Program-made: the position numbers and the translations under genes
Notes under the pieces: model-generated
Told to the model about the DNA's origin: nothing
The model's database searches: none
What the model saw: the letters and a program-made list of their open reading frames with translations, nothing else
Part shown: positions 1 to 64,000 of the stretch, one piece after another
Layout of the letters: every line of letters starts with the position of its first letter
Numbering within the stretch: the first letter of the stretch is position 1
Assembly (NCBI GenBank): GCA_002293685.1
Contig: DBDS01000002.1
Coordinates: forward strand, 31,742 to 95,741
Length of the DNA stretch: 64,000 bases
Source of the DNA: Patescibacteria group bacterium UBA926
GTDB taxonomy: Bacteria; Patescibacteriota; Doudnabacteria; UBA920
Direction of reading: 5' to 3'

Positions 1-1127
1 ATCGCCGCCACAGTTTCGCCACCGCCCGCCACCGTATATGCTTTTCGCTTTCCAATTCCACCAATTACTTTAGCTAAAGCCATTGTGCCAGATCGATAGG
101 GTTTTTCCTCAAAATAACCCATAGGTCCATTCCAGCAAACTGTTCCGGCTGTTTGTAAAATTTTGGTATAAGCTAAAATAGTTTTAGGTCCGATGTCGTA
201 TACTTTATCTGTCTGAGATATTTGTGTTAAGTTCTTTGCCACAATCTTGATCCCTGTTCGTTTCTGAGGTGAGTAAACAATTACATCATCGGGAAAAACT
301 AATTTATGTTTTAGATTTAATAATAATTGTTTTGATAACTGGGACCCGGCTTTATCAAGCTGATCACTTCCAACATTATAACCTTTAGCATGTAAAAATA
401 AGTTTGCCAAACCGCCGCCAATCAAAATTTGATCAGCGCGCTTTCCAAGGCTCATTAACGTTTTGGCTTTATCAGAAATTTTTATTCCGCCCATCATTAA
501 CACAAATGGCTTTTTGATTCTTCCAGAAATCAATATATCTAGCGCGGCTATTTCTTTGGAAAGCAATGGACCCGCATAGCTTGGCAAATATTTTGTAATG
601 GCTGAGTTAGAAGCCTCCGCTCTATGAGAAACACTAAACGCATCATTCACATAGACATCACCTAGCTCAGCAAGTTGGCGTGCAAACTTGTCTTGGTTTT
701 TTTCTTCACCTTCATAAAAACGAATGTTCTCGAGCATAACAATATCGGCAGGAGTTTGATGAATCAATTGCTGACGAACAGTGGCATCGGTAAGATCCCC
801 TGTAAACAAAATAAAATGCTTCACTGCGTACTCTGGTAACTTGGCATCAGCTTTAACAAATTTATAGTTCAGTTTTTCTGCTAGTGATTTTGCAATTGGT
901 TCCAGGGATAGCGACTTAACCACTTTCCCTTCCGGTCTTCCTAAATGCGAAATTATCACGAGCTTATTTCCATTTTTTTGAAGTTGCGAGGTGGTAGGTA
1001 AAGCAGCTTGGATTCTGTAATCATCAAGCAGTTTTCCCGACTTATCAATAGACTCATTTAAATCTAAGCGAAGAATTATTCGCTTATTTTTGAGGCTTTT
1101 ATTTGTGGATATCTGCTTTATTGACAA
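1..1127 (-). CDS. pgk: phosphoglycerate kinase. The C-terminus lies beyond the window edge. The start is uncertain: TTG at 1127, or ATG at 1277 which adds a non-PGK-like 50-aa extension.
   Basis: The minus-strand translation has the PGK motifs ISHLGRPEG, ENIRFYEGEEKN, DAFSVSHRA, GGGLANLFL, WNGPMGYFE and GGGETVAA. No in-frame ATG lies near the conserved N-terminus. Confidence 0.85.
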   Translation of the reverse strand, partial: MSIKQISTNKSLKNKRIILRLDLNESIDKSGKLLDDYRIQAALPTTSQLQKNGNKLVIISHLGRPEGKVVKSLSLEPIAKSLAEKLNYKFVKADAKLPEYAVKHFILFTGDLTDATVRQQLIHQTPADIVMLENIRFYEGEEKNQDKFARQLAELGDVYVNDAFSVSHRAEASNSAITKYLPSYAGPLLSKEIAALDILISGRIKKPFVLMMGGIKISDKAKTLMSLGKRADQILIGGGLANLFLHAKGYNVGSDQLDKAGSQLSKQLLLNLKHKLVFPDDVIVYSPQKRTGIKIVAKNLTQISQTDKVYDIGPKTILAYTKILQTAGTVCWNGPMGYFEEKPYRSGTMALAKVIGGIGKRKAYTVAGGGETVAA

Positions 1128-1307
1128 TGTTTCTAAATTATGGTTTAATACAGAGGTCTGAAATTTAGACAAGTCGCGTACCGAAGGAGGTGTTATGGCT
1201 TTTTTTAAATGGATGGCGAATGCCCATGTCGGCGAAGATGCTCTGTTTGTAAGTCCAGGCACAACGATGATAATCATTATCGCAATGCTTGTAACTGGAG
1301 GTGCATT

Positions 1308-1436
1308 ATGGCTAATCGGCTAGATAAGCCGCAAACAACGAGTTGGTTCGAAACTACCTCCCCCAAAACATTCCTGTTCACTCTAGTAGTGTTTGGACTG
1401 GTATTTCTGATCACAATCTTCTACAACATAGCTTAA
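1308..1436 (+). CDS. hypothetical 42-aa single-pass membrane peptide
   Basis: GGAGGTG lies 4 nt upstream of the ATG. The peptide has a hydrophobic C-terminal helix (FLFTLVVFGLVFLITIF). It is followed directly by a hairpin plus T-run. A TTGTAA-N16-GATAAT promoter-like sequence lies upstream. Confidence 0.45.
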   Translation: MANRLDKPQTTSWFETTSPKTFLFTLVVFGLVFLITIFYNIA

Positions 1437-1448
1437 CCTCAAGCCCGA

Positions 1449-1480
1449 CCGAACGCTCCCACGTTCGGTTTTTATTTTTT
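1449..1480 (+). terminator. rho-independent terminator of the small plus-strand ORF
   Basis: Stem ccgaacg / cgttcgg is followed by tttttattttttt on the plus strand. No U-run follows it on the minus strand. Confidence 0.5.
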
Positions 1481-2503
1481 TAAAGTTTTACCAACCAACA
1501 CACACTGCTCTACCAAACGATTAGAGTAACCAAATTCGTTATCATACCATGCAATAACTTTTACCATATTACCACCAACAACTTTAGTTAGAGATAAATC
1601 TACGATTGCAGATGAAGGATTCCCGACGATATCGGAAGAAACGATTTGATCTGTTGTAACCGAAATTCTGTCTTTGTACAAAGGATGATTTGCAGCATCA
1701 GTGAAAGCCTGATTAACTTCTTCAGAGGTAACATCACGCGCCAATAACATAGTAAAGTCAGATAAGCTCCCCACTGGAGTTGGAACGCGAATCGCCATTC
1801 CATCGAACAAACCTTTTAACGCAGGTATAGTTTCGGTCGCCGAAATCGCTGCGCCAGTTGTTGTCGGTACGATATTTGTAGCCGCCGCGCGGGCGCGGCG
1901 CATATCATTACTATGACCACCTGGAGGCGGGCCATCTACTAAGTTTTGCTCTGCGGTATAACTATGAATAGTTGTCATCATTGCTTTCTGAATACCAAAC
2001 TTGTTATGCAAGACATGCGCAACTGGAGCGATACAGTTAGTGGTACACGAAGCATTGCTGATAATTGCTTCATCGGAATACTTGTCTTCATTCACACCAA
2101 GTACGAATGTTTTAGTCATTCCTTCATCTTTTGCAGGAGCAGAGATGATTACTCGTTTTGCACCAGCTTGTAAATGAGCTCCTGCTTTTTCACTATCGGT
2201 AAAGCGCCCAGTACTCTCAATGACGATATCTACATCCAAATCTTTCCATGGTAAAGCACTTGGATCCTTTTCAGCGAGCACAGTGAATTTTTTGCCATCT
2301 ACTATGATATGCTTTTCGTCAAATGAAACTTCTTTTCCATAACGACCATAGTTTGAATCATACTTTAACAATCCAGCTAAGGCTTCTGGGCTAGTTAAAT
2401 CATTAATCCCCACTACTTCTAAGTCATGGTTATCTAATGCAATTTTGAAAGCTTGGCGGCCGATGCGCCCGAAGCCATTGATGGCAATTTTAGTTTTAGA
2501 CAT
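1472..2503 (-). CDS. gap: type I glyceraldehyde-3-phosphate dehydrogenase
   Basis: INGFGRIGR NAD-binding motif and active-site SNASCTTNCIAP; full-length at 343 aa. Confidence 0.95.
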   Translation of the reverse strand: MSKTKIAINGFGRIGRQAFKIALDNHDLEVVGINDLTSPEALAGLLKYDSNYGRYGKEVSFDEKHIIVDGKKFTVLAEKDPSALPWKDLDVDIVIESTGRFTDSEKAGAHLQAGAKRVIISAPAKDEGMTKTFVLGVNEDKYSDEAIISNASCTTNCIAPVAHVLHNKFGIQKAMMTTIHSYTAEQNLVDGPPPGGHSNDMRRARAAATNIVPTTTGAAISATETIPALKGLFDGMAIRVPTPVGSLSDFTMLLARDVTSEEVNQAFTDAANHPLYKDRISVTTDQIVSSDIVGNPSSAIVDLSLTKVVGGNMVKVIAWYDNEFGYSNRLVEQCVLVGKTLKK

Positions 2504-2607
2504 TTGTTTTAAATTAATTTATTCAGATACCTGATTGACAGCGCCCCGCTCTGCGAGACTTTTAGTTTCGGGGATGACCCATTTTTAAGCTTCACCTACG
2601 AAATGGG

Positions 2608-2844
2608 TCAATTTATCGAAGGACTGGCATCGAAAGTTTCGATCTGATACCGTTCGGAGCGTAGGTTCGAGTCTGCACCGCCCCGCGAAGGCGTCGAATT
2701 AGTAAATTCAACATATTCAGCTGACTCCAAAGCCTGAGTTCGCCAATAAAGCACTGAACCAACTGCGGCAATGCCAAAAAATATATAAATTAAAAATCTT
2801 AATCTTACATTTTTATCCCTAAGCGAACCACCTTCAATTGCCAT
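2608..2844 (-). CDS. hypothetical 78-aa protein with one TM helix, tightly coupled downstream of fba. Its 3' half is GC-rich and structured, so coding status is uncertain.
   Basis: ORF-track ORF with a 1-nt gap to the fba stop. TM segment LIYIFFGIAAVGSVLYW. The C-terminal half overlaps a GC-rich region that carries a GGTTCGAGTC T-loop-like motif and an 8-bp hairpin. Confidence 0.3.
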   Translation of the reverse strand: MAIEGGSLRDKNVRLRFLIYIFFGIAAVGSVLYWRTQALESAEYVEFTNSTPSRGGADSNLRSERYQIETFDASPSIN

Positions 2845-2845
2845 A

Positions 2846-3712
2846 TTAATTTACTTGATTAATAGTTTTAAACGCCATGAGTTTTGCTTTCGCTGCTTCT
2901 GTAACTCCGGCTATAGCAGGAGATAAATATTTTCTCGGATCAACTTCATCGGGATGTTCGAGCAATGCTGCTCGTAAATTTTTGGTAAATCCGATACGAA
3001 GTTCGGTATCGATATTAATTATGCTGATACCTGCTTTAATAGCTTGATGAATGACATCGTCCGGTACACCACTCGCACCATGCAAAACAAGTGGCACGGG
3101 AACCAACTCAGCAATTCTTTGAATTCTATCTATATCTACTTTCGCCTCTGCTTCTCCTGTCATCTTTATAATGCCATGAATTGTACCTACAGAACAAGCT
3201 AAAGTGTCCACACCCGTTGCTTCCCAAAATGATTTTGCTTCTTCGGGTTCAGTTAGTAGGCTTTCTCTATCGGACACAGAAACCCAGTCTTCGCTGCCAC
3301 GAATACGTCCGATTTCACCTTGCACCCAAGCTCCTTCTTTATGAGCAAACTGAACCAACTCTTTGGTGTTTTTGATATTCTTATCTAAATCCTCACCAGA
3401 GTGATCAATCATCACCGAAGAATAGCCAAGCTCAATTCCCTGCCGCAGTTGATCAACATCTTTACCATGATCCATGTGAAGAGCGATCGGAACTTTAGCT
3501 TTGATCGCCATAGTTGCCATAACTTCAAAGATTGTTTCAAGACCCGCATATTTAATCGCGCCTTCGCTAGTTTCTAAAATTATTGGAGTATTCAATTCTT
3601 CAGCAGCAGCAATAATCCCCCGAGTGATTTCAAGGTTCATTGTGTTAAACGCGGGATATGCAAATTTCCCGCGGACAGATTGTTCGAATAGTTCTTTAAT
3701 GTGAACGAGCAT
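2846..3712 (-). CDS. fba: class II fructose-bisphosphate aldolase
   Basis: FbaA-family sequence with HMDHG metal-binding region; GAGAGG Shine-Dalgarno about 11 nt upstream. Confidence 0.9.
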   Translation of the reverse strand: MLVHIKELFEQSVRGKFAYPAFNTMNLEITRGIIAAAEELNTPIILETSEGAIKYAGLETIFEVMATMAIKAKVPIALHMDHGKDVDQLRQGIELGYSSVMIDHSGEDLDKNIKNTKELVQFAHKEGAWVQGEIGRIRGSEDWVSVSDRESLLTEPEEAKSFWEATGVDTLACSVGTIHGIIKMTGEAEAKVDIDRIQRIAELVPVPLVLHGASGVPDDVIHQAIKAGISIINIDTELRIGFTKNLRAALLEHPDEVDPRKYLSPAIAGVTEAAKAKLMAFKTINQVN

Positions 3713-3715
3713 ATT

Positions 3716-4096
3716 TTATGTTTGCCTCTCTACTTTATCTGAACTTGGTTTGGAAAAAAGATAGGACATTAAACAACCAACGATATAAGATATAAACGAA
3801 TTTACCGCAATTAATCCTAGATAAACAGGAACATATATTGAGTCATAATAATTTGGTAAATCTGGATCATAAAATAGCCGTGACTGTAAGTTTAAAAACA
3901 AAGAGTCCATGCTAACCAAAGAAAGTCTAAAATCTTCAGGGATAAATATGAGTTCTGGAACGATTAAAAATCTCTGAATACCACAAAGATTCAACCAGCC
4001 AGAAGAAGTACAAGAAACTAATGACCATTCAATAATAACCACAAATAGAAGATAGCTTATTGCAATCAAAACGGCTAATTTAGAAAAATATTTCAT
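3716..4096 (-). CDS. hypothetical 126-aa membrane protein
   Basis: Fits exactly between pfkB-like and fba with 1-3 nt gaps, which suggests translational coupling. Has hydrophobic helices. No recognised family. Confidence 0.4.
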   Translation of the reverse strand: MKYFSKLAVLIAISYLLFVVIIEWSLVSCTSSGWLNLCGIQRFLIVPELIFIPEDFRLSLVSMDSLFLNLQSRLFYDPDLPNYYDSIYVPVYLGLIAVNSFISYIVGCLMSYLFSKPSSDKVERQT

Positions 4097-4097
4097 A

Positions 4098-5138
4098 CTA
4101 ATCTTTCATTTTGCCAACCGCTGCAGCAACTTTTGATTTAATTTTTTCATCTGTCATCTCGATAACCTTGAAATGCTTCTGACGTGTGAGCTTGCTCAAA
4201 ATTTGCTTCTTAGTTAGCAATCCTTCTTGCGGACCAACATGCATTACCACATTTCCAGCATTAACTGGAGCCCATCGCATTGCGTCCTTATGAGTAAGCC
4301 CATTTGCTAAAGCACCAACATAAGCCGTAGTGAAACCATCGCCAGCACCTGTAGCTTCTATGCGAGGTCCTGGAAATTCTGGGATATAATAGTAGCCTTC
4401 CGGACCATAACTGTAAGCCCCCTTGCGGCCATCGGTAATTACCACTGTTTCTGGTCCCATTTTCTGAAGCTTTTTGCTGAGTACTTCAAAATCCTCAGAT
4501 TTTCCAACCCAGCTTTGCGCTTCTTCCTTATTAATAGAGAGCACAGTGGTGCGTTCCAGTATCAATTTATTAAACTTTGGACCTTTACGTAGTTGAAAAG
4601 TTCCTGGATTGAAAGCCAATTTAGCCTTCGTCTTGTCTAAATATTTAGCAAGGTCTTTGTAAATTTTTTCGAAACCAACTCCCATGCTAGTTAGATAGAC
4701 CCAATCGGCAGTTGCTAATTTCGGAAGAACGTACTTACGATGCTCGTGGTATACAAAAATTGTCCGTTCGCCTTCATGGCTCAAAACAGTCGAAGCATTC
4801 GTAGGATGATCTTCATCAATTACGATGTAATCTGTCGCAACTTTTTCTTTACGCATCTTGTGAGTGATTTCGCGTCCACCTGTATCATGAGCGAGTACGG
4901 TATAAAAAGCGGTTTTCAAACCCAGACGACTGGAACCAACAGCAGCATTCGCTGCATTACCAGCAACAGTGCGCGCGAATTTTTGCACAGGTAATTTATC
5001 ACCCCAGCTGATTAGAGCTTTGAGCTGACCATTAATTTTCTTAATCTCAATGTCGTCGACAAACAAAAATGTGTCTATCGTGGGATCGCCGATAGCGATA
5101 ATATCGTATTTAGATTTTGGCATATTTTCTCCCGTCAT
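4098..5138 (-). CDS. PfkB-family (ribokinase-like) carbohydrate or phosphofructo-kinase
   Basis: Ribokinase-fold signatures GAGDGFTTAYVGAL and N-terminal IIAIGDPTIDTF. Lies in a glycolysis gene context. Confidence 0.75.
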   Translation of the reverse strand: MTGENMPKSKYDIIAIGDPTIDTFLFVDDIEIKKINGQLKALISWGDKLPVQKFARTVAGNAANAAVGSSRLGLKTAFYTVLAHDTGGREITHKMRKEKVATDYIVIDEDHPTNASTVLSHEGERTIFVYHEHRKYVLPKLATADWVYLTSMGVGFEKIYKDLAKYLDKTKAKLAFNPGTFQLRKGPKFNKLILERTTVLSINKEEAQSWVGKSEDFEVLSKKLQKMGPETVVITDGRKGAYSYGPEGYYYIPEFPGPRIEATGAGDGFTTAYVGALANGLTHKDAMRWAPVNAGNVVMHVGPQEGLLTKKQILSKLTRQKHFKVIEMTDEKIKSKVAAAVGKMKD

Positions 5139-5240
5139 CCCCGGGCGAGTCGCTTGTAAAGCGGCGAGAACCGGGGATCCACTAGAAGTCTAATGGATTC
5201 CCGGTCGGCCTTCACTTCGTGAAGCCCGCCAGGAATGACA
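5135..5240. repeat. palindromic intergenic element, family-1 variant (GTCATCC...GGAATGAC termini)
   Basis: Terminal inverted repeats gtcatcc / ggaatgac with nested GC-rich hairpins (ccccgggcgag...ccgggg). Confidence 0.6.
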
Positions 5241-5242
5241 TA

Positions 5243-6253
5243 TTATTTCTTAACTTTTCTGTTAATTACTTTTTTTATTGTTTGTTTAATAGACTCAACT
5301 CCCATGCCGTATTTCTCCCATAACTCTTCTGGGGTACCACTCTCACCAAAACTATCATTCATACCAACAAATTCTTGAGGCACTGGATAATTTGTTGCCA
5401 AGCATTCAGCAACTGCGCTACCCATTCCACCATGAATTTGATGTTCTTCGAGTGTTACTACGGCTCCTGTTAATTTGGCAGCCCAGATAATTGTTTCTTC
5501 ATCCAAAGGTTTAATAGTATGAAGATTAATCACAAGAACATGAATATTTTCTTTTTCAAGCTCGATAGCAGCCTTAATACCATTATACAGCAACGGACCG
5601 CAACCAATAAGCACAACGTCTTTACCTTCTTTTAAAATATTGGCTTTGCCAATTGTAAACGGACTATCGGTGGTTGTGATAAGTGGAGTTTTTTCGCGAG
5701 TGAGACGTAGATAATGAGGACCTTTCAGATGTGCGATTGCGGTGGTTGCTTTCGCGGCTTCAATTGAATCGCAAGGCTGAATTACTGTTAGATTCGGTAG
5801 GACACGTGTAATTGCAATATCTTCTAAGGCTTGGTGAGTTGCACCGTCTGGACCAACAGAAACGCCTGTATGAGCTCCTATAACCTTCACATTGGCTTCG
5901 CTATAACAAACCGAAACACGCAGTTGATCCCAATTTCGCCCAGGGCTAAAAGTAGCGTAACTTGCCGCAAAAGGAATTTTGCCGGCGAGTGCTAAGCCTG
6001 CGGCAACGCCCATCATGTTTTGCTCAGCGACACCGCATTCAATAAATCGTTCTGGATACTTTTCCGCAAAAGGAAGCACGCGTGTGCTCTCGGCTAAATC
6101 ACCTGTTAAAGCAACAATGTTTTCGTCTTTTGCACCGAGCTCTAACAACGCCTCGCCGAAACCATCGCGAGTCGCTTTTGTTTCAATATCATTTGTTCCG
6201 ATATCTGGATTCAATTTTTGTTTAGGGTTTAGCATTTTGTCAGTTACAATCAA
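5243..6253 (-). CDS. transketolase, C-terminal (pyrimidine-binding) subunit
   Basis: Split-transketolase C-terminal subunit sequence with PDGATHQALEDIAITR and later domains. Confidence 0.9.
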   Translation of the reverse strand: MIVTDKMLNPKQKLNPDIGTNDIETKATRDGFGEALLELGAKDENIVALTGDLAESTRVLPFAEKYPERFIECGVAEQNMMGVAAGLALAGKIPFAASYATFSPGRNWDQLRVSVCYSEANVKVIGAHTGVSVGPDGATHQALEDIAITRVLPNLTVIQPCDSIEAAKATTAIAHLKGPHYLRLTREKTPLITTTDSPFTIGKANILKEGKDVVLIGCGPLLYNGIKAAIELEKENIHVLVINLHTIKPLDEETIIWAAKLTGAVVTLEEHQIHGGMGSAVAECLATNYPVPQEFVGMNDSFGESGTPEELWEKYGMGVESIKQTIKKVINRKVKK

Positions 6254-6321
6254 TGGTCGAATTATTGTGTTTGAATTTTCATCTTCTGCTGTTTGTTTGC
6301 GAGAAGTATTCCTGCTCCCAA

Positions 6322-6411
6322 TCTTTGTTCAGGCGATTATTATTTACTTGGAACGCTTCCACAGTCCCGAAGGGACGAGGACTAGTGACAAGTGAATAAT
6401 AATCGCCTGAA
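6322..6411. repeat. MITE-like element with a perfect ~17-bp TIR
   Basis: ttcaggcgattattattta ... aataataatcgcctgaa flank a gtcccgaagggac tetraloop hairpin. Confidence 0.6.
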
Positions 6412-6416
6412 CCTAT

Positions 6417-7268
6417 CTATTCATGTTCGCTTTTAATTTTCCCTTGAAGCGTACGTAATTCCTGCAAAGCAATTTTCGCTTCATCTGGTTTCGGCGGTTT
6501 ACCATGCCATTCGTACTTACCTTCCATAAACTCCACACCCTTTCCTGGAATCGTGTGTGCAATAATCACTGTTGGTTTTTCGTAAATTGCTTCAGCTTCG
6601 TGATAAGCATTGATGATTGCCGAAATATTATGACCATCAACTTCAAGTACATGCCAATTAAACGCTTCGTACTTCGCTCGCAAATCGTCGAGTGGCATCA
6701 CGTCTTCAGTATAACCATCAATCTGAATATTATTGCGATCAATAATTGCGGTAAGATTATGTAGCTTCTCTTTTCCTGCCAACATAACTGCTTCCCATGT
6801 TTGACCTTCTTGTTGTTCACCATCGCTCATAACCAAATAGACCCGATTTTTCTGCTTGTTCATGCGAAAAGCTAAAGCTACACCCACTGCTTGAGAAGAA
6901 CCCTGTGATAAAGGACCGCTGGTCGTTTCAATTCCTGGTAATGATAAATTATGAGGATGACCTTGAAGTCGCGTACCTAATTTACGCAAAGTTTTCAATT
7001 CACTGACTGGGAAGTAACCTCGCTCCGCGAGTGTTGCATAAAGCACCGGACAAATATGCCCGCAAGATAAAATTAACCAGTCACGTTCTTGCCAATCTGG
7101 TTTGTGCGGGTCGATATTCATGACATCAAAATACAACGCTGTAAAAACGTCGGCCATATCTAACGGACCAGCACTGTGACCACTCCCCGCTTCTACTAAC
7201 ATCTTGATAATGTTCTGACGAATCGAGTTTGCAGTAAGTTGTAATTCTGTTGATGATAGTTTACCCAT
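6417..7268 (-). CDS. transketolase, N-terminal (TPP-binding) subunit
   Basis: GSGHSAGPLDMADVFTALYF and SDGEQQEGQTWEA motifs. Confidence 0.9.
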   Translation of the reverse strand: MGKLSSTELQLTANSIRQNIIKMLVEAGSGHSAGPLDMADVFTALYFDVMNIDPHKPDWQERDWLILSCGHICPVLYATLAERGYFPVSELKTLRKLGTRLQGHPHNLSLPGIETTSGPLSQGSSQAVGVALAFRMNKQKNRVYLVMSDGEQQEGQTWEAVMLAGKEKLHNLTAIIDRNNIQIDGYTEDVMPLDDLRAKYEAFNWHVLEVDGHNISAIINAYHEAEAIYEKPTVIIAHTIPGKGVEFMEGKYEWHGKPPKPDEAKIALQELRTLQGKIKSEHE

Positions 7269-7902
7269 TGTTTATTGCTTCCAATAATTCTTTATAATTT
7301 TCACCGATATCACCCTGAACTAATGCCGAGCCAACAACACAATCACTTGCACCGGCATCAATTAACTTTGCAATATTTTCTGCATTAACACCACCATCGA
7401 CTTCAATGATAGAGCCATGAGTGTGATCACGTAATTCCATCAATCGCTCAATAGTATCAGGCAACATTTTCTGCCCTTGCTTGCCAGGAATAACAGATAA
7501 CAATGTAAAGTGAGTAATATTGTCTGTATAGTAGCGTAGTACAGAAATGGCTGTTTGGGGCGAAACTGCCAAAGCTGGAATCATTTTTAGTTTTCGGATT
7601 GATTCCAAGGCGGTTTCTAAATCTGTTTCGCTTTCGAATGATTCGTAATGAAGGATAATTTTATCGAACCCCACCTTTTTATAGACCGAAAAATCTTGGG
7701 GATTTTTTACCATGAGATGAGCCTCAAACTGAAGTTTGCTTTTTGGTAATTTTATTTCTCCAACAGATACGGTTTTGGTAGCAACAAATTCCCCATCAGC
7801 GAAATCGACCTGAACAGCTTTAATACCCTTAAGTGCAGTAACTTCCTTAAGCTTGCCCTGGAATTGCTTGGCATTTGTTTCCAATAAAGCAGGAATGATC
7901 AT
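7261..7902 (-). CDS. rpe: ribulose-phosphate 3-epimerase
   Basis: VDFADGEFV, HLMV, LLSVIPGKQGQ and IEVDGGVNAENIAKLIDAGASDCVVGSAL match the RPE fold motifs. Confidence 0.8.
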   Translation of the reverse strand: MIIPALLETNAKQFQGKLKEVTALKGIKAVQVDFADGEFVATKTVSVGEIKLPKSKLQFEAHLMVKNPQDFSVYKKVGFDKIILHYESFESETDLETALESIRKLKMIPALAVSPQTAISVLRYYTDNITHFTLLSVIPGKQGQKMLPDTIERLMELRDHTHGSIIEVDGGVNAENIAKLIDAGASDCVVGSALVQGDIGENYKELLEAINNG

Positions 7903-8348
7903 AAAAATTTTTCTAATCTAGTTATTTTTTGCACGCGTCTCATATGCCTGGTATCAGTTGAGAATGGGGTGTCGAGCCAAGTTTTTACGATTGCTGTAGC
8001 TTGTTTCAAATTTATAAAATCACTTGGCAAGCATAATACATTTGCCATATCATCATTGCGGCTTAAAACGGCCTGCTCGGTATTCCAAACTAAAGCCGCT
8101 CTAACTCCAGAAAATTTGTTAGCTACTATACAAACACCTTGACCGCTTCGACATAATAAAATTCCCAGATTGGTTACTGGATTCTTGGAAACTTGCTTAG
8201 CAACCTTTACGGCGTAGTCCGGATAATCATCGCCGTCTTTATATTTGGTTGGACCTAGGTCCTTAAACTCAACATTCTGCTTCCGAAGAACTGTAAGCAG
8301 CTGCTGTTTAAGTTTAAATCCGCCATGGTCTGATGCAATATATATCAT
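7899..8348 (-). CDS. rpiB: ribose-5-phosphate isomerase B
   Basis: RpiB/LacAB family: MIYIASDHGGF and CRSGQGVCIVANKFSGVRAAL. Confidence 0.9.
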   Translation of the reverse strand: MIYIASDHGGFKLKQQLLTVLRKQNVEFKDLGPTKYKDGDDYPDYAVKVAKQVSKNPVTNLGILLCRSGQGVCIVANKFSGVRAALVWNTEQAVLSRNDDMANVLCLPSDFINLKQATAIVKTWLDTPFSTDTRHMRRVQKITRLEKFL

Positions 8349-8458
8349 AATTTAATCCAAAATAGTAGTAAGTAAACAATAAGTAGCAAGGGAAGGTAAT
8401 AAAAGCAGAGTTTAGAAATAATTGTTCTTTTTACTTACTACTTCTTACTCATTACTTA

Positions 8459-9139
8459 TTAACCAATTATTTTATTGAAATCGTCTGGCAACAAACTGGC
8501 TCCGCCCACTAACAATCCACCGACGTGGTGTTGAGAAAGGAAGCTTTCGCTATTGGTACTATTCACACTTCCCCCATATAATACGCTCTTCACACCAAAT
8601 TTAGTCGTTATATATAGAGCAATTTGTTCAGCATGTTCTGGAGTTGCAGGACGGCCGCTACCAATCGCCCATACTGGTTCGTACGCAACAATTACTTTCT
8701 TTGGATCGATATCTTCCAGATCGGCTGTTAACTGCGAACCCAACACATCTGTCACCTCTAGTTCGTCCTGACTCACCGCGGTACCGTAACCCACGCACAG
8801 AATAGGCGTGATTTTGAAGTGCAACAATGCCTGAAGTTTTTGGTTAATTAACTCATCTCTTTCCCCCATTGTACGTCTTTCACTATGACCAACGATACAA
8901 TACTTCACGCCTAGACTAGAAAGATGGCTAGCAGAAATCTGACCGGTATACGCGCCCTTCACTTGTGGAGATACATCTTGCGCCCCAAGGTGTAGGTATT
9001 TAACTAATGGTAAAAACGCAATTGGCGGACAAAGTACAACTTCATGAGGGCTCACCTGATTAATTTTTTCGGCTAAACCTTCTGCCTCCTTCAATGTTAA
9101 AGGATTGAGTTTCCAGTTAGCGACTATAAGTTTGTTCAT
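8459..9139 (-). CDS. tpiA: triose-phosphate isomerase
   Basis: ANWKLN, GHSERR and YEPVWAIGSG motifs. Confidence 0.95.
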   Translation of the reverse strand: MNKLIVANWKLNPLTLKEAEGLAEKINQVSPHEVVLCPPIAFLPLVKYLHLGAQDVSPQVKGAYTGQISASHLSSLGVKYCIVGHSERRTMGERDELINQKLQALLHFKITPILCVGYGTAVSQDELEVTDVLGSQLTADLEDIDPKKVIVAYEPVWAIGSGRPATPEHAEQIALYITTKFGVKSVLYGGSVNSTNSESFLSQHHVGGLLVGGASLLPDDFNKIIG

Positions 9140-10143
9140 GATTTTTCACCTCTTAAGAATTCTGCTGTCATCTCTGGCGACATCGGATTTACTGGAATAC
9201 CGGTTGCATATTCGAACCCAGCCCAAATGGTTAACCTTGGAAATACAGTAAGGTGCCAGTGGTAACTCTTCTGCTCTTGAATTAAATGTTTATCATTCGA
9301 TTTCGGCATAGTATGAATGTAAAAATTTAAAGGAGGGTCGGACAATTTTAAATACAGCGAGCCTAAGACTTTTTTTAAAACGTGCGACAAGTGCAATAAT
9401 TCGATGTCCGAAGTTGCTTCAAATCTGGCATGATGGCGTTTTGGAATAATCCAAGTCTCGAATGGACTGCGCGAAGCATACGCCGACATCACAATAAAGT
9501 ATTCGTCTTCATACACAATTCTGTCGCGCAATTTGGTCTCCTCCTTTATAATGTCACAGTAGATGCAATGACCAGTGAGTTGATAGTGATGATAACAACC
9601 CCGCATCTCGTCGTGAATATGAGGCGGCACCATTGGCGTAGCCAGAATTTGATAATGCGGATGAATTAAAGACGCGCCAGCGTCACGACCGTGATTATGA
9701 AAAACTTGAACGTAATTAATCTTAGGATCTTTGTAAATCTCTTTGATTCTATCCTGAAACATCTTTAAACTCTGTTGAACCAACACAGCAGATTGCAGAG
9801 CAGGTGGTTCATTATGCTTTCGTGAAATAATCACCTCATGCTCACCGTATCCGGCCTGTGAGTGATAAAACTGACGATTGCGATATATGGTCGCGTTTTC
9901 AAGCGCAGAATACTTGTTCATAATAACGCGAAGTTGCCAGTTTTTATCGTTAGGGACACGGCAAACATCTTCGCAAAGATCAGGGTTCTTGTGCTCGTTC
10001 CCTGGGCAAAAAATACAAGCCGGGTCATGATCGGGCAAACCAAAACCCACGCTGTAAGTGCGGAAGTCTTCAGGGCGCTTACTACGACTTGGCGCAATCA
10101 AGACCCATTGTTTTGTTACTGGATTTTGGCGAAATTGAGACAT
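9136..10143 (-). CDS. galactose-1-phosphate uridylyltransferase-like HIT-family nucleotidyltransferase
   Basis: CxxC...H Zn motif (CIFCPGNEH) and HPHYQI HxHxQ motif. Confidence 0.7.
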   Translation of the reverse strand: MSQFRQNPVTKQWVLIAPSRSKRPEDFRTYSVGFGLPDHDPACIFCPGNEHKNPDLCEDVCRVPNDKNWQLRVIMNKYSALENATIYRNRQFYHSQAGYGEHEVIISRKHNEPPALQSAVLVQQSLKMFQDRIKEIYKDPKINYVQVFHNHGRDAGASLIHPHYQILATPMVPPHIHDEMRGCYHHYQLTGHCIYCDIIKEETKLRDRIVYEDEYFIVMSAYASRSPFETWIIPKRHHARFEATSDIELLHLSHVLKKVLGSLYLKLSDPPLNFYIHTMPKSNDKHLIQEQKSYHWHLTVFPRLTIWAGFEYATGIPVNPMSPEMTAEFLRGEKS

Positions 10144-10153
10144 AAAGTTAGTT

Positions 10154-10531
10154 TTATTGCTTGCTATTTAAATAATTTTGCAGAAAAATTTGTGCGGATA
10201 AACTGTCGATGTTTTTAGAAGAACCAGCGATTTGCTCGGCCATTGTACTGGATAATCTTTCATCTACAAGCTCTAAGGGAATTTGTAGTTTTTGTTCTAA
10301 CTGTTCTGCGAATAGTCGCGCTTCGGCAGTTTTATCGGTATCTATCCCAGCCATGTTGAGCGGTAATCCGACAATTAACTTCTCTACGCTTTCTTGATTA
10401 ACTATATCAGGAATTTTTTCCCAAAACTCATCTGGTGATAAAATTGCCAACTCTCTTGCTAACTGACCCATTTCATCGGAGATTGCTAATCCGATTCTTT
10501 TCGTCCCGTAATCGATTGCTAAAGTTTTCAA
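10154..10531 (-). CDS. ruvX: Holliday-junction resolvase-like RuvX/YqgF
   Basis: MKTLAIDYGTKRIGLAISD N-terminus typical of YqgF. Confidence 0.85.
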   Translation of the reverse strand: MKTLAIDYGTKRIGLAISDEMGQLARELAILSPDEFWEKIPDIVNQESVEKLIVGLPLNMAGIDTDKTAEARLFAEQLEQKLQIPLELVDERLSSTMAEQIAGSSKNIDSLSAQIFLQNYLNSKQ

Positions 10532-11772
10532 AGCTGTGTTTCTCCAATTGTTATGGTGACCACAATTTCGCTGCCATCACGAAAAACCTTAGCTTCGACT
10601 CTATCATTTGGTCTAAACTTTTTTAATGCACGGGCCAAAGAATTATTTTCATCCAAACGCTCGCCGTTTAATTCCAAAATTATATCGTTAGCTTGCAGTC
10701 CGGCTCGAGCAGCTGGACTATTTGGAATAACTGCAAAATCGGTCGGTCTTGTACCTGGTATTAAGAAGGCACCATAATCTTTTGATAAATTATTTACTTC
10801 AGACATAGCAGGAGTAATCATCGAATATCGAACACCCAGATACGGTCGAGCAATTTTTCCTGTTTCCTGATAAATCTCCAAAGCACTGCGCGCATCGTTG
10901 GCCGGAATAGCGAATCCAATCGATTGACCACTAACATCCACGGCTGTATTAATCCCAACCACTAAGCCAGTCATACTTAGTAGAGGTCCTCCAGAGTTTC
11001 CACGATTAATAGCCGCATCAGTTTGAATCACTCCTTCTAACTGCTCCACTACTCCACCACCCCCAGCCGAAATACTTCTACCAATTCCAGAAATAATTCC
11101 GCGAGTGACTGTGTTTTGATACTGGCCTAAAGTATTTCCGATAGCAATCACATTCTGACCTAACTTCAAACTATCTGAGTCTGCAAAGCGCAAATAAGGC
11201 GCGTTTTCAATTTCAATTTTCAATAAAGCGATGTCGTTTGCAGGATCTTTGGCAGCGACAGTCGCCTCATACGATTGACCATCATTCGTTAACACAGAAT
11301 ATGTCGCGGTCTCATCATCTACGACGTGACGGTTGGTCATTATCCAACCATCTTGCGTTACAAAAAATCCTGTACCGGCACCCACTTCTTGAACCCCAGC
11401 ACTTCCGCCAGGTATGTTATACAACCCAAAAGGACCAAAAAATAATCCGCCACGCTGATTAACCTCACGAGAAATTACAATCGAAACCACAGCATCTCCC
11501 GCAGCTTCAACAACATCGGTAATAGCCGACTCTTCATTAATTTGAACATTCTGTTCTAAGATAGCTGTTGAATTGCCACCGCCAAACATATTTTGAAAGA
11601 ATGGACGCTTAGCCAAATCTAATGAGCCGTACATTCCACCGATAATTCCAGCGACCAAAGCAAACACTACAACACCATAAGAAGTGTGATGTGGTGATGT
11701 TTCGGTTTGTGTAACTTCTGTTTCGGTGACCGATTCGTCAGGTTGAATTATTTGGTTTTCTGATTCTTTCAT
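10528..11772 (-). CDS. HtrA/DegP-family trypsin-like serine protease with PDZ domain
   Basis: GNSGGPL catalytic-serine motif, N-terminal TM helix and C-terminal PDZ-like region. Confidence 0.85.
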   Translation of the reverse strand: MKESENQIIQPDESVTETEVTQTETSPHHTSYGVVVFALVAGIIGGMYGSLDLAKRPFFQNMFGGGNSTAILEQNVQINEESAITDVVEAAGDAVVSIVISREVNQRGGLFFGPFGLYNIPGGSAGVQEVGAGTGFFVTQDGWIMTNRHVVDDETATYSVLTNDGQSYEATVAAKDPANDIALLKIEIENAPYLRFADSDSLKLGQNVIAIGNTLGQYQNTVTRGIISGIGRSISAGGGGVVEQLEGVIQTDAAINRGNSGGPLLSMTGLVVGINTAVDVSGQSIGFAIPANDARSALEIYQETGKIARPYLGVRYSMITPAMSEVNNLSKDYGAFLIPGTRPTDFAVIPNSPAARAGLQANDIILELNGERLDENNSLARALKKFRPNDRVEAKVFRDGSEIVVTITIGETQL

Positions 11773-11783
11773 AAAAGAGGATA

Positions 11784-13409
11784 TTAAGGTGTAGTGGTAA
11801 GAGGAGGGTTAGAAGTTGTTGGGGGAACGTTGGGAGATGTTGGTGTTGTGTAAGTGGTTCCGGTGATAGGAACAACTGGTTTGATTTGTGCTGTTGCTAA
11901 ACAAACATTACGCTCAGCAATAATTCCAATTCCTCCTGGTCCAGAAGTTGAACCTCCTGCCAAAGGTGTAAATATAAATTTATTGACTAAGTTTTGAACT
12001 ACAGAAGCTACCAATTGCCCTGCGATATTTTCAGAGTTGCTTGAGCCAAGGTTCATAGCTCCCGAAATAGCGCTTTCCTGAACACCCATGATCGAGGAAA
12101 TAGTTTTATTAACCTGACTGTTTACAATATCGCGGCCGGTTTTCAAGCCTGGACTAAGAACTTCTTTTGCAGCCGCAGCATCTGCTTCGGCTTTAGTTTG
12201 AGCTGCGAGACTTTGATAATATCCCTCCCACCACACTGGATAATTTTTTTCGTCGCTGCCGAGACGAGCTAGCTTTTCCAAGAAATCCGGATCACTAGGG
12301 CTAATAATTAAATCATTCCCCACATTCTGACGCGCCTTAGCAACAAAGATTTGATTAAGCTGCCTTTTATCAGGAGCAACACAAAAATACTCTGGTATGA
12401 ATTTTGTAATAATGTCTTGGTCCAAAGGATCAGAGACAAATTTCTTCATATACTCAACTGAGTAAAATCTTCCTAACTCATTCGAATAGTATAGCTGACT
12501 AGCAATAGCGAATGTTTTTTCAATATGAGAAACTAGTTTGTCTATTATTTGAATACTGAATTGCGCAAATGACCTAGCAAGGCCAGTGCGAATTCCCTCA
12601 TACAAAATTTGCTGCCAATCCGTGACCACTGTAACAGCAAACTGTGCTTGAGCGGTTTTTACTAAGCCAAATTTTGGTAATTCGTAGCCATCAGGAAGCA
12701 GTCCTGCATATGTCTGGTTGAGTTTTTGCAATTCGATGTTTGTAACTCCCAAACGGTTATCAATTACAGCGTATTTATTATAAACAGTTGGCCAAGGATT
12801 AAAATCATAGTTACCAGCGTATTCTTTCGCAGTTGAGAAAACCTGACCATATTCTTGTAAAGCAATGATAGTTGCTTTATGTAACTCAACAGCGTTAGCA
12901 GGAACTTCAGTTTGCCTCAAATTTCCAACCAGAGAATTACTCAACTCCTGTGCTCTCGCTAACTCATTTGGATTAGCGTTTGCTGCAAAAAACTGTTGTT
13001 GATCAAGCCGAGCATCACGTTGAAAATTCTCAATCATTGATTTTGTCTTCGTGAAGTAATTCACCACAAAATCAGGATCAGTTCTATTACTAATATTCAA
13101 TTCCGCATTAGCTAAAGTGGGAATAACAACCCGCTGCTTGGTCTGTAAGGTGTCTTCCACTTCTTGGCGAACCAAGTCTTCAGAAGCAACCTTCTGCAAG
13201 AACTGTTGACTTGCTGCATAATTTGGCTCAATCGATGCCAAGAACTGATTGTACTGTTCTAGTTCTTCTTGTGCGAGCCTAGCCTGCTCGGAATAATCGG
13301 TAGGATCTCTAAAACTCCACTGTCCAGGTTCCCAAATATTCACAGCAACAAGAGCGAGTACGGCCAAGCCAATCACAATCGCATATATTTTTTTATTTTT
13401 GTCTTCCAT
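11784..13409 (-). CDS. hypothetical membrane-anchored protein with Thr/Pro-rich C-terminus
   Basis: N-terminal TM helix; C-terminal low-complexity run TGTTYTTPTSPNVPPTTSNPPLTTTP. Confidence 0.5.
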   Translation of the reverse strand: MEDKNKKIYAIVIGLAVLALVAVNIWEPGQWSFRDPTDYSEQARLAQEELEQYNQFLASIEPNYAASQQFLQKVASEDLVRQEVEDTLQTKQRVVIPTLANAELNISNRTDPDFVVNYFTKTKSMIENFQRDARLDQQQFFAANANPNELARAQELSNSLVGNLRQTEVPANAVELHKATIIALQEYGQVFSTAKEYAGNYDFNPWPTVYNKYAVIDNRLGVTNIELQKLNQTYAGLLPDGYELPKFGLVKTAQAQFAVTVVTDWQQILYEGIRTGLARSFAQFSIQIIDKLVSHIEKTFAIASQLYYSNELGRFYSVEYMKKFVSDPLDQDIITKFIPEYFCVAPDKRQLNQIFVAKARQNVGNDLIISPSDPDFLEKLARLGSDEKNYPVWWEGYYQSLAAQTKAEADAAAAKEVLSPGLKTGRDIVNSQVNKTISSIMGVQESAISGAMNLGSSNSENIAGQLVASVVQNLVNKFIFTPLAGGSTSGPGGIGIIAERNVCLATAQIKPVVPITGTTYTTPTSPNVPPTTSNPPLTTTP

Positions 13410-13426
13410 TTTTTTTAATTTAATTT

Positions 13427-14986
13427 TTACTCTACTAATTCCCCTCCAAATATTTTTAAAGCATCCGACACTACGACCGCAGTATCGGTAATTTTTTCTG
13501 AAACCGACAGATTTTTATCTATTACAGCTATAAACGCAACAGAACCACCCGCTTGTTTGCTAAGATAGTCGTTAATTAAAGTGCGCATTCGAGCGCTTTC
13601 GAGTTGCTCTTTATGAAATAAATATTTTACGGATACAGCCACGCGATTACCTTCAACTTTAGAAATCGGTGCATTTTTTAGTAAGGTGGCTAATGGACTA
13701 TTAAACTTTCGGACTTCTGCAATAAGCTCTGGCCACCAACCTTTTACCTGATCTTCCGTTAAGGCAACGTTAGAATTTTCGGAAACAGCTACTTCTTCTG
13801 ATTTTTGTTCAATTTCTAATTTTTCTTCGACAACTGTTACAGGTGATTCTATAACAACTTGGGCTTTGGAAACAACTGGCTTAGTGCTATCTGGTGTGGA
13901 ATTAGCGTTATCAATGTTCTTAGAAGCTTGTCCGCCCGAGCCAGACATATACAAAGCTGCCTCAATACTTGCTAACAGTAGAGGTAATTCTGGACTTAAA
14001 GCTTTTTCAATTTCTTTATAAGCTCTTAGGTATAATCGGATAATATGTAGAATTTGAGGTAATGCAAAAGCTTGGCCTAACGAATCGGTCCGCGTCTGTC
14101 CAGCCAAAGTTTGTTCCAACAATTCCTGTAACACTCCCAAAGTTTTTCTGGTAAAACTAGAAGCGTCAAAATTTAGTTCTGTCTGTTTGGCAAAAAATTC
14201 TGGCAACGCTGCGGTCTGACCTTTTGATATAAATAATAACAATTCTTCGATAGTGGCTCGTGATGTAGTGCCGAGTAGTAAGTGAATGTCGGATTCGCTA
14301 TGATCTTTTTCTAACACGGAGATCATAGACAGTTGTGATAAAGCATCACGCAACCCACCTTCGCTATTTTCTACAATAATTTCTAAGGCGCCCGCAGGTA
14401 ATTTTAATTTTTCTTGCTTCACAATACTTTCTAGAGTTTTTAAAATCTGCGGAGCGGTAATTTTTCGGAAATCAAACCTTTGAGTTCTAGAAATTATAGT
14501 TTCCGGAACTTTATCGATATCTGTAGTAGCTAAAATGAACAATGCATGAGCTGGCGGTTCTTCCAAAGTTTTTAGTAAAGCATTGAAAGCTGCTTTCGAA
14601 AGCATGTGAACCTCGTCAATGATAAAAACTTTGGTCTTGCCTTGACTTGGCCCAAAATTGATTCGTTCGATAAGTTCGCGAATGTTATCAACGCCAGTAT
14701 GTGATGCGGCATCTATCTCTACTACATCAAGAAATGTTCCGCGGCCAATTGCAGTACACACATCACATGTCCCACACGGGTCACCGTCTTTGACTTTCGG
14801 GCAATTTACGGCTTTGGCCAAAATCCGAGCGAGGGTAGTTTTTCCAACTCCCCGACTTCCGGTAAATAAATAGGCATGACCAACCCGCCCGAGCTTCACA
14901 GCTTGCGACAAAGCCTTAACAATTGATTCTTGCCCCACAACTTCGCTAAATTTTTGAGGACGGTAGGTTTGATAGTAAACAGCCAT
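13427..14986 (-). CDS. dnaX: DNA polymerase III subunit gamma/tau
   Basis: Walker A GSRGVGKTT, zinc-module cysteines CPKVKDGDPCGTCDVC and clamp-loader boxes. Confidence 0.9.
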   Translation of the reverse strand: MAVYYQTYRPQKFSEVVGQESIVKALSQAVKLGRVGHAYLFTGSRGVGKTTLARILAKAVNCPKVKDGDPCGTCDVCTAIGRGTFLDVVEIDAASHTGVDNIRELIERINFGPSQGKTKVFIIDEVHMLSKAAFNALLKTLEEPPAHALFILATTDIDKVPETIISRTQRFDFRKITAPQILKTLESIVKQEKLKLPAGALEIIVENSEGGLRDALSQLSMISVLEKDHSESDIHLLLGTTSRATIEELLLFISKGQTAALPEFFAKQTELNFDASSFTRKTLGVLQELLEQTLAGQTRTDSLGQAFALPQILHIIRLYLRAYKEIEKALSPELPLLLASIEAALYMSGSGGQASKNIDNANSTPDSTKPVVSKAQVVIESPVTVVEEKLEIEQKSEEVAVSENSNVALTEDQVKGWWPELIAEVRKFNSPLATLLKNAPISKVEGNRVAVSVKYLFHKEQLESARMRTLINDYLSKQAGGSVAFIAVIDKNLSVSEKITDTAVVVSDALKIFGGELVE

Positions 14987-15056
14987 ATATTTGAATTATA
15001 CCATATATAAAACCGCTTATAATTAAGCGGTTTTATTAAGAAAAAATCAAGTAATT

Positions 15057-15728
15057 TTATCGCTTGAAAACAAACATTTTGTAAGCCAAAAAATTCCAAA
15101 TTAAAGATAAGCCGGTAGCAAGAATTTTAGCCACATTTTTAACGCTATCCTCGTTAATAAAGCTAGATAAGGATGGCGCGAGAGCAGAAGAAGCCAAAGC
15201 GACAATACCGCTGTTGATAAGCAAACCGATAAAGCTGACCACCATAAAACTTATAAATTGCTGAGCAACTTTACTATCATCTCCATTATTACTGGTTAAC
15301 TTTAATCCAAAGGCGTACCACACTAAAATTTCTGAAACTATGAAGACTACTAAGATAAACAGATAGTAGTTCTCCATCGCACCCTGAATACTACCTACTA
15401 TTACGAGTAAGAACGCAAATAATCCCAAACCGCCTACAATCATCAATCGGATGGCATTAGCCAGTGGGGAAATATTAAAGCTGTGGAATGTCCATGCGCG
15501 GTTCCAGAAATAACTTTGAATCATCGCCGCGGTAAAACCAATCATATTAAGAGCTCCCAATGTAACCCCTTCAGTAACACCAAAAGATTTAGTGATGTAG
15601 TTCAATATAATAAAATCCAGCGCGGTGTTGATTGTGCCAATGGCAGCAAAACGCAGGACTTGCAAAATGACTGGCCTAGCTTCTAATAATCGAGCTAAAC
15701 GCTGGTTATATAACGATAATGTAGCCAC
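15057..15728 (-). CDS. GtrA-family polysaccharide-synthesis membrane protein
   Basis: GtrA-like N-terminus (VLRFAAIGTINTALDFIILNY) and multiple TM helices. Confidence 0.6.
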   Translation of the reverse strand: MATLSLYNQRLARLLEARPVILQVLRFAAIGTINTALDFIILNYITKSFGVTEGVTLGALNMIGFTAAMIQSYFWNRAWTFHSFNISPLANAIRLMIVGGLGLFAFLLVIVGSIQGAMENYYLFILVVFIVSEILVWYAFGLKLTSNNGDDSKVAQQFISFMVVSFIGLLINSGIVALASSALAPSLSSFINEDSVKNVAKILATGLSLIWNFLAYKMFVFKR

Positions 15729-15764
15729 GTTTGTTTATTTAATAATTGGATAAAAGTTTGAAAA

Positions 15765-16406
15765 TTAAAACTCTTCGGTTTCTGGTTGCATCATTGGCTC
15801 GGCTTCCATATCCTGATCGCTGTCCATTGCACCGTTACCGATTGAACCATCGAATTCCGTGTCACCACTAGCACCGTGCTTAATTACGTTTTCGACAGCT
15901 GCCCATTGACTATCCCCTTCTTGAGGAACGACTATAGTGACTTCATCTCCCGCCGAAGCTTTAAAATAGGTTAACGATGCCAACAATACTCTGTAGGTTT
16001 TTCCATCTGCAATTACTTTGTAGTCGCCGTTTTCATCTTGCAATAAAATACCAATAATTTTCTTGCGGTCAACCGGACCAATTTGTTTATATATAAATGA
16101 ACCGTCGTCGGCGATTGTTAGTTTTAACACATCACCCTCGACTAACTTTGACTTTGAAGCGTAGTTGGCAGGAACAGGATATTGTTTGTTGTCTGGACCA
16201 ATCATATTTTGACCATCGAACACACCTTCGATGATTTTTCCACCATCAAGCACAGATAAACCGGTCGCTTTTTCGGCAAAATTAGTTGAACTACGTGAAG
16301 TCGAACCACCTGCCATTTCACGCAATAAGTGTTTCGCTGATTGAATATTCTTTTCGGCCGCCTCAATCATTTGCACAATTAAAGCGAAATTTGCATTTTT
16401 ATCCAT
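15765..16406 (-). CDS. hypothetical protein with acidic C-terminus
   Basis: ORF-track ORF with no recognisable motifs and a C-terminal D/E-rich tail. Lies in the accessory segment. Confidence 0.4.
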   Translation of the reverse strand: MDKNANFALIVQMIEAAEKNIQSAKHLLREMAGGSTSRSSTNFAEKATGLSVLDGGKIIEGVFDGQNMIGPDNKQYPVPANYASKSKLVEGDVLKLTIADDGSFIYKQIGPVDRKKIIGILLQDENGDYKVIADGKTYRVLLASLTYFKASAGDEVTIVVPQEGDSQWAAVENVIKHGASGDTEFDGSIGNGAMDSDQDMEAEPMMQPETEEF

Positions 16407-16516
16407 GAATTATTTGTTTTGTTTTTGTATATTTGAATGCCAAGTTTTTGTTTCTAAACAGACGTGAAAACTTTGTTTAATTATAACACGGTTCTCCAAA
16501 AAGGCAAGTAAATATT

Positions 16517-16831
16517 TTATTTATCCATAACTTGTTTTGCTGATTTGAGGGAATTCATCTCATGCTCAATAGCCTCTTCTATTTTGAAATGAATATTCGG
16601 AACTTCCGCGGTAAGCTGAGCGATCCCTTCATCCATTTTTTCAGCGTCATCAAGTGCAGTTAGCTGTTCGAATCTAGCTAATTGCTCAGCATTAAGATTA
16701 CTCGTTAAAGTATCAATCATGACCTGATTGAGGTGCTCGGTGATTTGAGCTATGACTTGATACTTCTCATCTTCTCCTAAAGATTCCAAGCCAAGCTCAG
16801 TAATTAATTTGTCTATAGATTCTTTTAACAT
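16517..16831 (-). CDS. hypothetical acidic helical protein
   Basis: ORF with a 5-nt gap downstream of the 1144-aa gene. Confidence 0.4.
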   Translation of the reverse strand: MLKESIDKLITELGLESLGEDEKYQVIAQITEHLNQVMIDTLTSNLNAEQLARFEQLTALDDAEKMDEGIAQLTAEVPNIHFKIEEAIEHEMNSLKSAKQVMDK

Positions 16832-16835
16832 GGCT

Positions 16836-19800
16836 TTACTTCTTAATAAAGTTTTCTACCTTGGTCAATAACTCACGCGCTTTCTTCTTATCATCATCTG
16901 AGCCTGACATCAATGATTCGATGCTATCAATAGAAGACTCTACCACGTACTGAATAATATTTTCTGATGTTATGTTTTTAGAAATATTCGGCAGTTTGTC
17001 CTTACTCTCTAAAAAATCTTCAGCTTTCATTTTGTTTCGCTTGAAATATGATTCGATATGTTTAATCCTTGTAGTGGGAAGTTTTTTCCTAAATTGCTTT
17101 TGAATTTTTTCTAATCTCTCCTTATTTTCAACTTCATCATTATCAATTACCTCTTTTGAGGATCCATGATCTAAATTAATTCCCATTTGTTTAATCACAA
17201 CATCTGCGAACCTTTCAGCAACAACTTGGTCATTAGGTTTTTTTGATTCACGAAGCACAGACATACTTGAGAACCTATTCTTTACAGCATCAGAAACCTT
17301 ACTCAATCGTTCAGGGTCTGCCCTGCGAAGCCCTTCCTCCAATTGTCTATTGAGATATGCTTCATCAGGTTTAGTTAAATCTAAATCCAATTCCCCAGGT
17401 TTCGTTTGGTATTTGTCTCCTAAAACAATTTCCACATTAGACGGAAGGCCATCTGGGAATTTCCGATTGATAATATCAAGCAAAATCTCCTCAGCTGGTA
17501 CGCGTTTAGATTCGGGTATCTTAGAAAAGGCGTCATTAGTCATTAAGTCTGGGTATTTAGCAAATTGTTCTTCACGATTCATTGGTCCTAGTACAGCAGT
17601 TCTTTCTTTGTGAGATTCGCGAAGTAATCCAATAATTTCAGCAGGTTTCAATGCATTATAAGAAATTCCCCCTTTAGAAAGTTTAATTAGCTGTAAAGTT
17701 ACTTCATCTCTCTCAACAAAGTCAGTTTCTCCAATATTTATAGCCTTTAAGCCTTTGGTAATTCTTTGCAGTTCGTTTGGCTTAATTGAGTCAAAGGCCT
17801 TCTTCACTCGACTTAGTGCACGATATTGATCTTCTGGAGATAATTGATCAAAAACCCTCTGATCAGAAAGCTTAACTTTAAAATCGTATTTTGATTCAAA
17901 CTCCAAAAACTTTTTGGCGACCTCGTTCTCGATCACTCTACCAACCAGACTTTCAATATCACTCCAGTCAACTCTTGAAAATACAGGAATCCCCACAATT
18001 ACAGAATCTCTATCTGAAACCAAAGTTCTTTCCTTATCAGAAGACATATTCAAAACTATCTTGGTGTTTATATTTAGAGTCCTTAGTTTTTTTGCTGACT
18101 TAATGAACTCATCAACGATGTATTGAATCTTATCAATTTGCTTTTCTAATTTTTTATTTCCATCAATATGAACTTCCGCATTAATTCCCGCGGCGATCAG
18201 TGCTTGATTAAATTCTGCTTCAGCCTGAGATAATTTTTCTTTTTCAGGTTCGGCTTTTTCCTTTTCCTCTCCGTCTGTTTCAGTATCTTGAGATAAAGCT
18301 TTCCCCCAATCAAAATCAACAGGAGCATCTGGAGAATCAGGTCCTTTAGGCTTATCACCGGTTCGAGGGGTAGAAGCTAGAGGTGTAGTGACCGGAGGAT
18401 TTTCAGGTCCTCTATTACCAGGAGTACCGCCTAGTGCAACCCCACCGATTACAGTACTATTCTCGTTGGTATTATTTTCACGACCTGGCCTGGAAGCAGC
18501 TTCTGATGCGAGTACAGCAGCAGCTACTACAGCAAGAGCTGCATAGTCATCTGCGGTAAGCTCAACATCTTCATAAGCTTTAGACTCAGTGATGGTTTCG
18601 GTTATAAACTGTTCCATCGCAACTGGATCAAAGTCCAACATTTTAGCTTTTGTTGCTTCAGAAAGAAAGTGCGCCTTGGTTTGAATTAACTCGCCAATGT
18701 TCTTTATTCCAGCTTCGGTTAACTTGGCGTTCTCGCCTATCACACCAGCTTTTTCTAAAGCCTCTTCAACATACCCACTAGAAACTGTAAATTCAGCTGA
18801 ATTTACATCGATTCCCTGCCTTAGCGCCTCTTTAACTAGAGTATCTTCAGCATAAACTAATTGCTCAATGGTTACCCCGCTCGCAAAATTAGCGTTTACG
18901 CCTTTATGTTCTTCGATAAAAGTGTGAATTGCATCACGGGCACCACCGGTTAAGCCGCGATGATCCAGTTTATTAGTATATGACTCTGACAAATTTGCTC
19001 GGGTTTCAACAATTGGAGTTGATTCTTGAATAACAGCACCGCTATTCCATAACTTATCTGCACTTTCAACTAACGCCGCCCCTACTGTCGAACCAAGTGC
19101 ACCATAAGCCGCGCCGCGTAAAATAGCTTTGCCAACAATTGCTTTCTTGTTCCTAAAAACATTTCCAAAATCACGCTTGTAATTAATATTGCGCTCAATT
19201 CGGTTCAATAAAACTTGAACTTCTTTACCGCGATCCGATTTAGCGTAGTTATTCTTAATGTCCTGTGATGCGCCTAATAAGTATTCAATTTTATCTTTCT
19301 CTGAATAATTCGCAAATTTTCCATCCTTTTTTGCTAACTCAGTTTGCATGTTAAGTCTTGCCGCATCTAAAGTTTGCTTAATCTGATTATATTCCTCTGG
19401 TGACGCATCGAATTTTTGGTTTTTATGAAGTTCTTCAAGCTTGGTCAGCAAAGCTGCTTTCTCAAGATAATCAGCTTGGTTAAACTTCTCCATAATTTCC
19501 TTCGACTGATACGCTTTCGACTCTCGGAACAAAGCTTTTCCACCTTCTAACAAACCACCAGCGGTGGCTCCAGCAGCGATAGCAAATGGAAGGTTCGCTC
19601 CAAAAGCTGCAACGTATCCGGCTTTGACCGCACCACGAACAGCTGCGCCTGCACCCATACCAACTAAGAATGAACTCAAACGTGGATGTTTTGCAGACCA
19701 ATCACCAACTCGATCTTTAAGTCTTCCAAAGAATCCTTGTTTTGTATTTTCGTCGAAAAGAACTGACCGAATTGCTTCAGCCTGAACAACACCGATTTGG

Positions 19801-20270
19801 CCCGTAGCAACTGCCTTTTCTATTTCTTTAGCTTGCTCATCCCGAGTTTCTTTGACGACATCTTCTGCTGTTTGAATCACTTCAACTTTGATTGCTTCTA
19901 CATCAACAGGTTTTTCCTGTTCAACTTTAACTTCGTTCTTGAGAGCTTCCGCGTTCAGTATTGCTAATTCGGCGTCGAGCTCAATCAACTCCTTTTTAGT
20001 TCTAATCTCTACTTTTCGTGTATTCACGTTCTCTTGCATCAACTCCTGCTGAGAACGAAGTTCATCGGCTTTACTGCGGTTTTTCTCTGCCCGCTGATTA
20101 TTACGAACAATCTTCCAATGTGGTTGGACTTTTTCAGAATTGTTTCCACCTTTTTTGTTTTGGTTTCCAGAATTCTGCTTTTTATTTGTATTTTTTTTAT
20201 CGGCGTTTTTCGCCCTTATGGGAGCGGCGATCTCATCTGGATTTTCAGAGGATCGTTCTCGATTTGCCAT
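16836..20270 (-). CDS. giant (1144 aa) K/E-rich coiled-coil protein with Gly/Ala-rich amphipathic (glycine-zipper-like) segments; function unknown
   Basis: Long uninterrupted ORF. Low-complexity N-terminus, heptad-like K/E stretches, segments FLVGMGAGAAVRGAVKAGYVAAFGANLPFAIAAGATAGG and AILRGAAYGALGSTVGAAL. Its own extended -10 promoter (TGGTATAAT) lies upstream. Confidence 0.6.
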   Translation of the reverse strand: MANRERSSENPDEIAAPIRAKNADKKNTNKKQNSGNQNKKGGNNSEKVQPHWKIVRNNQRAEKNRSKADELRSQQELMQENVNTRKVEIRTKKELIELDAELAILNAEALKNEVKVEQEKPVDVEAIKVEVIQTAEDVVKETRDEQAKEIEKAVATGQIGVVQAEAIRSVLFDENTKQGFFGRLKDRVGDWSAKHPRLSSFLVGMGAGAAVRGAVKAGYVAAFGANLPFAIAAGATAGGLLEGGKALFRESKAYQSKEIMEKFNQADYLEKAALLTKLEELHKNQKFDASPEEYNQIKQTLDAARLNMQTELAKKDGKFANYSEKDKIEYLLGASQDIKNNYAKSDRGKEVQVLLNRIERNINYKRDFGNVFRNKKAIVGKAILRGAAYGALGSTVGAALVESADKLWNSGAVIQESTPIVETRANLSESYTNKLDHRGLTGGARDAIHTFIEEHKGVNANFASGVTIEQLVYAEDTLVKEALRQGIDVNSAEFTVSSGYVEEALEKAGVIGENAKLTEAGIKNIGELIQTKAHFLSEATKAKMLDFDPVAMEQFITETITESKAYEDVELTADDYAALAVVAAAVLASEAASRPGRENNTNENSTVIGGVALGGTPGNRGPENPPVTTPLASTPRTGDKPKGPDSPDAPVDFDWGKALSQDTETDGEEKEKAEPEKEKLSQAEAEFNQALIAAGINAEVHIDGNKKLEKQIDKIQYIVDEFIKSAKKLRTLNINTKIVLNMSSDKERTLVSDRDSVIVGIPVFSRVDWSDIESLVGRVIENEVAKKFLEFESKYDFKVKLSDQRVFDQLSPEDQYRALSRVKKAFDSIKPNELQRITKGLKAINIGETDFVERDEVTLQLIKLSKGGISYNALKPAEIIGLLRESHKERTAVLGPMNREEQFAKYPDLMTNDAFSKIPESKRVPAEEILLDIINRKFPDGLPSNVEIVLGDKYQTKPGELDLDLTKPDEAYLNRQLEEGLRRADPERLSKVSDAVKNRFSSMSVLRESKKPNDQVVAERFADVVIKQMGINLDHGSSKEVIDNDEVENKERLEKIQKQFRKKLPTTRIKHIESYFKRNKMKAEDFLESKDKLPNISKNITSENIIQYVVESSIDSIESLMSGSDDDKKKARELLTKVENFIKK

Positions 20271-20327
20271 GTTTTTGTTTCAGTTTAAAGAAATTTTCTT
20301 AATAATATTATACCATAAATTGGTTTG

Positions 20328-20365
20328 TAAATAAAAAAGAGGGTCGAGATTATTAATCTCGACCC
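20328..20365 (-). terminator. rho-independent terminator after the Lpp-like gene
   Basis: gggtcgagattaataatctcgaccc hairpin followed by tcttttttat on the minus strand. Confidence 0.55.
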
Positions 20366-20392
20366 AACAAACTGCTTGAAGGTGCAGTAAAC

Positions 20393-21043
20393 CTAGTTAC
20401 GATCTCGAATTCGAGGTGTTAGCTCTATATCGATCGGAGTGACCGACACGTTGAGAGGCACATTGATCGACGGCGGCGCTGGCGGAACAACTGGCGCGGG
20501 TGCAACATGTGCCGGAGCCGGATACGCTGGTGGTGGAATAACCAAATACCCATTCGGGTAGTGTGGTGGAGCATGATGCCCAACGCCATTTCCGTTACCT
20601 ACGCCGCCATTTCGAGGGAAAAAATATCCCCCGATTATTGCAGCGACCAGCAATGCTCCTGCTAAGAAGAGCAGAAACCACCCGGCTGGTGAGAGAGTCC
20701 ACCAACTTTCGATAGCAGACACTCTGTTCTCCACGTGGTCAATACGGCCATTAGTATCGGCGAAAGCAGCGTTCACGTCCGCCGTATTCGCCTTGTTTGC
20801 CATCTGGCTTTTCAGGGTCGACGCGAGACCTTCGACCGAGTCCAAGCGCTTACGCGCTTCAACGTCGGTGCCGTTCATGTAGTATCTCTTCACCACAGTG
20901 GTCCGCTTAACTACCGGCTGAACTATTCGCGGCCGTTCTTGTTGGCAACCAACGTAGCAGCCGTCGGTTCCTGCAAAAGCAGTTTGCGACAGAGCGAAAA
21001 AAGAAACGACCATTACAACTATTACCGCAATATTCTTAAACAT
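20393..21043 (-). CDS. exported Lpp-like coiled-coil protein with C-terminal TM anchor and Pro-rich tail
   Basis: Signal peptide ending AFA|G. Heptad coiled coil resembling Braun lipoprotein repeats. One TM helix, then a PPAYPAPAHVAPAPVVPPAPP tail. Confidence 0.55.
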   Translation of the reverse strand: MFKNIAVIVVMVVSFFALSQTAFAGTDGCYVGCQQERPRIVQPVVKRTTVVKRYYMNGTDVEARKRLDSVEGLASTLKSQMANKANTADVNAAFADTNGRIDHVENRVSAIESWWTLSPAGWFLLFLAGALLVAAIIGGYFFPRNGGVGNGNGVGHHAPPHYPNGYLVIPPPAYPAPAHVAPAPVVPPAPPSINVPLNVSVTPIDIELTPRIRDRN

Positions 21044-21216
21044 ATTATCTTTCCTCCAAGAAGTTGTATTGTTTTAAATTCCGAGGTCATCACTGACCGC
21101 CATAATACCACCCATAAACACAGGGCAGCGCCACAACGGTCAGCTTGTGCATGACCTGTAGAAACCCACATTTACGGGCTTTTACAGGAAATTCACCATA
21201 TTTAATTTGACCTCGT

Positions 21217-21245
21217 AGTATACACTATTTTTGGTATTTTGTCAA
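21217..21245 (-). promoter_or_regulatory. sigma70-type promoter TTGACA-N17-TATACT for the Lpp-like gene (about 170-nt 5'UTR)
   Basis: On the minus strand: cTTGACAaaataccaaaaatagtgTATACTacg. Confidence 0.6.
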
Positions 21246-21261
21246 GGCCTGTCACAAATCC

Positions 21262-21294
21262 GGGCAAAAGAAAAAGGACCACTTTCGCAGTCCT
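21262..21294 (-). terminator. rho-independent terminator after the 21317-21946 gene
   Basis: aggactgcgaaagtggtcct hairpin followed by ttttcttttg on the minus strand. Confidence 0.5.
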
Positions 21295-21316
21295 GTTTTG
21301 TAACCCTTTGAAGCCT

Positions 21317-21946
21317 TTACGACTTCTCTGGGTTAATATGTAGGTTTATGACACCGCTTTCACGCTTGTCACGTGCCGACACAGACGAATATTCATCGTC
21401 ATCATCTCTGATGCCCAAAGGGTCACCGAGTTTAGAAGCATCAAACTCACCTTTATGTGAATCAGGTGCTTCTTCCTTTTCCGGCTCATCCCTGATCTCC
21501 CAATAAGCCTTCCCAAGTAGATACCCGCCTGGCAAGCCAATCATTCCTAGCAGGATAATGACGGCATACCACTGCTGTGACATTAACGGCATTGGCGTAT
21601 TCCACAAGCTGTAGCCGACCATAATACTCACCGAAATGAGAGCCGCCACGACCATGAGATACCATGCTACCTGAGCGAACCACAACAGGGACCGAGCCGA
21701 ATGATAGATCGCAGCCAGGGAAAGCAGTAACGCAGTCCCAACTGTACTGCTCAATAGGATGAAGTCCATCCTACGCCGGGTTGGCATATCCAAAAGGTAC
21801 ACCATCACCAGCATAAATGCTGCCACCCCAATGAAAAACACCATCGCATTTTTTAGGTTATACATAAACATTTCCTCCAAGAAATTTGATTTAAATAGTC
21901 GAAAAACTATTTGCGTAATAATACCACAAATAGTTCTTTTTGTCAA
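21317..21946 (-). CDS. hypothetical 4-TM membrane protein with acidic C-terminus. The true start is probably an internal Met near 21868.
   Basis: Four hydrophobic helices; a D/E-rich C-terminal tail. Confidence 0.5.
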   Translation of the reverse strand: MTKRTICGIITQIVFRLFKSNFLEEMFMYNLKNAMVFFIGVAAFMLVMVYLLDMPTRRRMDFILLSSTVGTALLLSLAAIYHSARSLLWFAQVAWYLMVVAALISVSIMVGYSLWNTPMPLMSQQWYAVIILLGMIGLPGGYLLGKAYWEIRDEPEKEEAPDSHKGEFDASKLGDPLGIRDDDDEYSSVSARDKRESGVINLHINPEKS

Positions 21947-21962
21947 TCAGGTTTTCGCTAGA

Positions 21963-24521
21963 CTACACCGACTTTTCAATACCACCAGGTCCTGCCGCCA
22001 TCATATCGGCAATCTGACTGGCTTCTAATATTTCTGCTTCGACTTCATTTCGAGGCCTACCAAATTTCAAACGAGATAACTGCCTAATAGCTTCGGCTGT
22101 TTGTCTCTGTTCAGCAGTTGCTTTGGGAAGTGGATAAGTTGCCATGTTAAACGGCTTGCTTGCTGTACCGTTAATCATTAATTTAACAAAAGCGTTGTAA
22201 CGGTCTACGTTAAGCAGATCGAACTCATTGAAAGTTGGCGCAAATTCTTTCGCCATAATTTCTGCATCTTCCACACCGATACGGAAACTGACCATACTTC
22301 CCGCATTTCCAAACACGGCGTCACGCAAATCACTACTCGCCGCACCGTGCGCACCCGCACCTTGTTGCAACTGTGCCAAAAATTGATGAGCGATAATTAA
22401 ATTAAGTTTGTATTTTCGCGCCTCGCTTAATATTGAAGAAAAAGCGTCCGTAATAAAGTTTTGAAATTCATCAACATACAAATAAAAGTCGCGGCGCTCG
22501 TCTTCAGGTTGATCGGCACGGCTTAACGCTGCCATCTGAATTTTAGACACAATAATCAAACCAAGTAGCTTAGCATTCATCTCCCCTACTTTACCTTTCG
22601 CTAAGTTCACAAGCAAGATTTTCCCACTGTCCATAACTTCTCTAAAATTGAAAGAACTCTTCGATTGACCGACAATATTTCTCATCATACTGTTCTCAAC
22701 GAAACGTCCAACTTTAGAAACCAAATAGCCAAGCATTTCAGATTTATGAAAATCAGAAGTCTTCGCCATTTCTTTTTCCCAGAATGCTTTAACAACAGGA
22801 TCATTAAGTTTTGAAACTTTGTACTTTTGAAATTCTGTGTCGGTGAAGATGCGAGGAATTTCTACTAAAGTTCCTGGATGTTGTTCATCTGCCATTAAAG
22901 TAAGCATGGCGTTGCGCATATTATGTTCGAACATTGGCCCGAGCATAGCCGGATCTGTCACTAACTTATAAAAGATAGAGATCATTTCTTGCACAGCGAA
23001 ATCTTTGTGCGAATCATGCGTAACTTCGAGCATATTCAAACCCATCGGACGTTCAGTGTCGAATGGATCGAACAAAATTACATCTTCCGCGCGGCTTTTT
23101 GGCACATGAGGAAGAACGTCTTCAATGAAGTCACCATGAGGATCGATAATACAAAGACCTTCTCCGTTCGCAATATCTTGCACGGCCATGTACTTCATCA
23201 CTTCAGTTTTACCTACACCAGTGCGTCCCAAAATATACATGTGGCGTCGCCTATCTTCGCGCGCCATATGCACTTTCGTTTCGATACCCCGATAAATATT
23301 TCTACCCAAAAGCAACCCTTCGGGAGCTAGATTAATTGGCGGAGGTGCTTTTTTCGATAATAGCCATTTGATGTTCGGCGTTTCGAGCAGCGGAGTTGGC
23401 AAGTGCCATAAACTAGTTAATTCTTCGGTGTTCAAAATCATCTTGCGACCATAACGTCTGTAAATTCTGAAGATATAGTCTTTGATAATTCGCTTTTTAT
23501 TGCGCTTCTTTATTCGGAAACCGTTAAAAGGCGGCATGTTATATTCCAAAAATGAAGAAGTTAAATTATGTAAATGGGCTTTCGCTGTGCCTGGTGTCTC
23601 GGAAGCTGTGATGATTCTAATATTAGTGAAGAATCCAGGACGACTAGCTTTTTCTTCAAAACGCTTCACCATTTCTTGCTGCATCGGGGTTAAATTAATC
23701 GCCGAGTAACGACCAGACAAATCATTGCGTTGCTGCATCTGTTCTTGAGAAGGCTTCATTCCTCCTACTACGCTGTCTTTTAAACCACCCCCGACTTCCT
23801 TAACAAACCGACCTGTTGCAGACTTCGCGACAATGTTTGGATTTTTTCCTTGTTGAATTTCCAACGCCATATGACGCGGCTTCATTTGCCAATGAACTCC
23901 TGCGGGGTATAAAATAACTTGAATTGCAGCGCCGTCTGTTTCGGACAATTTAGACATCGCGTTAGTAAGTGCATTCAAGGGATCGGTCTCCATATTCTTG
24001 TAAGTGCGGAATGGAAACATGTAGGGCTTGTTCAGTTGAAGCTCTACTGCTTCCATCTCGCCTTTTTTTGGAAATGGATTATAACCTTTGACTACTTCGA
24101 TAAACGCGTGCGGATATTGCGCTTGTATTTGCTTCTCAATTAAATCCTGAAGATGCTTGGGGCAATTGATATAAAAAGAAATTTTCTTGTTTGTGCAGGC
24201 GATTTCAAAACTAATATAATCCTTGGGCTGCCAAAACCAATTTTCGTGACTGATTCCCGACAAAGTTGTGTATAGTTGTTCACCCACGCCAATCATCTGC
24301 TTCTTTTCCTCATCCCTCATATCCCGAGAATTATCTTCACTATTTTCTTTTGGCATTTGAATTTCCAAAATTACCCAGTTCTTAGTGCGAGGTAAAATAA
24401 CCTTGCTGTAGTACCAGTGCCTGTGCGCGTAATAAGCTAGCAACGAAAAAAACACTACAAGTAGCACAATCAAAAGTAGTGTTGCGATAACTATCGTACT
24501 AATGTCTAATCCAAAAGGCAT
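21963..24521 (-). CDS. VirB4/TrbE/TraC-like FtsK-HerA superfamily ATPase (type IV secretion / conjugation-type)
   Basis: N-terminal TM helix, about 420-aa N-domain, Walker A LGRTGVGKT, IIDPHGD, Walker B LYVDEF and the RK...AHQ arginine-finger/Q motif. Confidence 0.65.
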   Translation of the reverse strand: MPFGLDISTIVIATLLLIVLLVVFFSLLAYYAHRHWYYSKVILPRTKNWVILEIQMPKENSEDNSRDMRDEEKKQMIGVGEQLYTTLSGISHENWFWQPKDYISFEIACTNKKISFYINCPKHLQDLIEKQIQAQYPHAFIEVVKGYNPFPKKGEMEAVELQLNKPYMFPFRTYKNMETDPLNALTNAMSKLSETDGAAIQVILYPAGVHWQMKPRHMALEIQQGKNPNIVAKSATGRFVKEVGGGLKDSVVGGMKPSQEQMQQRNDLSGRYSAINLTPMQQEMVKRFEEKASRPGFFTNIRIITASETPGTAKAHLHNLTSSFLEYNMPPFNGFRIKKRNKKRIIKDYIFRIYRRYGRKMILNTEELTSLWHLPTPLLETPNIKWLLSKKAPPPINLAPEGLLLGRNIYRGIETKVHMAREDRRRHMYILGRTGVGKTEVMKYMAVQDIANGEGLCIIDPHGDFIEDVLPHVPKSRAEDVILFDPFDTERPMGLNMLEVTHDSHKDFAVQEMISIFYKLVTDPAMLGPMFEHNMRNAMLTLMADEQHPGTLVEIPRIFTDTEFQKYKVSKLNDPVVKAFWEKEMAKTSDFHKSEMLGYLVSKVGRFVENSMMRNIVGQSKSSFNFREVMDSGKILLVNLAKGKVGEMNAKLLGLIIVSKIQMAALSRADQPEDERRDFYLYVDEFQNFITDAFSSILSEARKYKLNLIIAHQFLAQLQQGAGAHGAASSDLRDAVFGNAGSMVSFRIGVEDAEIMAKEFAPTFNEFDLLNVDRYNAFVKLMINGTASKPFNMATYPLPKATAEQRQTAEAIRQLSRLKFGRPRNEVEAEILEASQIADMMAAGPGGIEKSV

Positions 24522-24557
24522 TTTTTGTTGGTTTTGTTTTTGTTAAAAAATCGAGGT

Positions 24558-24941
24558 CTATAGCATGCCATTTAGGCGGTCTCGCGCTTCTTGTTCGGTT
24601 GGTTTCTCTTCAATTAAATTTGCTAAGTCCATGAGCTCACTGGCATCAGCAGCTGATTCTAATTCACTGGATGAAGCATAAACTTTTTCTCGTGCTAGTT
24701 CATGATGGCGGTCATTCAAAGTATGAGGCTCAATTCCTTCAAATTCATGTGATACAGGAGGTTGTTCTGAAGACTCCACTGATATTTCATCATCAGATTC
24801 TTCTTGAGCTGCAGTTTGAGTTTCTGGTGATTGTGTTTCTATATTATCCGCACCCACGACTTCTTGTGTAGGAATAACTTCAGGAGTATCGGGAATTTGG
24901 TCTGGGGAAAATTCTATTTTTGGCTTTATTTCTTCATTCAT
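24558..24941 (-). CDS. hypothetical highly acidic protein
   Basis: ORF immediately upstream of the ATPase gene; E/D/S/Q-rich. Confidence 0.4.
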   Translation of the reverse strand: MNEEIKPKIEFSPDQIPDTPEVIPTQEVVGADNIETQSPETQTAAQEESDDEISVESSEQPPVSHEFEGIEPHTLNDRHHELAREKVYASSSELESAADASELMDLANLIEEKPTEQEARDRLNGML

Positions 24942-25024
24942 ACTGAACTAATTATACCACAAAACGCTTTATAGTGCATAAACATTCCGTTATATATTGC
25001 GGGCTCTGTCGTCCCCGTTTACCA

Positions 25025-25132
25025 TAGGTTCAGGTTTGCACACTCGAGCTGTTGAACTACGCCCTCCTAAATTTCTACGAAATTTTGGCGGGCTGGGTTG
25101 CAAAGGCTCTCGTTTAGCAAACCTGAACCTAT
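25025..25132. repeat. MITE-like element with a perfect 16-bp TIR
   Basis: ataggttcaggtttgc ... gcaaacctgaacctat flanking 76 bp. Confidence 0.6.
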
Positions 25133-25200
25133 TAACCACCCATCATTCAGCGGGTTGTACGCTGAAACAAAAACCCGCACAAAGCGGGGTTGTAAAATAA

Positions 25201-25323
25201 AAGAAGTCAGATTTTTAGGCTAGTCCGCGAAGGAATCTGCGGCTACTTCGAGCCGTAGTGAAAGCTACGGTGAGAAGTAACGCAAAGATTCCGACAAAGG
25301 AATAGTCAAAAATCTGACTTCTT
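25201..25323. repeat. MITE-like element with a perfect 16-bp TIR enclosing a family-2 hairpin core
   Basis: aagaagtcagattttt ... aaaaatctgacttctt; internal gagccgtag-tgaaag-ctacggtgag. Confidence 0.6.
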
Positions 25324-25326
25324 CAC

Positions 25327-26604
25327 CTACTTCTGATAGTCGTGCATTGTGAGCTGTGCCTCTACTTGTTTGATACTTTCAATAACAACAGCAACAACAA
25401 TCAACAATCCAGCACCACCGAAAGTCATAGCCTGAGTTCCTGTCCAAGACTGAACAATAAACGGTAATACAGCAATTAGACCTAAGAACAAAGAGCCTGG
25501 TAAAGTAATGCGGTTCAATACTTTGTATAAGTAATCGGCAGTCATTCGACCTGGACGGATACCAGGAACAAAACCACCGCTGCGTTGCATGTTTTCAGAT
25601 ACTTCATCAGGGTTGATAACAATATTTGTGTAGAAGAAAGTAAACATTACAACCAGTACGAAGTAAGCTACACCGTACCAAATTCCTTGGTTATTGGTAA
25701 ATTCAATTGCTTTCTGAGCCCATTCAGCAACCAAAGGAGTTTTTGCATTTACAAAGAACTGCGCAATTATGGCTGGGAATAACAATAAGGAAATTGCAAA
25801 AATAATTGGAATTACACCGGCTTGGTTCAGGCGAAGTGGTAAATGTGAACTAACTCCGCCAACCTGCCTGTCCCCTTGCATACGCTTAGCATAAGTTACC
25901 GGAACATTACGCTGAGCTTCCGTCACCAGAACAACTCCGATAATTACCAATAATCCAGCAATCGCGAAACCAATCAAAGTTGGTAGCTGACTCGGATCAT
26001 ACAATTCAATGAATGAGCCGATTGAAGTTGGGATTTGAGCAACAATACCTGCGAAAATGACCAAGGAAATACCGTTACCAATTCCATATTCAGAAATAAT
26101 TTCACCAATCCACATAACAAGCATCGTACCTGCAGTCACAGCCAATAGAGTTAAGAACCATTGGAAAGGACTAAATACACCAAGCAATTCTGCACCACCC
26201 TGGCTTTGTAATAAGCGGATAGTTCCAAAACCAGATAGAATCGCTAAAGGAATAGTTAAGAAACGAGTATATTGGTTGATCTTCTGACGACCAGCTTCTC
26301 CATTCTCTTTCTGTAATTCTTTTAGAGCAGGAATAATCATTGTTAGCAACTGCATAATGATCGACGCGGTAATATAGGGACCGACACCAAGAAGTGCAAT
26401 TGAGAAGTTACTTAGACCACCACCAGAAAAGATGTTTAGTAAACTGAGGAACTGATTGCCTTCAAAGAAAGAGCGAAGCCCTTCGACACTGATTCCAGGA
26501 ATTGGGATATGAGCTAAAACACGAGTCATTAACAACAAAATCAAAACCATGAAGATTTTCTTCCGAAGGTCTTTAGTTTTCCAAATTAAGCTGAGTTTAT
26601 TCAT
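25327..26604 (-). CDS. secY: preprotein translocase subunit SecY
   Basis: Ten-TM SecY sequence; lies directly downstream of rplO. Confidence 0.95.
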   Translation of the reverse strand: MNKLSLIWKTKDLRKKIFMVLILLLMTRVLAHIPIPGISVEGLRSFFEGNQFLSLLNIFSGGGLSNFSIALLGVGPYITASIIMQLLTMIIPALKELQKENGEAGRQKINQYTRFLTIPLAILSGFGTIRLLQSQGGAELLGVFSPFQWFLTLLAVTAGTMLVMWIGEIISEYGIGNGISLVIFAGIVAQIPTSIGSFIELYDPSQLPTLIGFAIAGLLVIIGVVLVTEAQRNVPVTYAKRMQGDRQVGGVSSHLPLRLNQAGVIPIIFAISLLLFPAIIAQFFVNAKTPLVAEWAQKAIEFTNNQGIWYGVAYFVLVVMFTFFYTNIVINPDEVSENMQRSGGFVPGIRPGRMTADYLYKVLNRITLPGSLFLGLIAVLPFIVQSWTGTQAMTFGGAGLLIVVAVVIESIKQVEAQLTMHDYQK

Positions 26605-26626
26605 ATATTGATATTATACACATAAA

Positions 26627-26731
26627 GTCATCCTGAGCGAAGTCCACCTAAATCTCGTAGAGATTTTGAACGGACGAAGCGAAGGATCTCATTTTGAGAT
26701 CCTTCATCCCGTAAGCGGGATTCAGGATGAC
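26627..26731. repeat. family-1 palindromic element (composite, nested palindromes)
   Basis: gtcatcctgagcg...ggattcaggatgac termini; inner gaaggatctc/gagatccttc and aaatctc-gta-gagattt. Confidence 0.65.
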
Positions 26732-26742
26732 ATTGTATTCAT

Positions 26743-27177
26743 TTATTTAACTGAACCGCCAGCCGCTTCAATAGCAGTTTTTGCGGTAGCTGAAGCTGGT
26801 ACTTTCACAACAAGTTTCTTTTTGAGTCCACCCTTAAGTAGTTTTACTCTACCAACAGTGTTGGCGATAATACCATGCTTTTTAAGAGTTGAGATTGTAA
26901 CTTCATCACCATCATTGAAAGCATTTAGCGCATCAAGTTTGATAGCTGTAGCATTTTCGTGAATGCTCTTGAAACCACGACTCTTTGGAACTTGGCGAAC
27001 TAATGGTTGACGACCACCTTCGAAAGCCGCTGGTGATTTGGAATGACCAGTACGAGACTTTTGTCCTTTTGCTCCACGAGTAGAATAGGTTCCATGACCA
27101 CTTCCAAGACCACGGCCGACAACTTTGCGTCGCTTTGTGGATTTCGGATGACGTTTTAAATCATGTAATTTAATCAT
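26743..27177 (-). CDS. rplO: 50S ribosomal protein L15
   Basis: GRGLGSGHGTYSTRGAKGQKSR motif. Confidence 0.95.
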   Translation of the reverse strand: MIKLHDLKRHPKSTKRRKVVGRGLGSGHGTYSTRGAKGQKSRTGHSKSPAAFEGGRQPLVRQVPKSRGFKSIHENATAIKLDALNAFNDGDEVTISTLKKHGIIANTVGRVKLLKGGLKKKLVVKVPASATAKTAIEAAGGSVK

Positions 27178-27188
27178 ATATTTTATGT

Positions 27189-27245
27189 TGTCATCCTGAA
27201 CGCAGTGAAGGATCTTTTAGATTCTTCGCTTCGCTCAGAATGACA
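27189..27245. repeat. family-1 palindromic element (canonical copy)
   Basis: tgtcatcctgaacgcagtgaaggatct...agattcttcgcttcgctcagaatgaca. Confidence 0.65.
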
Positions 27246-27250
27246 TTCCT

Positions 27251-27751
27251 TTACTTGCGGCTTGCCATTATTTCTTCTTTACTGCGCATCACCTTAAATG
27301 CTTCGAACGCAGCACGAACATTGTTAGTCTTGTTGTTTGAACCAATCATTTTACTGATTACGTTCTTTACACCAGCAAGGTCTAAAACTGAACGAACCGC
27401 ACCACCGGCGATTACACCAGTACCCTGACGAGCAGGCATCATCAACAATTTACTAGACTTATATTTAATCTTAACTTCATGAGGAATAGTATCTTTTACC
27501 AAAGGAACTGTAATCATGTTTTTCTTCGCAGCATTTACTGCTTTGTTTACAGCTTCTGTTACGTCCATACCTTTGCGAAGACCAATACCGATTTTACCTT
27601 TGTGATCGCCAATTACAACTAAAGCACGGAAACGCATACGCTTACCGCCACCTGTAACACGAGTTACACGTTTAATCTCAACCACTTTCTGGTCAAATTC
27701 ACGAGGTTGTTGAGGGCCACGATTATTCGGTTTTTTAGATTTCTTATCCAT
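27251..27751 (-). CDS. rpsE: 30S ribosomal protein S5
   Basis: GGGKRMRFRALVVIGD and dsRBD/S5 C-terminal domain. Confidence 0.95.
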   Translation of the reverse strand: MDKKSKKPNNRGPQQPREFDQKVVEIKRVTRVTGGGKRMRFRALVVIGDHKGKIGIGLRKGMDVTEAVNKAVNAAKKNMITVPLVKDTIPHEVKIKYKSSKLLMMPARQGTGVIAGGAVRSVLDLAGVKNVISKMIGSNNKTNNVRAAFEAFKVMRSKEEIMASRK

Positions 27752-27799
27752 AATTATCTATTAAATATTAAACTTTCTCGTTTGTTCAAGCACGAGGCA

Positions 27800-27862
27800 T
27801 TTTCCGAGGAACTTTGGAACCGTAGTCTACCTACGGTGACAAAGTTCCGAGGAAAATAACAA
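27800..27862. repeat. family-2 hairpin element
   Basis: ttccgaggaactttg-gaaccgtag-tctac-ctacggtgac-aaagttccgaggaaaataac. Confidence 0.6.
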
Positions 27863-27867
27863 AGTGA

Positions 27868-27936
27868 TTGGACAAACCCGAAGGGTGAAGTTTGGTTGAA
27901 AGTCTGAATTTACTTCAAACTGAGACCAAACGAACG
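27868..27936. repeat. family-3 structured element (copy 1 of 3)
   Basis: ttggacaaacccgaagggtgaagtttggttgaaagtctgaatttacttcaaactgagaccaaacgaacgag. Confidence 0.65.
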
Positions 27937-27949
27937 AGGGAGTTTCATC

Positions 27950-28306
27950 TTAAAATTGAAGTCCAGCTTCGCGAGCCGCTTCAGCTAATGCTTTAACACG
28001 ACCATGATATCGATAACCACCGCGGTCAAACACGACAGCTTTTACTCCAGCAGCTTGTGCCTTAGTCGCGATTTCCTTACCGACACTTTGAGCTTGAGCA
28101 GTTTTATCGCCAGTAGCTTTCAAGTCTTTAGTAGAAGCTGCTACCAAAGTTTTACCGGCCACATCATCGATTAACTGAACAACCATATGAGCATTAGAAC
28201 GGAACACGCTTAAACGAGGACGTTCTTGAGTGCCACTGATGACACTGCGAACACGACCCTTGCGGAGTTTATGCTTTAATTGTTTATGCTTCTGTAAATT
28301 AGTCAT
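27950..28306 (-). CDS. rplR: 50S ribosomal protein L18
   Basis: [20 protein letters not shown] motif. Confidence 0.95.
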
Positions 28307-28350
28307 ATATTATCACATATTAGATTATCGCAATTTTCATGGTTGAGGCG

Positions 28351-28440
28351 AATTCGCGAAGCCGGCGAGTACCGAGCGAGTCGTAGTAGAACTACGGTGA
28401 GCAAGGAACGGAGCCGGCGACAAAGAAGTCGCTCAAAGCC
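28351..28440. repeat. family-2 hairpin element
   Basis: gaattcgcgaagccggcgag...gagtcgtagtagaactacggtgagcaagg...gacaaagaagtcgc. Confidence 0.6.
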
Positions 28441-28498
28441 ACTTTGCAAGTCCGGACTTGCTCCGGGCTAAAAAGTGGCGGCCATGGAAATTGCGGCC

Positions 28499-29080
28499 CT
28501 ACTTTCCTACAGCTTTAACAACTTTACCAGCCTTGCGCAAAATATTTTCGTCGCTGTATCGAATACCTTTACCTTTGTAAGGCTCCGGCTTCTTCAACTC
28601 GCGAATATTTGCAGCAACTTGACCAACTAAATGTTTGTCGATGCTAGTTAAGGTAATTGTTGTTTGATACTGCTGAATAGTAACTTTAGCTGGTTGCTTT
28701 TCTGCCTTTACTTCTACGCCATCAGGGATTGGAAAATCGATTGGGTGAGAAAAACCAAGGTTCAAAACTAAATCTTTACCACGAACTTCTGCCTTAAATC
28801 CAACGCCTACTACATCTAGTTCTTTAGTGAAACCGGTGGTTAAACCATCTACCATATTCTGAATCAACGAACGGAACAAACCCCAAAGAGCCTTTTCGCG
28901 CTTATCTTCTTTTTTAGCAACGTCTACCAATACTTCATTGTCTTTGACTTCAACTTTTACTTTTGGGTGAATTTCCAAAGTCAAAGTACCCTTACTACCC
29001 TTTACGGTAAGTACGTTGTCTTTCAATTCAGCAGTGATGCCGTTAGAAAGAATTACTGGTTTTTTTCCGATTCTTGACAT
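28499..29080 (-). CDS. rplF: 50S ribosomal protein L6
   Basis: MSRIGKKPV start and two L6 domains. Confidence 0.95.
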   Translation of the reverse strand: MSRIGKKPVILSNGITAELKDNVLTVKGSKGTLTLEIHPKVKVEVKDNEVLVDVAKKEDKREKALWGLFRSLIQNMVDGLTTGFTKELDVVGVGFKAEVRGKDLVLNLGFSHPIDFPIPDGVEVKAEKQPAKVTIQQYQTTITLTSIDKHLVGQVAANIRELKKPEPYKGKGIRYSDENILRKAGKVVKAVGK

Positions 29081-29181
29081 AGTGTCGTTATTAAAACTGA
29101 ATAAATAATGTTATCAAAACTTTTCCGTTTGTCCAAGTACGGCACGGATTGGTCGGGCAAAGCCCGCCCATCGCGTTCAGG

Positions 29182-29244
29182 CCATTTTCCGAGGAACTCT
29201 GGAGCCGTACTTTAGTTACGGTGACAGGGTTCCGAGGAAAATAA
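29182..29244. repeat. family-2 hairpin element
   Basis: ttccgaggaactctg-gagccgtac-tttagt-tacggtgac-agggttccgaggaaaataac. Confidence 0.6.
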
Positions 29245-29252
29245 CGAAGTAA

Positions 29253-29322
29253 TTGGACAAACCCGAAGGGTGAAGTTTGACTGAAAGTCTGAATTTACTT
29301 CAGACTGAAGTCAAACGAGCGG
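29253..29322. repeat. family-3 structured element (copy 2 of 3)
   Basis: ttggacaaacccgaagggtgaagtttgactgaaagtctgaatttacttcagactgaagtcaaacgagcg. Confidence 0.65.
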
Positions 29323-29333
29323 TAAAGTTTTAC

Positions 29334-29726
29334 CTACCAAATCTGACAAACAACTTCTCCACCAACACGATCTTTGCGGGCTTGTTTGTCTGTTAATAAT
29401 CCTTTCGAAGTTGAAACAACTGTAATACCGAAGCCACCATTAGTGCGAGGAATCTTTCCAACTGGCATGTAGATACGTTGTCCCGGAGTGCTAACACGCT
29501 TGATACCGGTAATCACAGGACTGCCTGTTTGAGCATACTTAAGATTGACTTGGAGCATTTTCACACGTCCAGGCAATTCGTTCACGCCAGATAGAAAACC
29601 TTCTTCATGAAGAACTTTTGCTAAGCTGTGCTTAAACTTTGAGTATGGCATTACCAAATCTTGCTTGCCAGCTGCAAGCGCATTACGGATTCGGGTTAAC
29701 ATGTCGGAAATTGGATCGGTATACAT
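29334..29726 (-). CDS. rpsH: 30S ribosomal protein S8
   Basis: MYTDPISDMLTRIRNA start. Confidence 0.95.
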   Translation of the reverse strand: MYTDPISDMLTRIRNALAAGKQDLVMPYSKFKHSLAKVLHEEGFLSGVNELPGRVKMLQVNLKYAQTGSPVITGIKRVSTPGQRIYMPVGKIPRTNGGFGITVVSTSKGLLTDKQARKDRVGGEVVCQIW

Positions 29727-29742
29727 GATAGTTAGTTGGTTA

Positions 29743-29937
29743 TTACCAAGAGGCCTTTGTTACGCCAGGGATTTCTCCACGGCTTGCTAATTCTCTAAAA
29801 CAGATACGGCATAAAGAAAAATCTCTCATAAAAGCTGCTTTACGACCGCACTTCAAACAACGCCTGATTACTCGAGTTGAGAACTTCGGGTTTTTTAAAC
29901 TGCGATTAGCTTTTGCGATTAAGGATTTCTTTGCCAT
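29743..29937 (-). CDS. rpsN: 30S ribosomal protein S14, Zn-binding type (64 aa)
   Basis: [12 protein letters not shown]... with the CLKCGR...CRIC zinc ribbon. The true start is the internal ATG at 29935-29937; the 101-aa track ORF is an upstream artefact. Confidence 0.9.
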
Positions 29938-29974
29938 ATGGTTGCTTGCTAAAGCGGTTTCAAATTCGGGGCAA

Positions 29975-30045
29975 GTTCGAGGCATTTCCCGAAGGGCGCT
30001 GGAGCCGTAATAAATGTTACGGTGACAGAGCCCTGAGGGAAATAA
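29975..30045. repeat. family-2 hairpin element
   Basis: catttcccgaagggcgctggagccgtaataaatgttacggtgacagagccctgagggaaataacaaag. Confidence 0.55.
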
Positions 30046-30075
30046 CAAAGAAATTGTCCGAATTTGGAAGCGCGA

Positions 30076-30615
30076 TTAATCTTTAAATGGGAACTTCATT
30101 GCCTTTAATAAGGCGTATGCTGGTTCATCTTTTCCAGCTGTAGTTGCAATCGTGACTTGAAGTCCGAAAATATGTTCGATTGCATCTTGAGAGATTTCTG
30201 GGAAAACCATGTGTTCTTTTAGACCAAGGTTGTAGTTTCCACGACCGTCGAAACCTTTTCGAGATACTCCGCGGAAATCTTTCACGCGAGGGAGACCAAT
30301 GCTGATCAATTTATCTAAGAATTCGTACATTCTTTGTCCACGCAAGGTAACGGTCATACCAACCACTTGCTGTTCACGAACTTTAAATCCAGCGATAGAT
30401 TTACGAGCCTTAGTTTCAACTGGTGCTTGACCTGCCAACTTTGTGAAGTCCTTTTTCAAAGATTCCATGAAGCGGTTATCCTTAAGGTACTTACCCACCC
30501 CAATGTTGAGGTTGATTTGCTTCACTTTAGGAACGGCCATCACGTTAGTGTAACCGAATTGCTCTTTCAAAGCAGGTGCAATCTGTTTATTATATTGTTC
30601 TTGTAAACGATTCAT
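30076..30615 (-). CDS. rplE: 50S ribosomal protein L5
   Basis: L5 sequence, 179 aa. Confidence 0.95.
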   Translation of the reverse strand: MNRLQEQYNKQIAPALKEQFGYTNVMAVPKVKQINLNIGVGKYLKDNRFMESLKKDFTKLAGQAPVETKARKSIAGFKVREQQVVGMTVTLRGQRMYEFLDKLISIGLPRVKDFRGVSRKGFDGRGNYNLGLKEHMVFPEISQDAIEHIFGLQVTIATTAGKDEPAYALLKAMKFPFKD

Positions 30616-30636
30616 AAGTGTAATTAAATACTTCTA

Positions 30637-30963
30637 TTAAACAGCTTTACCGCTTTTCTTAGCAATGCGTTGCTTGGTTCCGTTCTCTAAAATTTCATAA
30701 CCAACGCGAGTTGGTTTACCAGAACTTGGATCGATCAACATTACTTTGGATGAGGACATAGGACTTGCAAAACTCACCTTTTGAGAAACGCGCTGACGAG
30801 TACCACGTGGACGTTCATACTTAGTGTGAACATTCACATTCTCGACAACAACTTTATGGTCATCAGGAAGAACACGCAAAACTTTTCCAGTCTTACCTTT
30901 ATCTTTACCTGATAATACCTTTACGGTATCGCCTTTCTTAATTTTGAGCTTTACTTGTGTCAT
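30637..30963 (-). CDS. rplX: 50S ribosomal protein L24
   Basis: KOW motif KKGDTVKVLSGKDKGKTGKV. Confidence 0.95.
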   Translation of the reverse strand: MTQVKLKIKKGDTVKVLSGKDKGKTGKVLRVLPDDHKVVVENVNVHTKYERPRGTRQRVSQKVSFASPMSSSKVMLIDPSSGKPTRVGYEILENGTKQRIAKKSGKAV

Positions 30964-30974
30964 ATGTTTTCTAC

Positions 30975-31063
30975 GTCATCCTGAGTCCCTCGACGAGCTC
31001 GGGATAAACTCCGCAACTATGTTTCGGAGCCTGTCCTGAGCCTGCGAAGGATTCGGCATGACA
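30975..31063. repeat. family-1 palindromic element (variant)
   Basis: gtcatcctgagtccctcgacgagctcggg...ggagcctgtcctgagcctgcgaaggattcggcatgaca. Confidence 0.55.
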
Positions 31064-31069
31064 AATTAT

Positions 31070-31441
31070 TTAAATAACTTCTGGTGCTAATGATGCAATT
31101 TTGCTAAATCCAGCATCGCGAATTTCACGAGGGATTGGACCAAAGATACGAGTACCTTTTGGTTCACCTTTTTCTTTATCAACTAATACACCAGCATTTT
31201 CATCGAAACGGATGTAAGAACCATCTTTACGACGAATTTCTTTTTTCGTTCGAACAATTACCGCGTAAATCTTATCACCTTTTTTTACTGAACTGTTTGG
31301 TGCAGCTTGGCGAACAGACCCAGCAACAATATCTCCAACTCGAGCATAACGGCGTTTATTTTTTCCGTTCACGCTAAACAAGTTGACGACCTTGGCGCCA
31401 GTGTTATCTGCGATTTTAATGTAGGAACGAATCTGTAACAT
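31070..31441 (-). CDS. rplN: 50S ribosomal protein L14
   Basis: [10 protein letters not shown] motif and L14 fold. Confidence 0.95.
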
Positions 31442-31455
31442 AAATTTTGATTAGT

Positions 31456-31516
31456 TGTCATCCTGAACGCAGTGAAGGATCTATGGTTGAGATTCTTCGC
31501 TCCGCTCAGAATGACA
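31456..31516. repeat. family-1 palindromic element
   Basis: tgtcatcctgaacgcagtgaaggatct...gagattcttcgctccgctcagaatgaca. Confidence 0.65.
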
Positions 31517-31531
31517 GAGGTCAATTATTAA

Positions 31532-31774
31532 TTATACCTTCTTAAGTACAACGAATCTCTTGTCTTTGCTAATCGGACGACTTGATTCGATAATAACTTT
31601 ATCACCAATCTCACAAGTGTTTTCTTCGTCGTGTGCTTTGTAGCGGTAAGACTTAGTGTAGCTCTTGTGGTATTTTGGATGACGCTTAACTAAATCAACT
31701 TTAACAACAACGGTTTTATCCATTTTGTTAGAGATGACTGTTCCTGTAAGTTGTTGTTTAGTAGCTGTTGTCAT
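31532..31774 (-). CDS. rpsQ: 30S ribosomal protein S17
   Basis: S17 OB-fold sequence. The start is the internal ATG at 31772-31774 ([11 protein letters not shown]...); the track ORF is extended upstream. Confidence 0.9.
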
Positions 31775-31812
31775 ATAAATGTCTTGTCGTTCTGACACGT
31801 ACACCGCAGAAC

Positions 31813-31886
31813 GAGTAGAAGAATCTCTTAACAAGGGATCCTTCGACTCGGCCTTCGGCCTCGCTCAGGACGACACTTAAGTGTCG
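31813..31886. repeat. family-1-related partial element
   Basis: gaagaatctctt...gatccttcg...ccttcggcc...ctcaggacgacacttaagtgtcg matches the right half of the 36682-36761 element. Confidence 0.5.
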
Positions 31887-31887
31887 A

Positions 31888-32070
31888 TTAATTTGCTCTT
31901 AAGAAAGTTAGAATTCGAGCGATATCCTTACGAACAATTGAAAGTTGATTGGTGTTCTTAACCTGCCCCAGCTTTACTTTCATTCTGAGGTTCTCACGCT
32001 TCTCCTGCAAAGAAACTAGTTCTTTGTGAAGATCTTCAATAGGTTTTTTAGATAGGTCTGAATACTTCAT
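31888..32070 (-). CDS. rpmC: 50S ribosomal protein L29
   Basis: L29 helical hairpin MKYSDLSKKPIEDLHKELVSLQEKRENLRMK... Confidence 0.9.
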   Translation of the reverse strand: MKYSDLSKKPIEDLHKELVSLQEKRENLRMKVKLGQVKNTNQLSIVRKDIARILTFLRAN

Positions 32071-32104
32071 ATTAGTGTTATTAAACAAGCGAGAAAGTTT
32101 AGAG

Positions 32105-32512
32105 CTATTGTTTGATTAAGAATTTAGTCTTTACTGGAAGTTTGTGGGCAGCGAGTCTCATCGCTTCACGCGCTGCAGGTTCAGTAACTCCATCCATTTC
32201 GAATAGAATACGACCCTTTTTTACAACAGCTACGAAGTGAGAAACTGCACCTTTACCACTACCCATCACAGATTCATTACCATGATCAGTAATTGGCTTA
32301 TCAGGGAAAATCCGAATCCAGATCTTACCACCACGCTGTACACTGCGGGTCATGGCACGACGAGCTGCTTCAATTTGGCGAGCAGTAACGAAACGGCCTT
32401 CCATCGCTTTTAGAGCGAAGTTGCCGAACGCAATGCTGTTACCAGAAGTAGCCTTACCTTTGTTATGACCGCGATGATGTTTGCGGTGTTTGACTTTCTT
32501 TGGAATTAACAT
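32105..32512 (-). CDS. rplP: 50S ribosomal protein L16
   Basis: [15 protein letters not shown] start. Confidence 0.95.
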
Positions 32513-32525
32513 ATGTTTATTAGTC

Positions 32526-32576
32526 TGTCATCCTGAGCGCAAGCAAGAATTTTTTCTTGGCTGTGCTCAGAATGAC
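32526..32576. repeat. family-1 palindromic element
   Basis: tgtcatcctgagcgcaagcaagaattttttcttggctgtgctcagaatgaca. Confidence 0.65.
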
Positions 32577-32599
32577 AGCGGATTGATAGATGATTAAAC

Positions 32600-33253
32600 T
32601 TACTTGGTCTTATTCTCGAATACGTCGCCACGATAGATCCACACTTTGATTCCGATTGTTCCGTAAGTTGTGTGAGCAGTAGAACGAGCAAAGTCGATAT
32701 CAGCGCGTAAAGTATGAAGAGGAATCTTACCGGCTGACAAATGTTCGGTACGAGCAATTTCTGCTCCGTTCAGACGACCACCGATTGCAACCTTTACACC
32801 CTTCGCGCCTGCTTGCATAACTTGTTCTAACGCTTGCTTCATGAGTCTACGGAAAGCAACACGACGTTCGATTTGCTCAGCGATTCCGTTTGCAATAACT
32901 TGCGCATGTAAGTTGATATCGCGATCTTTAATCTCTTCGATATTAACCTTGAGTTCGCTCTTAATCTTTAGTTGTTGCTTCACTCGCTTCTTTAACTCTT
33001 CGATACCTGCGCCACCTTTACCGATAATTAAACCTGGTTTGGTGGTGTGAACTACGATAGTAATTGTACCGTCGTTGAGGCGTTCGATGTCGATACGAGA
33101 AAGTCCCGCTTTACGCAAGTGCTTTTCAAGGTATTCACGAATCTTGATGTCTTCGTGCAATTGAGCAACATAGTTGCCCTTTGAAAACCACTTGGACTTC
33201 CAAGTATCGGTAATCTTTAAACGAAATGAAGTTGGATTAATCTTATGTCCCAT
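32600..33253 (-). CDS. rpsC: 30S ribosomal protein S3
   Basis: MGHKINPTSFRLKITDTWKSKWF plus KH and S3-C domains. The start is the ATG at 33251-33253. Confidence 0.9.
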   Translation of the reverse strand: MGHKINPTSFRLKITDTWKSKWFSKGNYVAQLHEDIKIREYLEKHLRKAGLSRIDIERLNDGTITIVVHTTKPGLIIGKGGAGIEELKKRVKQQLKIKSELKVNIEEIKDRDINLHAQVIANGIAEQIERRVAFRRLMKQALEQVMQAGAKGVKVAIGGRLNGAEIARTEHLSAGKIPLHTLRADIDFARSTAHTTYGTIGIKVWIYRGDVFENKTK

Positions 33254-33271
33254 AATTTGAGAGGTGAATTC

Positions 33272-33400
33272 TGTCATCCTGAACGCAGTGAAGGATCTTT
33301 ACTTGAGATTCTTCTCGGAGTTTATCCCCGCGCAGGCGGGGACTCAGAATGACAGTTAGTGGAGATCCCTGCTTTCGCAGGGACGGCACAAAGTGCCGAT
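33272..33400. repeat. family-1 palindromic element plus adjacent extra hairpin
   Basis: tgtcatcctgaacgcagtgaaggatct...ccccgcgcaggcggggactcagaatgaca, then ggagatccctgctttcgcagggac. Confidence 0.6.
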
Positions 33401-33404
33401 TAAA

Positions 33405-33971
33405 TTACTTTTGTAAGTTTTCTGGAGAAGTTTTTACTTTAGAATCAGTCGCTTCGTTTTCGCGGTGAACTTCTTTCACTTTAGGTTCAGGCTTAAGTTT
33501 AGAAACAGATTCAGCTTCAGCTTTACCAAGTTGACCTTCTTGAGTCTGGATTGGTTCAGCTTTCTTCTTAGCCTTTGGAAGCTTAGCAGAACTTTTCGGT
33601 TTTGCATCGCGCTCTTCAAGCACTACGTTCACATGTGCCATTTTGCGTCGGATAACGAATGCGCTACCACGGGCTCTTGGGAACATACGCTGAAGTACAG
33701 GACCCATGTCAGTTGTAATACTCTTGATAAATAATTGCTCACCTTTTAATGAAAAATTATTCTCAGCATTTGCTACAGCCGAACGCAATAATTTGGATAC
33801 CATTCCAGCAGCCTTTTTATTGGTGAACTGGAGTTGAACCAAAGCGTCTGCAACGCGCATGTTCTTCACCAAGTTTGTAACTAGGCGAATCTTGCGAGGA
33901 GAGATGCGGAGATTGCGTGCATGAGCTCTCACTTGAGGCTTGTTATTCGGTTGTGCGACTTTTTCTGCCAT
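33405..33971 (-). CDS. rplV: 50S ribosomal protein L22 with long C-terminal K/E-rich extension
   Basis: L22 core (RISPRKIRLVTNLVKNMRVADALVQLQF) plus about 70 extra C-terminal residues. Confidence 0.9.
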   Translation of the reverse strand: MAEKVAQPNNKPQVRAHARNLRISPRKIRLVTNLVKNMRVADALVQLQFTNKKAAGMVSKLLRSAVANAENNFSLKGEQLFIKSITTDMGPVLQRMFPRARGSAFVIRRKMAHVNVVLEERDAKPKSSAKLPKAKKKAEPIQTQEGQLGKAEAESVSKLKPEPKVKEVHRENEATDSKVKTSPENLQK

Positions 33972-33982
33972 ATGATTTCATC

Positions 33983-34044
33983 GTTATCCTGAGCACAGCG
34001 AAGGATCTTTCTAGAAAAGACACTTCACAGCACTCAGCATAACA
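33983..34044. repeat. family-1 palindromic element (variant)
   Basis: gttatcctgagcacagcgaaggatct...cacttcacagcactcagcataac. Confidence 0.5.
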
Positions 34045-34052
34045 TTACATTA

Positions 34053-34331
34053 TTATTTTCCTGCCTTTTGTTCCTTCGCAAGTTTACCACCGTGACCGAT
34101 GAACTTACGAGTCGGAGCGAATTCGCCCAACTTATGTCCCACCATGTTTTCTGTAACGAAAACTTCGGTGTGCTGTTTGCCATTGTGTACGAGGAAAGTA
34201 AAACCAACCATTTCTGGGGCAATGGCACAAGCTCGTGACCAAGTCTTGATGCGATCGCCAGGTTTGCCGGCAAGCACTTTCTTGAGTACACGAGGATCGA
34301 TGTATGGACCTTTTTTTAAACTTCTAGACAT
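34053..34331 (-). CDS. rpsS: 30S ribosomal protein S19
   Basis: [19 protein letters not shown] start. Confidence 0.95.
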
Positions 34332-34354
34332 ATATATAGATAAATTTTCTATCC

Positions 34355-34415
34355 TGTCATCCTGAACGCAGTGAAGGATCTATAATTGAGATTCTTCGCT
34401 CCGCTCAGAATGACA
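34355..34415. repeat. family-1 palindromic element
   Basis: tgtcatcctgaacgcagtgaaggatctataattgagattcttcgctccgctcagaatgaca. Confidence 0.65.
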
Positions 34416-34430
34416 GAGAGAATTGTATAA

Positions 34431-35273
34431 TTAACGCTTCTTCACGCGACGCTTAACAATAAACTTACCAGACGGTTTCTTCTTATCGCGGGTTTTCACA
34501 CCGAGCGCATGCTTACCCCAAGGAGTCTTAGGATATTTCAAACCGATTGAGTTACTACCTTCACCACCACCATGAGGGTGATCTACTGGGTTCATAACTT
34601 TACCTCGAACGCTTGGTCTCCATCCCATGTGGCGCTTACGACCAGCTGTTCCGATTCGTACGTTCATCCAGTCTGAGTTAGACATCGAGCCGATTGTAGC
34701 GCAAGCAGTTTCGCGAACTTTACGGATTTCACCAGAAGGAAGTTTAAGGAATGCATAACCACCTTCTAAGTTTTGCAACAACACACTAGCACCTGCACTG
34801 CGAGCTAACTTACCACCATGACCAGGAATTAATTCCACATCATGGATGAAGCTTCCAACTGGAATGCTTGCAAGTGACATTCTGTTACCAGGATGGATTT
34901 CGGCTGTTTCACTATACACTACTTTATCGCCAACTTTTAAGCCAGCAGGTGTTAAGATGAAACGCTTAACTCCATCGTTGTAAGTAATAAGAGAAATAAA
35001 TGCGGTGCGAGTTGGATCGTATTCAACTGTTTTCACTGTACCAGGAATGTTCTTTCGGTCGGCACGGTTGAAATCAACAATACGAACTTTCTTGTTAGCA
35101 CCACCACCACGGTGTCGAACAGTAATCTTACCAGAGTTATTACGACCGGCGTTCTTCGCTTTGCTCATTATCAAAGACTTCGGAGTTTTCTCAGTCTTTT
35201 TTAAAACGGAATAATCGGTCACACTTTGCTTGCGACGTCCCGGTGTAGTTGGTTTGTATACTTTTACTGCCAT
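34431..35273 (-). CDS. rplB: 50S ribosomal protein L2
   Basis: L2 sequence with GRNNSGKITVRHRGGG. Confidence 0.95.
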   Translation of the reverse strand: MAVKVYKPTTPGRRKQSVTDYSVLKKTEKTPKSLIMSKAKNAGRNNSGKITVRHRGGGANKKVRIVDFNRADRKNIPGTVKTVEYDPTRTAFISLITYNDGVKRFILTPAGLKVGDKVVYSETAEIHPGNRMSLASIPVGSFIHDVELIPGHGGKLARSAGASVLLQNLEGGYAFLKLPSGEIRKVRETACATIGSMSNSDWMNVRIGTAGRKRHMGWRPSVRGKVMNPVDHPHGGGEGSNSIGLKYPKTPWGKHALGVKTRDKKKPSGKFIVKRRVKKR

Positions 35274-35274
35274 A

Positions 35275-35356
35275 TTGTTAGTTAGTAGTGGGTAGATTGT
35301 AGTGAGCAGGATACAGGAATGTTCTATATTCTACTTACTACAATCTACTTACTAAT
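35275..35356. repeat. intergenic inverted repeat (gtagattgtagt / actacaatctac)
   Basis: 12-bp perfect IR in the rplW-rplB spacer. Confidence 0.45.
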
Positions 35357-35764
35357 TTAGGTAGGTTCTACTATATTAATCTTCTTACTGTCTTTGGTTA
35401 AGGTAATCATAGCTTTCTTGAAACCGCTGCGTTGTCCAACTTTACGACCGAATGTACGGCTCTTGCCTTGGACTTGAATCATGTTAACGTTGGCAACTTT
35501 TACACCATACATTTTTTCAACCGCGCGACGAACTTCGATTTTGTTCAACTTACCATAAACAGTGAAAATGTATTGATTGAAACGATCTACGAAACCAGCT
35601 TTTTCAGAAATTCTTGGAACTATTAAACCTTTGTTACCAAGACCACTATGAGGCACGTCTAACATCGCAGGAGCTTCAGCTTCTTTTTTCGGTTCATCAG
35701 ACGCAGTAGTAGTTTCTACCTTGATTTCGTCTTCTGTATTTTCTTTTTTAGAAAATAATGCCAT
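35357..35764 (-). CDS. rplW: 50S ribosomal protein L23 with N-terminal acidic extension
   Basis: L23 core KIEVRRAVEKMYGVKVANVNMIQVQGK; about 40 extra N-terminal residues. Confidence 0.9.
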   Translation of the reverse strand: MALFSKKENTEDEIKVETTTASDEPKKEAEAPAMLDVPHSGLGNKGLIVPRISEKAGFVDRFNQYIFTVYGKLNKIEVRRAVEKMYGVKVANVNMIQVQGKSRTFGRKVGQRSGFKKAMITLTKDSKKINIVEPT

Positions 35765-35781
35765 GTGGGTTAGTTAAGGGT

Positions 35782-35901
35782 TGTCATTCCTGGGACCGAG
35801 TTCGAGAATCGAACGAGGTAACCGGGAATCTATTAATTAATATGTTGCTCTAGTGGATCCCCGGTTCTCATCTCGCTTCGCGAGCTGAGCCCAGGGACGA
35901 C
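35782..35901. repeat. family-1 palindromic element (long variant)
   Basis: tgtcattcctgggac...gagcccagggacgac termini with inner hairpins. Confidence 0.55.
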
Positions 35902-35904
35902 TAC

Positions 35905-36663
35905 TTACGCAGTCAATTTCTTATCAGCAACTGCTTTCTTAGGAGTTTCTTTCTGTTCAGAGTTCCCTGATAGCCCGCGCGACTTCGTCGCTTGTGGCTT
36001 CTGGGACGACTGCTCCGCAGTCGCTTTAAGATAAGTTTTTTCGATTACTGGTAGGCTATCTTTTAGAATAAACATACTATCAGCTTTGAGAATATCGGTA
36101 ACATTTAGACTTGTGGCTAGAGTTGTAGTAACAGCTTGTAAATTACGGGAAGCTCGGACTAAAGAATCATCTTTCTTTGGAAGAACAAGCATTTGCCTTT
36201 TGCCCAAAATATCCATCTTAGATTGAAACGCTTGCATGAACTTAATAAATTCTTTGGTCTTCGGTGTTTCTAAATTCACACCTTCGACAACAATCAAGCG
36301 ACCATCTTTTGCTTTATCCGAAAGGGACATAAACAAAGCTTTAGTCTTAGCTTTCTTGTTAATCTTGAGCGACCAGTTGCGGTCTGAGCGAGGTCCGAAA
36401 GTGACTCCACCATGTCGCCACAATGGGCTACGAGTAGAACCAGCACGAGCTCGTCCAGTACCTTTTTGGCGCCAAGGCTTCTTACCACCACCAGATACAT
36501 CGCCGCGGGTCTTAGTGTGAGCCAAACCTTTACGAGCGTTGTTTGCTTGAGCACGAACCGCTTCGGCTAGCAAGTGCAAAGATGGCTTAACAGCAAAGAT
36601 TTGATCGCTAATTTCGATCTCGCCAGTGCTTTCCGCGTTCTGATTGTAAACTTGAATTTTCAT
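35905..36663 (-). CDS. rplD: 50S ribosomal protein L4 with C-terminal extension
   Basis: L4 core plus about 45 aa K/A/E-rich tail. Confidence 0.9.
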   Translation of the reverse strand: MKIQVYNQNAESTGEIEISDQIFAVKPSLHLLAEAVRAQANNARKGLAHTKTRGDVSGGGKKPWRQKGTGRARAGSTRSPLWRHGGVTFGPRSDRNWSLKINKKAKTKALFMSLSDKAKDGRLIVVEGVNLETPKTKEFIKFMQAFQSKMDILGKRQMLVLPKKDDSLVRASRNLQAVTTTLATSLNVTDILKADSMFILKDSLPVIEKTYLKATAEQSSQKPQATKSRGLSGNSEQKETPKKAVADKKLTA

Positions 36664-36681
36664 CTGTAAATAAAATTATTA

Positions 36682-36761
36682 TGTCATTCTGAGGCGACAG
36701 CCGAAGAATCTCTTTGAGAGATCCTTCGTCCCTTCGGGACTCAGGACGACACTTCGTGTCG
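36682..36761. repeat. family-1 palindromic element (variant)
   Basis: tgtcattctgaggcgacagccgaagaatctctttgagagatccttcgtcccttcgggactcaggacgacacttcgtgtcg. Confidence 0.6.
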
Positions 36762-36762
36762 T

Positions 36763-37431
36763 TTACTTTTTCTTCTTAGTTTCTACAACTTCTTGGAATA
36801 ACGGTTTAGTAACTCCGGTTGTAGATATTTTTACCATTCCATTTGGGTGTCCTGGTACAGCGCCCTTAACAAGAATTAAACCTTTATCTGCGTCTACGTC
36901 TACAATCTGTAAGTTCTTAACAGTAACTTGGGAATTGCCCATGTGACCAGCCATGCGGCGGCCTTTGTTAACGTGTTGTGGATAACGAGAACCGATAGAA
37001 CCAACACTGCGAGGCTTATCGTGACCATGACTTCCAGGGAATCCAGCAAAGTTATGACGCTTCATAACACCAGTGAATCCTCGGCCCTTCATAGTACCGG
37101 TTACGTTAATAATTTCTCCAACTTCGAAAGTAGAAACATCAATCTTTTGGCCAATTTGGAATTCGCTAGAATTTTCTAGGCGGAATTCTACAAATTTACC
37201 GAAAGTTCCAAGATCTTTTGAGTGACCAGTCTTCGCCTTGTTTGAATGACGACTTCCTGCCACTTGAGGACTGACACCAACCTGAACGGCATTGTAGCCA
37301 TCTTTAGTTTCGCCAGTTTTGACTTGAGTTACCACAATTTCTGGAGCTTTCACAACAGTAACTGGGATTACTTCGCCGTTTTCGGCAAAGTACTGAGTCA
37401 TATTTAATTTCTTACCTACAATAAATTTCAT
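36763..37431 (-). CDS. rplC: 50S ribosomal protein L3
   Basis: MKFIVGKKLNMTQYF... The start is the ATG at 37429-37431; the track ORF is extended upstream. Confidence 0.9.
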   Translation of the reverse strand: MKFIVGKKLNMTQYFAENGEVIPVTVVKAPEIVVTQVKTGETKDGYNAVQVGVSPQVAGSRHSNKAKTGHSKDLGTFGKFVEFRLENSSEFQIGQKIDVSTFEVGEIINVTGTMKGRGFTGVMKRHNFAGFPGSHGHDKPRSVGSIGSRYPQHVNKGRRMAGHMGNSQVTVKNLQIVDVDADKGLILVKGAVPGHPNGMVKISTTGVTKPLFQEVVETKKKK

Positions 37432-37557
37432 ACAGTTTTGATTGGTCCATATCTTGGTCGCAAATGCGGCAAGCCGCCCTGCTCCGCGTTCGTACTGGCA
37501 AAGCCAGATACTCACTCGCTAAAGAAATAGGGACATCACTTTCATAAATAATTGTTT

Positions 37558-37621
37558 TGTCATCCTGAGGCCAAAGGCCGAAGGATCTCGAATGAGATTC
37601 TTCGCTTCGCTCAGAATGACA
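37558..37621. repeat. family-1 palindromic element
   Basis: tgtcatcctgaggccaaaggccgaaggatctcgaatgagattcttcgcttcgctcagaatgaca. Confidence 0.65.
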
Positions 37622-37764
37622 TGAAAATAAAAAAATGTGGCTACTCACCACATAAAAACAAGTCATAAGGCCGGAGGCCATGCTTTGCTTATATTTGGCG
37701 AATAGTTATCTGAATCGCCAAGCTTTTTGGGCTTTTGCGGTTCAGAACCAACTCACTCTAGTAT

Positions 37765-38088
37765 TTAACTCATTTTAATTTCTACATCAACCCCAGCTGG
37801 AAGGCTTAAGTTGGTGAGAGAATCGATGGTTTTAGGCGTAGCTTCTGTGATATCGATCATACGCTTGTGTGTGCGCATTTCGAACTGTTCACGGCTATCT
37901 TTGTGCACGAAAGTTGAACGCAATACAGTGTATTTGCGCTTCGCGGTCGGCAAAGGAACTGGTCCCGAAATGGTTGCCCCAGTGCGCTTAGCTGTTTCAA
38001 CGATCTGCTTTGCGCTTTGATCAATTAACTTGTGATCGTACGCGCGGATCTTGATGCGAATTTTCGGCTTGTGTTCGCCTTTTTCCAT
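37765..38088 (-). CDS. rpsJ: 30S ribosomal protein S10
   Basis: [16 protein letters not shown] motif. The probable start is the ATG at 38086-38088 (MEKGEHKPK...); the track ORF starts at an upstream TTG. Confidence 0.9.
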
Positions 38089-38180
38089 AAAATGAATTGA
38101 CAATATGCTTGTTTCTCGCTTATTTATGCGTTAAACAGCAATTAAAATTGCTTAGCTACTTAGCTAGCAAACTAAGACCA

Positions 38181-38209
38181 ATTTTATCTGATATTTCAAC
38201 TAATGTCAA
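38181..38209 (-). promoter_or_regulatory. sigma70-type promoter for the S10 operon (TTGACA-N17-TAAAAT)
   Basis: On the minus strand: catTTGACAttagttgaaatatcagaTAAAATtgg; a leader hairpin cagcaattaaaattgc lies downstream. Confidence 0.55.
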
Positions 38210-38244
38210 ATGTTTTTTAAAGAAAATCGTTGTTTTTGTATAGG

Positions 38245-38273
38245 TTTGACAAAAAGTGCTATAAATAGTATAA
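38245..38273 (+). promoter_or_regulatory. perfect-consensus sigma70 promoter TTGACA-N17-TATAAT
   Basis: gtTTGACAaaaagtgctataaatagTATAATgtg, about 35 bp from and divergent to the S10 promoter. Confidence 0.7.
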
Positions 38274-38309
38274 TGTGTAAAGTAAATTTCAGTATCTATG
38301 GAGGATATA

Positions 38310-38734
38310 TGTTGAAAAGTATCGTATTTGGAGGCATGAGCAGCCAAGAGTTTGTAATCGTCTACACTATTATGAATTCAAGATGTGTCTTTACACAAGC
38401 TGTGCCGCGCAACAATTGCATTACCATAAATTGGGCCGAAGAAATTATCGGAGAGATTATGGATAACGAAAAGCGTAGATATGACCGATTTTATAACTTA
38501 CTGATTATCAGGAAGCATCGGCCATTCGTACCTGTTCACGAGTCAAGGCCTCATCTGGAGTTTTGCGAAGTGATTAGCAAGCTTGAAGATAAGCCCGATC
38601 ATTCCACTGATTTCAAACACACCCGATTCCCCGATCAACTTCGCGAAGTTTTCAATGGGTTGATACCGAATAACGTGAAGCAGAAATCAAAGATGGTCGC
38701 TTCAGGATTCGGACAAAAGATCCATTCTTGGTAA
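38310..38734 (+). CDS. orphan 141-aa hypothetical protein
   Basis: GGAGG 6 nt upstream of the ATG. Preceded by the consensus promoter and followed by a strong terminator. No recognisable domain. Confidence 0.55.
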
Positions 38735-38767
38735 ATTTCAGGATTTCCTCAACGATAACTAATTAGA

Positions 38768-38793
38768 AGAGCCGCTCCCCGGCTCTTTTTTAT
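38768..38793 (+). terminator. rho-independent terminator
   Basis: agagccg-ctccc-cggctct followed by ttttttatt. Confidence 0.7.
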
Positions 38794-38832
38794 TATCCCA
38801 ACAAAAAACTCCCCAATTTCTGGGGGAGTTTT

Positions 38833-38863
38833 TAAGATCCTTCGGCTTCGCCTCAGGATGACA
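38833..38863. repeat. solo right arm of a family-1 element
   Basis: taagatccttcggcttcgcctcaggatgaca. Confidence 0.45.
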
Positions 38864-38866
38864 TAG

Positions 38867-40048
38867 TTATTTGTTGATTTTAACAACAACACCTGCACCT
38901 ACAGTTCGGCCACCTTCACGGATAGCGAACTTACCTTTTTCTTCCAAAGCGATCGGAGTGATCAACTTTACGTCGATGGTAACGGTGTCACCAGGCATAA
39001 CCATTTCTTGGCCTTCTGGCAAGATTACTTCACCAGTCACGTCGGTTGTACGAACGTAGAACTGTGGCTTGTAACCCTTGAAGAATGGAGTGTGACGTCC
39101 ACCTTCTTCTTTGGTCAAGATGTAAACTTCAGCAGAGAACTCAGTGTGAGGAGTGATAGAACCAGGCTTAGCCAAAACTTGGCCGCGCTCAACTTCTTCT
39201 TTCTTAACACCACGGAGCAATAGACCAGCGTTGTCACCAGCCATACCCTTGTCGAGCTGCTTGTTGAACATTTCAACACCAGTTACAACGGTCTTTGAAG
39301 TAGGTTTGATACCAACAATTTCAACTTCTTCGTTGATATTGATAACACCACGTTCGATACGACCTGTAACTACAGTACCGCGACCTTCAATTGTGAAGAT
39401 ATCTTCGATAGGCATTAAGAAAGGCTTATCGGTTTCGCGGGTTGGTTCAGGGATGAAAGTATCCAATGCTTCTACAAGCTTAAGGATAGTTTCTTCGTTT
39501 GCAGCATCTCCTTCGAGAGCTTTCAACGCAGAACCACGGATGATAGGAGTTTCAGCTCCTGGGAATTCGTACTTGCTTAGAAGATCACGAATTTCTTCTT
39601 CCACAAGATCCAAAAGTTCTGGATCGGAAACTTGGTCTACCTTGTTCATGTAAACAACGATAGAAGGTACACCTACCTGACGAGCGAGCAAGATGTGTTC
39701 GCGAGTCTGAGGCATAGGACCGTCTGCAGCTGATACTACAAGAATCGCACCATCCATTTGAGCAGCACCGGTAATCATGTTTTTGATGTAGTCGGCGTGA
39801 CCTGGACAGTCAACGTGAGCGTAGTGACGCTTGTCGGATTCGTATTCGCTGTGTGAGGTATTAATAGTAATACCACGAGCTTTTTCTTCTGGCGCGTTGT
39901 CGATTTGGTCGTAAGCCTTAGCTTTTGCCTTACCAGACTTCGCAAGCACAGTAGTGATAGCAGCGGTCAAAGTTGTCTTACCATGGTCAACGTGGCCGAT
40001 GGTTCCCACATTCAAATGGGGCTTTGAGCGATCAAATTGTTCTGCCAT
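38867..40048 (-). CDS. tuf: elongation factor Tu
   Basis: [23 protein letters not shown] and NKVD G-domain motifs; full-length at 393 aa. Confidence 0.97.
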
Positions 40049-40295
40049 TTGATGCCTTTCGAGCTATAAAAAGTTTTCAATTCTTGTCCCGAGATACCCT
40101 CGCTCCTTCCCCTATCGATGCGAGGAAAAAGAGAGGGTTTCTCTTTTTTTCACGTAGGAATCCAGAAACAAAAAGAGGTGAATTTATAGCGGTTAATTAT
40201 TATTTACCGTTATGTGCCGAAGTCGTTTGGCCAAGTTCGATACGAGCTTACTCGGGCCAAGCCCGAGTATCGCAAGCAGGAAAAAGTTGAGCAAG

Positions 40296-40335
40296 TTGCG
40301 AGCCGTACTAATAGTACGGTGAGCGACTAGCGGAA
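40296..40335. repeat. family-2 hairpin element
   Basis: gcgagccgtactaatagtacggtgagcgactagcgg. Confidence 0.55.
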
Positions 40336-40351
40336 ACTTTTGACAAAGAAA

Positions 40352-40422
40352 TTGGGCAAACCCGGAGGGCGAGTTTGATTGAAAGTCTGAATTTACTTCA
40401 GACTGAGATCAAACGAGCGACG
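40352..40422. repeat. family-3 structured element (copy 3 of 3)
   Basis: ttgggcaaacccggagggcgagtttgattgaaagtctgaatttacttcagactgagatcaaacgagcg. Confidence 0.65.
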
Positions 40423-40564
40423 AGGTACATACGATTATAAAATTGGCGGCCGCAAAGCGCGCCAATCAATAAGTATTCTAAGTCTTTTTACGTATCGCGT
40501 CAAGTTGCCAACCAGCCGGAAACGTGCCACAATGTAGGCATCATACACATAGGGGGTATTATAT

Positions 40565-40834
40565 ATGCCATACCGAACCTTGAAGGTGCATTGGATTCAA
40601 TATTTAAACGAAGAGAAGGTGTCTGATCTTTATTCATACCACTCTTCGCCAGAAACTTTTGAATTCTTTCGCATGAGATTCCTGAGAGAAAATAGAACCA
40701 AACAATCACCGTACCAATATTCCATTGGTTTGACAGGTTGGGTTCTGGTCTCTGATACTAAGGGCACAGCAATAAAAAATTCCATCTTTGGAATTTGGCA
40801 TGTTGATGACATGGAGGTGAAGCAGTCTGTTTAA
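40565..40834 (+). CDS. orphan 89-aa hypothetical protein
   Basis: AGGGGG 8 nt upstream of the ATG; TTGCCA-N17-(TGc)CACAAT promoter-like sequence; a terminator hairpin overlaps the stop codon. Confidence 0.45.
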   Translation: MPYRTLKVHWIQYLNEEKVSDLYSYHSSPETFEFFRMRFLRENRTKQSPYQYSIGLTGWVLVSDTKGTAIKNSIFGIWHVDDMEVKQSV

Positions 40835-40852
40835 CAGACTGCTTTTTCTTTT
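40821..40852 (+). terminator. rho-independent terminator
   Basis: agcagtctg-tttaa-cagactgct followed by ttttcttttt. Confidence 0.6.
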
Positions 40853-40856
40853 TACA

Positions 40857-41249
40857 TTAAACCTTAAGTCGAATTAACTTACCTTTGCGTTTGACAATGT
40901 TTTTATAATCCCATTGGACTGTCTTTGATTCTTTCAACCAAAGTCTTAAATCCTTTAATTTGATTTCATCTGCTGAAGTGTAATTTTTTTGAGCAGCTTT
41001 AAAGCTTCCTTCTTTTTCTAGACCTTTGGCTTTAAAAGATTGCCCACTCCAGAATAATAATGTTACCCCAACTTTTCTTTTGGAATATCCAGCGACTGGA
41101 TTTCCTTCGATAAACCAAACTGGGCCGCCGTGCCAAAGTTTGCTTTCTGCTTTTTTGAGAGACTTATCGATTTCTTCGGCTAACTTTTTACTAATAGCTT
41201 TGTCTTCGCCTTTGAGCGCGTTGTTATATTTTTGAATGTCTTTGTGCAT
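40857..41249 (-). CDS. DUF1801 (YdhG/YdeI)-like protein
   Basis: Shape and motifs resemble DUF1801. The start is probably the internal Met (MHKDIQKY...), which avoids overlap with the upstream gene. Confidence 0.45.
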   Translation of the reverse strand: MHKDIQKYNNALKGEDKAISKKLAEEIDKSLKKAESKLWHGGPVWFIEGNPVAGYSKRKVGVTLLFWSGQSFKAKGLEKEGSFKAAQKNYTSADEIKLKDLRLWLKESKTVQWDYKNIVKRKGKLIRLKV

Positions 41250-41253
41250 AGAT

Positions 41254-41694
41254 TTAAATATCATCAAAGTTTGGTTTGATTTCTTCGTCGTCCATTGAGA
41301 CGCGCGGCGCTCCCAAACGACCATAATTTGGATCCATCACTTCTTCGCGCGGATCGTAATCAATTTCTTCAATGCGAGATGCTGCGGGATGAGACACAAA
41401 TAAATTCCGCGCTCTATCTTGAAGAATCTGGCCGATTGGCTCAGGCATTTTAATTGGCCCACCGATTGTCTCTAAATTACTCTCTCCCAAATCCATATTC
41501 TCACGGAGTTGAGCTTCAAGAATTTCGCGATTGATTTTTTCTCTATCAACTTCTTCGACCTGTGGTTTTTCGGAACCACTCATTTTTCGATACTCTGCCT
41601 CACCAAGAAAAACACCTTTCACTTCCCCTTCACCATTAACAATCACCACTTTCCCCTGCTGGCCTGCTAAATTGATTAAGTCTTTGAGATTCAT
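41254..41694 (-). CDS. hypothetical protein with Phd/YefM-like N-terminal fold and long acidic tail
   Basis: N-terminus LKDLINLAGQQGKVVIVNGEGEVKGVFLGEAEYRKM resembles antitoxin Phd/YefM. No partner toxin is evident. Confidence 0.4.
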   Translation of the reverse strand: MNLKDLINLAGQQGKVVIVNGEGEVKGVFLGEAEYRKMSGSEKPQVEEVDREKINREILEAQLRENMDLGESNLETIGGPIKMPEPIGQILQDRARNLFVSHPAASRIEEIDYDPREEVMDPNYGRLGAPRVSMDDEEIKPNFDDI

Positions 41695-41747
41695 AATCGC
41701 ATCTTAGCACAAAAAAACCACCTTTTAGAAGATGGTCTTATTATTTA

Positions 41748-42968
41748 TTACATTTTGAGCTCAAACACCCTAACGGTAAAGCTTCCATCAATCATCTCAG
41801 TTCCCACGCATCGGATGAATTTGGTCAAAGGTACTACTGCACAAGCTCGAAATTCTCCACCAAATTCGAATGACTCTCGCCATGTCGCGCCACCATTTTC
41901 AGAAACTATAATACCGCCACCCTGTTCACCAATAAATACAGCGTTACCACCAGATGCGTAAATCAAACCATTATCCACGGGCAAGACATGTCTAATTGGC
42001 CATTTGGGTTCAGCTAATCTCTGTCCCCAGGTTGCTCCACCATCTGTAGTTTTATATATCCAGCCCTGTGATTCTGGAAAGATCATTCCTCCAGCTACGA
42101 AGCCTGTATTGTTGTCCAAAAACTGAACCGATCCATCAAATATTGGGTCAATTGATTCACGACACGACCAACCAAAACCGTTATTATTGCTAGTACAAAA
42201 ATTTATCCCTGCTAAATGTGCAGTTGTACCAATAAAACTGGATTGATGACCAAACCAACCATCTTGGTTAGGGTGAGGTTCAACTCGACGCAACTCGCTC
42301 GAACCACGACCATAAAATACCGAAGGGACTCCATCCACCACACTCATAGCTGGGCTGATTACATTACTACCATTCCCTACCACATCCATTAGCCAATCTT
42401 CATTAGACAATATTGACTTAGGGTTCCAGATTATACCACCATCATAAGAGCTATAAATGAATCCCTGTGAGGCATCAGAAGCATTGCTATAACCAGAAAC
42501 CATTAAGTGATTTCCAGGACCGAGGTATAATCCTGAAAAGAATTCGGGTGGATTATTGGTAGCTGTCCAAGAAACAATCCATGTACGTCCTCCATCAAGA
42601 GTCCGGTAAATATTTTTCTCAGTCAATAAGTAACCTCTATTTTGATCAACGAATACTATTCTTTGCGCAAAATTATCGCTTATACTGCTAATTAATTCCC
42701 AATCATCTTCACCCTTCTCAATATCAAGAGCTGGTACTTGAACGGCTCTCAAAGCACTCAGGTCTCTAAAAGCAGAAGCCTTCTGACCACCAGCAACACT
42801 AGCTGGGAAGATGGCCGTCACCACTTCCTCATCACCACCTTTTTGCGAAGCTGAACTCAATAATCCTCGCAAAGTGCCATTCTCAGCCAAAATCATGGTT
42901 GATACTAATACCAACACTGCCACACCAGCCAGGATAAAGGGTGATTTATTTTGTCGTTTTTGTTTCAT
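41748..42968 (-). CDS. exported BNR/Asp-box repeat protein (Ycf48-like / sialidase-like beta-propeller)
   Basis: Signal peptide; repeated DGGRTW, DGGIIW, DGGATWG and NGGATW Asp-box motifs. Confidence 0.7.
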   Translation of the reverse strand: MKQKRQNKSPFILAGVAVLVLVSTMILAENGTLRGLLSSASQKGGDEEVVTAIFPASVAGGQKASAFRDLSALRAVQVPALDIEKGEDDWELISSISDNFAQRIVFVDQNRGYLLTEKNIYRTLDGGRTWIVSWTATNNPPEFFSGLYLGPGNHLMVSGYSNASDASQGFIYSSYDGGIIWNPKSILSNEDWLMDVVGNGSNVISPAMSVVDGVPSVFYGRGSSELRRVEPHPNQDGWFGHQSSFIGTTAHLAGINFCTSNNNGFGWSCRESIDPIFDGSVQFLDNNTGFVAGGMIFPESQGWIYKTTDGGATWGQRLAEPKWPIRHVLPVDNGLIYASGGNAVFIGEQGGGIIVSENGGATWRESFEFGGEFRACAVVPLTKFIRCVGTEMIDGSFTVRVFELKM

Positions 42969-43053
42969 AAATATTGCTCAATTAAGATAAGTATAACATA
43001 AAACCGCCCTTTCGAGCGGTTTTTTATTTAGGTCCAAGTTTACAAGCACAGAG

Positions 43054-43896
43054 TTATTTAGATTTTTTCTGTATAAAAGTAATCTGTTCTGAACCGTCTT
43101 TTCTATCTAATCGATATATTTCCAATAGACCGTTTTCTCTTATTTCCACTAACTCGCCGAAATTACTTGTCAGGTTAAAAACTTGTCCGTTTTCTGGTTT
43201 TGTAATTTTGGGAGGTGGAATTATACCATCCGTATGATCTATATATTTCGCCATCATATTTGTTAAATCTGTAACATCAGGGTCCTGCTGACGCTTGATT
43301 TGGGTTTGATCACTTTGCCATGTCATATATTTCATACAGCTGTCAGTGCCATCCTTATACCTATAATCCAAACCTGAAGACCATCCCATATATTGACAAA
43401 GTAGCTTATTTCTCCAAAAGACATTACCGAAAACTGATGTTTTATCAAAGAGCGCACCATCATTAAAGATGAAAAGTGCATCAGTGATGTGCCCAGAATC
43501 AGGGATATGGCCGTAAGTCCCTAAGGCTAACACACCATAATCGGGATCATTAATTGTACAAAAATTCATGTATCCAACATATATAAAACACTCTTCAGAC
43601 TCATCCCCTGGCACAATACTAAAATTTAAAGCTCCGTTACTTTCCCAATTAGCTATTGCTCTAGTAAAATGTATGTCCCAACCTCTGGAAGCGCTATCTA
43701 AAAGTGCAACCTGGCCATGAGCCCAATGCGGTGATGGTTCTTCATTGGCACTTGAGCTTAATGGTTGCGGTGCATAAGAACTGTAATAGCGAACGTAGAC
43801 TAAACCTGCGGCGGCAGTTATCACGAATAGAGCAAGTAATAAATTGATTCTGTGCTTGGAATTCCATTTTTTTAGGAACTTTGACATATTTTTCAT
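43054..43896 (-). CDS. hypothetical membrane-anchored protein
   Basis: N-terminal TM helix; no recognised motifs. Confidence 0.45.
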   Translation of the reverse strand: MKNMSKFLKKWNSKHRINLLLALFVITAAAGLVYVRYYSSYAPQPLSSSANEEPSPHWAHGQVALLDSASRGWDIHFTRAIANWESNGALNFSIVPGDESEECFIYVGYMNFCTINDPDYGVLALGTYGHIPDSGHITDALFIFNDGALFDKTSVFGNVFWRNKLLCQYMGWSSGLDYRYKDGTDSCMKYMTWQSDQTQIKRQQDPDVTDLTNMMAKYIDHTDGIIPPPKITKPENGQVFNLTSNFGELVEIRENGLLEIYRLDRKDGSEQITFIQKKSK

Positions 43897-43999
43897 GAAT
43901 TATTTTAACTCACCTTAAGTATAAGTAAATGAGACTGAACGAAGAAATGACTTATCCACAAAAAAAACCGCCCCGAAGGGCGGTTTTTATAAACAGATA

Positions 44000-46123
44000 T
44001 TATTGCCCCTTACGAACATTCATGCCCGCGCGAGATTCAATAATATTAGCAGCAACATTTTTTGGAACTTCTTCGTAGTGATCGAATTCCATAATAGAAG
44101 ATGCTTGACCTTGGGTCATAGAGCGAAGTTGTGTCGCGTAACCAAACATTTCGGCTAGCGGTACAAAGGCAGTCACAACTTTGCGACCAGTGATATCTTC
44201 CATATCTTGTACTTTCGCGCGCTTAGAGTTCAAGTCACCGATAACGTCTCCCATGTTCGCTTCTGGGGTAGTTACTACAACTTTCATCACCGGTTCAAGT
44301 AGTACAGGATCACCTTTCTTGACGGCTTCTTGTAAACACTTGGATGCAGCAATTTTGAAAGCCATTTCCGAAGAGTCAACTTCGTGATAGCTACCATCAT
44401 AAACAGCAGCTCGGAAGTCTACTAATGGGTAACCAGCGATCACACCGTTAGCAGCAGATTCTTGAATACCTTTATCAATTGGCTTGATGTATTCTTTTGG
44501 AATTACACCACCCACAATCTCATCAACGAATTCATAACCCTTACCTTGTTCAAGAGGTTCAACACGCAAGTAAACGTGACCATATTGACCGCGTCCACCA
44601 GACTGACGAATATACTTTACTTCTGCTGTTGCAGTTTTCTTGAAAGATTCTTTGTAAGCAACTTCTGGCTTACCAACGTTCGCTTCAACTTTGAATTCTC
44701 GCTTCATACGATCGACAAGAATTTCCAAGTGAAGCTCGCCCATACCAGCAATAATAGTTTGCTGAGTTTCATCGTTGGAAGAAACTTTGAAAGTTGGATC
44801 TTCTTCCGCAAGCTTTTGCATCGCGATACCCATTTTTTCTTGGTCCGCTTTAGTCTTCGGTTCAATCGCCATCGAAATAACTGGATCAGCGAATTTAATC
44901 TTTTCTAATTCGATTGGAGAGTTCTCGGCACAAAGAGTGTCGGCTGTGATTGTGTCCTTTGGACCAACCAACGCACAAATGTCTCCGGCGAAAACCTCTT
45001 TTACTTCGTCACGTTGATCGGCGCGCATACGCACAATACGACCAACACGTTCACGGTTACCAGTACGACCGTTAAGTACGTAAGAACCAGCGGTCAAAGT
45101 TCCAGAGTAAACACGGAAGAAAGCAAGGCGTCCTACGAAAGGATCGGTTGCGATTTTGAAAGCAAGCGCTGTAAATGGTTCATCATCACTTGGATTGCGA
45201 AGTAGCTCTTCACCAGTTTTTGGATTGTGGCCTTTAACAGGACCCTTGTCCAAAGGAGATGGTAAGAAGTTTGTAACAGCATCGAGCAATGTGCGTACGA
45301 TAATTCCGCGACCATCACCACCGAATACAGGATAGAAGTCGCCGGATCGAGTAGCTTTACGAATGGCTTGTAAAATTTCCTCTTCGGAAAGTTCTTTACC
45401 TTCTAAGTATTTCTCCATTAACTCATCGTCAAACTCTACAATTTTTTCGATTAGTTCATGGCGGTATTTCTCGGCCTTTTCTTTCATATCAGCTGGAACT
45501 TCACCGATTGTAAATTCTTTGTCTGTGAAATCCTTATAAGTGTAAGACTTCATAGTTACTAAGTCGACAACACCAACAATGTCTTTTTCGAAACCAATCG
45601 GCAGTTGAACTGGAAAAGCGTTCTTGGTTAAGCGGTTATGAATTGAATCCAAAGACTTGTAGAAGTCGCCGCCAGTTTGGTTAATCTTATTGATGAAGCA
45701 CATGCGTGGTACGCCATACTTGTCGGCTTGGCGCCAGACAGTTTCGGATTGAGGTTCAACACCCATTTTACCGTCAAATACGGTAATCGCACCGTCGAGT
45801 ACGCGCAAAGAGCGCTCTACTTCTACTGTGAAGTCTACGTGACCTGGAGTGTCGATAATGTTGATTTTATATTCCTTGTCACCTTCAATCTTGATGTATT
45901 GAGGTTTCCAGTAACAAGTAACAGCCGCGGAAGTGATAGTGATACCACGTTCGCGTTCTTGTTCCATCCAATCGGTAACGGTTTCACCTTCGTGAACTGC
46001 ACCGATCTTGTGGATCATACCGGTGTTGTACAAAATACCTTCGGTAGTTGTAGTTTTGCCGGCGTCGATGTGAGCGATAATCCCGATATTACGGGTCGCT
46101 TCTATTGGATATTCTCTGGGCAT
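44000..46123 (-). CDS. fusA: elongation factor G
   Basis: [20 protein letters not shown] and NKMD motifs; 707 aa. Confidence 0.97.
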
Positions 46124-46129
46124 GTTAAT

Positions 46130-46158
46130 TTGAATAAATACTAATTTTTAAATATAAT
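46130..46158 (+). promoter_or_regulatory. promoter-like TTGAAT-N17-TATAAT
   Basis: tTTGAATaaatactaatttttaaaTATAATtg, upstream of the 46177 ORF. Confidence 0.5.
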
Positions 46159-46176
46159 TGAATTAAGGAGGTGGAG

Positions 46177-46398
46177 ATGGTACTGGTTAAAGGCAAAATT
46201 CGACAAATGGGCTCTGAGGAATGGGAATCATTCGAAGAAAGTGTCGAACCCAGGATTGATACCAAACCTGAGAACATGCGTAGACAAATGAAAATGCATT
46301 TTCATTTGGTAGATGGCGAGGAGATCGAAATCGAATCGATCATATCTCATGCTGTTATTGCGTTCAGTAATGAACCGCAAACAGAGATTAGCTTTTAG
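46177..46398 (+). CDS. orphan 73-aa acidic hypothetical protein between fusA and rpsG
   Basis: AGGAGG 6 nt upstream of the ATG; own promoter; the stop lies in the loop of a plus-strand-specific terminator. Confidence 0.5.
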   Translation: MVLVKGKIRQMGSEEWESFEESVEPRIDTKPENMRRQMKMHFHLVDGEEIEIESIISHAVIAFSNEPQTEISF

Positions 46399-46420
46399 CT
46401 GGTCTCTTTTTTATTTTCTC
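46384..46420 (+). terminator. rho-independent terminator (plus-strand specific, has U.G pairs)
   Basis: agagattagc-tttta-gctggtctct followed by tttttatttt. Confidence 0.55.
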
Positions 46421-46968
46421 TTATTTCCGAAACGGGCGAAGTGAGCAAATGCTTTGTTTGCTTCAGCCATACGGTGAGTATCATCGCGCTTCTTCACAGC
46501 AGTTCCCTGCTTGTTGAACGCATCCATGATTTCTTGCGCAAGCTTTTGCGCCATAGGAGCGCCTTTGCGTGAACGCGCTGCAGCAATCATCCATTTCATA
46601 CCTAATGCTGTGCGACGTGGCTCTTGCACTTCCATAGGAACTTGGTAGTTTGAACCACCAATGCGACGACCTTTAATTTCCATAATTGGAGATACATTTT
46701 TCAATGCGATATCAAAAATCTGGCGAGGGTCGGTAATTTTTGCATCTGCAACTTCAGCAACAGAACCATCTTGTTCTTTGCTAGCTGGTGCAGAATTTTT
46801 AGACATCTTTTCTTCAACGATATCTAGCGCAGTGTAGAAAATTTTCTGTGAAGTTGTCTTCTTACCGCGTTCCATCAAATAGTTGATGAATTTTGCATAC
46901 TTAACACTGCTGAACTTTGGATCTGGTTCAGGTACGTGCTTTTCAAAACTTCTTGCTCTTCGTGGCAT
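46411..46968 (-). CDS. rpsG: 30S ribosomal protein S7
   Basis: MPRRARSFEKHVPEPDPKF start. Confidence 0.95.
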   Translation of the reverse strand: MPRRARSFEKHVPEPDPKFSSVKYAKFINYLMERGKKTTSQKIFYTALDIVEEKMSKNSAPASKEQDGSVAEVADAKITDPRQIFDIALKNVSPIMEIKGRRIGGSNYQVPMEVQEPRRTALGMKWMIAAARSRKGAPMAQKLAQEIMDAFNKQGTAVKKRDDTHRMAEANKAFAHFARFGNKRK

Positions 46969-47049
46969 CTTAGTTTTTCCTTTCAGAATTCCCGGAAGCG
47001 AAGCTATCCGGGATCTAGACCCCGGCTCTTCGGCCGGGTATACTTTTTT

Positions 47050-47475
47050 CTAAGCGGCGGCTGATGGACGCTTAGTTCCATACTTTGAACGAGAGCGTTT
47101 TCGACCGTCAACGCCTAGGGTGTCCAATTTACCACGAACAATGTGGTAGCGCACACCAGGTAAATCTTTTACACGACCACCGCGGATCATTACCACACTG
47201 TGTTCCTGTAAATTGTGACCAACACCAGGAATGTACGCGAGTACTTCCATGCCGTTAGTTAATTTAATCTTGGCTACTTTACGCAAAGCCGAGTTCGGCT
47301 TCTTTGGAGTAGTTGTATAAACTTTTAGACAAACCCCTCGCATGAACGGGCTACCTGTCTTGATGAACAATGTCTTGTTCTTGATTAAGTTCTGACGGCG
47401 TTGTAGGGCCGGAGACTTACTCTTGGTTTGGGCAAGTTTTCTTGGCTTGCGAACCAACTGGTTAATAGTAGGCAC
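47050..47475 (-). CDS. rpsL: 30S ribosomal protein S12
   Basis: [13 protein letters not shown] start and the [11 protein letters not shown] region. Confidence 0.97.
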
Positions 47476-47543
47476 TTCTTTGACCTTTCGTGGGATGACA
47501 CGTCCCTATTAATTTTTTACTAAGCTACTTATGTGATTGAGGT

Positions 47544-47672
47544 GAATTCGCGAAGAAATACGCGGCTATTTCGAGCCGTACTAAAGGTACGGTGAGAAAT
47601 AACGTAAGTATTTCGACAAAGAATTCGCCCAAAGCTTTATGTAAGTCCAAACTTGCTTTGGACTGCATAAAG
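47544..47672. repeat. family-2 hairpin element plus adjacent nested hairpin
   Basis: gaattcgcgaagaaatacgcggctatttcgagccgtactaaaggtacggtgagaaataacgtaag...gacaaagaattcgccc, then ctttatgtaagtccaaacttgctttggactgcataaag. Confidence 0.6.
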
Positions 47673-47899
47673 GGTTCACATAATGTAGCTAAAACAAAAA
47701 CTGACCTAAGAGTCAGTCTCTTTGGCTCACGCACGCGGTACTCTGACGAAGCCTTATCAGATAACTTCCCGCTTAACGCGACAATGTGTCAGTAATTCCT
47801 TAAGTTGGGGCTTCTAATGAATTATGAGAATATTATAGAAGATTGTTCAGGTTTAGTCAACACTTATTATTCAATGGAATAATTCTAAATCAAGGAGTT

Positions 47900-48508
47900 T
47901 TAAATATTAAATATTCGAAAGAAGATGCCTGTAACTAAACTATAGATAGGTGTGAATAGGCCTGAAAGAACAAAGATCATAACAAGAATAAAACCAAATC
48001 GCTCTAGTTCCAAAAATTTATACATATACTTATCCGGAAGTAGAGTTGCTAAAATCTTACTTCCGTCTAACGGTGGGATAGGTAATAGATTAAATACACC
48101 AAGTACTAGATTAAGAACCACGGCAATTTTCCAAATCTCAGCCATAAATCCATCGATCAAACCAAATGTTAATGGTAAGGCGAAAATAATCGCTAAAATA
48201 AAATTGGATGCGGAACCAGAGATCGAAACAAGGACCATTCCTAGTTTACGGGGTCGTAAATTCTCAAATTGCACTGGCACAGGATTTGCATATCCAAACA
48301 GAAACGGACTGCCTAAAAAGAGCAGTAATCCTGGTAAAAGAATCGAGCCGATCGGATCAATGTGAGGAATTGGATTAAGTGTAATGCGACCTGCATCACG
48401 GGCTGTACTGTCCCCTAATTTTTCTGCAACTAATGCATGGCAAATTTCATGTACTATAACTGAGAATAATAAAATTGGGAGGAAAATTAAAATACTATAT
48501 ATATCCAT
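47900..48508 (-). CDS. site-2 protease family (M50) intramembrane zinc metalloprotease
   Basis: HEICHAL HExxH motif in a TM helix; multi-TM. Confidence 0.85.
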   Translation of the reverse strand: MDIYSILIFLPILLFSVIVHEICHALVAEKLGDSTARDAGRITLNPIPHIDPIGSILLPGLLLFLGSPFLFGYANPVPVQFENLRPRKLGMVLVSISGSASNFILAIIFALPLTFGLIDGFMAEIWKIAVVLNLVLGVFNLLPIPPLDGSKILATLLPDKYMYKFLELERFGFILVMIFVLSGLFTPIYSLVTGIFFRIFNI

Positions 48509-48599
48509 TTCTTAATTTTAGCATAATCAAATATGCTAAGAAAGTTGATCATTTTTAAGGATTACTCATTAGTGAGTCTGGTGCCCAAACACCCTACAC

Positions 48600-48628
48600 T
48601 TGCCAATTCTTTTATATTCCAGTATACT
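48600..48628 (+). promoter_or_regulatory. promoter-like TTGCCA-N17-TATACT for rpmB
   Basis: cTTGCCAattcttttatattccagTATACTtag. Confidence 0.5.
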
Positions 48629-48686
48629 TAGCAAGTATCATTTTTATAACCAAATCGGCACATCGCCGAATTAACAAAGGATTACT

Positions 48687-48884
48687 ATGCCAAGAATGTG
48701 TACCACTTGCGGCAAAACTTACTCTAAAACTATCAAGCGTTCTCACTCAATGAGAGCATCTATTGTCCGATTGAAATCCAATCTCCAATGGACACGCAAT
48801 GAAGATGGAAATCGAGTGAAAGCTTGTACCAGCTGCATTAAAGCAAAAACCAAGAAAGCTACTAAAGCCAAAATCGCTGCATAA
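48687..48884 (+). CDS. rpmB: 50S ribosomal protein L28
   Basis: MPRMCTTCGKT...RSHSMRAS...NLQ...C-x2-C L28 pattern; AAGGA Shine-Dalgarno; terminator follows. Confidence 0.85.
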   Translation: MPRMCTTCGKTYSKTIKRSHSMRASIVRLKSNLQWTRNEDGNRVKACTSCIKAKTKKATKAKIAA

Positions 48885-48892
48885 GAAATACC

Positions 48893-48925
48893 CCCGCTTA
48901 CGCGGGGGTATTTTGTTTATGAGCG
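48893..48925 (+). terminator. rho-independent terminator of rpmB
   Basis: atacccccgc-tta-cgcgggggtat followed by tttgtttat. Confidence 0.7.
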
Positions 48926-49038
48926 GCACAAGTGATATCTTTCGTCGAGCCGCAGGGCTACGCTTCAAGTAATTTTCTTTAGAAAATTACTTGAGCTGGG
49001 CCCAGAGCCTCTCCTTTAAGATATCACTTGTGCCGCTT
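48921..49038. repeat. palindromic unit with a perfect 20-bp TIR and nested 11-bp palindrome
   Basis: gagcggcacaagtgatatctt ... aagatatcacttgtgccgctt; inner caagtaatttt-ctttag-aaaattacttg. Confidence 0.6.
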
Positions 49039-49084
49039 AAAAATGGGGTGGAATGAGAGATACATTCCTGCTCTGATTCGCTAC

Positions 49085-49190
49085 TTAAGAAAGGCTGGGG
49101 TGATTTGCCGTATCCACCCAATCGCTACGCTCCGCTTGCAGCGGAGCTGGGCGAATGGGTTCCACTTACAAACCACCTCAGCCTTTCTTA
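49085..49190. repeat. palindromic unit with a 23-bp imperfect TIR and inner GC hairpins
   Basis: ttaagaaaggctggggtgatttg ... caaaccacctcagcctttcttaa; inner gctccgc-ttgca-gcggagc. Confidence 0.55.
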
Positions 49191-49240
49191 AAATATAGGG
49201 AAGAAGAAAAATGCATTCCATTCTTCCCATTCCATTTTCA

Positions 49241-49327
49241 CTGGCGGGTGGTGCCGCCTGGAGGCCCTCCGACCGCCCGCACGGAGGAGGACGGTTGGAG
49301 GTAGGCGGCGACAGGACCCGCCGAGTC
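49241..49327. repeat. GC-rich hairpin unit
   Basis: actggcgggtggtgccgcctggaggccctccgaccgcccg...gacaggacccgccgagt. Confidence 0.45.
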
Positions 49328-49330
49328 ATA

Positions 49331-49358
49331 CTAAAACCCCGCCATAAGGCGGGGTTTG
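49331..49358 (-). terminator. rho-independent terminator of the cupin gene
   Basis: On the minus strand: aaaccccgcc-ttat-ggcggggtttt. Confidence 0.6.
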
Positions 49359-49362
49359 TAAT

Positions 49363-49728
49363 TTAGTGGTGTTCAGCTTCATCAGCTTCGGCTTTGGTTT
49401 TATGAACAGTTGCGTTCTCGTGTTCAGGTGGACTGTAAATCGTAAATAGCTTTAGAGGTGAATCCCCTGTATTAATAAAGTTATGCTTAGTGGTAGCAGG
49501 AACATTTGCTACATCCCCGGCAGCAAACTCTTCTTCGCGTCCTTCAAATACAGCTTTACCTGAACCGGCTACAAAATATAAAATTTGGTCTAAGTCATGT
49601 TCTTCTTCGCCGATCTCTTCGCCTGGGTTGATACACATCAACACAAGTTGTGAATGAGAATTAGTAATTAAGACTCGACGAAAATCGGTGTTATCAAGGG
49701 TAAGTTTGTGAAGATTTTTTGTAATCAT
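49363..49728 (-). CDS. cupin-domain protein
   Basis: Small beta-barrel cupin motifs (GEEIGEEEHD...GSGKAVFEG). Confidence 0.7.
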   Translation of the reverse strand: MITKNLHKLTLDNTDFRRVLITNSHSQLVLMCINPGEEIGEEEHDLDQILYFVAGSGKAVFEGREEEFAAGDVANVPATTKHNFINTGDSPLKLFTIYSPPEHENATVHKTKAEADEAEHH

Positions 49729-49741
49729 AAAATCCTTTCAG

Positions 49742-52390
49742 TTAATCTCTCTGCCAATACAATACCAGACGACGGAGCACCTTAACAAGCTCTTCCCAGA
49801 TTAAGATTGAAGATGCGGCCGCAAGTGTGATTAACCATTCATTAAGAGTTAAATCTACAGTTCCTAAAATTTTCTGCATCGGTCCCCAGTGTACAGCCGC
49901 CCATTGCAATAATGCAACTGCAGCAATTGCTGCCCATAGCCATTTATTTGTGAATGCCTGACTGAACGCAGAACGAGTTTCGCTTCGACAATTAAAAGCA
50001 TTATACCACTGGTAAATTGCTAAAACTGTAAGAGAAATGGTTTGTGCTTTAGCAATATCGCCATCGCGATAAAAATCAAACAACCACAGAGTTCCGATTG
50101 CCATGATTAACGCTAGTGGAATCATTCTTAGCACCATGAATCTATCGATCATGTACTTGGCCGGTTTTCGGTAAGGCTCTCGGAGTAAATTTCCCTCTTT
50201 CGGTTCCGCGGCAAAAGCGATTGTTAAGAATCCATCAGTAACTAAGTTCAACCAAAGGATTTGCACGGCTGTAACTGGAAGCGGCCATGCCAACAACAAT
50301 GCACCGACAATTGTAAACAATTCACCGAAACTGGTAGAGGTCAAATATAGAATAGCGCGTTTAATAGTTTTATAAATGTTTCTCCCCTCTTCAACTGCGG
50401 CAGCAATAGTAGAAAAGTTATCATCGAGTAAAATAATATCTGCGGATTCTTTGGTTACTTCTGTACCGGTTTTACCCATCGCTATTCCTAAATCAGCAGC
50501 CACTAATGAAGGAACATCATTAACTCCATCCCCGGTCATTGCAGTAACTTTTCCTAACTCTTGATACCCCTGAACGATGCGAAGCTTATTGTCTGGTGTA
50601 ATGCGAGCAAATACCGAAGTTGTCGGAAGAACACCTAATAACTCATTTTTAGAAAGTTTCTCCATGTCTGCGCCCGTCAAAACTTGATCGCCTTCCTCAA
50701 AAATCCCCGCTTGCCTGGCGATTGCCTTGGCTGTTTCAGGCCAGTCTCCTGTTATCATAACAACTTTCATCCCTGCAGATTTCACATCAGCAACAGCACC
50801 AGGGACTTCTCGATGCAAAGTATCTTGCATGCCATACAAACCACCGAAGTGAAGCTTTGGAATTTTTTCAGGATCAACTGCACCCTCAACAGTAGCAAAT
50901 CCAAACGCGATGATACGCAAGCCCTCACCCGCCATTTCTGTCATCGCGTGCTCAAATTCATTATGATCACGGCCGGCCAAACTAGCCACTGCTTCTGGCG
51001 CACCAATCACGGCCAGAGTATGTTTGCCATTTTCTTCAAATACAACCGCACGATATTTTGTACGATAATCAAATGGAATTTCTTGGATCAATCGGTGGTT
51101 TACCAATATGGCCTTCTTTCCAAATCCTAATTTTTCGGCTAGTACTAGCATCGCAGCTTCAGTTGGATCGCCTTGAACAATCCAAGCTTTGGTTTTAGGG
51201 TCAAAAATTAGTTCTGCAGAAGCGAACGCAGCAAATTTTGCTGCAAGTAATAATTCGGCTGTGTGATCTGGCGCCACTACTTTTCCATGATAACTCGCCT
51301 CTCCCTTTGGCTCATAACCACGACCACTAATTTCAAAAGTTTTACCCGCTACAAAAACCTTTTTCACAACTAATTGATTGCGGGTAATAGTTCCCGTTTT
51401 ATCGACAGCGATTACATTCGCATGACCCAATGCTTCCACAGCTGCAAGTTTTTTCACCAAAGCTTTACGTTGACTCATTCGCCAAACACCATTCGCCAAA
51501 ATTAAAGTCATGATGATTGGCAGACCTGAAGGAATCAATGATACTGCTAAAGCAACAGAAGTTTTTACCATTACCAATAACTCAAGCCCAAGCCATAAAC
51601 CCAAACCAACAAATCCTACGCAGAAAATCGTTACAGCGATAACTATTATGCGAGATAGATAACGAACATTTTTCTGCAAAGGGATTTCTGTATCCAGACC
51701 CATCACCTTAACAGAGAGCTGGCCAATTTGAGTATTCACACCTGTAGCAGTCACAACAAAATTTGCATTACCAGAAACGATACTTGTTCCTTTAAAAACC
51801 ATGTTCAACTGATCTGCCGGATTCAATGTAGATAAACCTTTTTGTTCAGTGATTGGATCAATCGTTTTTGCAACCGCGTTTGATTCACCAGTTAATGAAG
51901 CTTCATCTACAGTCGCACCTACTACTTCGATTAATCTACCATCAGCCGGTATCCGACCACCTTCATGTAGAACAACGATATCACCGACGACTAACTCTTT
52001 ATCAGAAATCACTGTTTCTTTACCATCACGGACAACCAAAGCTTGAGTCTGAATGAAATTCTTTAAAGCTGCCAAAGTATTATTGGCGCGACCTTCTTGA
52101 ACTGTTCCGATTACAGCATTAAACAAGAGTACAATTGAAATCACAATACTGTCTGCAATATCTCCCAACAGCAAGACAATTACGCTGACGATCAACAAAA
52201 TGTAAACTAGAGGACTTTTAAATTGTGAAATAAAAACTTGAACAAGCGAAGGTTGCTTCGCTTCAGGTAAAGCATTAACTCCGTCCCGCTTCAAACGTAA
52301 AGAAGCCTCTTGTTCTGAGAGGCCGTTTATAGTTGTACCATGAGCTTCTAGTACTTCATCAATTGTTTTTTGATACCAGTTTTGTTTCAT
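49742..52390 (-). CDS. P-type (type IIA, SERCA/PacL-like) calcium-transporting ATPase
   Basis: DKTGTIT phosphorylation site; TGES, MITGD and GDGVNDVPSL motifs; 10 TM helices. Confidence 0.9.
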   Translation of the reverse strand: MKQNWYQKTIDEVLEAHGTTINGLSEQEASLRLKRDGVNALPEAKQPSLVQVFISQFKSPLVYILLIVSVIVLLLGDIADSIVISIVLLFNAVIGTVQEGRANNTLAALKNFIQTQALVVRDGKETVISDKELVVGDIVVLHEGGRIPADGRLIEVVGATVDEASLTGESNAVAKTIDPITEQKGLSTLNPADQLNMVFKGTSIVSGNANFVVTATGVNTQIGQLSVKVMGLDTEIPLQKNVRYLSRIIVIAVTIFCVGFVGLGLWLGLELLVMVKTSVALAVSLIPSGLPIIMTLILANGVWRMSQRKALVKKLAAVEALGHANVIAVDKTGTITRNQLVVKKVFVAGKTFEISGRGYEPKGEASYHGKVVAPDHTAELLLAAKFAAFASAELIFDPKTKAWIVQGDPTEAAMLVLAEKLGFGKKAILVNHRLIQEIPFDYRTKYRAVVFEENGKHTLAVIGAPEAVASLAGRDHNEFEHAMTEMAGEGLRIIAFGFATVEGAVDPEKIPKLHFGGLYGMQDTLHREVPGAVADVKSAGMKVVMITGDWPETAKAIARQAGIFEEGDQVLTGADMEKLSKNELLGVLPTTSVFARITPDNKLRIVQGYQELGKVTAMTGDGVNDVPSLVAADLGIAMGKTGTEVTKESADIILLDDNFSTIAAAVEEGRNIYKTIKRAILYLTSTSFGELFTIVGALLLAWPLPVTAVQILWLNLVTDGFLTIAFAAEPKEGNLLREPYRKPAKYMIDRFMVLRMIPLALIMAIGTLWLFDFYRDGDIAKAQTISLTVLAIYQWYNAFNCRSETRSAFSQAFTNKWLWAAIAAVALLQWAAVHWGPMQKILGTVDLTLNEWLITLAAASSILIWEELVKVLRRLVLYWQRD

Positions 52391-52440
52391 TTAGAGCACA
52401 ATCAATACCTGTTTGCTCAATTATAACGCAATTAACAGAT

Positions 52441-53304
52441 TTATTGAATTAAATCTTGAAAATTAAACTTAGATAAAAATATATACCAAAATAGTAACAA
52501 GCCGATTATTCCATTAATGTATGGGAACCACCAATACACGCGATGGATTACGGAAGGTTTTATTAATAATAGTAGGCTTGAAAGTGGGTAAACATATGCG
52601 AGGTAAGTTAGAATTGTGCCTGGAAAGTTCTGTGTGAATAAAATTGCAGTGATAACCCAAAGCACAGTACATAGAACTAACGACCATTTTTCCTTAAGTA
52701 GCACTGCCGTGGTTGTGAGATTTGCTTGCTTATCACTAGCAATATCAGGAACGGCGGAAAAGATATGCATCGAAGCTGTCCAGCTCCATGCTGCGATGAT
52801 TGCCCAAAGCGGTGGAAATTCACCGCTAAGCAGAGCATAGGCCACAAATCCAATTACTGCATAATGAACATTTGAAATTGCGTCGATAAAGGGCTTGGCC
52901 TTAAAACGGAATGGTAATGAACTGTATGCCCATGCTAAAAATAAAAAAATTAGAAATAGAATTGTCGCTTTTATATTCGGAGTTAAAATTGCCAATACAA
53001 TTCCTAGTACTAAAGAGCCATAAACTAAGCTTTGCAGCCAGGAACGTTCTGTGTTTTGCAAGCGATGTTCTTTATCGTCTTTTTTAGAATTGAACTCGTC
53101 GGTGTCGCCGTCGAACATATCATTGATTCCATAAATAAAAATATTTGCAGGAATCATGAAATAAATTAGCAACAACAAAACCAGAGGCGATGCTAATTGG
53201 CTAAGTTCGCTCGCACCAGCAATCGCTCCAACCCAAAACGTCCCACCCGCGTACAGCCAAAATCTTGGTCTGGAAATTTTAATTAGGGTTTTTAATTTGT
53301 TCAT
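52441..53304 (-). CDS. UbiA-family prenyltransferase (candidate carotenoid elongase or other membrane prenyltransferase)
   Basis: NDMFDGDTD Asp-rich motif in a multi-TM protein, adjacent to polyprenyl synthase/crtB/crtI. Confidence 0.7.
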   Translation of the reverse strand: MNKLKTLIKISRPRFWLYAGGTFWVGAIAGASELSQLASPLVLLLLIYFMIPANIFIYGINDMFDGDTDEFNSKKDDKEHRLQNTERSWLQSLVYGSLVLGIVLAILTPNIKATILFLIFLFLAWAYSSLPFRFKAKPFIDAISNVHYAVIGFVAYALLSGEFPPLWAIIAAWSWTASMHIFSAVPDIASDKQANLTTTAVLLKEKWSLVLCTVLWVITAILFTQNFPGTILTYLAYVYPLSSLLLLIKPSVIHRVYWWFPYINGIIGLLLFWYIFLSKFNFQDLIQ

Positions 53305-54362
53305 TATTTTTCCCTTGAAACAAGGTATACAGTTAAATCAATTAGTCCTTGTTTTGATAATTTTGAAAATGGGAGTTTATCAATATCTTTGATAACAATT
53401 TTTTGATGCTTAGCTATTTCTTTATTAGCCAGTTCTTCAATTTTGTATTTATGTAGAAGGTCCATAATCTTTACTTGCTGCTCGTCTGAAATAATAGCTT
53501 GTCCATTATATAACTTTTTTAATAAGGCAGTGTCAGCGGCCGAGCATTTTTTAAGCAACTCAAAGTAAAGCCAAGTTTGTTTTTTCTCGCGAATATCACC
53601 ACCGACTGATTTTCCTGTTTTTGTAGAATTTCCAAACACACCCAAACAGTCATCCTTGAGTTGAAAAATTACTCCTAGACTTTTAGCTAGCTGGTAAACA
53701 AGTTTTTCTGTTTTGTTATCTAGCTTGTTCTGCAAAATCAATCCAGCCAACAGTGGTAATGCAAATGTGTAACGGCCAGTCTTTTGCTCATAAATACGCA
53801 AAATTGCTTCTTTATTGATATAGCCTTTATTAGTCGAACTGTTCACGTCGTCCATCTGCGCTAAACCAAGTACAGTCATTTCTGAACTGAATAAATTAAT
53901 TAGTTTCGGAGTGACTTTTGAATTTTTCAATTCTGCAAATTGATTGATCGCTAAAAAATAAGCAACAATTGCCACACAACTAGCCATGCTTTCACCGTAA
54001 TGCAAGCTTTCATTTCTATCACGTGAGTCTAGTAATTTTTGATATTGAGCATGGACTGTTGGAATACCGCGTCGCTTTTGATCGCGATCCATAATATCAT
54101 CATGAACTAATATTCCTGTGTGCATGATCTCGAGCATAGCACCCATTTTCACAGCATCAGCTAACTGGTTTTTAGTTTTTGGTTCCGCTGCAAACACAAC
54201 CAACAATCCGCGAATCAACTTTCCCGCCAAAGCAAACTCTTCCAAACGCTCAAGTGCATCTTTACTCCAAATATGCGATGACTTGGAAAAAGTCTTGGCT
54301 TTACTAACCATGCTTTTGATTTCTTTTTCTAAATGTATTCGATTACTATAAAAATTTTTCAT
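53304..54362 (-). CDS. polyprenyl diphosphate synthase (CrtE/IdsA-like trans-isoprenyl diphosphate synthase)
   Basis: First and second Asp-rich motifs HDDIMD and KDDCLG. Confidence 0.85.
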   Translation of the reverse strand: MKNFYSNRIHLEKEIKSMVSKAKTFSKSSHIWSKDALERLEEFALAGKLIRGLLVVFAAEPKTKNQLADAVKMGAMLEIMHTGILVHDDIMDRDQKRRGIPTVHAQYQKLLDSRDRNESLHYGESMASCVAIVAYFLAINQFAELKNSKVTPKLINLFSSEMTVLGLAQMDDVNSSTNKGYINKEAILRIYEQKTGRYTFALPLLAGLILQNKLDNKTEKLVYQLAKSLGVIFQLKDDCLGVFGNSTKTGKSVGGDIREKKQTWLYFELLKKCSAADTALLKKLYNGQAIISDEQQVKIMDLLHKYKIEELANKEIAKHQKIVIKDIDKLPFSKLSKQGLIDLTVYLVSREK

Positions 54363-54365
54363 AAA

Positions 54366-55181
54366 TTAAAATATACTTTTCACTAGACTTACTACGACTT
54401 CAGGTTTTGTTGGCTTCACTTTGGAATTGAATACCAACATTGGATTATCAGAAATCTTTCGGATAGTTGTGTCGAACATCAACGCCGCCGCTTCAACAGG
54501 AATTCGCAACCGCTTTGGAATGAACTTAAATCCTTGCTCAGCTTCTTTACGCCACACCCAGTATCGTTCGATCTCACTCTGAATAAATTTCTGAAATTGT
54601 TCTGACTTTGCATTTACTTCTTCAAAAGTTAAATTTTGCAAACCAAACTGCTTATAGTGATTGGCTGGTAAATAAGTTCGGGCAAATTTTTGATCTTCGT
54701 TGATATCACGAATCATGTTCATATACTGAAAAGCTTTCCCTAAAGCTTTGGCATATGGGTATGACTCGGGCGCGAGCTTCATTATCTTCGCCATCATCAG
54801 TCCAATTACTTCAGCTGACCCGTAGATGTAATCCAAAGTTTCCGAGAGTTCATTATAATCATGTTTAGTAATATCCTGCTCCATCGACTTGAAAAACGCA
54901 TCAATCCAAGGTTGTTCGAACTGGCGTTGGTTTTGTAATTCTACAAATCGCATCACAATGGAATTATCGACTACCCCACCTTTAACAGCTTTGTAGTATT
55001 CAGACTTCAAATTATAGTATTCCGCAGTCTGCTGAGGAACCGAATCAATAAAATCATCGAACACTCTCACGAAAGCGTATAAATCAAACACGTCTTCCTG
55101 AATTTTTTTCGGGAAAAATAAACTAGCGGTGAAAAAAGTCACGCTACCGTTTTTGAATATTTTGTAAGATAACTTATCCAT
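54366..55181 (-). CDS. crtB: phytoene/squalene synthase family (CrtB/CrtM-like)
   Basis: YAFVRVFDDFID and the MIRDINEDQKFARTYLP region. The start is probably the internal MDKLSY, which keeps overlap with crtI small. Confidence 0.8.
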   Translation of the reverse strand: MDKLSYKIFKNGSVTFFTASLFFPKKIQEDVFDLYAFVRVFDDFIDSVPQQTAEYYNLKSEYYKAVKGGVVDNSIVMRFVELQNQRQFEQPWIDAFFKSMEQDITKHDYNELSETLDYIYGSAEVIGLMMAKIMKLAPESYPYAKALGKAFQYMNMIRDINEDQKFARTYLPANHYKQFGLQNLTFEEVNAKSEQFQKFIQSEIERYWVWRKEAEQGFKFIPKRLRIPVEAAALMFDTTIRKISDNPMLVFNSKVKPTKPEVVVSLVKSIF

Positions 55182-56652
55182 TTTGCTCCTTCCCAATTTT
55201 CTCAGAAACAATCTGCCCTGAGATTACAACCATCGGTACACCCACGCCAGGCTGAGTATGATGACCAACATAATACAGATTACTAAGCTTTTTACTTCTC
55301 ATACGTGGTCGAAAATAAGCTGTTTGCCATAACGTATGAGCCAAGCCCAAGCCTGTACCACGAAAAGCATTATAATCACCAGAAAAATCTTTAAGACTGA
55401 AAACTCTCTCCACTACAATGTTTTCCTTAAACTTCTGTCCTGTGATTTTCTCCAAACGGTCGTAGAGATTATTTTTTAATCGCTCGTGTACTTCAGGAGT
55501 ATCATCCAAACCAGATGCGATTGGTGCTAAGAAAAACAAATTTTCACTTCCCTCAGGTGCTACAGAATCATCTGTTTGAGATGGTGTGCAAAGATAAAAG
55601 GAAGGTTGGTCTGGCCAAGCAGGTTTATTAAATATGGTATTGAAATGTTCAGTCCAATCTTTGTCTAAAAATAAAGTATGATGCAACAAACCAGACAATT
55701 TCTTATTTACGCCAACATACACAATGAAAGCTGACGGGGCAACAACTCGTTTATTCCACCAACGTGGAGAGTAGTCGCGATATTGTTTTTCTAATAAAGT
55801 TTGGTCTACAAAATGATAGTCAGCGTTAGCAACAACAAGATCGGCTTCGAAGTCCCCGCTAGAAGTTTTCACTTTTCGGATTTGGTTTTTTTCATATTCA
55901 AAGCCGGTTACAGTTTGTTCAAATTCAAACTTAACACCTTGCTCTTCGGCAAGTTTTTGAAACGCGCTTGCCACCGCACCAAACCCACCCTGTGGATACC
56001 AAACACCTAGATTTAAATCAGCGTGGTTAATCACCGAGTACAAAGCAGGTGTATTGTCCGGTGCGCCGCCTAAAAAGACCATACTGTACTCAAGTAATTT
56101 TCTAAGACGTTCGTTTTTAAAATATCGTTTCGTGAATGAAGATAATTTTTCGAAGACGTGAAGCTTACGGCCTTCGGTTATCATTCGCTTTGTAAAGAAA
56201 TCAAAAATCGAATTGAAGTCTTTATAAATAAACTCCTTCATCGAAACTTCATACTGATATTCTGCCTGGGCTAAATATTCGCGGAGCTTTTCTCCTGCTC
56301 CAGTTTCAATTGATTCAAAGAGTTTATACGTCTCTTCAACATCCGACGGCATGTCTACTTTATCACTTTCTCCAAAGTAAGCGCGATAAGAAGGACTAAG
56401 TCTTTTCAAAGAATAATAGTCACTCGGTTTTTTGCCAAACAATGAAAAATAGCGCTCGTAGATTTCAGGCATCATGTACCAAGACGGACCCATATCAAAA
56501 CTAAAGCCGCGCTCTTGCCAAACCCGAGCACGTCCACCAACCATATTATGTTTTTCCAGTACTGTAACCTGATGTCCGTCTTTCGCCAACAATGCCGCTG
56601 CTGACAGCCCTCCAAAACCTGCTCCGATTACAACGATTTTTTTCGTTGTCAT
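55174..56652 (-). CDS. crtI: phytoene desaturase family (CrtI/CrtN-like)
   Basis: N-terminal FAD fold IVVIGAGFGGLSAAALLAKDG. The start is the ATG at 56650-56652 (MTTKKIVV...). Confidence 0.85.
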   Translation of the reverse strand: MTTKKIVVIGAGFGGLSAAALLAKDGHQVTVLEKHNMVGGRARVWQERGFSFDMGPSWYMMPEIYERYFSLFGKKPSDYYSLKRLSPSYRAYFGESDKVDMPSDVEETYKLFESIETGAGEKLREYLAQAEYQYEVSMKEFIYKDFNSIFDFFTKRMITEGRKLHVFEKLSSFTKRYFKNERLRKLLEYSMVFLGGAPDNTPALYSVINHADLNLGVWYPQGGFGAVASAFQKLAEEQGVKFEFEQTVTGFEYEKNQIRKVKTSSGDFEADLVVANADYHFVDQTLLEKQYRDYSPRWWNKRVVAPSAFIVYVGVNKKLSGLLHHTLFLDKDWTEHFNTIFNKPAWPDQPSFYLCTPSQTDDSVAPEGSENLFFLAPIASGLDDTPEVHERLKNNLYDRLEKITGQKFKENIVVERVFSLKDFSGDYNAFRGTGLGLAHTLWQTAYFRPRMRSKKLSNLYYVGHHTQPGVGVPMVVISGQIVSEKIGKEQNG

Positions 56653-57752
56653 TAAGTCAAATAATTTTGCACCAGATACCAAGCTAGCAGGAACAGTGCT
56701 CCCCACCAGCCAAAGAATGAAATTCCAAAACTTAGGGCTATCTTGTTTCGCATTCCAACAGAAAGAGGTTCTGAAATACGTCCTTCCCGTTCTTGCGCCA
56801 ATAGTTTTGGACTAATATAAAAAGTAAGAAACAACCCATTCGCTATTAATAATAGCAATAAAATAGCTTGGTAGAAAGCCACGCCATTCAGCCAACTTTC
56901 GCGGTAAGTTATGGCAGCGCCAATCAATAATAACAATAATCCTAACCAGATCAATGGCTTTGTTACTTTATGCGCGCGGATAGTACTCTCAGTCCAATAA
57001 GATGAATGGCGTCCTAAAAAGCCATGAACATCTATTACTGTTACAGCACCAAGCCCAACCACAAAACCTGCCATGAACAAAAATAACCCAATAATGTCTA
57101 GCCAAGGAATTTTTTGGCCATCAAATATTCCTAATTTAATTTTACCCACATCACCGAGCAATCCAGTAACGCTTGTATTTGAAAAATCTTCTACTGTACC
57201 AACACCAATAACATAATCCCCTATCTGCGAGTTAGGTTCATAAACAATTATAAAGTAATTTTGTTTAGCTTCAACAGTTATTTCTTTTTTATCACCAACC
57301 CAATATCTTTCAAAACTAAATGGTTCATACCAAAATCCATTTTCGTGATTGTTGGATAACTTAATACCACCATAACCTTCAGGAATAGCTATGGGTAAAA
57401 TCTCCATGTCTACTGAATTTTCATCAGAAATATTCCGAGCAATTAAATAAATATCTGGCTTAAATTGACTATTTCTCGGAGAAACAGGGACGAGAATCTC
57501 TAATGGAATAGTCGCATCCTGCTCAGGTACGAATACATAGGAATCTAATTCGCCCACGGTTGATAATTGGCCATACACTGCTTGTGAAGAAGATGTAGGG
57601 TCAGAGATCTGAGTTGATCCCAAAAATATCCCATCAGCGACAGAGCTAAAACTAGACTCTGTTTCTAAAAATGGTTGATGAGCAAAAACGATCAGAGGTG
57701 AAAACAAAAATACAACTGCCGATAATATAGTTAACTTCGATTTAATTTCCAT
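56652..57752 (-). CDS. hypothetical signal-peptide protein with about 200-aa extracytoplasmic domain and C-terminal 3-4 TM helices, translationally coupled to crtI
   Basis: Its stop overlaps the crtI start. Signal peptide LTILSAVVFLFSPLIVFA; hydrophobic C-terminal third. Confidence 0.5.
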   Translation of the reverse strand: MEIKSKLTILSAVVFLFSPLIVFAHQPFLETESSFSSVADGIFLGSTQISDPTSSSQAVYGQLSTVGELDSYVFVPEQDATIPLEILVPVSPRNSQFKPDIYLIARNISDENSVDMEILPIAIPEGYGGIKLSNNHENGFWYEPFSFERYWVGDKKEITVEAKQNYFIIVYEPNSQIGDYVIGVGTVEDFSNTSVTGLLGDVGKIKLGIFDGQKIPWLDIIGLFLFMAGFVVGLGAVTVIDVHGFLGRHSSYWTESTIRAHKVTKPLIWLGLLLLLIGAAITYRESWLNGVAFYQAILLLLLIANGLFLTFYISPKLLAQEREGRISEPLSVGMRNKIALSFGISFFGWWGALFLLAWYLVQNYLT

Positions 57753-58201
57753 ATTTCTTTCGTTAGTTTAGTTGCGATTCCTACCCAAATTACATATGGG
57801 ATTAATAATAATGCTGGTAATAAATAAATTGGCCAGATAATGATTATCGCAATCACAGTAGTAATATTTAGATAAATCATGCGCTTATACGCTTTGCTAA
57901 AATTATGTTCAACAAAAAATACTTTGTTCCAGTTTGCATTTAAATAAGCGTTTAGCAAAAGCACAACAGCTAATATATAGTGCCAAACTCCAGGAATTGT
58001 AACAATCCAAAACAACATAACTGCCACAGTCACTAAAATATACAAAAATATCCAAATTTCTTTAATTAATTTTCCACTTGGAGTCCAGCTTGGCTTGTGT
58101 AAACCACTATACCAAGTCTTTAAACCAACTTTGGTATAACCGACTCCTATGTAAGCAGTAAAAGCTACGATTAAAGGAATAATTATAGAACTAATTTTCA
58201 T
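57731..58201 (-). CDS. tspO: TspO/MBR (CrtK) tryptophan-rich sensory protein
   Basis: WYSGLHKPSWTPSG motif and five TM helices. Confidence 0.85.
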   Translation of the reverse strand: MKISSIIIPLIVAFTAYIGVGYTKVGLKTWYSGLHKPSWTPSGKLIKEIWIFLYILVTVAVMLFWIVTIPGVWHYILAVVLLLNAYLNANWNKVFFVEHNFSKAYKRMIYLNITTVIAIIIIWPIYLLPALLLIPYVIWVGIATKLTKEIWKLNRS

Positions 58202-58826
58202 ACGATTGATAGTTAATTTCTTCGTAAAATTTTATGTCACGATCAGTACACCACTGTTTAATCATACTATAAAATGGTCCGCCAAATTTCAAAAATCCGT
58301 CATGAACCGGAATTACTACTTTTGCACTACTGGCTGCAACAAAATCCATCGTTTCACTTATTTTAGACCAAGGCGCTACAATCGGCAAAAGTAAAATTTC
58401 GGCTGGTTTTGGTAAAACTGTGAGACTATCCCCTGGATACCACAACTTTTGATTTACTAAATAGCCCGTGTTTGAAATAGTTGGAATACTTGAATGAATC
58501 ACAGCGTGATCTTTACCAAACGCTTCTACTAATAAATTATCTAATTCAAAACTTTGGCCTTGTTCGACAATCTCAATTTTAAAATTTAGATTAGAAATTT
58601 CTGCAGCAACTTCGGAATTGCATACAATCTTTACTCCAGGGCTATTATGAGCTAGTAAACTTAAATTTTCTACATTTAAATGGTCGAAGTGTTTATGTGT
58701 AATCGCAACAATGTCTACATGAGGCAGTTGTTCTGGTAACTCCGAAAACGCACCAGGATCAAACATTAAAGCCAATCCATGCTCTTCGACTAACACACAA
58801 GAATGTCCGTACTTTGTTATTTTCAT
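58191..58826 (-). CDS. MBL-fold metallo-hydrolase
   Basis: HKHFDH HxHxDH motif. Confidence 0.8.
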   Translation of the reverse strand: MKITKYGHSCVLVEEHGLALMFDPGAFSELPEQLPHVDIVAITHKHFDHLNVENLSLLAHNSPGVKIVCNSEVAAEISNLNFKIEIVEQGQSFELDNLLVEAFGKDHAVIHSSIPTISNTGYLVNQKLWYPGDSLTVLPKPAEILLLPIVAPWSKISETMDFVAASSAKVVIPVHDGFLKFGGPFYSMIKQWCTDRDIKFYEEINYQSYEN

Positions 58827-58845
58827 TAAAAGTAATACTCATTTA

Positions 58846-59304
58846 CTATTCTATAAACTCAATTTTATGGGATGTGAAAGTATTACCCACTTCGGTATCA
58901 AAAGCAAAGTATGCTTTAAATTTTTTGCCTTCTAACACATGTGGCAGCCAAACAGCATCATCAGACCACATCTCTGCATAAGGAATTTCATGATGGGCAA
59001 ACCATTGAGGTTTCATTTCTTCCGATTCCACTGGCTCACCATCAACTTCGTTAGTAGTGAAAATGTGACACATTAAATGATTATCGTCCACGAATGTGAA
59101 TTCAATCTCACCTTTATACTCTAAAGATTTTGCGACTAATCCACTTTCTTCTTGAAGCTCACGCATTGCTGCTTGCTCTAAGGTTTCACCCTCTTCAACT
59201 TTTCCACCGAAGCCATTCCATCGCCCACTTCCAAAACCACGTTTCTTGTAACCAAGTAAGACTTTCTCGTCATCATGAACAAAAACTAATGTGACTATTT
59301 TCAT
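58846..59304 (-). CDS. NUDIX hydrolase
   Basis: Nudix box GGKVEEGETLEQAAMRELQEESGL. Confidence 0.85.
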   Translation of the reverse strand: MKIVTLVFVHDDEKVLLGYKKRGFGSGRWNGFGGKVEEGETLEQAAMRELQEESGLVAKSLEYKGEIEFTFVDDNHLMCHIFTTNEVDGEPVESEEMKPQWFAHHEIPYAEMWSDDAVWLPHVLEGKKFKAYFAFDTEVGNTFTSHKIEFIE

Positions 59305-59808
59305 TTAAAACCTTTCTGCTATTTGCCCCACAACAATTCCCACCAAGATTGCTATACCTCCCATTAAAAAAGTGAATAGACCATCTCGCCAAACTTTACT
59401 GCGGAACATTTTTGCACTAACTGCGCCAAGCAAGAACAATGCAACCAACGTAAGAATTACTGAAGCAATTACCGCATTAGTGTTCGTAGAATAGAAATAT
59501 GGTGACAACGGAATGAACCCAGCTGCTATATAAGACAGTAACATTATGACTCCGCCTTTGAATGGTTTTGAGTAAGAAGTATTTTCTCCTGTCTCATAAG
59601 TTTCAACTGAGCGTTCTGAAATCAAACTTCCAACAGCCATTGAAAAAGCTTCAACAAAAATTAAAACTAACCCGGTGATAATAATACTTTTTTGATCTAG
59701 GCCAGCCACAGCGATACCTGCCAATAACCCAACAGTCGAAACCAAACTATCTTCTACACCGAAAGTGAAGTTACGAATAAAAATTGTGTAATCTTTTTTT
59801 ATACTCAT
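59305..59808 (-). CDS. VIT1/CCC1-family metal transporter
   Basis: VIT1-like TM pattern. The start is probably the internal MSIKKDYTI. Confidence 0.7.
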   Translation of the reverse strand: MSIKKDYTIFIRNFTFGVEDSLVSTVGLLAGIAVAGLDQKSIIITGLVLIFVEAFSMAVGSLISERSVETYETGENTSYSKPFKGGVIMLLSYIAAGFIPLSPYFYSTNTNAVIASVILTLVALFLLGAVSAKMFRSKVWRDGLFTFLMGGIAILVGIVVGQIAERF

Positions 59809-59809
59809 T

Positions 59810-60241
59810 TTATTTTCCAGTGCTCCCAAAACCACCATCACCACGATGAGTTTCTTCTAGTTCATCTACGAATTCTGGCTCTGGAGTAATAATTGCTTCA
59901 ATTATAAGTTGTGCCACCCTATCGCCTTTGTTCACAGAAAAGTCTTTGTCGGTGTGATTGGATAAAAGAATTAATATTTCCCCGCGATAATCCGCATCAA
60001 TTACACCGGCTAATGTATCAATTCCAAATTTCACAGCCAGACCTGAACGTGGTGCAATTCGCCCGTAATAATTTTCTGGGATTGCTGTAGAAATTCCCGT
60101 ACTCACCGAGGCAAAGCCACGGGCGGGTATAGTTTGCTCCTCTGAAGCATACAAATCCAAGCCAGCAGCCAAACCACTACCTCTTGTGGGTAATATGGCT
60201 TGTTCGTTCAATTTTTTAAAGGCTAACTTGGGAATACTCAT
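59810..60241 (-). CDS. dut: dUTP diphosphatase
   Basis: dUTPase motifs [16 protein letters not shown] and GGFGSTG. Confidence 0.9.
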
Positions 60242-60301
60242 ATTGATAGTATAAATATTATAGCACTATTAAACCCGCCTTTGGGCGGGTTGTTAAATTG
60301 A

Positions 60302-61300
60302 TTATACTACGAGATAACCGTCGTCTGTGTCCTTTTTCTCTTCGGCGATTCTATGCAAAATATCGTTAAGATCCTCGTCGCTGAAAAATTCAATGGTAAT
60401 CTTTCCACCCCGGCCTTGTCTTTGAATTTTCACTTGAGTACCAAGTTTTCCGCGCAGTTCACTTTCAATTGCAATGAGCTTTGGATCCGGCATTGCTGCA
60501 TCCATTTTTCGACGCTGAACTAGTTCTCGAACCTTGGCTTCAACTTGTCTTACATTTAGGCCTTGTTCCAAAACTTGTTTGTACATTAACAACTGTCTTT
60601 CAATATCCGGCAAACTTAAAATGGCACGACCATGCCCTTCACTAATTTTTCCTTCAATAATTGCTCGCTGAATTTCGGCTGGCAAGTTTAACAAGCGCAA
60701 AGTGTTTGCCACACTCGGACGAGACTTTCCAACTTTTTGCGCAACTTGTTCTTGAGTTAAATTGAATTTATCGATTAAACGTTGAAACGCCTGAGCTTCT
60801 TCAATCGCGTTTAATTCTTGGCGTTGAATATTTTCAATTAAAGCAACTTCCAGTTTAGTCTGGTCGTGCAGAGTTTGTTTAACAATCGCAGGAACTTTTA
60901 GAAGTCCCGCTAATTGTGATGCGCGAAATCTTCGCTCACCAACCACCAACTCATAACCATCCGCTACCTGAGTTACAACAATAGGTTGAATCACTCCGTG
61001 TTCTTTTATCGAACTAGCTAATTCCTGAAGTGCTTCTTGATTAAATACTTTTCTTGGTTGAAAAGGGTTTGGTACAACTTTTGAAACTTCAATTTCCTGA
61101 ATACTGCTATCAGCGTAAGAAACTTTTTCTGATAAATCTACGGTTGGTACAAAAATTTCCTGAGTAGTGCTTTGTGGTTCTGAGGTTGCTTCTTGTTGTG
61201 AAATAATCTCTGCTTCCGGATATGAAATAACCCCAGCGTCGTTATCAGACTGCTCGGGAGTCGGTTCAGAAATATTCGGATTGATATTGAATTGGTTCAT
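60302..61300 (-). CDS. parB: ParB/Spo0J-family partition / nucleoid-associated protein
   Basis: ParB box GERRFRAS and HTH region; N-terminal acidic low-complexity extension. Confidence 0.85.
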   Translation of the reverse strand: MNQFNINPNISEPTPEQSDNDAGVISYPEAEIISQQEATSEPQSTTQEIFVPTVDLSEKVSYADSSIQEIEVSKVVPNPFQPRKVFNQEALQELASSIKEHGVIQPIVVTQVADGYELVVGERRFRASQLAGLLKVPAIVKQTLHDQTKLEVALIENIQRQELNAIEEAQAFQRLIDKFNLTQEQVAQKVGKSRPSVANTLRLLNLPAEIQRAIIEGKISEGHGRAILSLPDIERQLLMYKQVLEQGLNVRQVEAKVRELVQRRKMDAAMPDPKLIAIESELRGKLGTQVKIQRQGRGGKITIEFFSDEDLNDILHRIAEEKKDTDDGYLVV

Positions 61301-61423
61301 GATCTTGTGTTTTGTACTGCTTCGCCAAGGCTTCGCAGTACACTTCTTCGCAAATACGAAGGTGCCTGCACTTCGAAGCTTTCTTGTACTCCGAAGCTTT
61401 AAGCGAAGGAGGAAGCGAAGAAG

Positions 61424-61443
61424 TGGTGCCGATGGTGGGAGTT
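61424..61443. repeat. 20-bp direct repeat of the tRNA-Leu 3' end (att-like)
   Basis: tggtgccgatggtgggagtt is identical to 61607-61626. Confidence 0.7.
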
Positions 61444-61606
61444 CTCTTCACCCGAGCTCACGGCGGACTATGTCCGCTTCCGCTCGCTCTCCTTCAGAGC
61501 CGGCCGCTCTGCGAACGTACCACAGGTACGTTCTCGAGTCGGCTTCAACTCCTTTACCACATCAATAGATTTGTCAGCCTTGCAAGAAGCAAGGCTATCA
61601 AATCTA

Positions 61607-61691
61607 TGGTGCCGATGGTGGGAGTTGAACCCACACACCCGAAGGTACACGATTTTGAGTCGTGCGCGTCTGCCAGTTCCGCCACATCGGC
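61607..61691 (-). tRNA. tRNA-Leu (anticodon CAA), type II with long variable arm; CCA encoded
   Basis: Minus-strand GCCGATG acceptor stem; anticodon stem CACGA / TCGTG with loop CTCAAAA; variable arm; T arm GTGGG-TTCAACT-CCCAC; CATCGGC-A-CCA. Confidence 0.9.
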
Positions 61692-61727
61692 ATGCAATAA
61701 CCAACTAATTCTATCAAAATCTATGGT

Positions 61728-62267
61728 CTAGGTAAAGAACACGTTTAAACCATAAATGGTCAGTAAATAGCCAGTTATAGAGCCTAATGTGAGTCCTGTC
61801 AGGATGTCTGAAGGCCAGTGATAACTCAAAATCACCCGTGCCACACCAGTTACCACTGTTACAATTAGTAAGGCAATTCCAACAATTGGATTGAACACTA
61901 AAATCGAGCCGGCAACAGAAGCGTAAGCAATGCTATGTCTAGATGGAAATGAATTAAAGTTCACATCTCTCATTGAGAAAAATCGAGAAGTAATCACATT
62001 AAAATTAAATTTCTGATACGGGCGTTGTTTTTTATAAACGGAATTAATTGCAACTGTAATAATCATACGCGCTACAACAAATGATGTAAGTCCCAAAATA
62101 ATTATCGCCACTAGATTATCTTCAAAAAGTAAAATAAATCCAGCGATTAAATAAAACACAAAAGAGTAGTTACTCCAAAATTGCCACCAATATCGAAACA
62201 ATTTATTCGTTTCTAATTTTCTTTGCCAGTTCTGATAAGTCGCTTGATTCGGATTCATTATCGCCAT
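61728..62267 (-). CDS. PAP2-family phosphatase
   Basis: KKQRPY, PSRHS and SYHWPSD PAP2 motifs. The start is probably an internal Met (62258 or 62267), not the track start. Confidence 0.75.
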   Translation of the reverse strand: MAIMNPNQATYQNWQRKLETNKLFRYWWQFWSNYSFVFYLIAGFILLFEDNLVAIIILGLTSFVVARMIITVAINSVYKKQRPYQKFNFNVITSRFFSMRDVNFNSFPSRHSIAYASVAGSILVFNPIVGIALLIVTVVTGVARVILSYHWPSDILTGLTLGSITGYLLTIYGLNVFFT

Positions 62268-63064
62268 AAGTAAACTATTAACACCAAAGTTGCCAAACCT
62301 AATCGATACCACGCAAAGATTGCAAACGAGCGAGTTGCAACATACTTAAGCAAAAAGTGAATGGCTATAAATCCAAAAATTGCTGCGGAGAAAAATCCTA
62401 TAAGAACAGAATTCAGATTCGGTTCATCGAAGATTGCAGGAAGTTCTAACAGACCTGCCCCCAAAATTATCGGAGCCGAAAGTAAAAAGCTAAACCGCGC
62501 CGCTTGTTCACGTGTTAAACCCAGCCCTAATCCAGCCATTATCGTTGCTCCACTTCGAGATACTCCAGGAATTATAGAAATCGCCTGAGCCAATCCAATC
62601 ATCAAAGCATTCTTCCATGTTAATTCTGTAAGTTGTTTTAACTTACTTCCCCATCTATCGACTGCGAAAATAATTAACGCTCCCACACTCAAAGTAATTA
62701 TCACAGTAACCGGGCTTCGCAAAACTGTCGCCACTTGTTCTTCAAAAAGTTTGCCAGCAATTGCCGCAGGGATTGAAGCTAGAACAATTAGCCATGCCAA
62801 TCGCTGATTCAAATCACCTCGAATATTTTGCCGAGATGGAATAAGTGAAGCCAAAAACCCTTTCGCTAAGGCTAAAATTTCATGTCGGAAATAGATAACT
62901 ACAGCCACCAAAGTCCCCCAATGAAGAGCCACATCAAACGCAAGACCTTGATCTTGCCACTGAAATAACCACGAAGTCACTATTAGATGCCCTGAAGACG
63001 AAATCGGCAAAAATTCGCCGAGCCCTTGTACTAATCCTAATATGATTGGTTGAATAATTCCCAT
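62258..63064 (-). CDS. uppP: undecaprenyl-diphosphate phosphatase
   Basis: BacA/UppP family: ISRSGATI motif and eight TM helices. Confidence 0.9.
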   Translation of the reverse strand: MGIIQPIILGLVQGLGEFLPISSSGHLIVTSWLFQWQDQGLAFDVALHWGTLVAVVIYFRHEILALAKGFLASLIPSRQNIRGDLNQRLAWLIVLASIPAAIAGKLFEEQVATVLRSPVTVIITLSVGALIIFAVDRWGSKLKQLTELTWKNALMIGLAQAISIIPGVSRSGATIMAGLGLGLTREQAARFSFLLSAPIILGAGLLELPAIFDEPNLNSVLIGFFSAAIFGFIAIHFLLKYVATRSFAIFAWYRLGLATLVLIVYLWR

Positions 63065-63471
63065 TATGAAAGTTCTTTTTCAAAAATTATTTGCAAATCT
63101 TGTATTGTCTCATAAGGCAAAACTGTAAACGCTTTATTCCCCAAAACCATTGCTGAAATCCGTTTTTCTTGTGGTCTATATAAACAAATCACTTTCTTGC
63201 CTAGTTTCTCTGCAATACCGAGTTCGTATCCAACCCCCATACTAACTTGAGTTACCTCTGCGACAACCATATCTGATGATTCTAACCAACCTACATCTCT
63301 ATTAAATATAGAGAACACATCGGATTCTTCCCCACCATCCCCGAGTAAACTATCGCCTATATGTTCGGTAAGAACTTCCCCATAGTGATTAAGCACTTCG
63401 ATGATTTGTAAATACAAACCTTGATCAGCTCGACCACCTGTGATAGAGCCTGCGAAATAAATCTTCATCAC
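63064..63471 (-). CDS. nucleoside 2-deoxyribosyltransferase-like protein
   Basis: MKIYFAGSITGG N-terminus typical of the NDT / YtoQ-like fold. Confidence 0.55.
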   Translation of the reverse strand: MMKIYFAGSITGGRADQGLYLQIIEVLNHYGEVLTEHIGDSLLGDGGEESDVFSIFNRDVGWLESSDMVVAEVTQVSMGVGYELGIAEKLGKKVICLYRPQEKRISAMVLGNKAFTVLPYETIQDLQIIFEKELS

Positions 63472-64000
63472 TAGATTCCCGGTACTGGAAATTGGGTGCT
63501 AAAATCACGCACTTCCGATTTAATTTTTTCATGCAAAGTGGTGTCGTCTGGATTTTGCAAAACTTGGACCAACCAATCGGCAATTTTTGTCATGTCATCT
63601 TCTTTTGCACCGCGTGTTGTAATCGCTGGCGTTCCCAAACGAATCCCACTCGGATCCATCGGACTACGCGGATCGTTTGCAATCATGTTCATATTTAATG
63701 TAATTCCAACTGTATCTAATAACTCCTGAGCCTGCTTACCGGTAACATTCCAAGAGCTCATTACATCTACTAACATCAAGTGATTACTTGTTCCGCCAGT
63801 TATTAATTTTCCACCGCGCGCCATTAACTCTTCCGCGAGTTTAGCAGCATTACGAATAACCTGAGAAGAATATTCAATGAACTCCGGTTTTAAAGCTTCA
63901 CCAAACGCTACAGCTTTCGCAGCAATGTTATTCATATGTGGACCACCTTGAAAACCAGGAAAGACCGATTTATCGATAACAGAAGTAAATTCTTCCTTAC
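63471..64000 (-). CDS. glyA: serine hydroxymethyltransferase (C-terminal part; the N-terminus lies beyond the window)
   Basis: C-terminal SHMT sequence KLITGGTSNHLMLVDV...RLGTPAITTRG; the ORF continues to the window edge. Confidence 0.9.
   Translation of the reverse strand, partial: KEEFTSVIDKSVFPGFQGGPHMNNIAAKAVAFGEALKPEFIEYSSQVIRNAAKLAEELMARGGKLITGGTSNHLMLVDVMSSWNVTGKQAQELLDTVGITLNMNMIANDPRSPMDPSGIRLGTPAITTRGAKEDDMTKIADWLVQVLQNPDDTTLHEKIKSEVRDFSTQFPVPGI

Follow-up and report, generated by a model that had tools for sequence, protein, structure and literature searches.

Within the 64-kb stretch of DNA analyzed in this study (the window), rpsL, rpsG and fusA all lie on the - strand, as do most of the large ORFs (67 of 69), and the GC skew is negative along the entire window. 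The spacer between rpsG and fusA is 287 bp long and contains a small ORF on the + strand, antisense to both neighbors. Is this ORF a gene, how did it come to lie inside the str operon, and how is fusA expressed across it? A sequence-only reading had proposed a 73-aa gene inserted antisense into this spacer, with a promoter, a Shine-Dalgarno (SD) site and a terminator of its own. Our results from this study indicate that the 73-aa unit is a real, young gene and that it belongs to a pattern which recurs in a lineage-specific manner. It is probably a recently acquired, self-contained accessory micro-gene that runs against rpsL-rpsG-fusA and is tolerated only in the orientation that spares rpsG-fusA read-through, and the locus is accordingly a candidate noncontiguous operon. 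The nearest species representatives among the matches listed were Saccharibacteria metagenome-assembled genomes, whose S7 proteins were 65-69% identical to that of the window. The features of the locus and of related loci are given in Table 1.

Table 1. Features of the rpsG-fusA locus, similar units elsewhere in the window and rpsG-fusA inserts of other genomes
Feature	Position in window or insert length	Strand	Description
fusA (EF-G)	44000-46123	-	
rpsG-fusA spacer	46124-46410		287 bp
Sigma-70-type promoter-like site	46130-46158	+	TTGAAT-N17-TATAAT; 10/12 positions match
Inserted segment	46133-46410		~278 bp; absent from sister genomes (BLASTN and MAFFT against L163, L164 and L166)
Shine-Dalgarno site	46165-46172	+	AAGGAGGT; AGGAGG core at 46166-46171, 5 nt before ATG
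73-aa ORF	46177-46398	+	ATG at 46177; stop codon TAG at 46396-46398
Perfect palindrome	46285-46308		24 bp; arms CAAATGAAAATG and CATTTTCATTTG; inside 73-aa ORF
Predicted intrinsic terminator	46383-46417	+	Stem-loop 46383-46407; U-run 46408-46417
rpsG (ribosomal protein S7)	46411-46968	-	Pfam Ribosomal_S7, 5.8e-53
rpsL (ribosomal protein S12)	47050-47475	-	
Probable str operon promoter	47832-47860	-	TTGACT-N17-TATAAT
Two 42-aa single-helix membrane peptides	1195-1323, 1308-1436	+	Between pgk and gap (both -)
141-aa orphan ORF	38309-38734	+	Antisense, between tuf (38867-40048) and rpsJ (37765-38103)
L084 insert	365 bp		Small antisense ORF; consensus promoter 11/12
L003 insert	543 bp		Small antisense ORF
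L004 insert	852 bp		Antisense ORF, 89 aa; consensus promoter 10/12
L169 insert (complete genome CP064996.1)	360 bp		Antisense ORF, 71 aa
L171 insert	1091 bp		Two antisense genes, one of 92 aa

The spacer length, the + strand ORF, the promoter-like hexamers and the AGGAGG site named by the sequence-only reading were all recovered. The promoter-like site is 7 nt from the start codon of fusA and its -35 box spans the fusA-side boundary of the insertion. Similar consensus promoters were also found upstream of the str operon, rpmB and the 141-aa + strand gene. The 73-aa gene would have a 5' UTR of just ~12 nt, which puts the SD at the predicted start of its mRNA or close to it. At the other end, the terminator stem consists of 11 pairs, of which two are G.U, and is followed by TTTTTTATTTT, a U-run that overlaps the stop codon of rpsG. 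On the + strand the hairpin had a folding energy of -13.7 kcal/mol and the U-run, whereas on the - strand it reached -8.8 kcal/mol, contained an internal loop and two C.A mismatches and lacked the U-run. As had been claimed from its G.U pairs, the element is thus predicted to be a terminator for + strand RNA only. Given that this terminator precedes rpsG, the + strand transcript should not enter rpsG. On the - strand of the spacer, no terminator-like site was found. The best promoter matches of the insert on that strand were 8/12, with none of at least 9/12 that could serve fusA, and no SD was found for fusA. From the sequence we infer promoter, terminator and co-transcription at this locus.

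Taken singly, such motifs were not enriched in the AT-rich window: AGGAGG occurred 13 times with 17 expected, and promoter matches of at least 10/12 occurred 21 times with 22 expected. The ORF itself was therefore tested with codon-frequency models for all six frames, trained on 60 large genes of the window. Its codon-usage score was 0.29 nats per codon above that of the best other frame, which corresponded to the 77th percentile of 200 equal-length segments of real genes and exceeded the scores of all 108 shadow ORFs overlapping real genes. Moreover, at 46075-46450 GC and AT skew locally flipped to strongly positive, which is what a gene coded on the strand opposite to its neighbors should produce. 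The ORF thus looks coding, in agreement with the earlier proposal.

Sister genomes (L163-L166) were found via an S7 protein search followed by look-ups of their contigs. Their rpsG products were 95% (L163), 92% (L164/L165) and 83% (L166) identical to that of the window, and the flanking DNA of L163 was 87-90% identical at the nucleotide level. All of them share the neighborhood of the window, which comprises P-type ATPase, cupin, M50 peptidase, rpsL, rpsG and fusA genes, and yet their rpsG-fusA spacers are only 12-13 bp. Homology between the sister genomes and the window ends at 46132 and restarts at 46411. Judged from these alignments, the ~278-bp segment in between is a recent insertion immediately 3' of the rpsG stop codon, which agrees with the view of the sequence-only reading that the gene had been inserted. 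The segment is present in three independent assemblies and is thus no assembly artefact.

Two of the three assemblies carry the intact 73-aa allele. In the third, L001, a 7-bp tandem duplication, which falls in the right arm of the palindrome, shifts the frame after residue 44. Apart from this duplication, the three copies of the ORF differ solely by a non-synonymous substitution in L002 (K30N). A frameshift allele together with a sole substitution that is non-synonymous indicates that constraint on the ORF is weak or absent. The palindrome itself is the longest in the 64 kb; its 12-nt arm was reached by none of 100 simulated sequences, no second copy turned up in the window even when up to 3 mismatches were tolerated, and as an RNA hairpin it has a folding energy of -8.3 kcal/mol. 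A mutational hot spot, a site bound by protein and an RNA hairpin are all conceivable roles for it. A second perfect palindrome, of 22 bp, was seen at 18786-18807 within an ORF of 1144 aa. The contig of L001 also diverges from the window exactly at a repeat copy upstream of rpsL and runs on into rpsR and efp, which suggests either a rearrangement or an assembly switch.

The insert was also considered as an insertion sequence, a MITE or another repeat-type mobile element, which are marked by terminal inverted repeats, target-site duplication and multiple copies. These were rejected: no terminal inverted repeats were found in the insert, and no second copy was present in the window or in the 171 fetched loci. 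No match to the insert was found among viral contigs or phage and plasmid records.

The 73-aa protein was acidic, with a pI of 4.8 and 15 acidic versus 8 basic residues, and hydrophilic (GRAVY -0.52), and no membrane or hydrophobic helix was found in it. No domain family was assigned to it, as previously stated: the best Pfam match had an E-value of 0.05 and 13.8 bits against a cutoff of 25, the best PHROG match (0.024) was not significant and PADLOC gave none. A word-indexed protein search returned only two strain-level copies. HMMER, run exhaustively against 1.84 billion representatives, added only two matches to longer proteins (P0003 and P0004), of which P0003 was rejected as spurious because it is a tandem-repeat translation. 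AlphaFold2, run on the single sequence, gave a pLDDT of 43 and no confident fold, which was too poor for a fold search. By these searches the 73-aa protein is an orphan. It is most likely a dispensable, lineage-specific accessory product. The sequence-only reading had held that an ORF without conservation would speak against a gene. Conservation is indeed lacking, with only strain-level copies of which one is frameshifted, but the + strand gene is retained here, because the insertion is very young and such a pattern is then not evidence that there is no gene.

These same observations are what a neutral or decaying passenger would leave behind, that is, a recent insertion, be it a short-lived proto-gene or a piece of foreign DNA, whose ORF is not kept by selection and which is harmless to fusA in this orientation. 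The orphan status of the protein, the failure of AlphaFold2 to find a confident fold, the L001 and L002 alleles and the absence of the segment from sister genomes of 87% identity are all consistent with it. A passenger, however, would not be expected to display a complete promoter-SD-ATG-ORF-terminator set in the correct order, codon usage typical of the real genes of this genome and an intact allele in two of three assemblies. It is thus a possible but unlikely account of the locus. If the read-through model described below is wrong, the unit would be a young, dispensable orphan gene at a permissive site, and the locus would reflect ordinary genome flux.

The accessory micro-gene proposed here is not the only one of its kind at the rpsG-fusA junction. 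Among 146 listed loci, the rpsG-fusA spacer had a median of 59 bp and about one in five exceeded 150 bp, so that the earlier statement that rpsL-rpsG-fusA is almost universally contiguous was too strong. Spacers of >150 bp were mostly from bacteria of the candidate phyla radiation (CPR), and some of them contained extra genes. Comparison of synteny across relatives, which the sequence-only reading had recommended, revealed the tight junction in the sister genomes and unrelated small antisense genes in five further genomes of the wider clade (Table 1). The ORFs in these five inserts were 43, 64, 71, 83, 89 and 92 aa long, and all were on the strand opposite to rpsG and fusA. They were preceded by an SD-type site at proper spacing, mostly AGGAGG but AGGAG for the 92-aa ORF of L171, and each was followed by a hairpin and U-run that work in the antisense direction only. 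The small proteins of the window and of the five genomes showed no significant homology to one another, and the 89-aa protein of L004 is an orphan, too. The six spacers likewise showed no significant homology except for two short blocks. One is a 13-nt block, CAAAGAGAGAGAG, common to L003 and L004. The other is a 20-nt promoter/5' UTR block, GATAyAGTTTGATGTTCrAAC, found on the antisense strand at 3290-3330 of L169 and 4030-4070 of L171, where it surrounds the -10 box and 5' UTR of otherwise unrelated ORFs. This bias in orientation comes from five or six loci, of which L169 and L171 may not be independent since they share this block. In more distant CPR genomes, sense or antisense genes or larger inserts were found at this junction, and the spacers of L168 and L170 were 40 and 33 bp, respectively.

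Other traces of change were also seen at this junction. Short repeats of the ACTACGGAT / CTACAGA type were clustered right after rpsG in L003 (4574-4640), L004 (1450-1510) and L171 (3041-3080) and were absent from the window. In L167, the 142-bp rpsG-fusA spacer (4080-4221) contained a duplicated 5' end of fusA (ATGCCCCGAGAATACCCCATTGAAGACATTCG...) followed by a GC-rich hairpin, which looks like the scar of an insertion or deletion.

Similar units were also found elsewhere in the window. Most of its large ORFs have no SD: GGAG or GAGG occurs within 20 nt of the start in roughly a tenth of them. Those intergenic ORFs that clearly follow an SD are without exception on the + strand and between core genes on the - strand. 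Between pgk and gap, a two-gene micro-operon (1121-1477) has a TTGACA-17-TTTAAT promoter and GGAGGTG before each of its two ORFs; it faces the end of gap, and its terminator (1447-1470) overlaps the stop codon of gap. The 141-aa unit (38246-38800), whose product had no Pfam match, has a promoter matching at 12/12 positions (38246-38274), a GGAGG SD and a terminator. With this unit, an orphan gene on the opposite strand breaks the str-S10 cluster a second time. Strongly SD-led orphan micro-genes are thereby flagged as a class in CPR genomes that are sparing in SD use. Routine annotation can miss such genes: in the look-up of the L169 locus no gene was called for its 71-aa ORF, although the ORFs of the window and L004 were called in other assemblies.

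It might be proposed that, in the Saccharibacteria clade of the window, the rpsG/fusA, tuf/rpsJ and pgk/gap junctions, which are part of core gene clusters of translation and glycolysis, are recurrent landing sites for promoter-SD-ORF-terminator micro-cassettes that are invariably antisense and bear a strong SD in a genome where most genes have none, produced either by an undescribed process of small-gene acquisition or generation or by selection for a growth-rate antisense switch. This proposal goes further than the candidate micro-gene at one junction and is distinctly unlikely. If it were true by way of the switch, accessory small proteins would be made only when growth slows.

Several further observations concern the spacers of the window. 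Many ribosomal-protein genes (e.g., 26743-35764) are preceded by a repeated motif of the TCAGGATGAC type and by unusually long intergenic spacers of 100-270 bp. Dispersed intergenic repeats of ~80% identity with hairpin modules are found at 47540-47623, 40296-40420, 25226-25310, 29244-29327 and 27859-27938. A long gap between the M50 peptidase and cupin genes (48509-49362) contains a + strand rpmB-like ORF (48687-48884) with a weak L28 match and a GC-rich stretch (~48990-49370) with ORFs overlapping on both strands; no Rfam hit was found in this gap. The rpsL-rpsG spacer (46969-47049), the position of S7 autoregulation in E. coli, contains a GC-rich hairpin, CCCGGC-TCTT-CGGCCGGG, at 47021-47038. 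Finally, on the - strand at 47686-47860, the near-consensus str promoter is followed by a ~135-nt non-coding element (47690-47825), which is 97% identical to its counterpart in L163, compared with 87-90% in the adjacent coding DNA, and is also conserved in L165 and L166. An intrinsic terminator (47721-47696 plus T-run) closes the element shortly before rpsL, and no Rfam match to the element was found. It looks like a candidate undescribed attenuator-type leader or small RNA before rpsL-rpsG-fusA.

The functional product of the + strand unit could also be the RNA itself, acting as a cis-antisense RNA against the rpsG-fusA intercistronic region and tuning the ratio of EF-G to S7 by transcriptional interference or double-stranded RNA processing. 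This resembles the suggestion of the sequence-only reading that convergent transcription into rpsG could modulate read-through of the str operon. The + promoter is next to the start of fusA and its transcript is complementary throughout to the sense RNA of the spacer, the palindrome is located mid-transcript, and differing sequences, always antisense, occupy this junction in different genomes. In addition, the + strand RNA was more structured than shuffled controls, with z values from -2.4 to -4.0. In its minimum-free-energy fold, the 5' start region pairs with the 3' half of the terminator via G.U pairs, and this fold-back competes with the terminator hairpin; it was found only in the cassette of the window and not in those of the relatives. 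No RNA family was found in the spacer by Rfam (43500-48500 searched at E up to 1, and the whole window at the gathering threshold). However, a perfect SD, an optimally spaced ATG and gene-like codon usage would be useless to a pure RNA regulator, the sister species manage with a spacer of 12-13 bp and the terminator would halt + strand transcription before rpsG. A purely regulatory RNA is therefore improbable.

It is very improbable that the ORF is a chance reading frame in a non-coding spacer with motifs that coincide in AT-rich DNA. The individual motifs are not enriched, as described above, and an open frame of ~75 codons is not rare at 37% GC. Against chance stand the ordered promoter-SD-ATG-ORF-terminator set, the codon score above all shadow ORFs, the skew flip, the absence of the segment from the sister genomes and the recurrence of the same gene-like layout at five further loci and at two more sites in the window. 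A type I toxin-antitoxin-like module, in which the mRNA of a small toxic protein is checked by the overlapping str transcript, can scarcely be credited: the antisense overlap, the strong SD, the pairing predicted between the 5' start region and the 3' half of the terminator and the single-helix hydrophobic peptides of 42-64 aa in the cassettes of L003, L084 and the window (1195/1308) are suggestive of it, but the 73-aa product is hydrophilic and has no membrane helix, no dedicated promoter for a - strand antitoxin was found beyond the 8/12 matches, the pairing is not seen in relatives, and the tolerated L001 frameshift is uninformative on toxicity.

For the accessory micro-gene favored here, the following model is proposed. 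Because no terminator-like site and no promoter match better than 8/12 were found on the - strand of the insert, read-through is the simplest explanation for fusA expression, and fusA would be expressed from the probable str promoter (47860-47832), the putative source of the sense transcript crossing the insert. The 12-13 bp junction of the sister genomes is indirectly in line with such a transcript. The mRNA of the small gene would then be complementary over its full length to the rpsG-fusA intercistronic RNA. Since a terminator in sense orientation would sever the essential fusA from its promoter, insertions would survive in antisense orientation alone, and this could explain both the antisense orientation and the one-way terminators of the junction genes in this clade. 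During fast growth, heavy transcription of the str operon would keep the small gene low via promoter occlusion, polymerase collision and double-stranded RNA, and the small gene would be made mainly when transcription of the ribosomal operon falls. If this model is right, the 12-13 bp junction of the sister genomes and the 287-bp junction with its antisense gene form a before-and-after pair, which shows a noncontiguous operon arising in a highly conserved and highly expressed bacterial operon and insertions being shaped by the orientation and strand specificity of terminators.

Similar to the canonical str operon (rpsL-rpsG-fusA-tufA), the locus preserves the order and orientation of the genes. 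The tight rpsG-fusA junction that is usual for this operon and is kept by the sister genomes is, however, broken here by a 278-bp antisense gene cassette, and tuf is also split from rpsJ by the antisense 141-aa gene. Integration hot spots are sites where accessory genes land between core genes. Here, too, one core-gene junction holds different and unrelated accessory genes in the window and in L084, L003, L004, L169 and L171. Different from integration hot spots, the site interrupts an operon and its cargo consists of just one micro-gene (43-92 codons), and signatures of mobility such as an integrase, a tRNA or repeats are not visible. The locus also resembles type I toxin-antitoxin loci in that a small SD-led ORF lies under full antisense overlap, with the antisense transcript predicted in this case, and some sibling cassettes encode short hydrophobic peptides as such loci do. 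Different from them, the 73-aa product is acidic and soluble and a dedicated antitoxin RNA gene is absent.

The closest known arrangement is the noncontiguous operon, which is described as an extreme form of the excludon (Saenz-Lahoya et al. 2019 as cited in PMC11034616; Iturbe et al. 2024, PMC11034616; review PMC7154746). In a noncontiguous operon, a gene on the opposite strand is overlapped over its full length by the operon transcript and the two transcripts repress each other (PMC11034616). In S. aureus, 8 noncontiguous operons include a gene for a small peptide (<50 aa), which is the antisense member in 7 of them, and noncontiguous operons are not predictable computationally (PMC11034616). 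The layout is the same at the locus of this study, with rpsG (-), the 73-aa ORF (+) and fusA (-) in succession; the class is defined by co-transcription across the antisense gene and by mutual repression of the overlapping transcripts via transcriptional interference and RNase III, and the present locus is a candidate member. Different from the known noncontiguous operons, it is the str operon of core translation genes that hosts the antisense gene, and the arrangement reflects a very recent insertion rather than a conserved design, with an antisense gene that varies from genome to genome.

Follow-up and report, generated by a model that had tools for sequence, protein, structure and literature searches.

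CPR bacteria are thought to be host-dependent and to lack most lipid and cofactor biosynthesis. The 64-kb stretch of Doudnabacteria DNA analyzed here (the window) raises two questions: which product might be made by its run of carotenoid-type genes, and whether the neighboring genes for TspO and for a 366-aa protein belong to the same pathway.

Six closely packed minus-strand ORFs were recovered at 52441-58201, with the positions and domain content given in a preliminary description of this DNA as a carotenoid-type cluster in a CPR genome, and all of them except the 366-aa protein had strong family matches (Table 1). The tight packing noted there was also borne out. The prenyl synthase and UbiA genes overlap by 1 nt, the start of the SQS_PSY-family synthase gene overlaps the desaturase stop by 8 nt, the stop of the 366-aa gene overlaps the desaturase start by 1 nt (TAATG), and the TspO and 366-aa genes overlap by 22 nt, with a single 3-nt gap between the two synthase genes. 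Upstream, the gene for an MBL-fold protein overlaps tspO by 11 nt. The desaturase most likely starts with the ATG at 56652 (492 aa), which is the start called on several contigs; its longest ORF, from a GTG at 56706, comprises 510 aa. The synthase most likely starts with the ATG at 55181 (271 aa), which is preceded by a GGAAGGAG Shine-Dalgarno sequence and was also used in gene calls on other contigs.

Table 1. Genes of the locus and of its flanks, with their family matches.
Gene product	Position	Strand	Family match
P-type cation ATPase (backbone gene)	49742..52390	-	E1-E2 ATPase domains (Pfam)
UbiA prenyltransferase	52441-53304	-	PF01040, 2.6e-21
Polyprenyl synthase	53304-54362	-	PF00348, 1.1e-48
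SQS_PSY-family synthase	54366..55181, 271 aa (longest ORF 54366-55211)	-	PF00494, 1.3e-46
CrtI-family desaturase	55174..56652, 492 aa (longest ORF 55174-56706)	-	TIGR02734, 488 bits
366-aa protein	56652-57752	-	no Pfam or NCBIfam match
TspO	57731-58201	-	PF03073, 1.4e-19
MBL-fold protein, Lactamase_B_3 (backbone neighbor)	58191..58826	-	PF13483, 2.7e-21

The 366-aa protein matches HAG27272.1 exactly (labelled 'Patescibacteria group bacterium'), two homologues with 82% and 64% identity bear the label Candidatus Doudnabacteria, and the representative of the TspO cluster, a close homologue, carries the NCBI label 'tryptophan-rich sensory protein [Candidatus Doudnabacteria bacterium]'. Since ParB, dUTPase, str operon and ribosomal-protein genes lie on the same continuous stretch as the cluster, misbinning is unlikely. 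The 366-aa protein was identical on the 23 contigs read, and in the six places shown, from six samples, gene order was unchanged as far as each contig reaches. The six-gene order was also found in a related genome (L009/L018) at 45–69% amino-acid identity. As the same order thus recurs across samples and in a related genome, the six-gene arrangement is not a chance ORF pattern.

The desaturase reached 704.6 bits on NF058655 (CrtID; equivalog cutoff 640), spanning model positions 1-478 of 478. On this model, the enzyme of the Halobaculum limi cluster scored 768 bits, a plain Arthrobacter CrtI 453 and the CrtI of another Patescibacteria cluster (L091) 636. The GxGxxG FAD-binding motif is kept, and the protein is 45% identical to the product of the gene in crtD position of the H. 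limi crtD-lye-cruF cluster. At this level of identity, it is predicted to be a CrtID-type enzyme, i.e., a phytoene desaturase with additional 3,4-desaturase activity. The only proteins shown to combine CrtI and CrtD activity are C0507 and D1086 of Haloarcula japonica, each of which has both (PMC11946383).

For the UbiA-family protein, both a C45/C50 elongase and a glycosyl or prenyl transferase had been considered beforehand. It scored 291 bits on NF009516, the model matched by haloarchaeal Lye (cutoff 205), vs. 102 bits on the CrtEb-type model NF009608, which is below the cutoff of 217. For reference, Halobaculum Lye reached 442 bits on NF009516, and Arthrobacter CrtEb reached 469 on NF009608 and 134 on NF009516. 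NF009516 also accepts the UbiA protein of L091, a Patescibacteria cluster with a lycopene-cyclase domain (276 bits), so hydrating and non-hydrating elongases may not be told apart by this model. The protein is 42% identical to Lye of the Halobaculum crtD-lye-cruF-crtB cluster, several of its homologues carry the JGI name 'lycopene elongase/hydratase', and its NDxxDxxxD and DIxxD motifs are intact (INDMFDGDTD and VPDIASDKQA align with Halobaculum Lye). In addition, its gene is clustered with that of the CrtID-type desaturase. These results support the elongase option and point to a Lye/LyeJ-type lycopene elongase/hydratase, not to a quinone or glycosyl enzyme. No CruF homologue was detected in the 64-kb window or in any of the CPR loci fetched.

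The synthase is certainly a member of the SQS_PSY superfamily by profile match, and both Asp-rich motifs are visible in its translation. Its best NCBIfam scores were all below cutoff (103 bits for CrtB, with a cutoff of 500, 100 for HpnD and 96 for HpnC), and its best solved relatives in the PDB were an Enterococcus 'phytoene synthase' and CrtM, at only 59 and 50 bits. It is considered a CrtB-like phytoene synthase, for which the C40 assignment rests on context. The prenyl synthase was likewise below every NCBIfam equivalog cutoff. Its NCBIfam profile (f2_encap_cargo4, then GFPPS_Mycobact, then GGPP_syn) matches that of the crtE-position gene of the Arthrobacter crtE-B-I-Ye-Yf-Eb cluster, and its top solved match is an FPP synthase. 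In such enzymes, the lack of an aromatic residue at positions -4 and -5 of the first Asp-rich motif argues for products of at least C20. Here, positions -5 and -4 of the motif (DDIMD) are occupied by Gly and Ile, neither of which could serve as an aromatic blocker, and C20 or longer is expected. This short-chain trans-prenyl diphosphate synthase is probably a GGPP synthase (CrtE/IdsA-like), with GGPP itself deduced from context.

In the pathway that we propose, the prenyl synthase would supply GGPP, two molecules of which would be converted to phytoene by the SQS_PSY enzyme, and the CrtID-type flavoenzyme would then yield lycopene. The Lye-type UbiA would add a C5 unit at C-2 and hydrate the 1,2 bond, at one end and then at the other, and the same CrtID would introduce the 3,4 double bonds, to give a bacterioruberin-series C45/C50 carotenoid that is acyclic and hydroxylated. 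Given that the desaturase passes the CrtID equivalog cutoff and that UbiA is Lye-type, the product would be C40-derived and elongated to C45/C50. Hence, of the C30 or C40 acyclic carotenoid suggested previously, the acyclic nature was retained, but neither a C30 (CrtM/CrtN) nor a plain C40 compound. The reported lack of a lycopene cyclase was confirmed by tblastn of the 64-kb window with a heterodimer-type lycopene cyclase and haloarchaeal CruF, which gave no match. Among the other larger ORFs of the window, those scanned with Pfam revealed no carotenoid-modifying enzyme either, and no CruF, cyclase or GT2 homologue was found in the window. Because CruF, cyclase and glycosyltransferase are all missing from the window, the end product is likely bisanhydrobacterioruberin-like. 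Gene content, family membership, motif integrity, synteny and the relocation of the cassette were observed directly, and from these we infer every enzymatic step, the chain length, the end product and any physiological role; the desaturase and UbiA are only 42–45% identical to haloarchaeal enzymes of characterised type. A C50 carotenoid of this kind would span the bilayer and could stiffen or protect the membrane of an ultra-small cell.

Two other products were weighed against this C50 acyclic carotenoid. A cyclic C50 compound (decaprenoxanthin- or sarcinaxanthin-like) or a glycosylated one would need a CrtEb-like elongase together with cyclase or glycosyltransferase genes elsewhere in the genome, and it appears unlikely: although the four genes are accompanied by one for a lycopene-cyclase domain (L091) or by a GT2 gene (L092, L093) in other Patescibacteria clusters, the UbiA score was far higher on the Lye-type than on the CrtEb-type model, and the window yielded neither cyclase nor GT2 homologues. 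We attach an even lower probability to a C30 pathway (FPP to dehydrosqualene by CrtM, followed by CrtN) or to one of squalene/hopanoid type (HpnCDE). The near-equal, sub-cutoff scores of the synthase on CrtB, HpnD and HpnC would be compatible with it, as would the presence of CrtM among the best solved relatives of the synthase and of an FPP synthase as that of the prenyl synthase. However, the desaturase passes a C40 CrtID equivalog and reached only 49 bits on the HpnE model, the substrate of the Lye family is lycopene, the residues at -4 and -5 of the prenyl synthase are non-aromatic, and no squalene-hopene cyclase was found in the window; Santana-Molina et al. (PMC7306690) likewise did not find SHC in CPR. 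The C30, squalene and quinone readings are unsupported.

The proposed acyclic C50 pathway was compared with known systems. As in the haloarchaeal bacterioruberin cluster, crtD(C0507)-lyeJ-cruF with crtB (Haloarcula japonica, Halobacterium salinarum and, here, Halobaculum limi L090), the desaturase and UbiA pass the same NCBIfam models, at 45% and 42% identity, respectively, and the phytoene synthase gene is clustered too; in the haloarchaeal system, a single desaturase can act as both CrtI and CrtD (PMC11946383). In contrast, CruF (PF04240) is absent from the window, so that the last two hydrations are not encoded there, the cassette includes a GGPP synthase gene in the order desaturase-synthase-GGPPS-elongase, and it resides in a CPR bacterium whose genome is of the roughly 0.85-Mb class. 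Actinobacterial C50 clusters, crtE-crtB-crtI-crtYe-crtYf-crtEb (Corynebacterium glutamicum; Arthrobacter plasmid L094), share the GGPPS type (same NCBIfam profile) and the presence of GGPPS, synthase, desaturase and UbiA elongase genes in one operon. They differ in that the elongase here is Lye-type (NF009516) and not CrtEb-type (NF009608), that there are no CrtYe/Yf cyclase subunits, and that the desaturase is CrtID-type (705 vs. 453 bits for Arthrobacter CrtI).

Pigment pathways had been regarded as unexpected in such bacteria in the preliminary description. However, an earlier study of Lake Baikal Patescibacteria had described lyeJ, crtD and cruF, dispersed over different reads or widely spaced, and suggested that they help very small cells to adapt their membranes (Haro-Moreno et al. 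2023, PMC9948471). Bacterioruberin genes in Patescibacteria have thus been known since 2023, and this cluster is not the first of its kind. The two cases share the superphylum and the proposed pathway (lyeJ, crtD), but here the genes form a compact, overlapping cassette with crtB and GGPPS and without cruF in the window, in Doudnabacteria. Such a cassette, if complete, compact and mobile, would imply that some CPR invest in their own membrane reinforcement or photoprotection by means of a bilayer-spanning C50 carotenoid, and it would provide a four-gene 'minimal' C50 pathway of biotechnological interest.

With regard to the two remaining genes, TspO scored 70.7 bits on PF03073 (cutoff 24) over profile positions 5-144 of 145, i.e., the five-helix domain. 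The 366-aa protein consists of a signal peptide, a beta-sandwich at residues ~25-190 and a four-transmembrane (4-TM) domain at ~215-363. Searches of Pfam and NCBIfam gave no match, and the 4-TM domain is absent from Pfam. In an AF2 model of the protein (pLDDT 82), the N-terminal domain matched in Foldseek searches against the PDB the ColG collagen-binding domain (4hpk_B, E 1.9e-5, TM(target) 0.75) and the PPC domain of 5sv5 (7e-4). This suggests a secreted, PPC/collagen-binding-domain-like beta-sandwich, at the fold level only (12–16% identity). The 4-TM domain occurs as a stand-alone protein of ~150 aa in most of its 475 relatives (475 species genomes), with 52% mean column identity across phyla. 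TspO directly adjoins the 4-TM gene on the same strand in about 25 of 78 loci, from several CPR classes and one Aminicenantes, and lies within 3 kb of it in a further ~6 loci, including one deltaproteobacterium; no other neighbor was common to more than nine of the 78. The candidacy of the 366-aa protein as CruF/carotenoid hydratase (PF04240) was rejected, with no Pfam match and an E value of 5 in BLASTP vs. Halobaculum CruF.

The MBL-TspO-4TM order is kept in the Doudnabacteria-like genomes L009, L010, L012, L013, L014 and L018. In relatives that lack the cassette at this site (L011-L014), the ATPase gene directly follows the 4-TM gene and therefore marks the cassette insertion point; in the window, the 366-aa gene and the P-type ATPase gene are separated by the four crt genes. 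In the sister genome L092, about 9.5 kb separate the cassette, located between EF-G and EF-Tu, from TspO-4TM, which adjoins the ATPase on the same contig; the juxtaposition with TspO here is therefore lineage-specific. The order CrtI-PSY-GGPPS-UbiA is shared by L009/L018, L092 and L093, whose cassettes differ in accessory genes (GT2, second desaturase, SDR, TetR), and in L091 these four genes are joined by a lycopene-cyclase domain, in another order and on both strands. We consider it likely that the locus comprises a minimal C50-carotenoid cassette (52441-56652) and a separate MBL-TspO-4TM envelope module (56652-58826). The two modules are co-oriented and probably co-transcribed, and in this lineage the cassette would have been inserted between the envelope module and the ATPase gene. 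Against a strict separation, the TAATG overlap of the 366-aa gene with crtID would allow the two modules to be functionally linked.

TspO and the 366-aa protein had been counted as pathway members in the first place, and the comparative loci speak for a separate module instead. That all six genes form one pathway, with these two as dedicated carotenoid parts (a CruF-like hydratase substitute, a carotenoid-binding/export device or a CrtK-like regulator), now seems improbable. Its appeal lies in the 1-nt and 22-nt overlaps that link the 366-aa gene to crtID and tspO, in the six-gene order retained in L009/L018, and in Rhodobacter, where tspO (crtK) is situated in the crt region and carotenoid genes are down-regulated by tspO (PMC4237140). 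Yet the 4-TM domain is found in 475 species genomes and crt genes adjoin its gene in only 1 of 80 fetched loci (L018, on the same contig as L009). The separated layout in L092 also argues against it, as do the lack of any crt gene within 10 kb (L011) or about 5 kb (L014) downstream of the 4-TM gene and the lack of similarity of the 366-aa protein to CruF or any Pfam family. Adjacency of TspO and carotenoid genes is indeed shared with the Rhodobacter crt/photosynthesis cluster, but the present locus lacks a photosynthesis or tetrapyrrole context, its tspO goes together with the genes for a 4-TM partner and an MBL-fold protein, and the adjacency is not kept in sister genomes. The ability of the cassette to move between genomic sites, and a GC content across 52-60 kb of 36–39%, somewhat below that of the rest of the window (about 40–43%), might also be expected of a decaying or non-functional remnant of horizontal transfer without any product. 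We judge this very improbable, given four full-length ORFs with intact motifs, the identity of the cluster in contigs shown from several independent samples, and the conservation of the cluster at 45–87% identity in many relatives.

With two separate modules as the preferred reading, the 366-aa protein is an envelope protein and a partner of TspO rather than of the crt cassette, and not a carotenoid enzyme. The function of bacterial TspO is still debated, and a highly conserved membrane family outside Pfam that is genetically coupled to TspO offers a concrete experimental handle; this partner family is a fresher lead than the crt cassette. More speculatively, and with only a slim chance of being right, TspO and the 4-TM protein may act together as an envelope device of two components, found widely among CPR. 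In Doudnabacteria, it would have acquired a secreted PPC-like ectodomain and be co-transcribed with the C50 cassette, and at the cell surface it might bind, position or exchange the membrane-spanning carotenoid or else a tetrapyrrole or lipid derived from the host. If true, this would be the first defined partner and ligand context for a bacterial TspO.

ORF reading and family matches confirmed that six packed minus-strand genes of carotenoid and TspO type occupy positions 52441–58201, exactly as the preliminary description had it. Junction reading refined the start of the desaturase to an ATG at 56652, which overlaps the upstream stop by 1 base (TAATG), and that of the synthase to an ATG at 55181, which follows GGAAGGAG, the overlap with the desaturase stop being 8 nt. 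The GGPPS and UbiA genes also share a TAATG, the TspO gene overlaps that of the 366-aa protein by 22 nt, and a gene encoding an MBL-fold protein lies upstream of TspO with an overlap of 11 nt. A scan for promoter-like and terminator-like sites around the cluster gave chance level only; the cluster is part of a long co-directional array, with nearly all real genes of the window on the minus strand.

Features of the cluster and of other window regions discussed in the text (window positions)
Feature	Length	Positions	Strand	Family match
P-type cation ATPase		49742–52390	minus	
Cassette of four crt genes		52441–56652	minus	
UbiA	287 aa		minus	PF01040, 2.6e-21
Polyprenyl synthase	352 aa		minus	PF00348, 1.1e-48
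SQS_PSY synthase			minus	PF00494, 1.3e-46
CrtI-family flavoenzyme (desaturase)			minus	TIGR02734, 488 bits
366-aa protein	366 aa	56652–57752	minus	no Pfam or NCBIfam match
Four-helix membrane (4TM) domain	~150 aa	56655–57143		
TspO		57731–58201	minus	PF03073, 1.4e-19
MBL-fold gene		58191–58826	minus	
crt/TspO/MBL/Nudix stretch		52001–60000		
EF-G/EF-Tu gap		40857–43896		
ORF in the EF-G/EF-Tu gap		41254–41694		
Glycolysis and pentose-phosphate block		1472–9139		
Transketolase, C-terminal part		5243–6253		
Transketolase, N-terminal part		6417–7268		
Region of the 1144-aa ORF		16836–24521		

The exact 366-aa protein (HAG27272.1, labelled 'Patescibacteria group bacterium') was read on 23 contigs from ENA, JGI, NCBI and Logan, with identical neighbours at the six places shown, from six samples. 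Homologues with 82% and 64% identity are annotated as Candidatus Doudnabacteria; ERZ761587 and ERZ761600 are examples of samples in which this Doudnabacteria population is abundant. The rest of the window has typical CPR content, i.e., a glycolysis and pentose-phosphate block, HtrA, DnaX, SecY, ribosomal-protein operons, EF-G/EF-Tu, ParB, dUTPase, BacA/PAP2 and one tRNA-Leu. The cluster lies with these genes on one continuous stretch of DNA, which shows that it is chromosomal rather than an artefact of binning. GC content was 36–39% over the crt/TspO/MBL/Nudix stretch vs. about 40–43% in most of the window.

The desaturase scored 704.6 bits on the NCBIfam model NF058655 (CrtID, bifunctional phytoene desaturase/3,4-desaturase; cutoff 640 bits), with the whole model covered. 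The family name traces to the work of Yatsunami et al. (2024), in which knockout and complementation assigned both CrtI and CrtD activity to each of Haloarcula japonica C0507 and D1086 (PMC11946383). The canonical haloarchaeal cluster of Halobaculum limi (desaturase, UbiA, Caroten_synth/CruF and a divergent crtB) was employed as a positive control, and its desaturase reached 768 bits and shared 45% identity with the window enzyme. Two negative controls scored lower, with 453 bits for the plain CrtI of the Arthrobacter crtE-B-I-Ye-Yf-Eb cluster and 636 bits for the CrtI of a cyclase-containing Patescibacteria cluster (L091).

The UbiA protein scored 291 bits on NF009516 (cutoff 205), and 125 and 102 on two sister models. 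Halobaculum Lye scored 442 bits on NF009516, while Arthrobacter CrtEb scored 469 on NF009608 and 134 on NF009516. Compared with these controls, the window scores mark a Lye-type rather than CrtEb-type enzyme. It is 42% identical to Halobaculum Lye and retains both Asp-rich UbiA motifs, and several homologues are named 'lycopene elongase/hydratase (dihydrobisanhydrobacterioruberin-forming)' by JGI. The cluster that served as CrtEb-type control is a full crtE-crtB-crtI-crtYe-crtYf-crtEb-type cluster; it is carried by the 1-Mb Arthrobacter sp. StoSoilB13 plasmid NZ_AP024649.1 (280890–293507), for which the PLSDB gene table lists no annotation at this place.

The SQS_PSY synthase and the prenyl synthase belong with certainty to their superfamilies, each below all NCBIfam equivalog cutoffs, and their PDB relatives did not discriminate the subclass. 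In the prenyl synthase, the first Asp-rich motif is DDIMD, with Gly at −5, Ile at −4 and no aromatic chain-length blocker; according to the classical rule, lack of such a blocker at −4/−5 implies a product of at least C20. The gene at the crtE position in the Arthrobacter cluster gave an NCBIfam match profile identical to that of this protein. From the context, we infer a GGPP product and a C40 backbone; the C30 option raised at the outset was not supported.

The bacterioruberin pathway of haloarchaea is reportedly established knowledge since Yang et al. in 2015. The pathway steps described for haloarchaea (PMC11946383) served as the template for the chemistry predicted here. GGPP would be condensed to phytoene, which CrtID would convert to lycopene; Lye would then form a C45 hydroxy intermediate, CrtID would introduce the 3,4 double bond, Lye would elongate the molecule to C50 and, finally, CrtID would form bisanhydrobacterioruberin. 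Two final hydrations, for which CruF is required, would lead from there to bacterioruberin. In tblastn searches of the 64-kb window, queries for Halobaculum CruF, the heterodimer-type lycopene cyclase and the cluster-linked GT2 gave no match, and CruF was absent from every CPR locus fetched. These negative searches point to an acyclic C50 (or C45) diol as the predicted end product, provided that no other part of the genome encodes CruF.

The carotenoid assignment of the preliminary description was right, and we regard the locus as a carotenoid cassette with high confidence. Of its options for UbiA, that of a C45/C50 elongase was supported, given the NF009516 score and the identity to Lye, and the cassette probably makes a product of the bacterioruberin series (C45/C50). 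That a pigment pathway is unexpected in CPR bacteria did not stand, as lyeJ, crtD and cruF were reported in 2023 in Lake Baikal Patescibacteria, where bacterioruberin was suggested as a membrane adaptation (PMC9948471). Unlike that gene set, the window cluster lacks cruF. New with respect to the 2023 report are a compact, overlapping cassette in Doudnabacteria, complete from GGPP, and its one single CrtID-type desaturase.

The order desaturase-synthase-GGPPS-UbiA was also found in a related contig (L009/L018), where its site matches that of the window, in a sister-genome contig (L092, 6661–11561), where a GT2 glycosyltransferase follows, and in a Woesebacteria-labelled contig (L093, 2599–10329), together with TetR, a second desaturase, GT2 and SDR. 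In L091 (8001–11948), the same four genes are ordered differently and spread over both strands, accompanied by a gene with a lycopene-cyclase domain. The differing accessories of L091, L092 and L093 suggest a diversified repertoire of C50 or glycosylated carotenoids in CPR.

The sister-genome contig, of which L092 and L012 are two stretches that overlap, reads MBL-TspO-366-aa protein-ATPase-cupin-...-S12-S7-EF-G-[cassette-GT2]-...-EF-Tu, vs. MBL-TspO-366-aa protein-[cassette]-ATPase-cupin-M50-S12-S7-EF-G-(two other genes)-...-EF-Tu in the window; therefore, the backbone is conserved and the cassette has changed its place in it. The content of the EF-G/EF-Tu gap appears to vary, with the crt cassette and GT2 at the equivalent place of L092. 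In the window, the gap contains a 280-aa ORF without Pfam match and the gene of a 406-aa protein that resembles BNR/Ycf48 weakly; the ORF at 41254–41694 is 55% identical to a 148-aa ORF after GT2 in L092.

The AF2 model of the 366-aa protein (pLDDT 82) comprised a signal peptide, a beta-sandwich (residues ~25–190), an amphipathic helix and four long TM helices. In Foldseek searches against the PDB, the beta-sandwich resembled the ColG collagen-binding and pre-peptidase C-terminal domains (E 1.9e-5, TM 0.75) and, more weakly, Cu-binding CorA, and the TM part had no significant match. The CorA match raised the idea that there may be an N-terminal metal site. The predicted signal-peptide cleavage, VFA|HQP (residues 24–27), leaves a mature ectodomain starting with His, a residue kept in most, not all, full-length members. 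A CruF-like or cyclase-like identity of the protein was rejected, as BLAST and Pfam detected no such similarity.

When GTDB was scanned with one genome for each species, 475 relatives emerged. Among the best 80 of these 475, about a dozen were full-length, the remainder being stand-alone proteins of ~147–165 aa that match residues ~215–363 only; these are spread over many CPR classes, Nitrospirota, Thermodesulfovibrionales, deltaproteobacteria and others. Across these phyla, relatives (L021–L089) were 53–61% identical to the window domain, with 40 columns that never vary (two His, several Trp, Lys/Arg and an S-P pair among them) and the signature motifs GLGAVTVIDxHGFLGR and THKVTKPLIW. Invariant positions of the window protein include H244, W253 and H261. 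In the representative library, 989 clusters matched at E ≤ 1e-3. Members had no meaningful Pfam match, and when the sequences of PDB chains were searched with the 4TM profile, only designed helical bundles and CP47 came up, with non-significant scores.

In about 25 of the 78 loci with enough flank, the gene directly upstream of the 4TM gene, co-oriented and often overlapping with it, was TspO; within 3 kb, TspO was present in about 31, including one Aminicenantes and one deltaproteobacterial locus. It was the only neighbour family recurring widely, any other being common to at most nine of the 78 loci, and crt genes adjoined the 4TM gene only in the window's own lineage. The gene of the 366-aa protein thus belongs to a separate, TspO-associated module, and the proposed membership of both in the carotenoid pathway was not supported. 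We take the translational coupling of this gene to crtID to result from the insertion site of the cassette, and a functional connection between the two is improbable. A 300-aa protein with TspO fused to 4TM (P0335) was dropped as Rosetta-stone evidence, as it is a singleton from one 3.8-kb Logan contig, and the positive-inside rule puts the TspO end in the cytoplasm and the 4TM start outside; a frameshift or an error of assembly may have produced it. A literature search for TspO in Patescibacteria, or for a conserved 4-TM partner, found nothing. Most promise lies in this family of TspO partners and in showing by experiment that a CPR bacterium makes pigment.

Elsewhere in the window, transketolase is encoded by two separate ORFs within the compact glycolysis and pentose-phosphate block. 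Further, a 1144-aa ORF without Pfam match is followed downstream by an 852-aa homologue of TrwB/VirD4-like coupling proteins, with several small unannotated ORFs in between; together, these could form a CPR type-IV-like surface apparatus.
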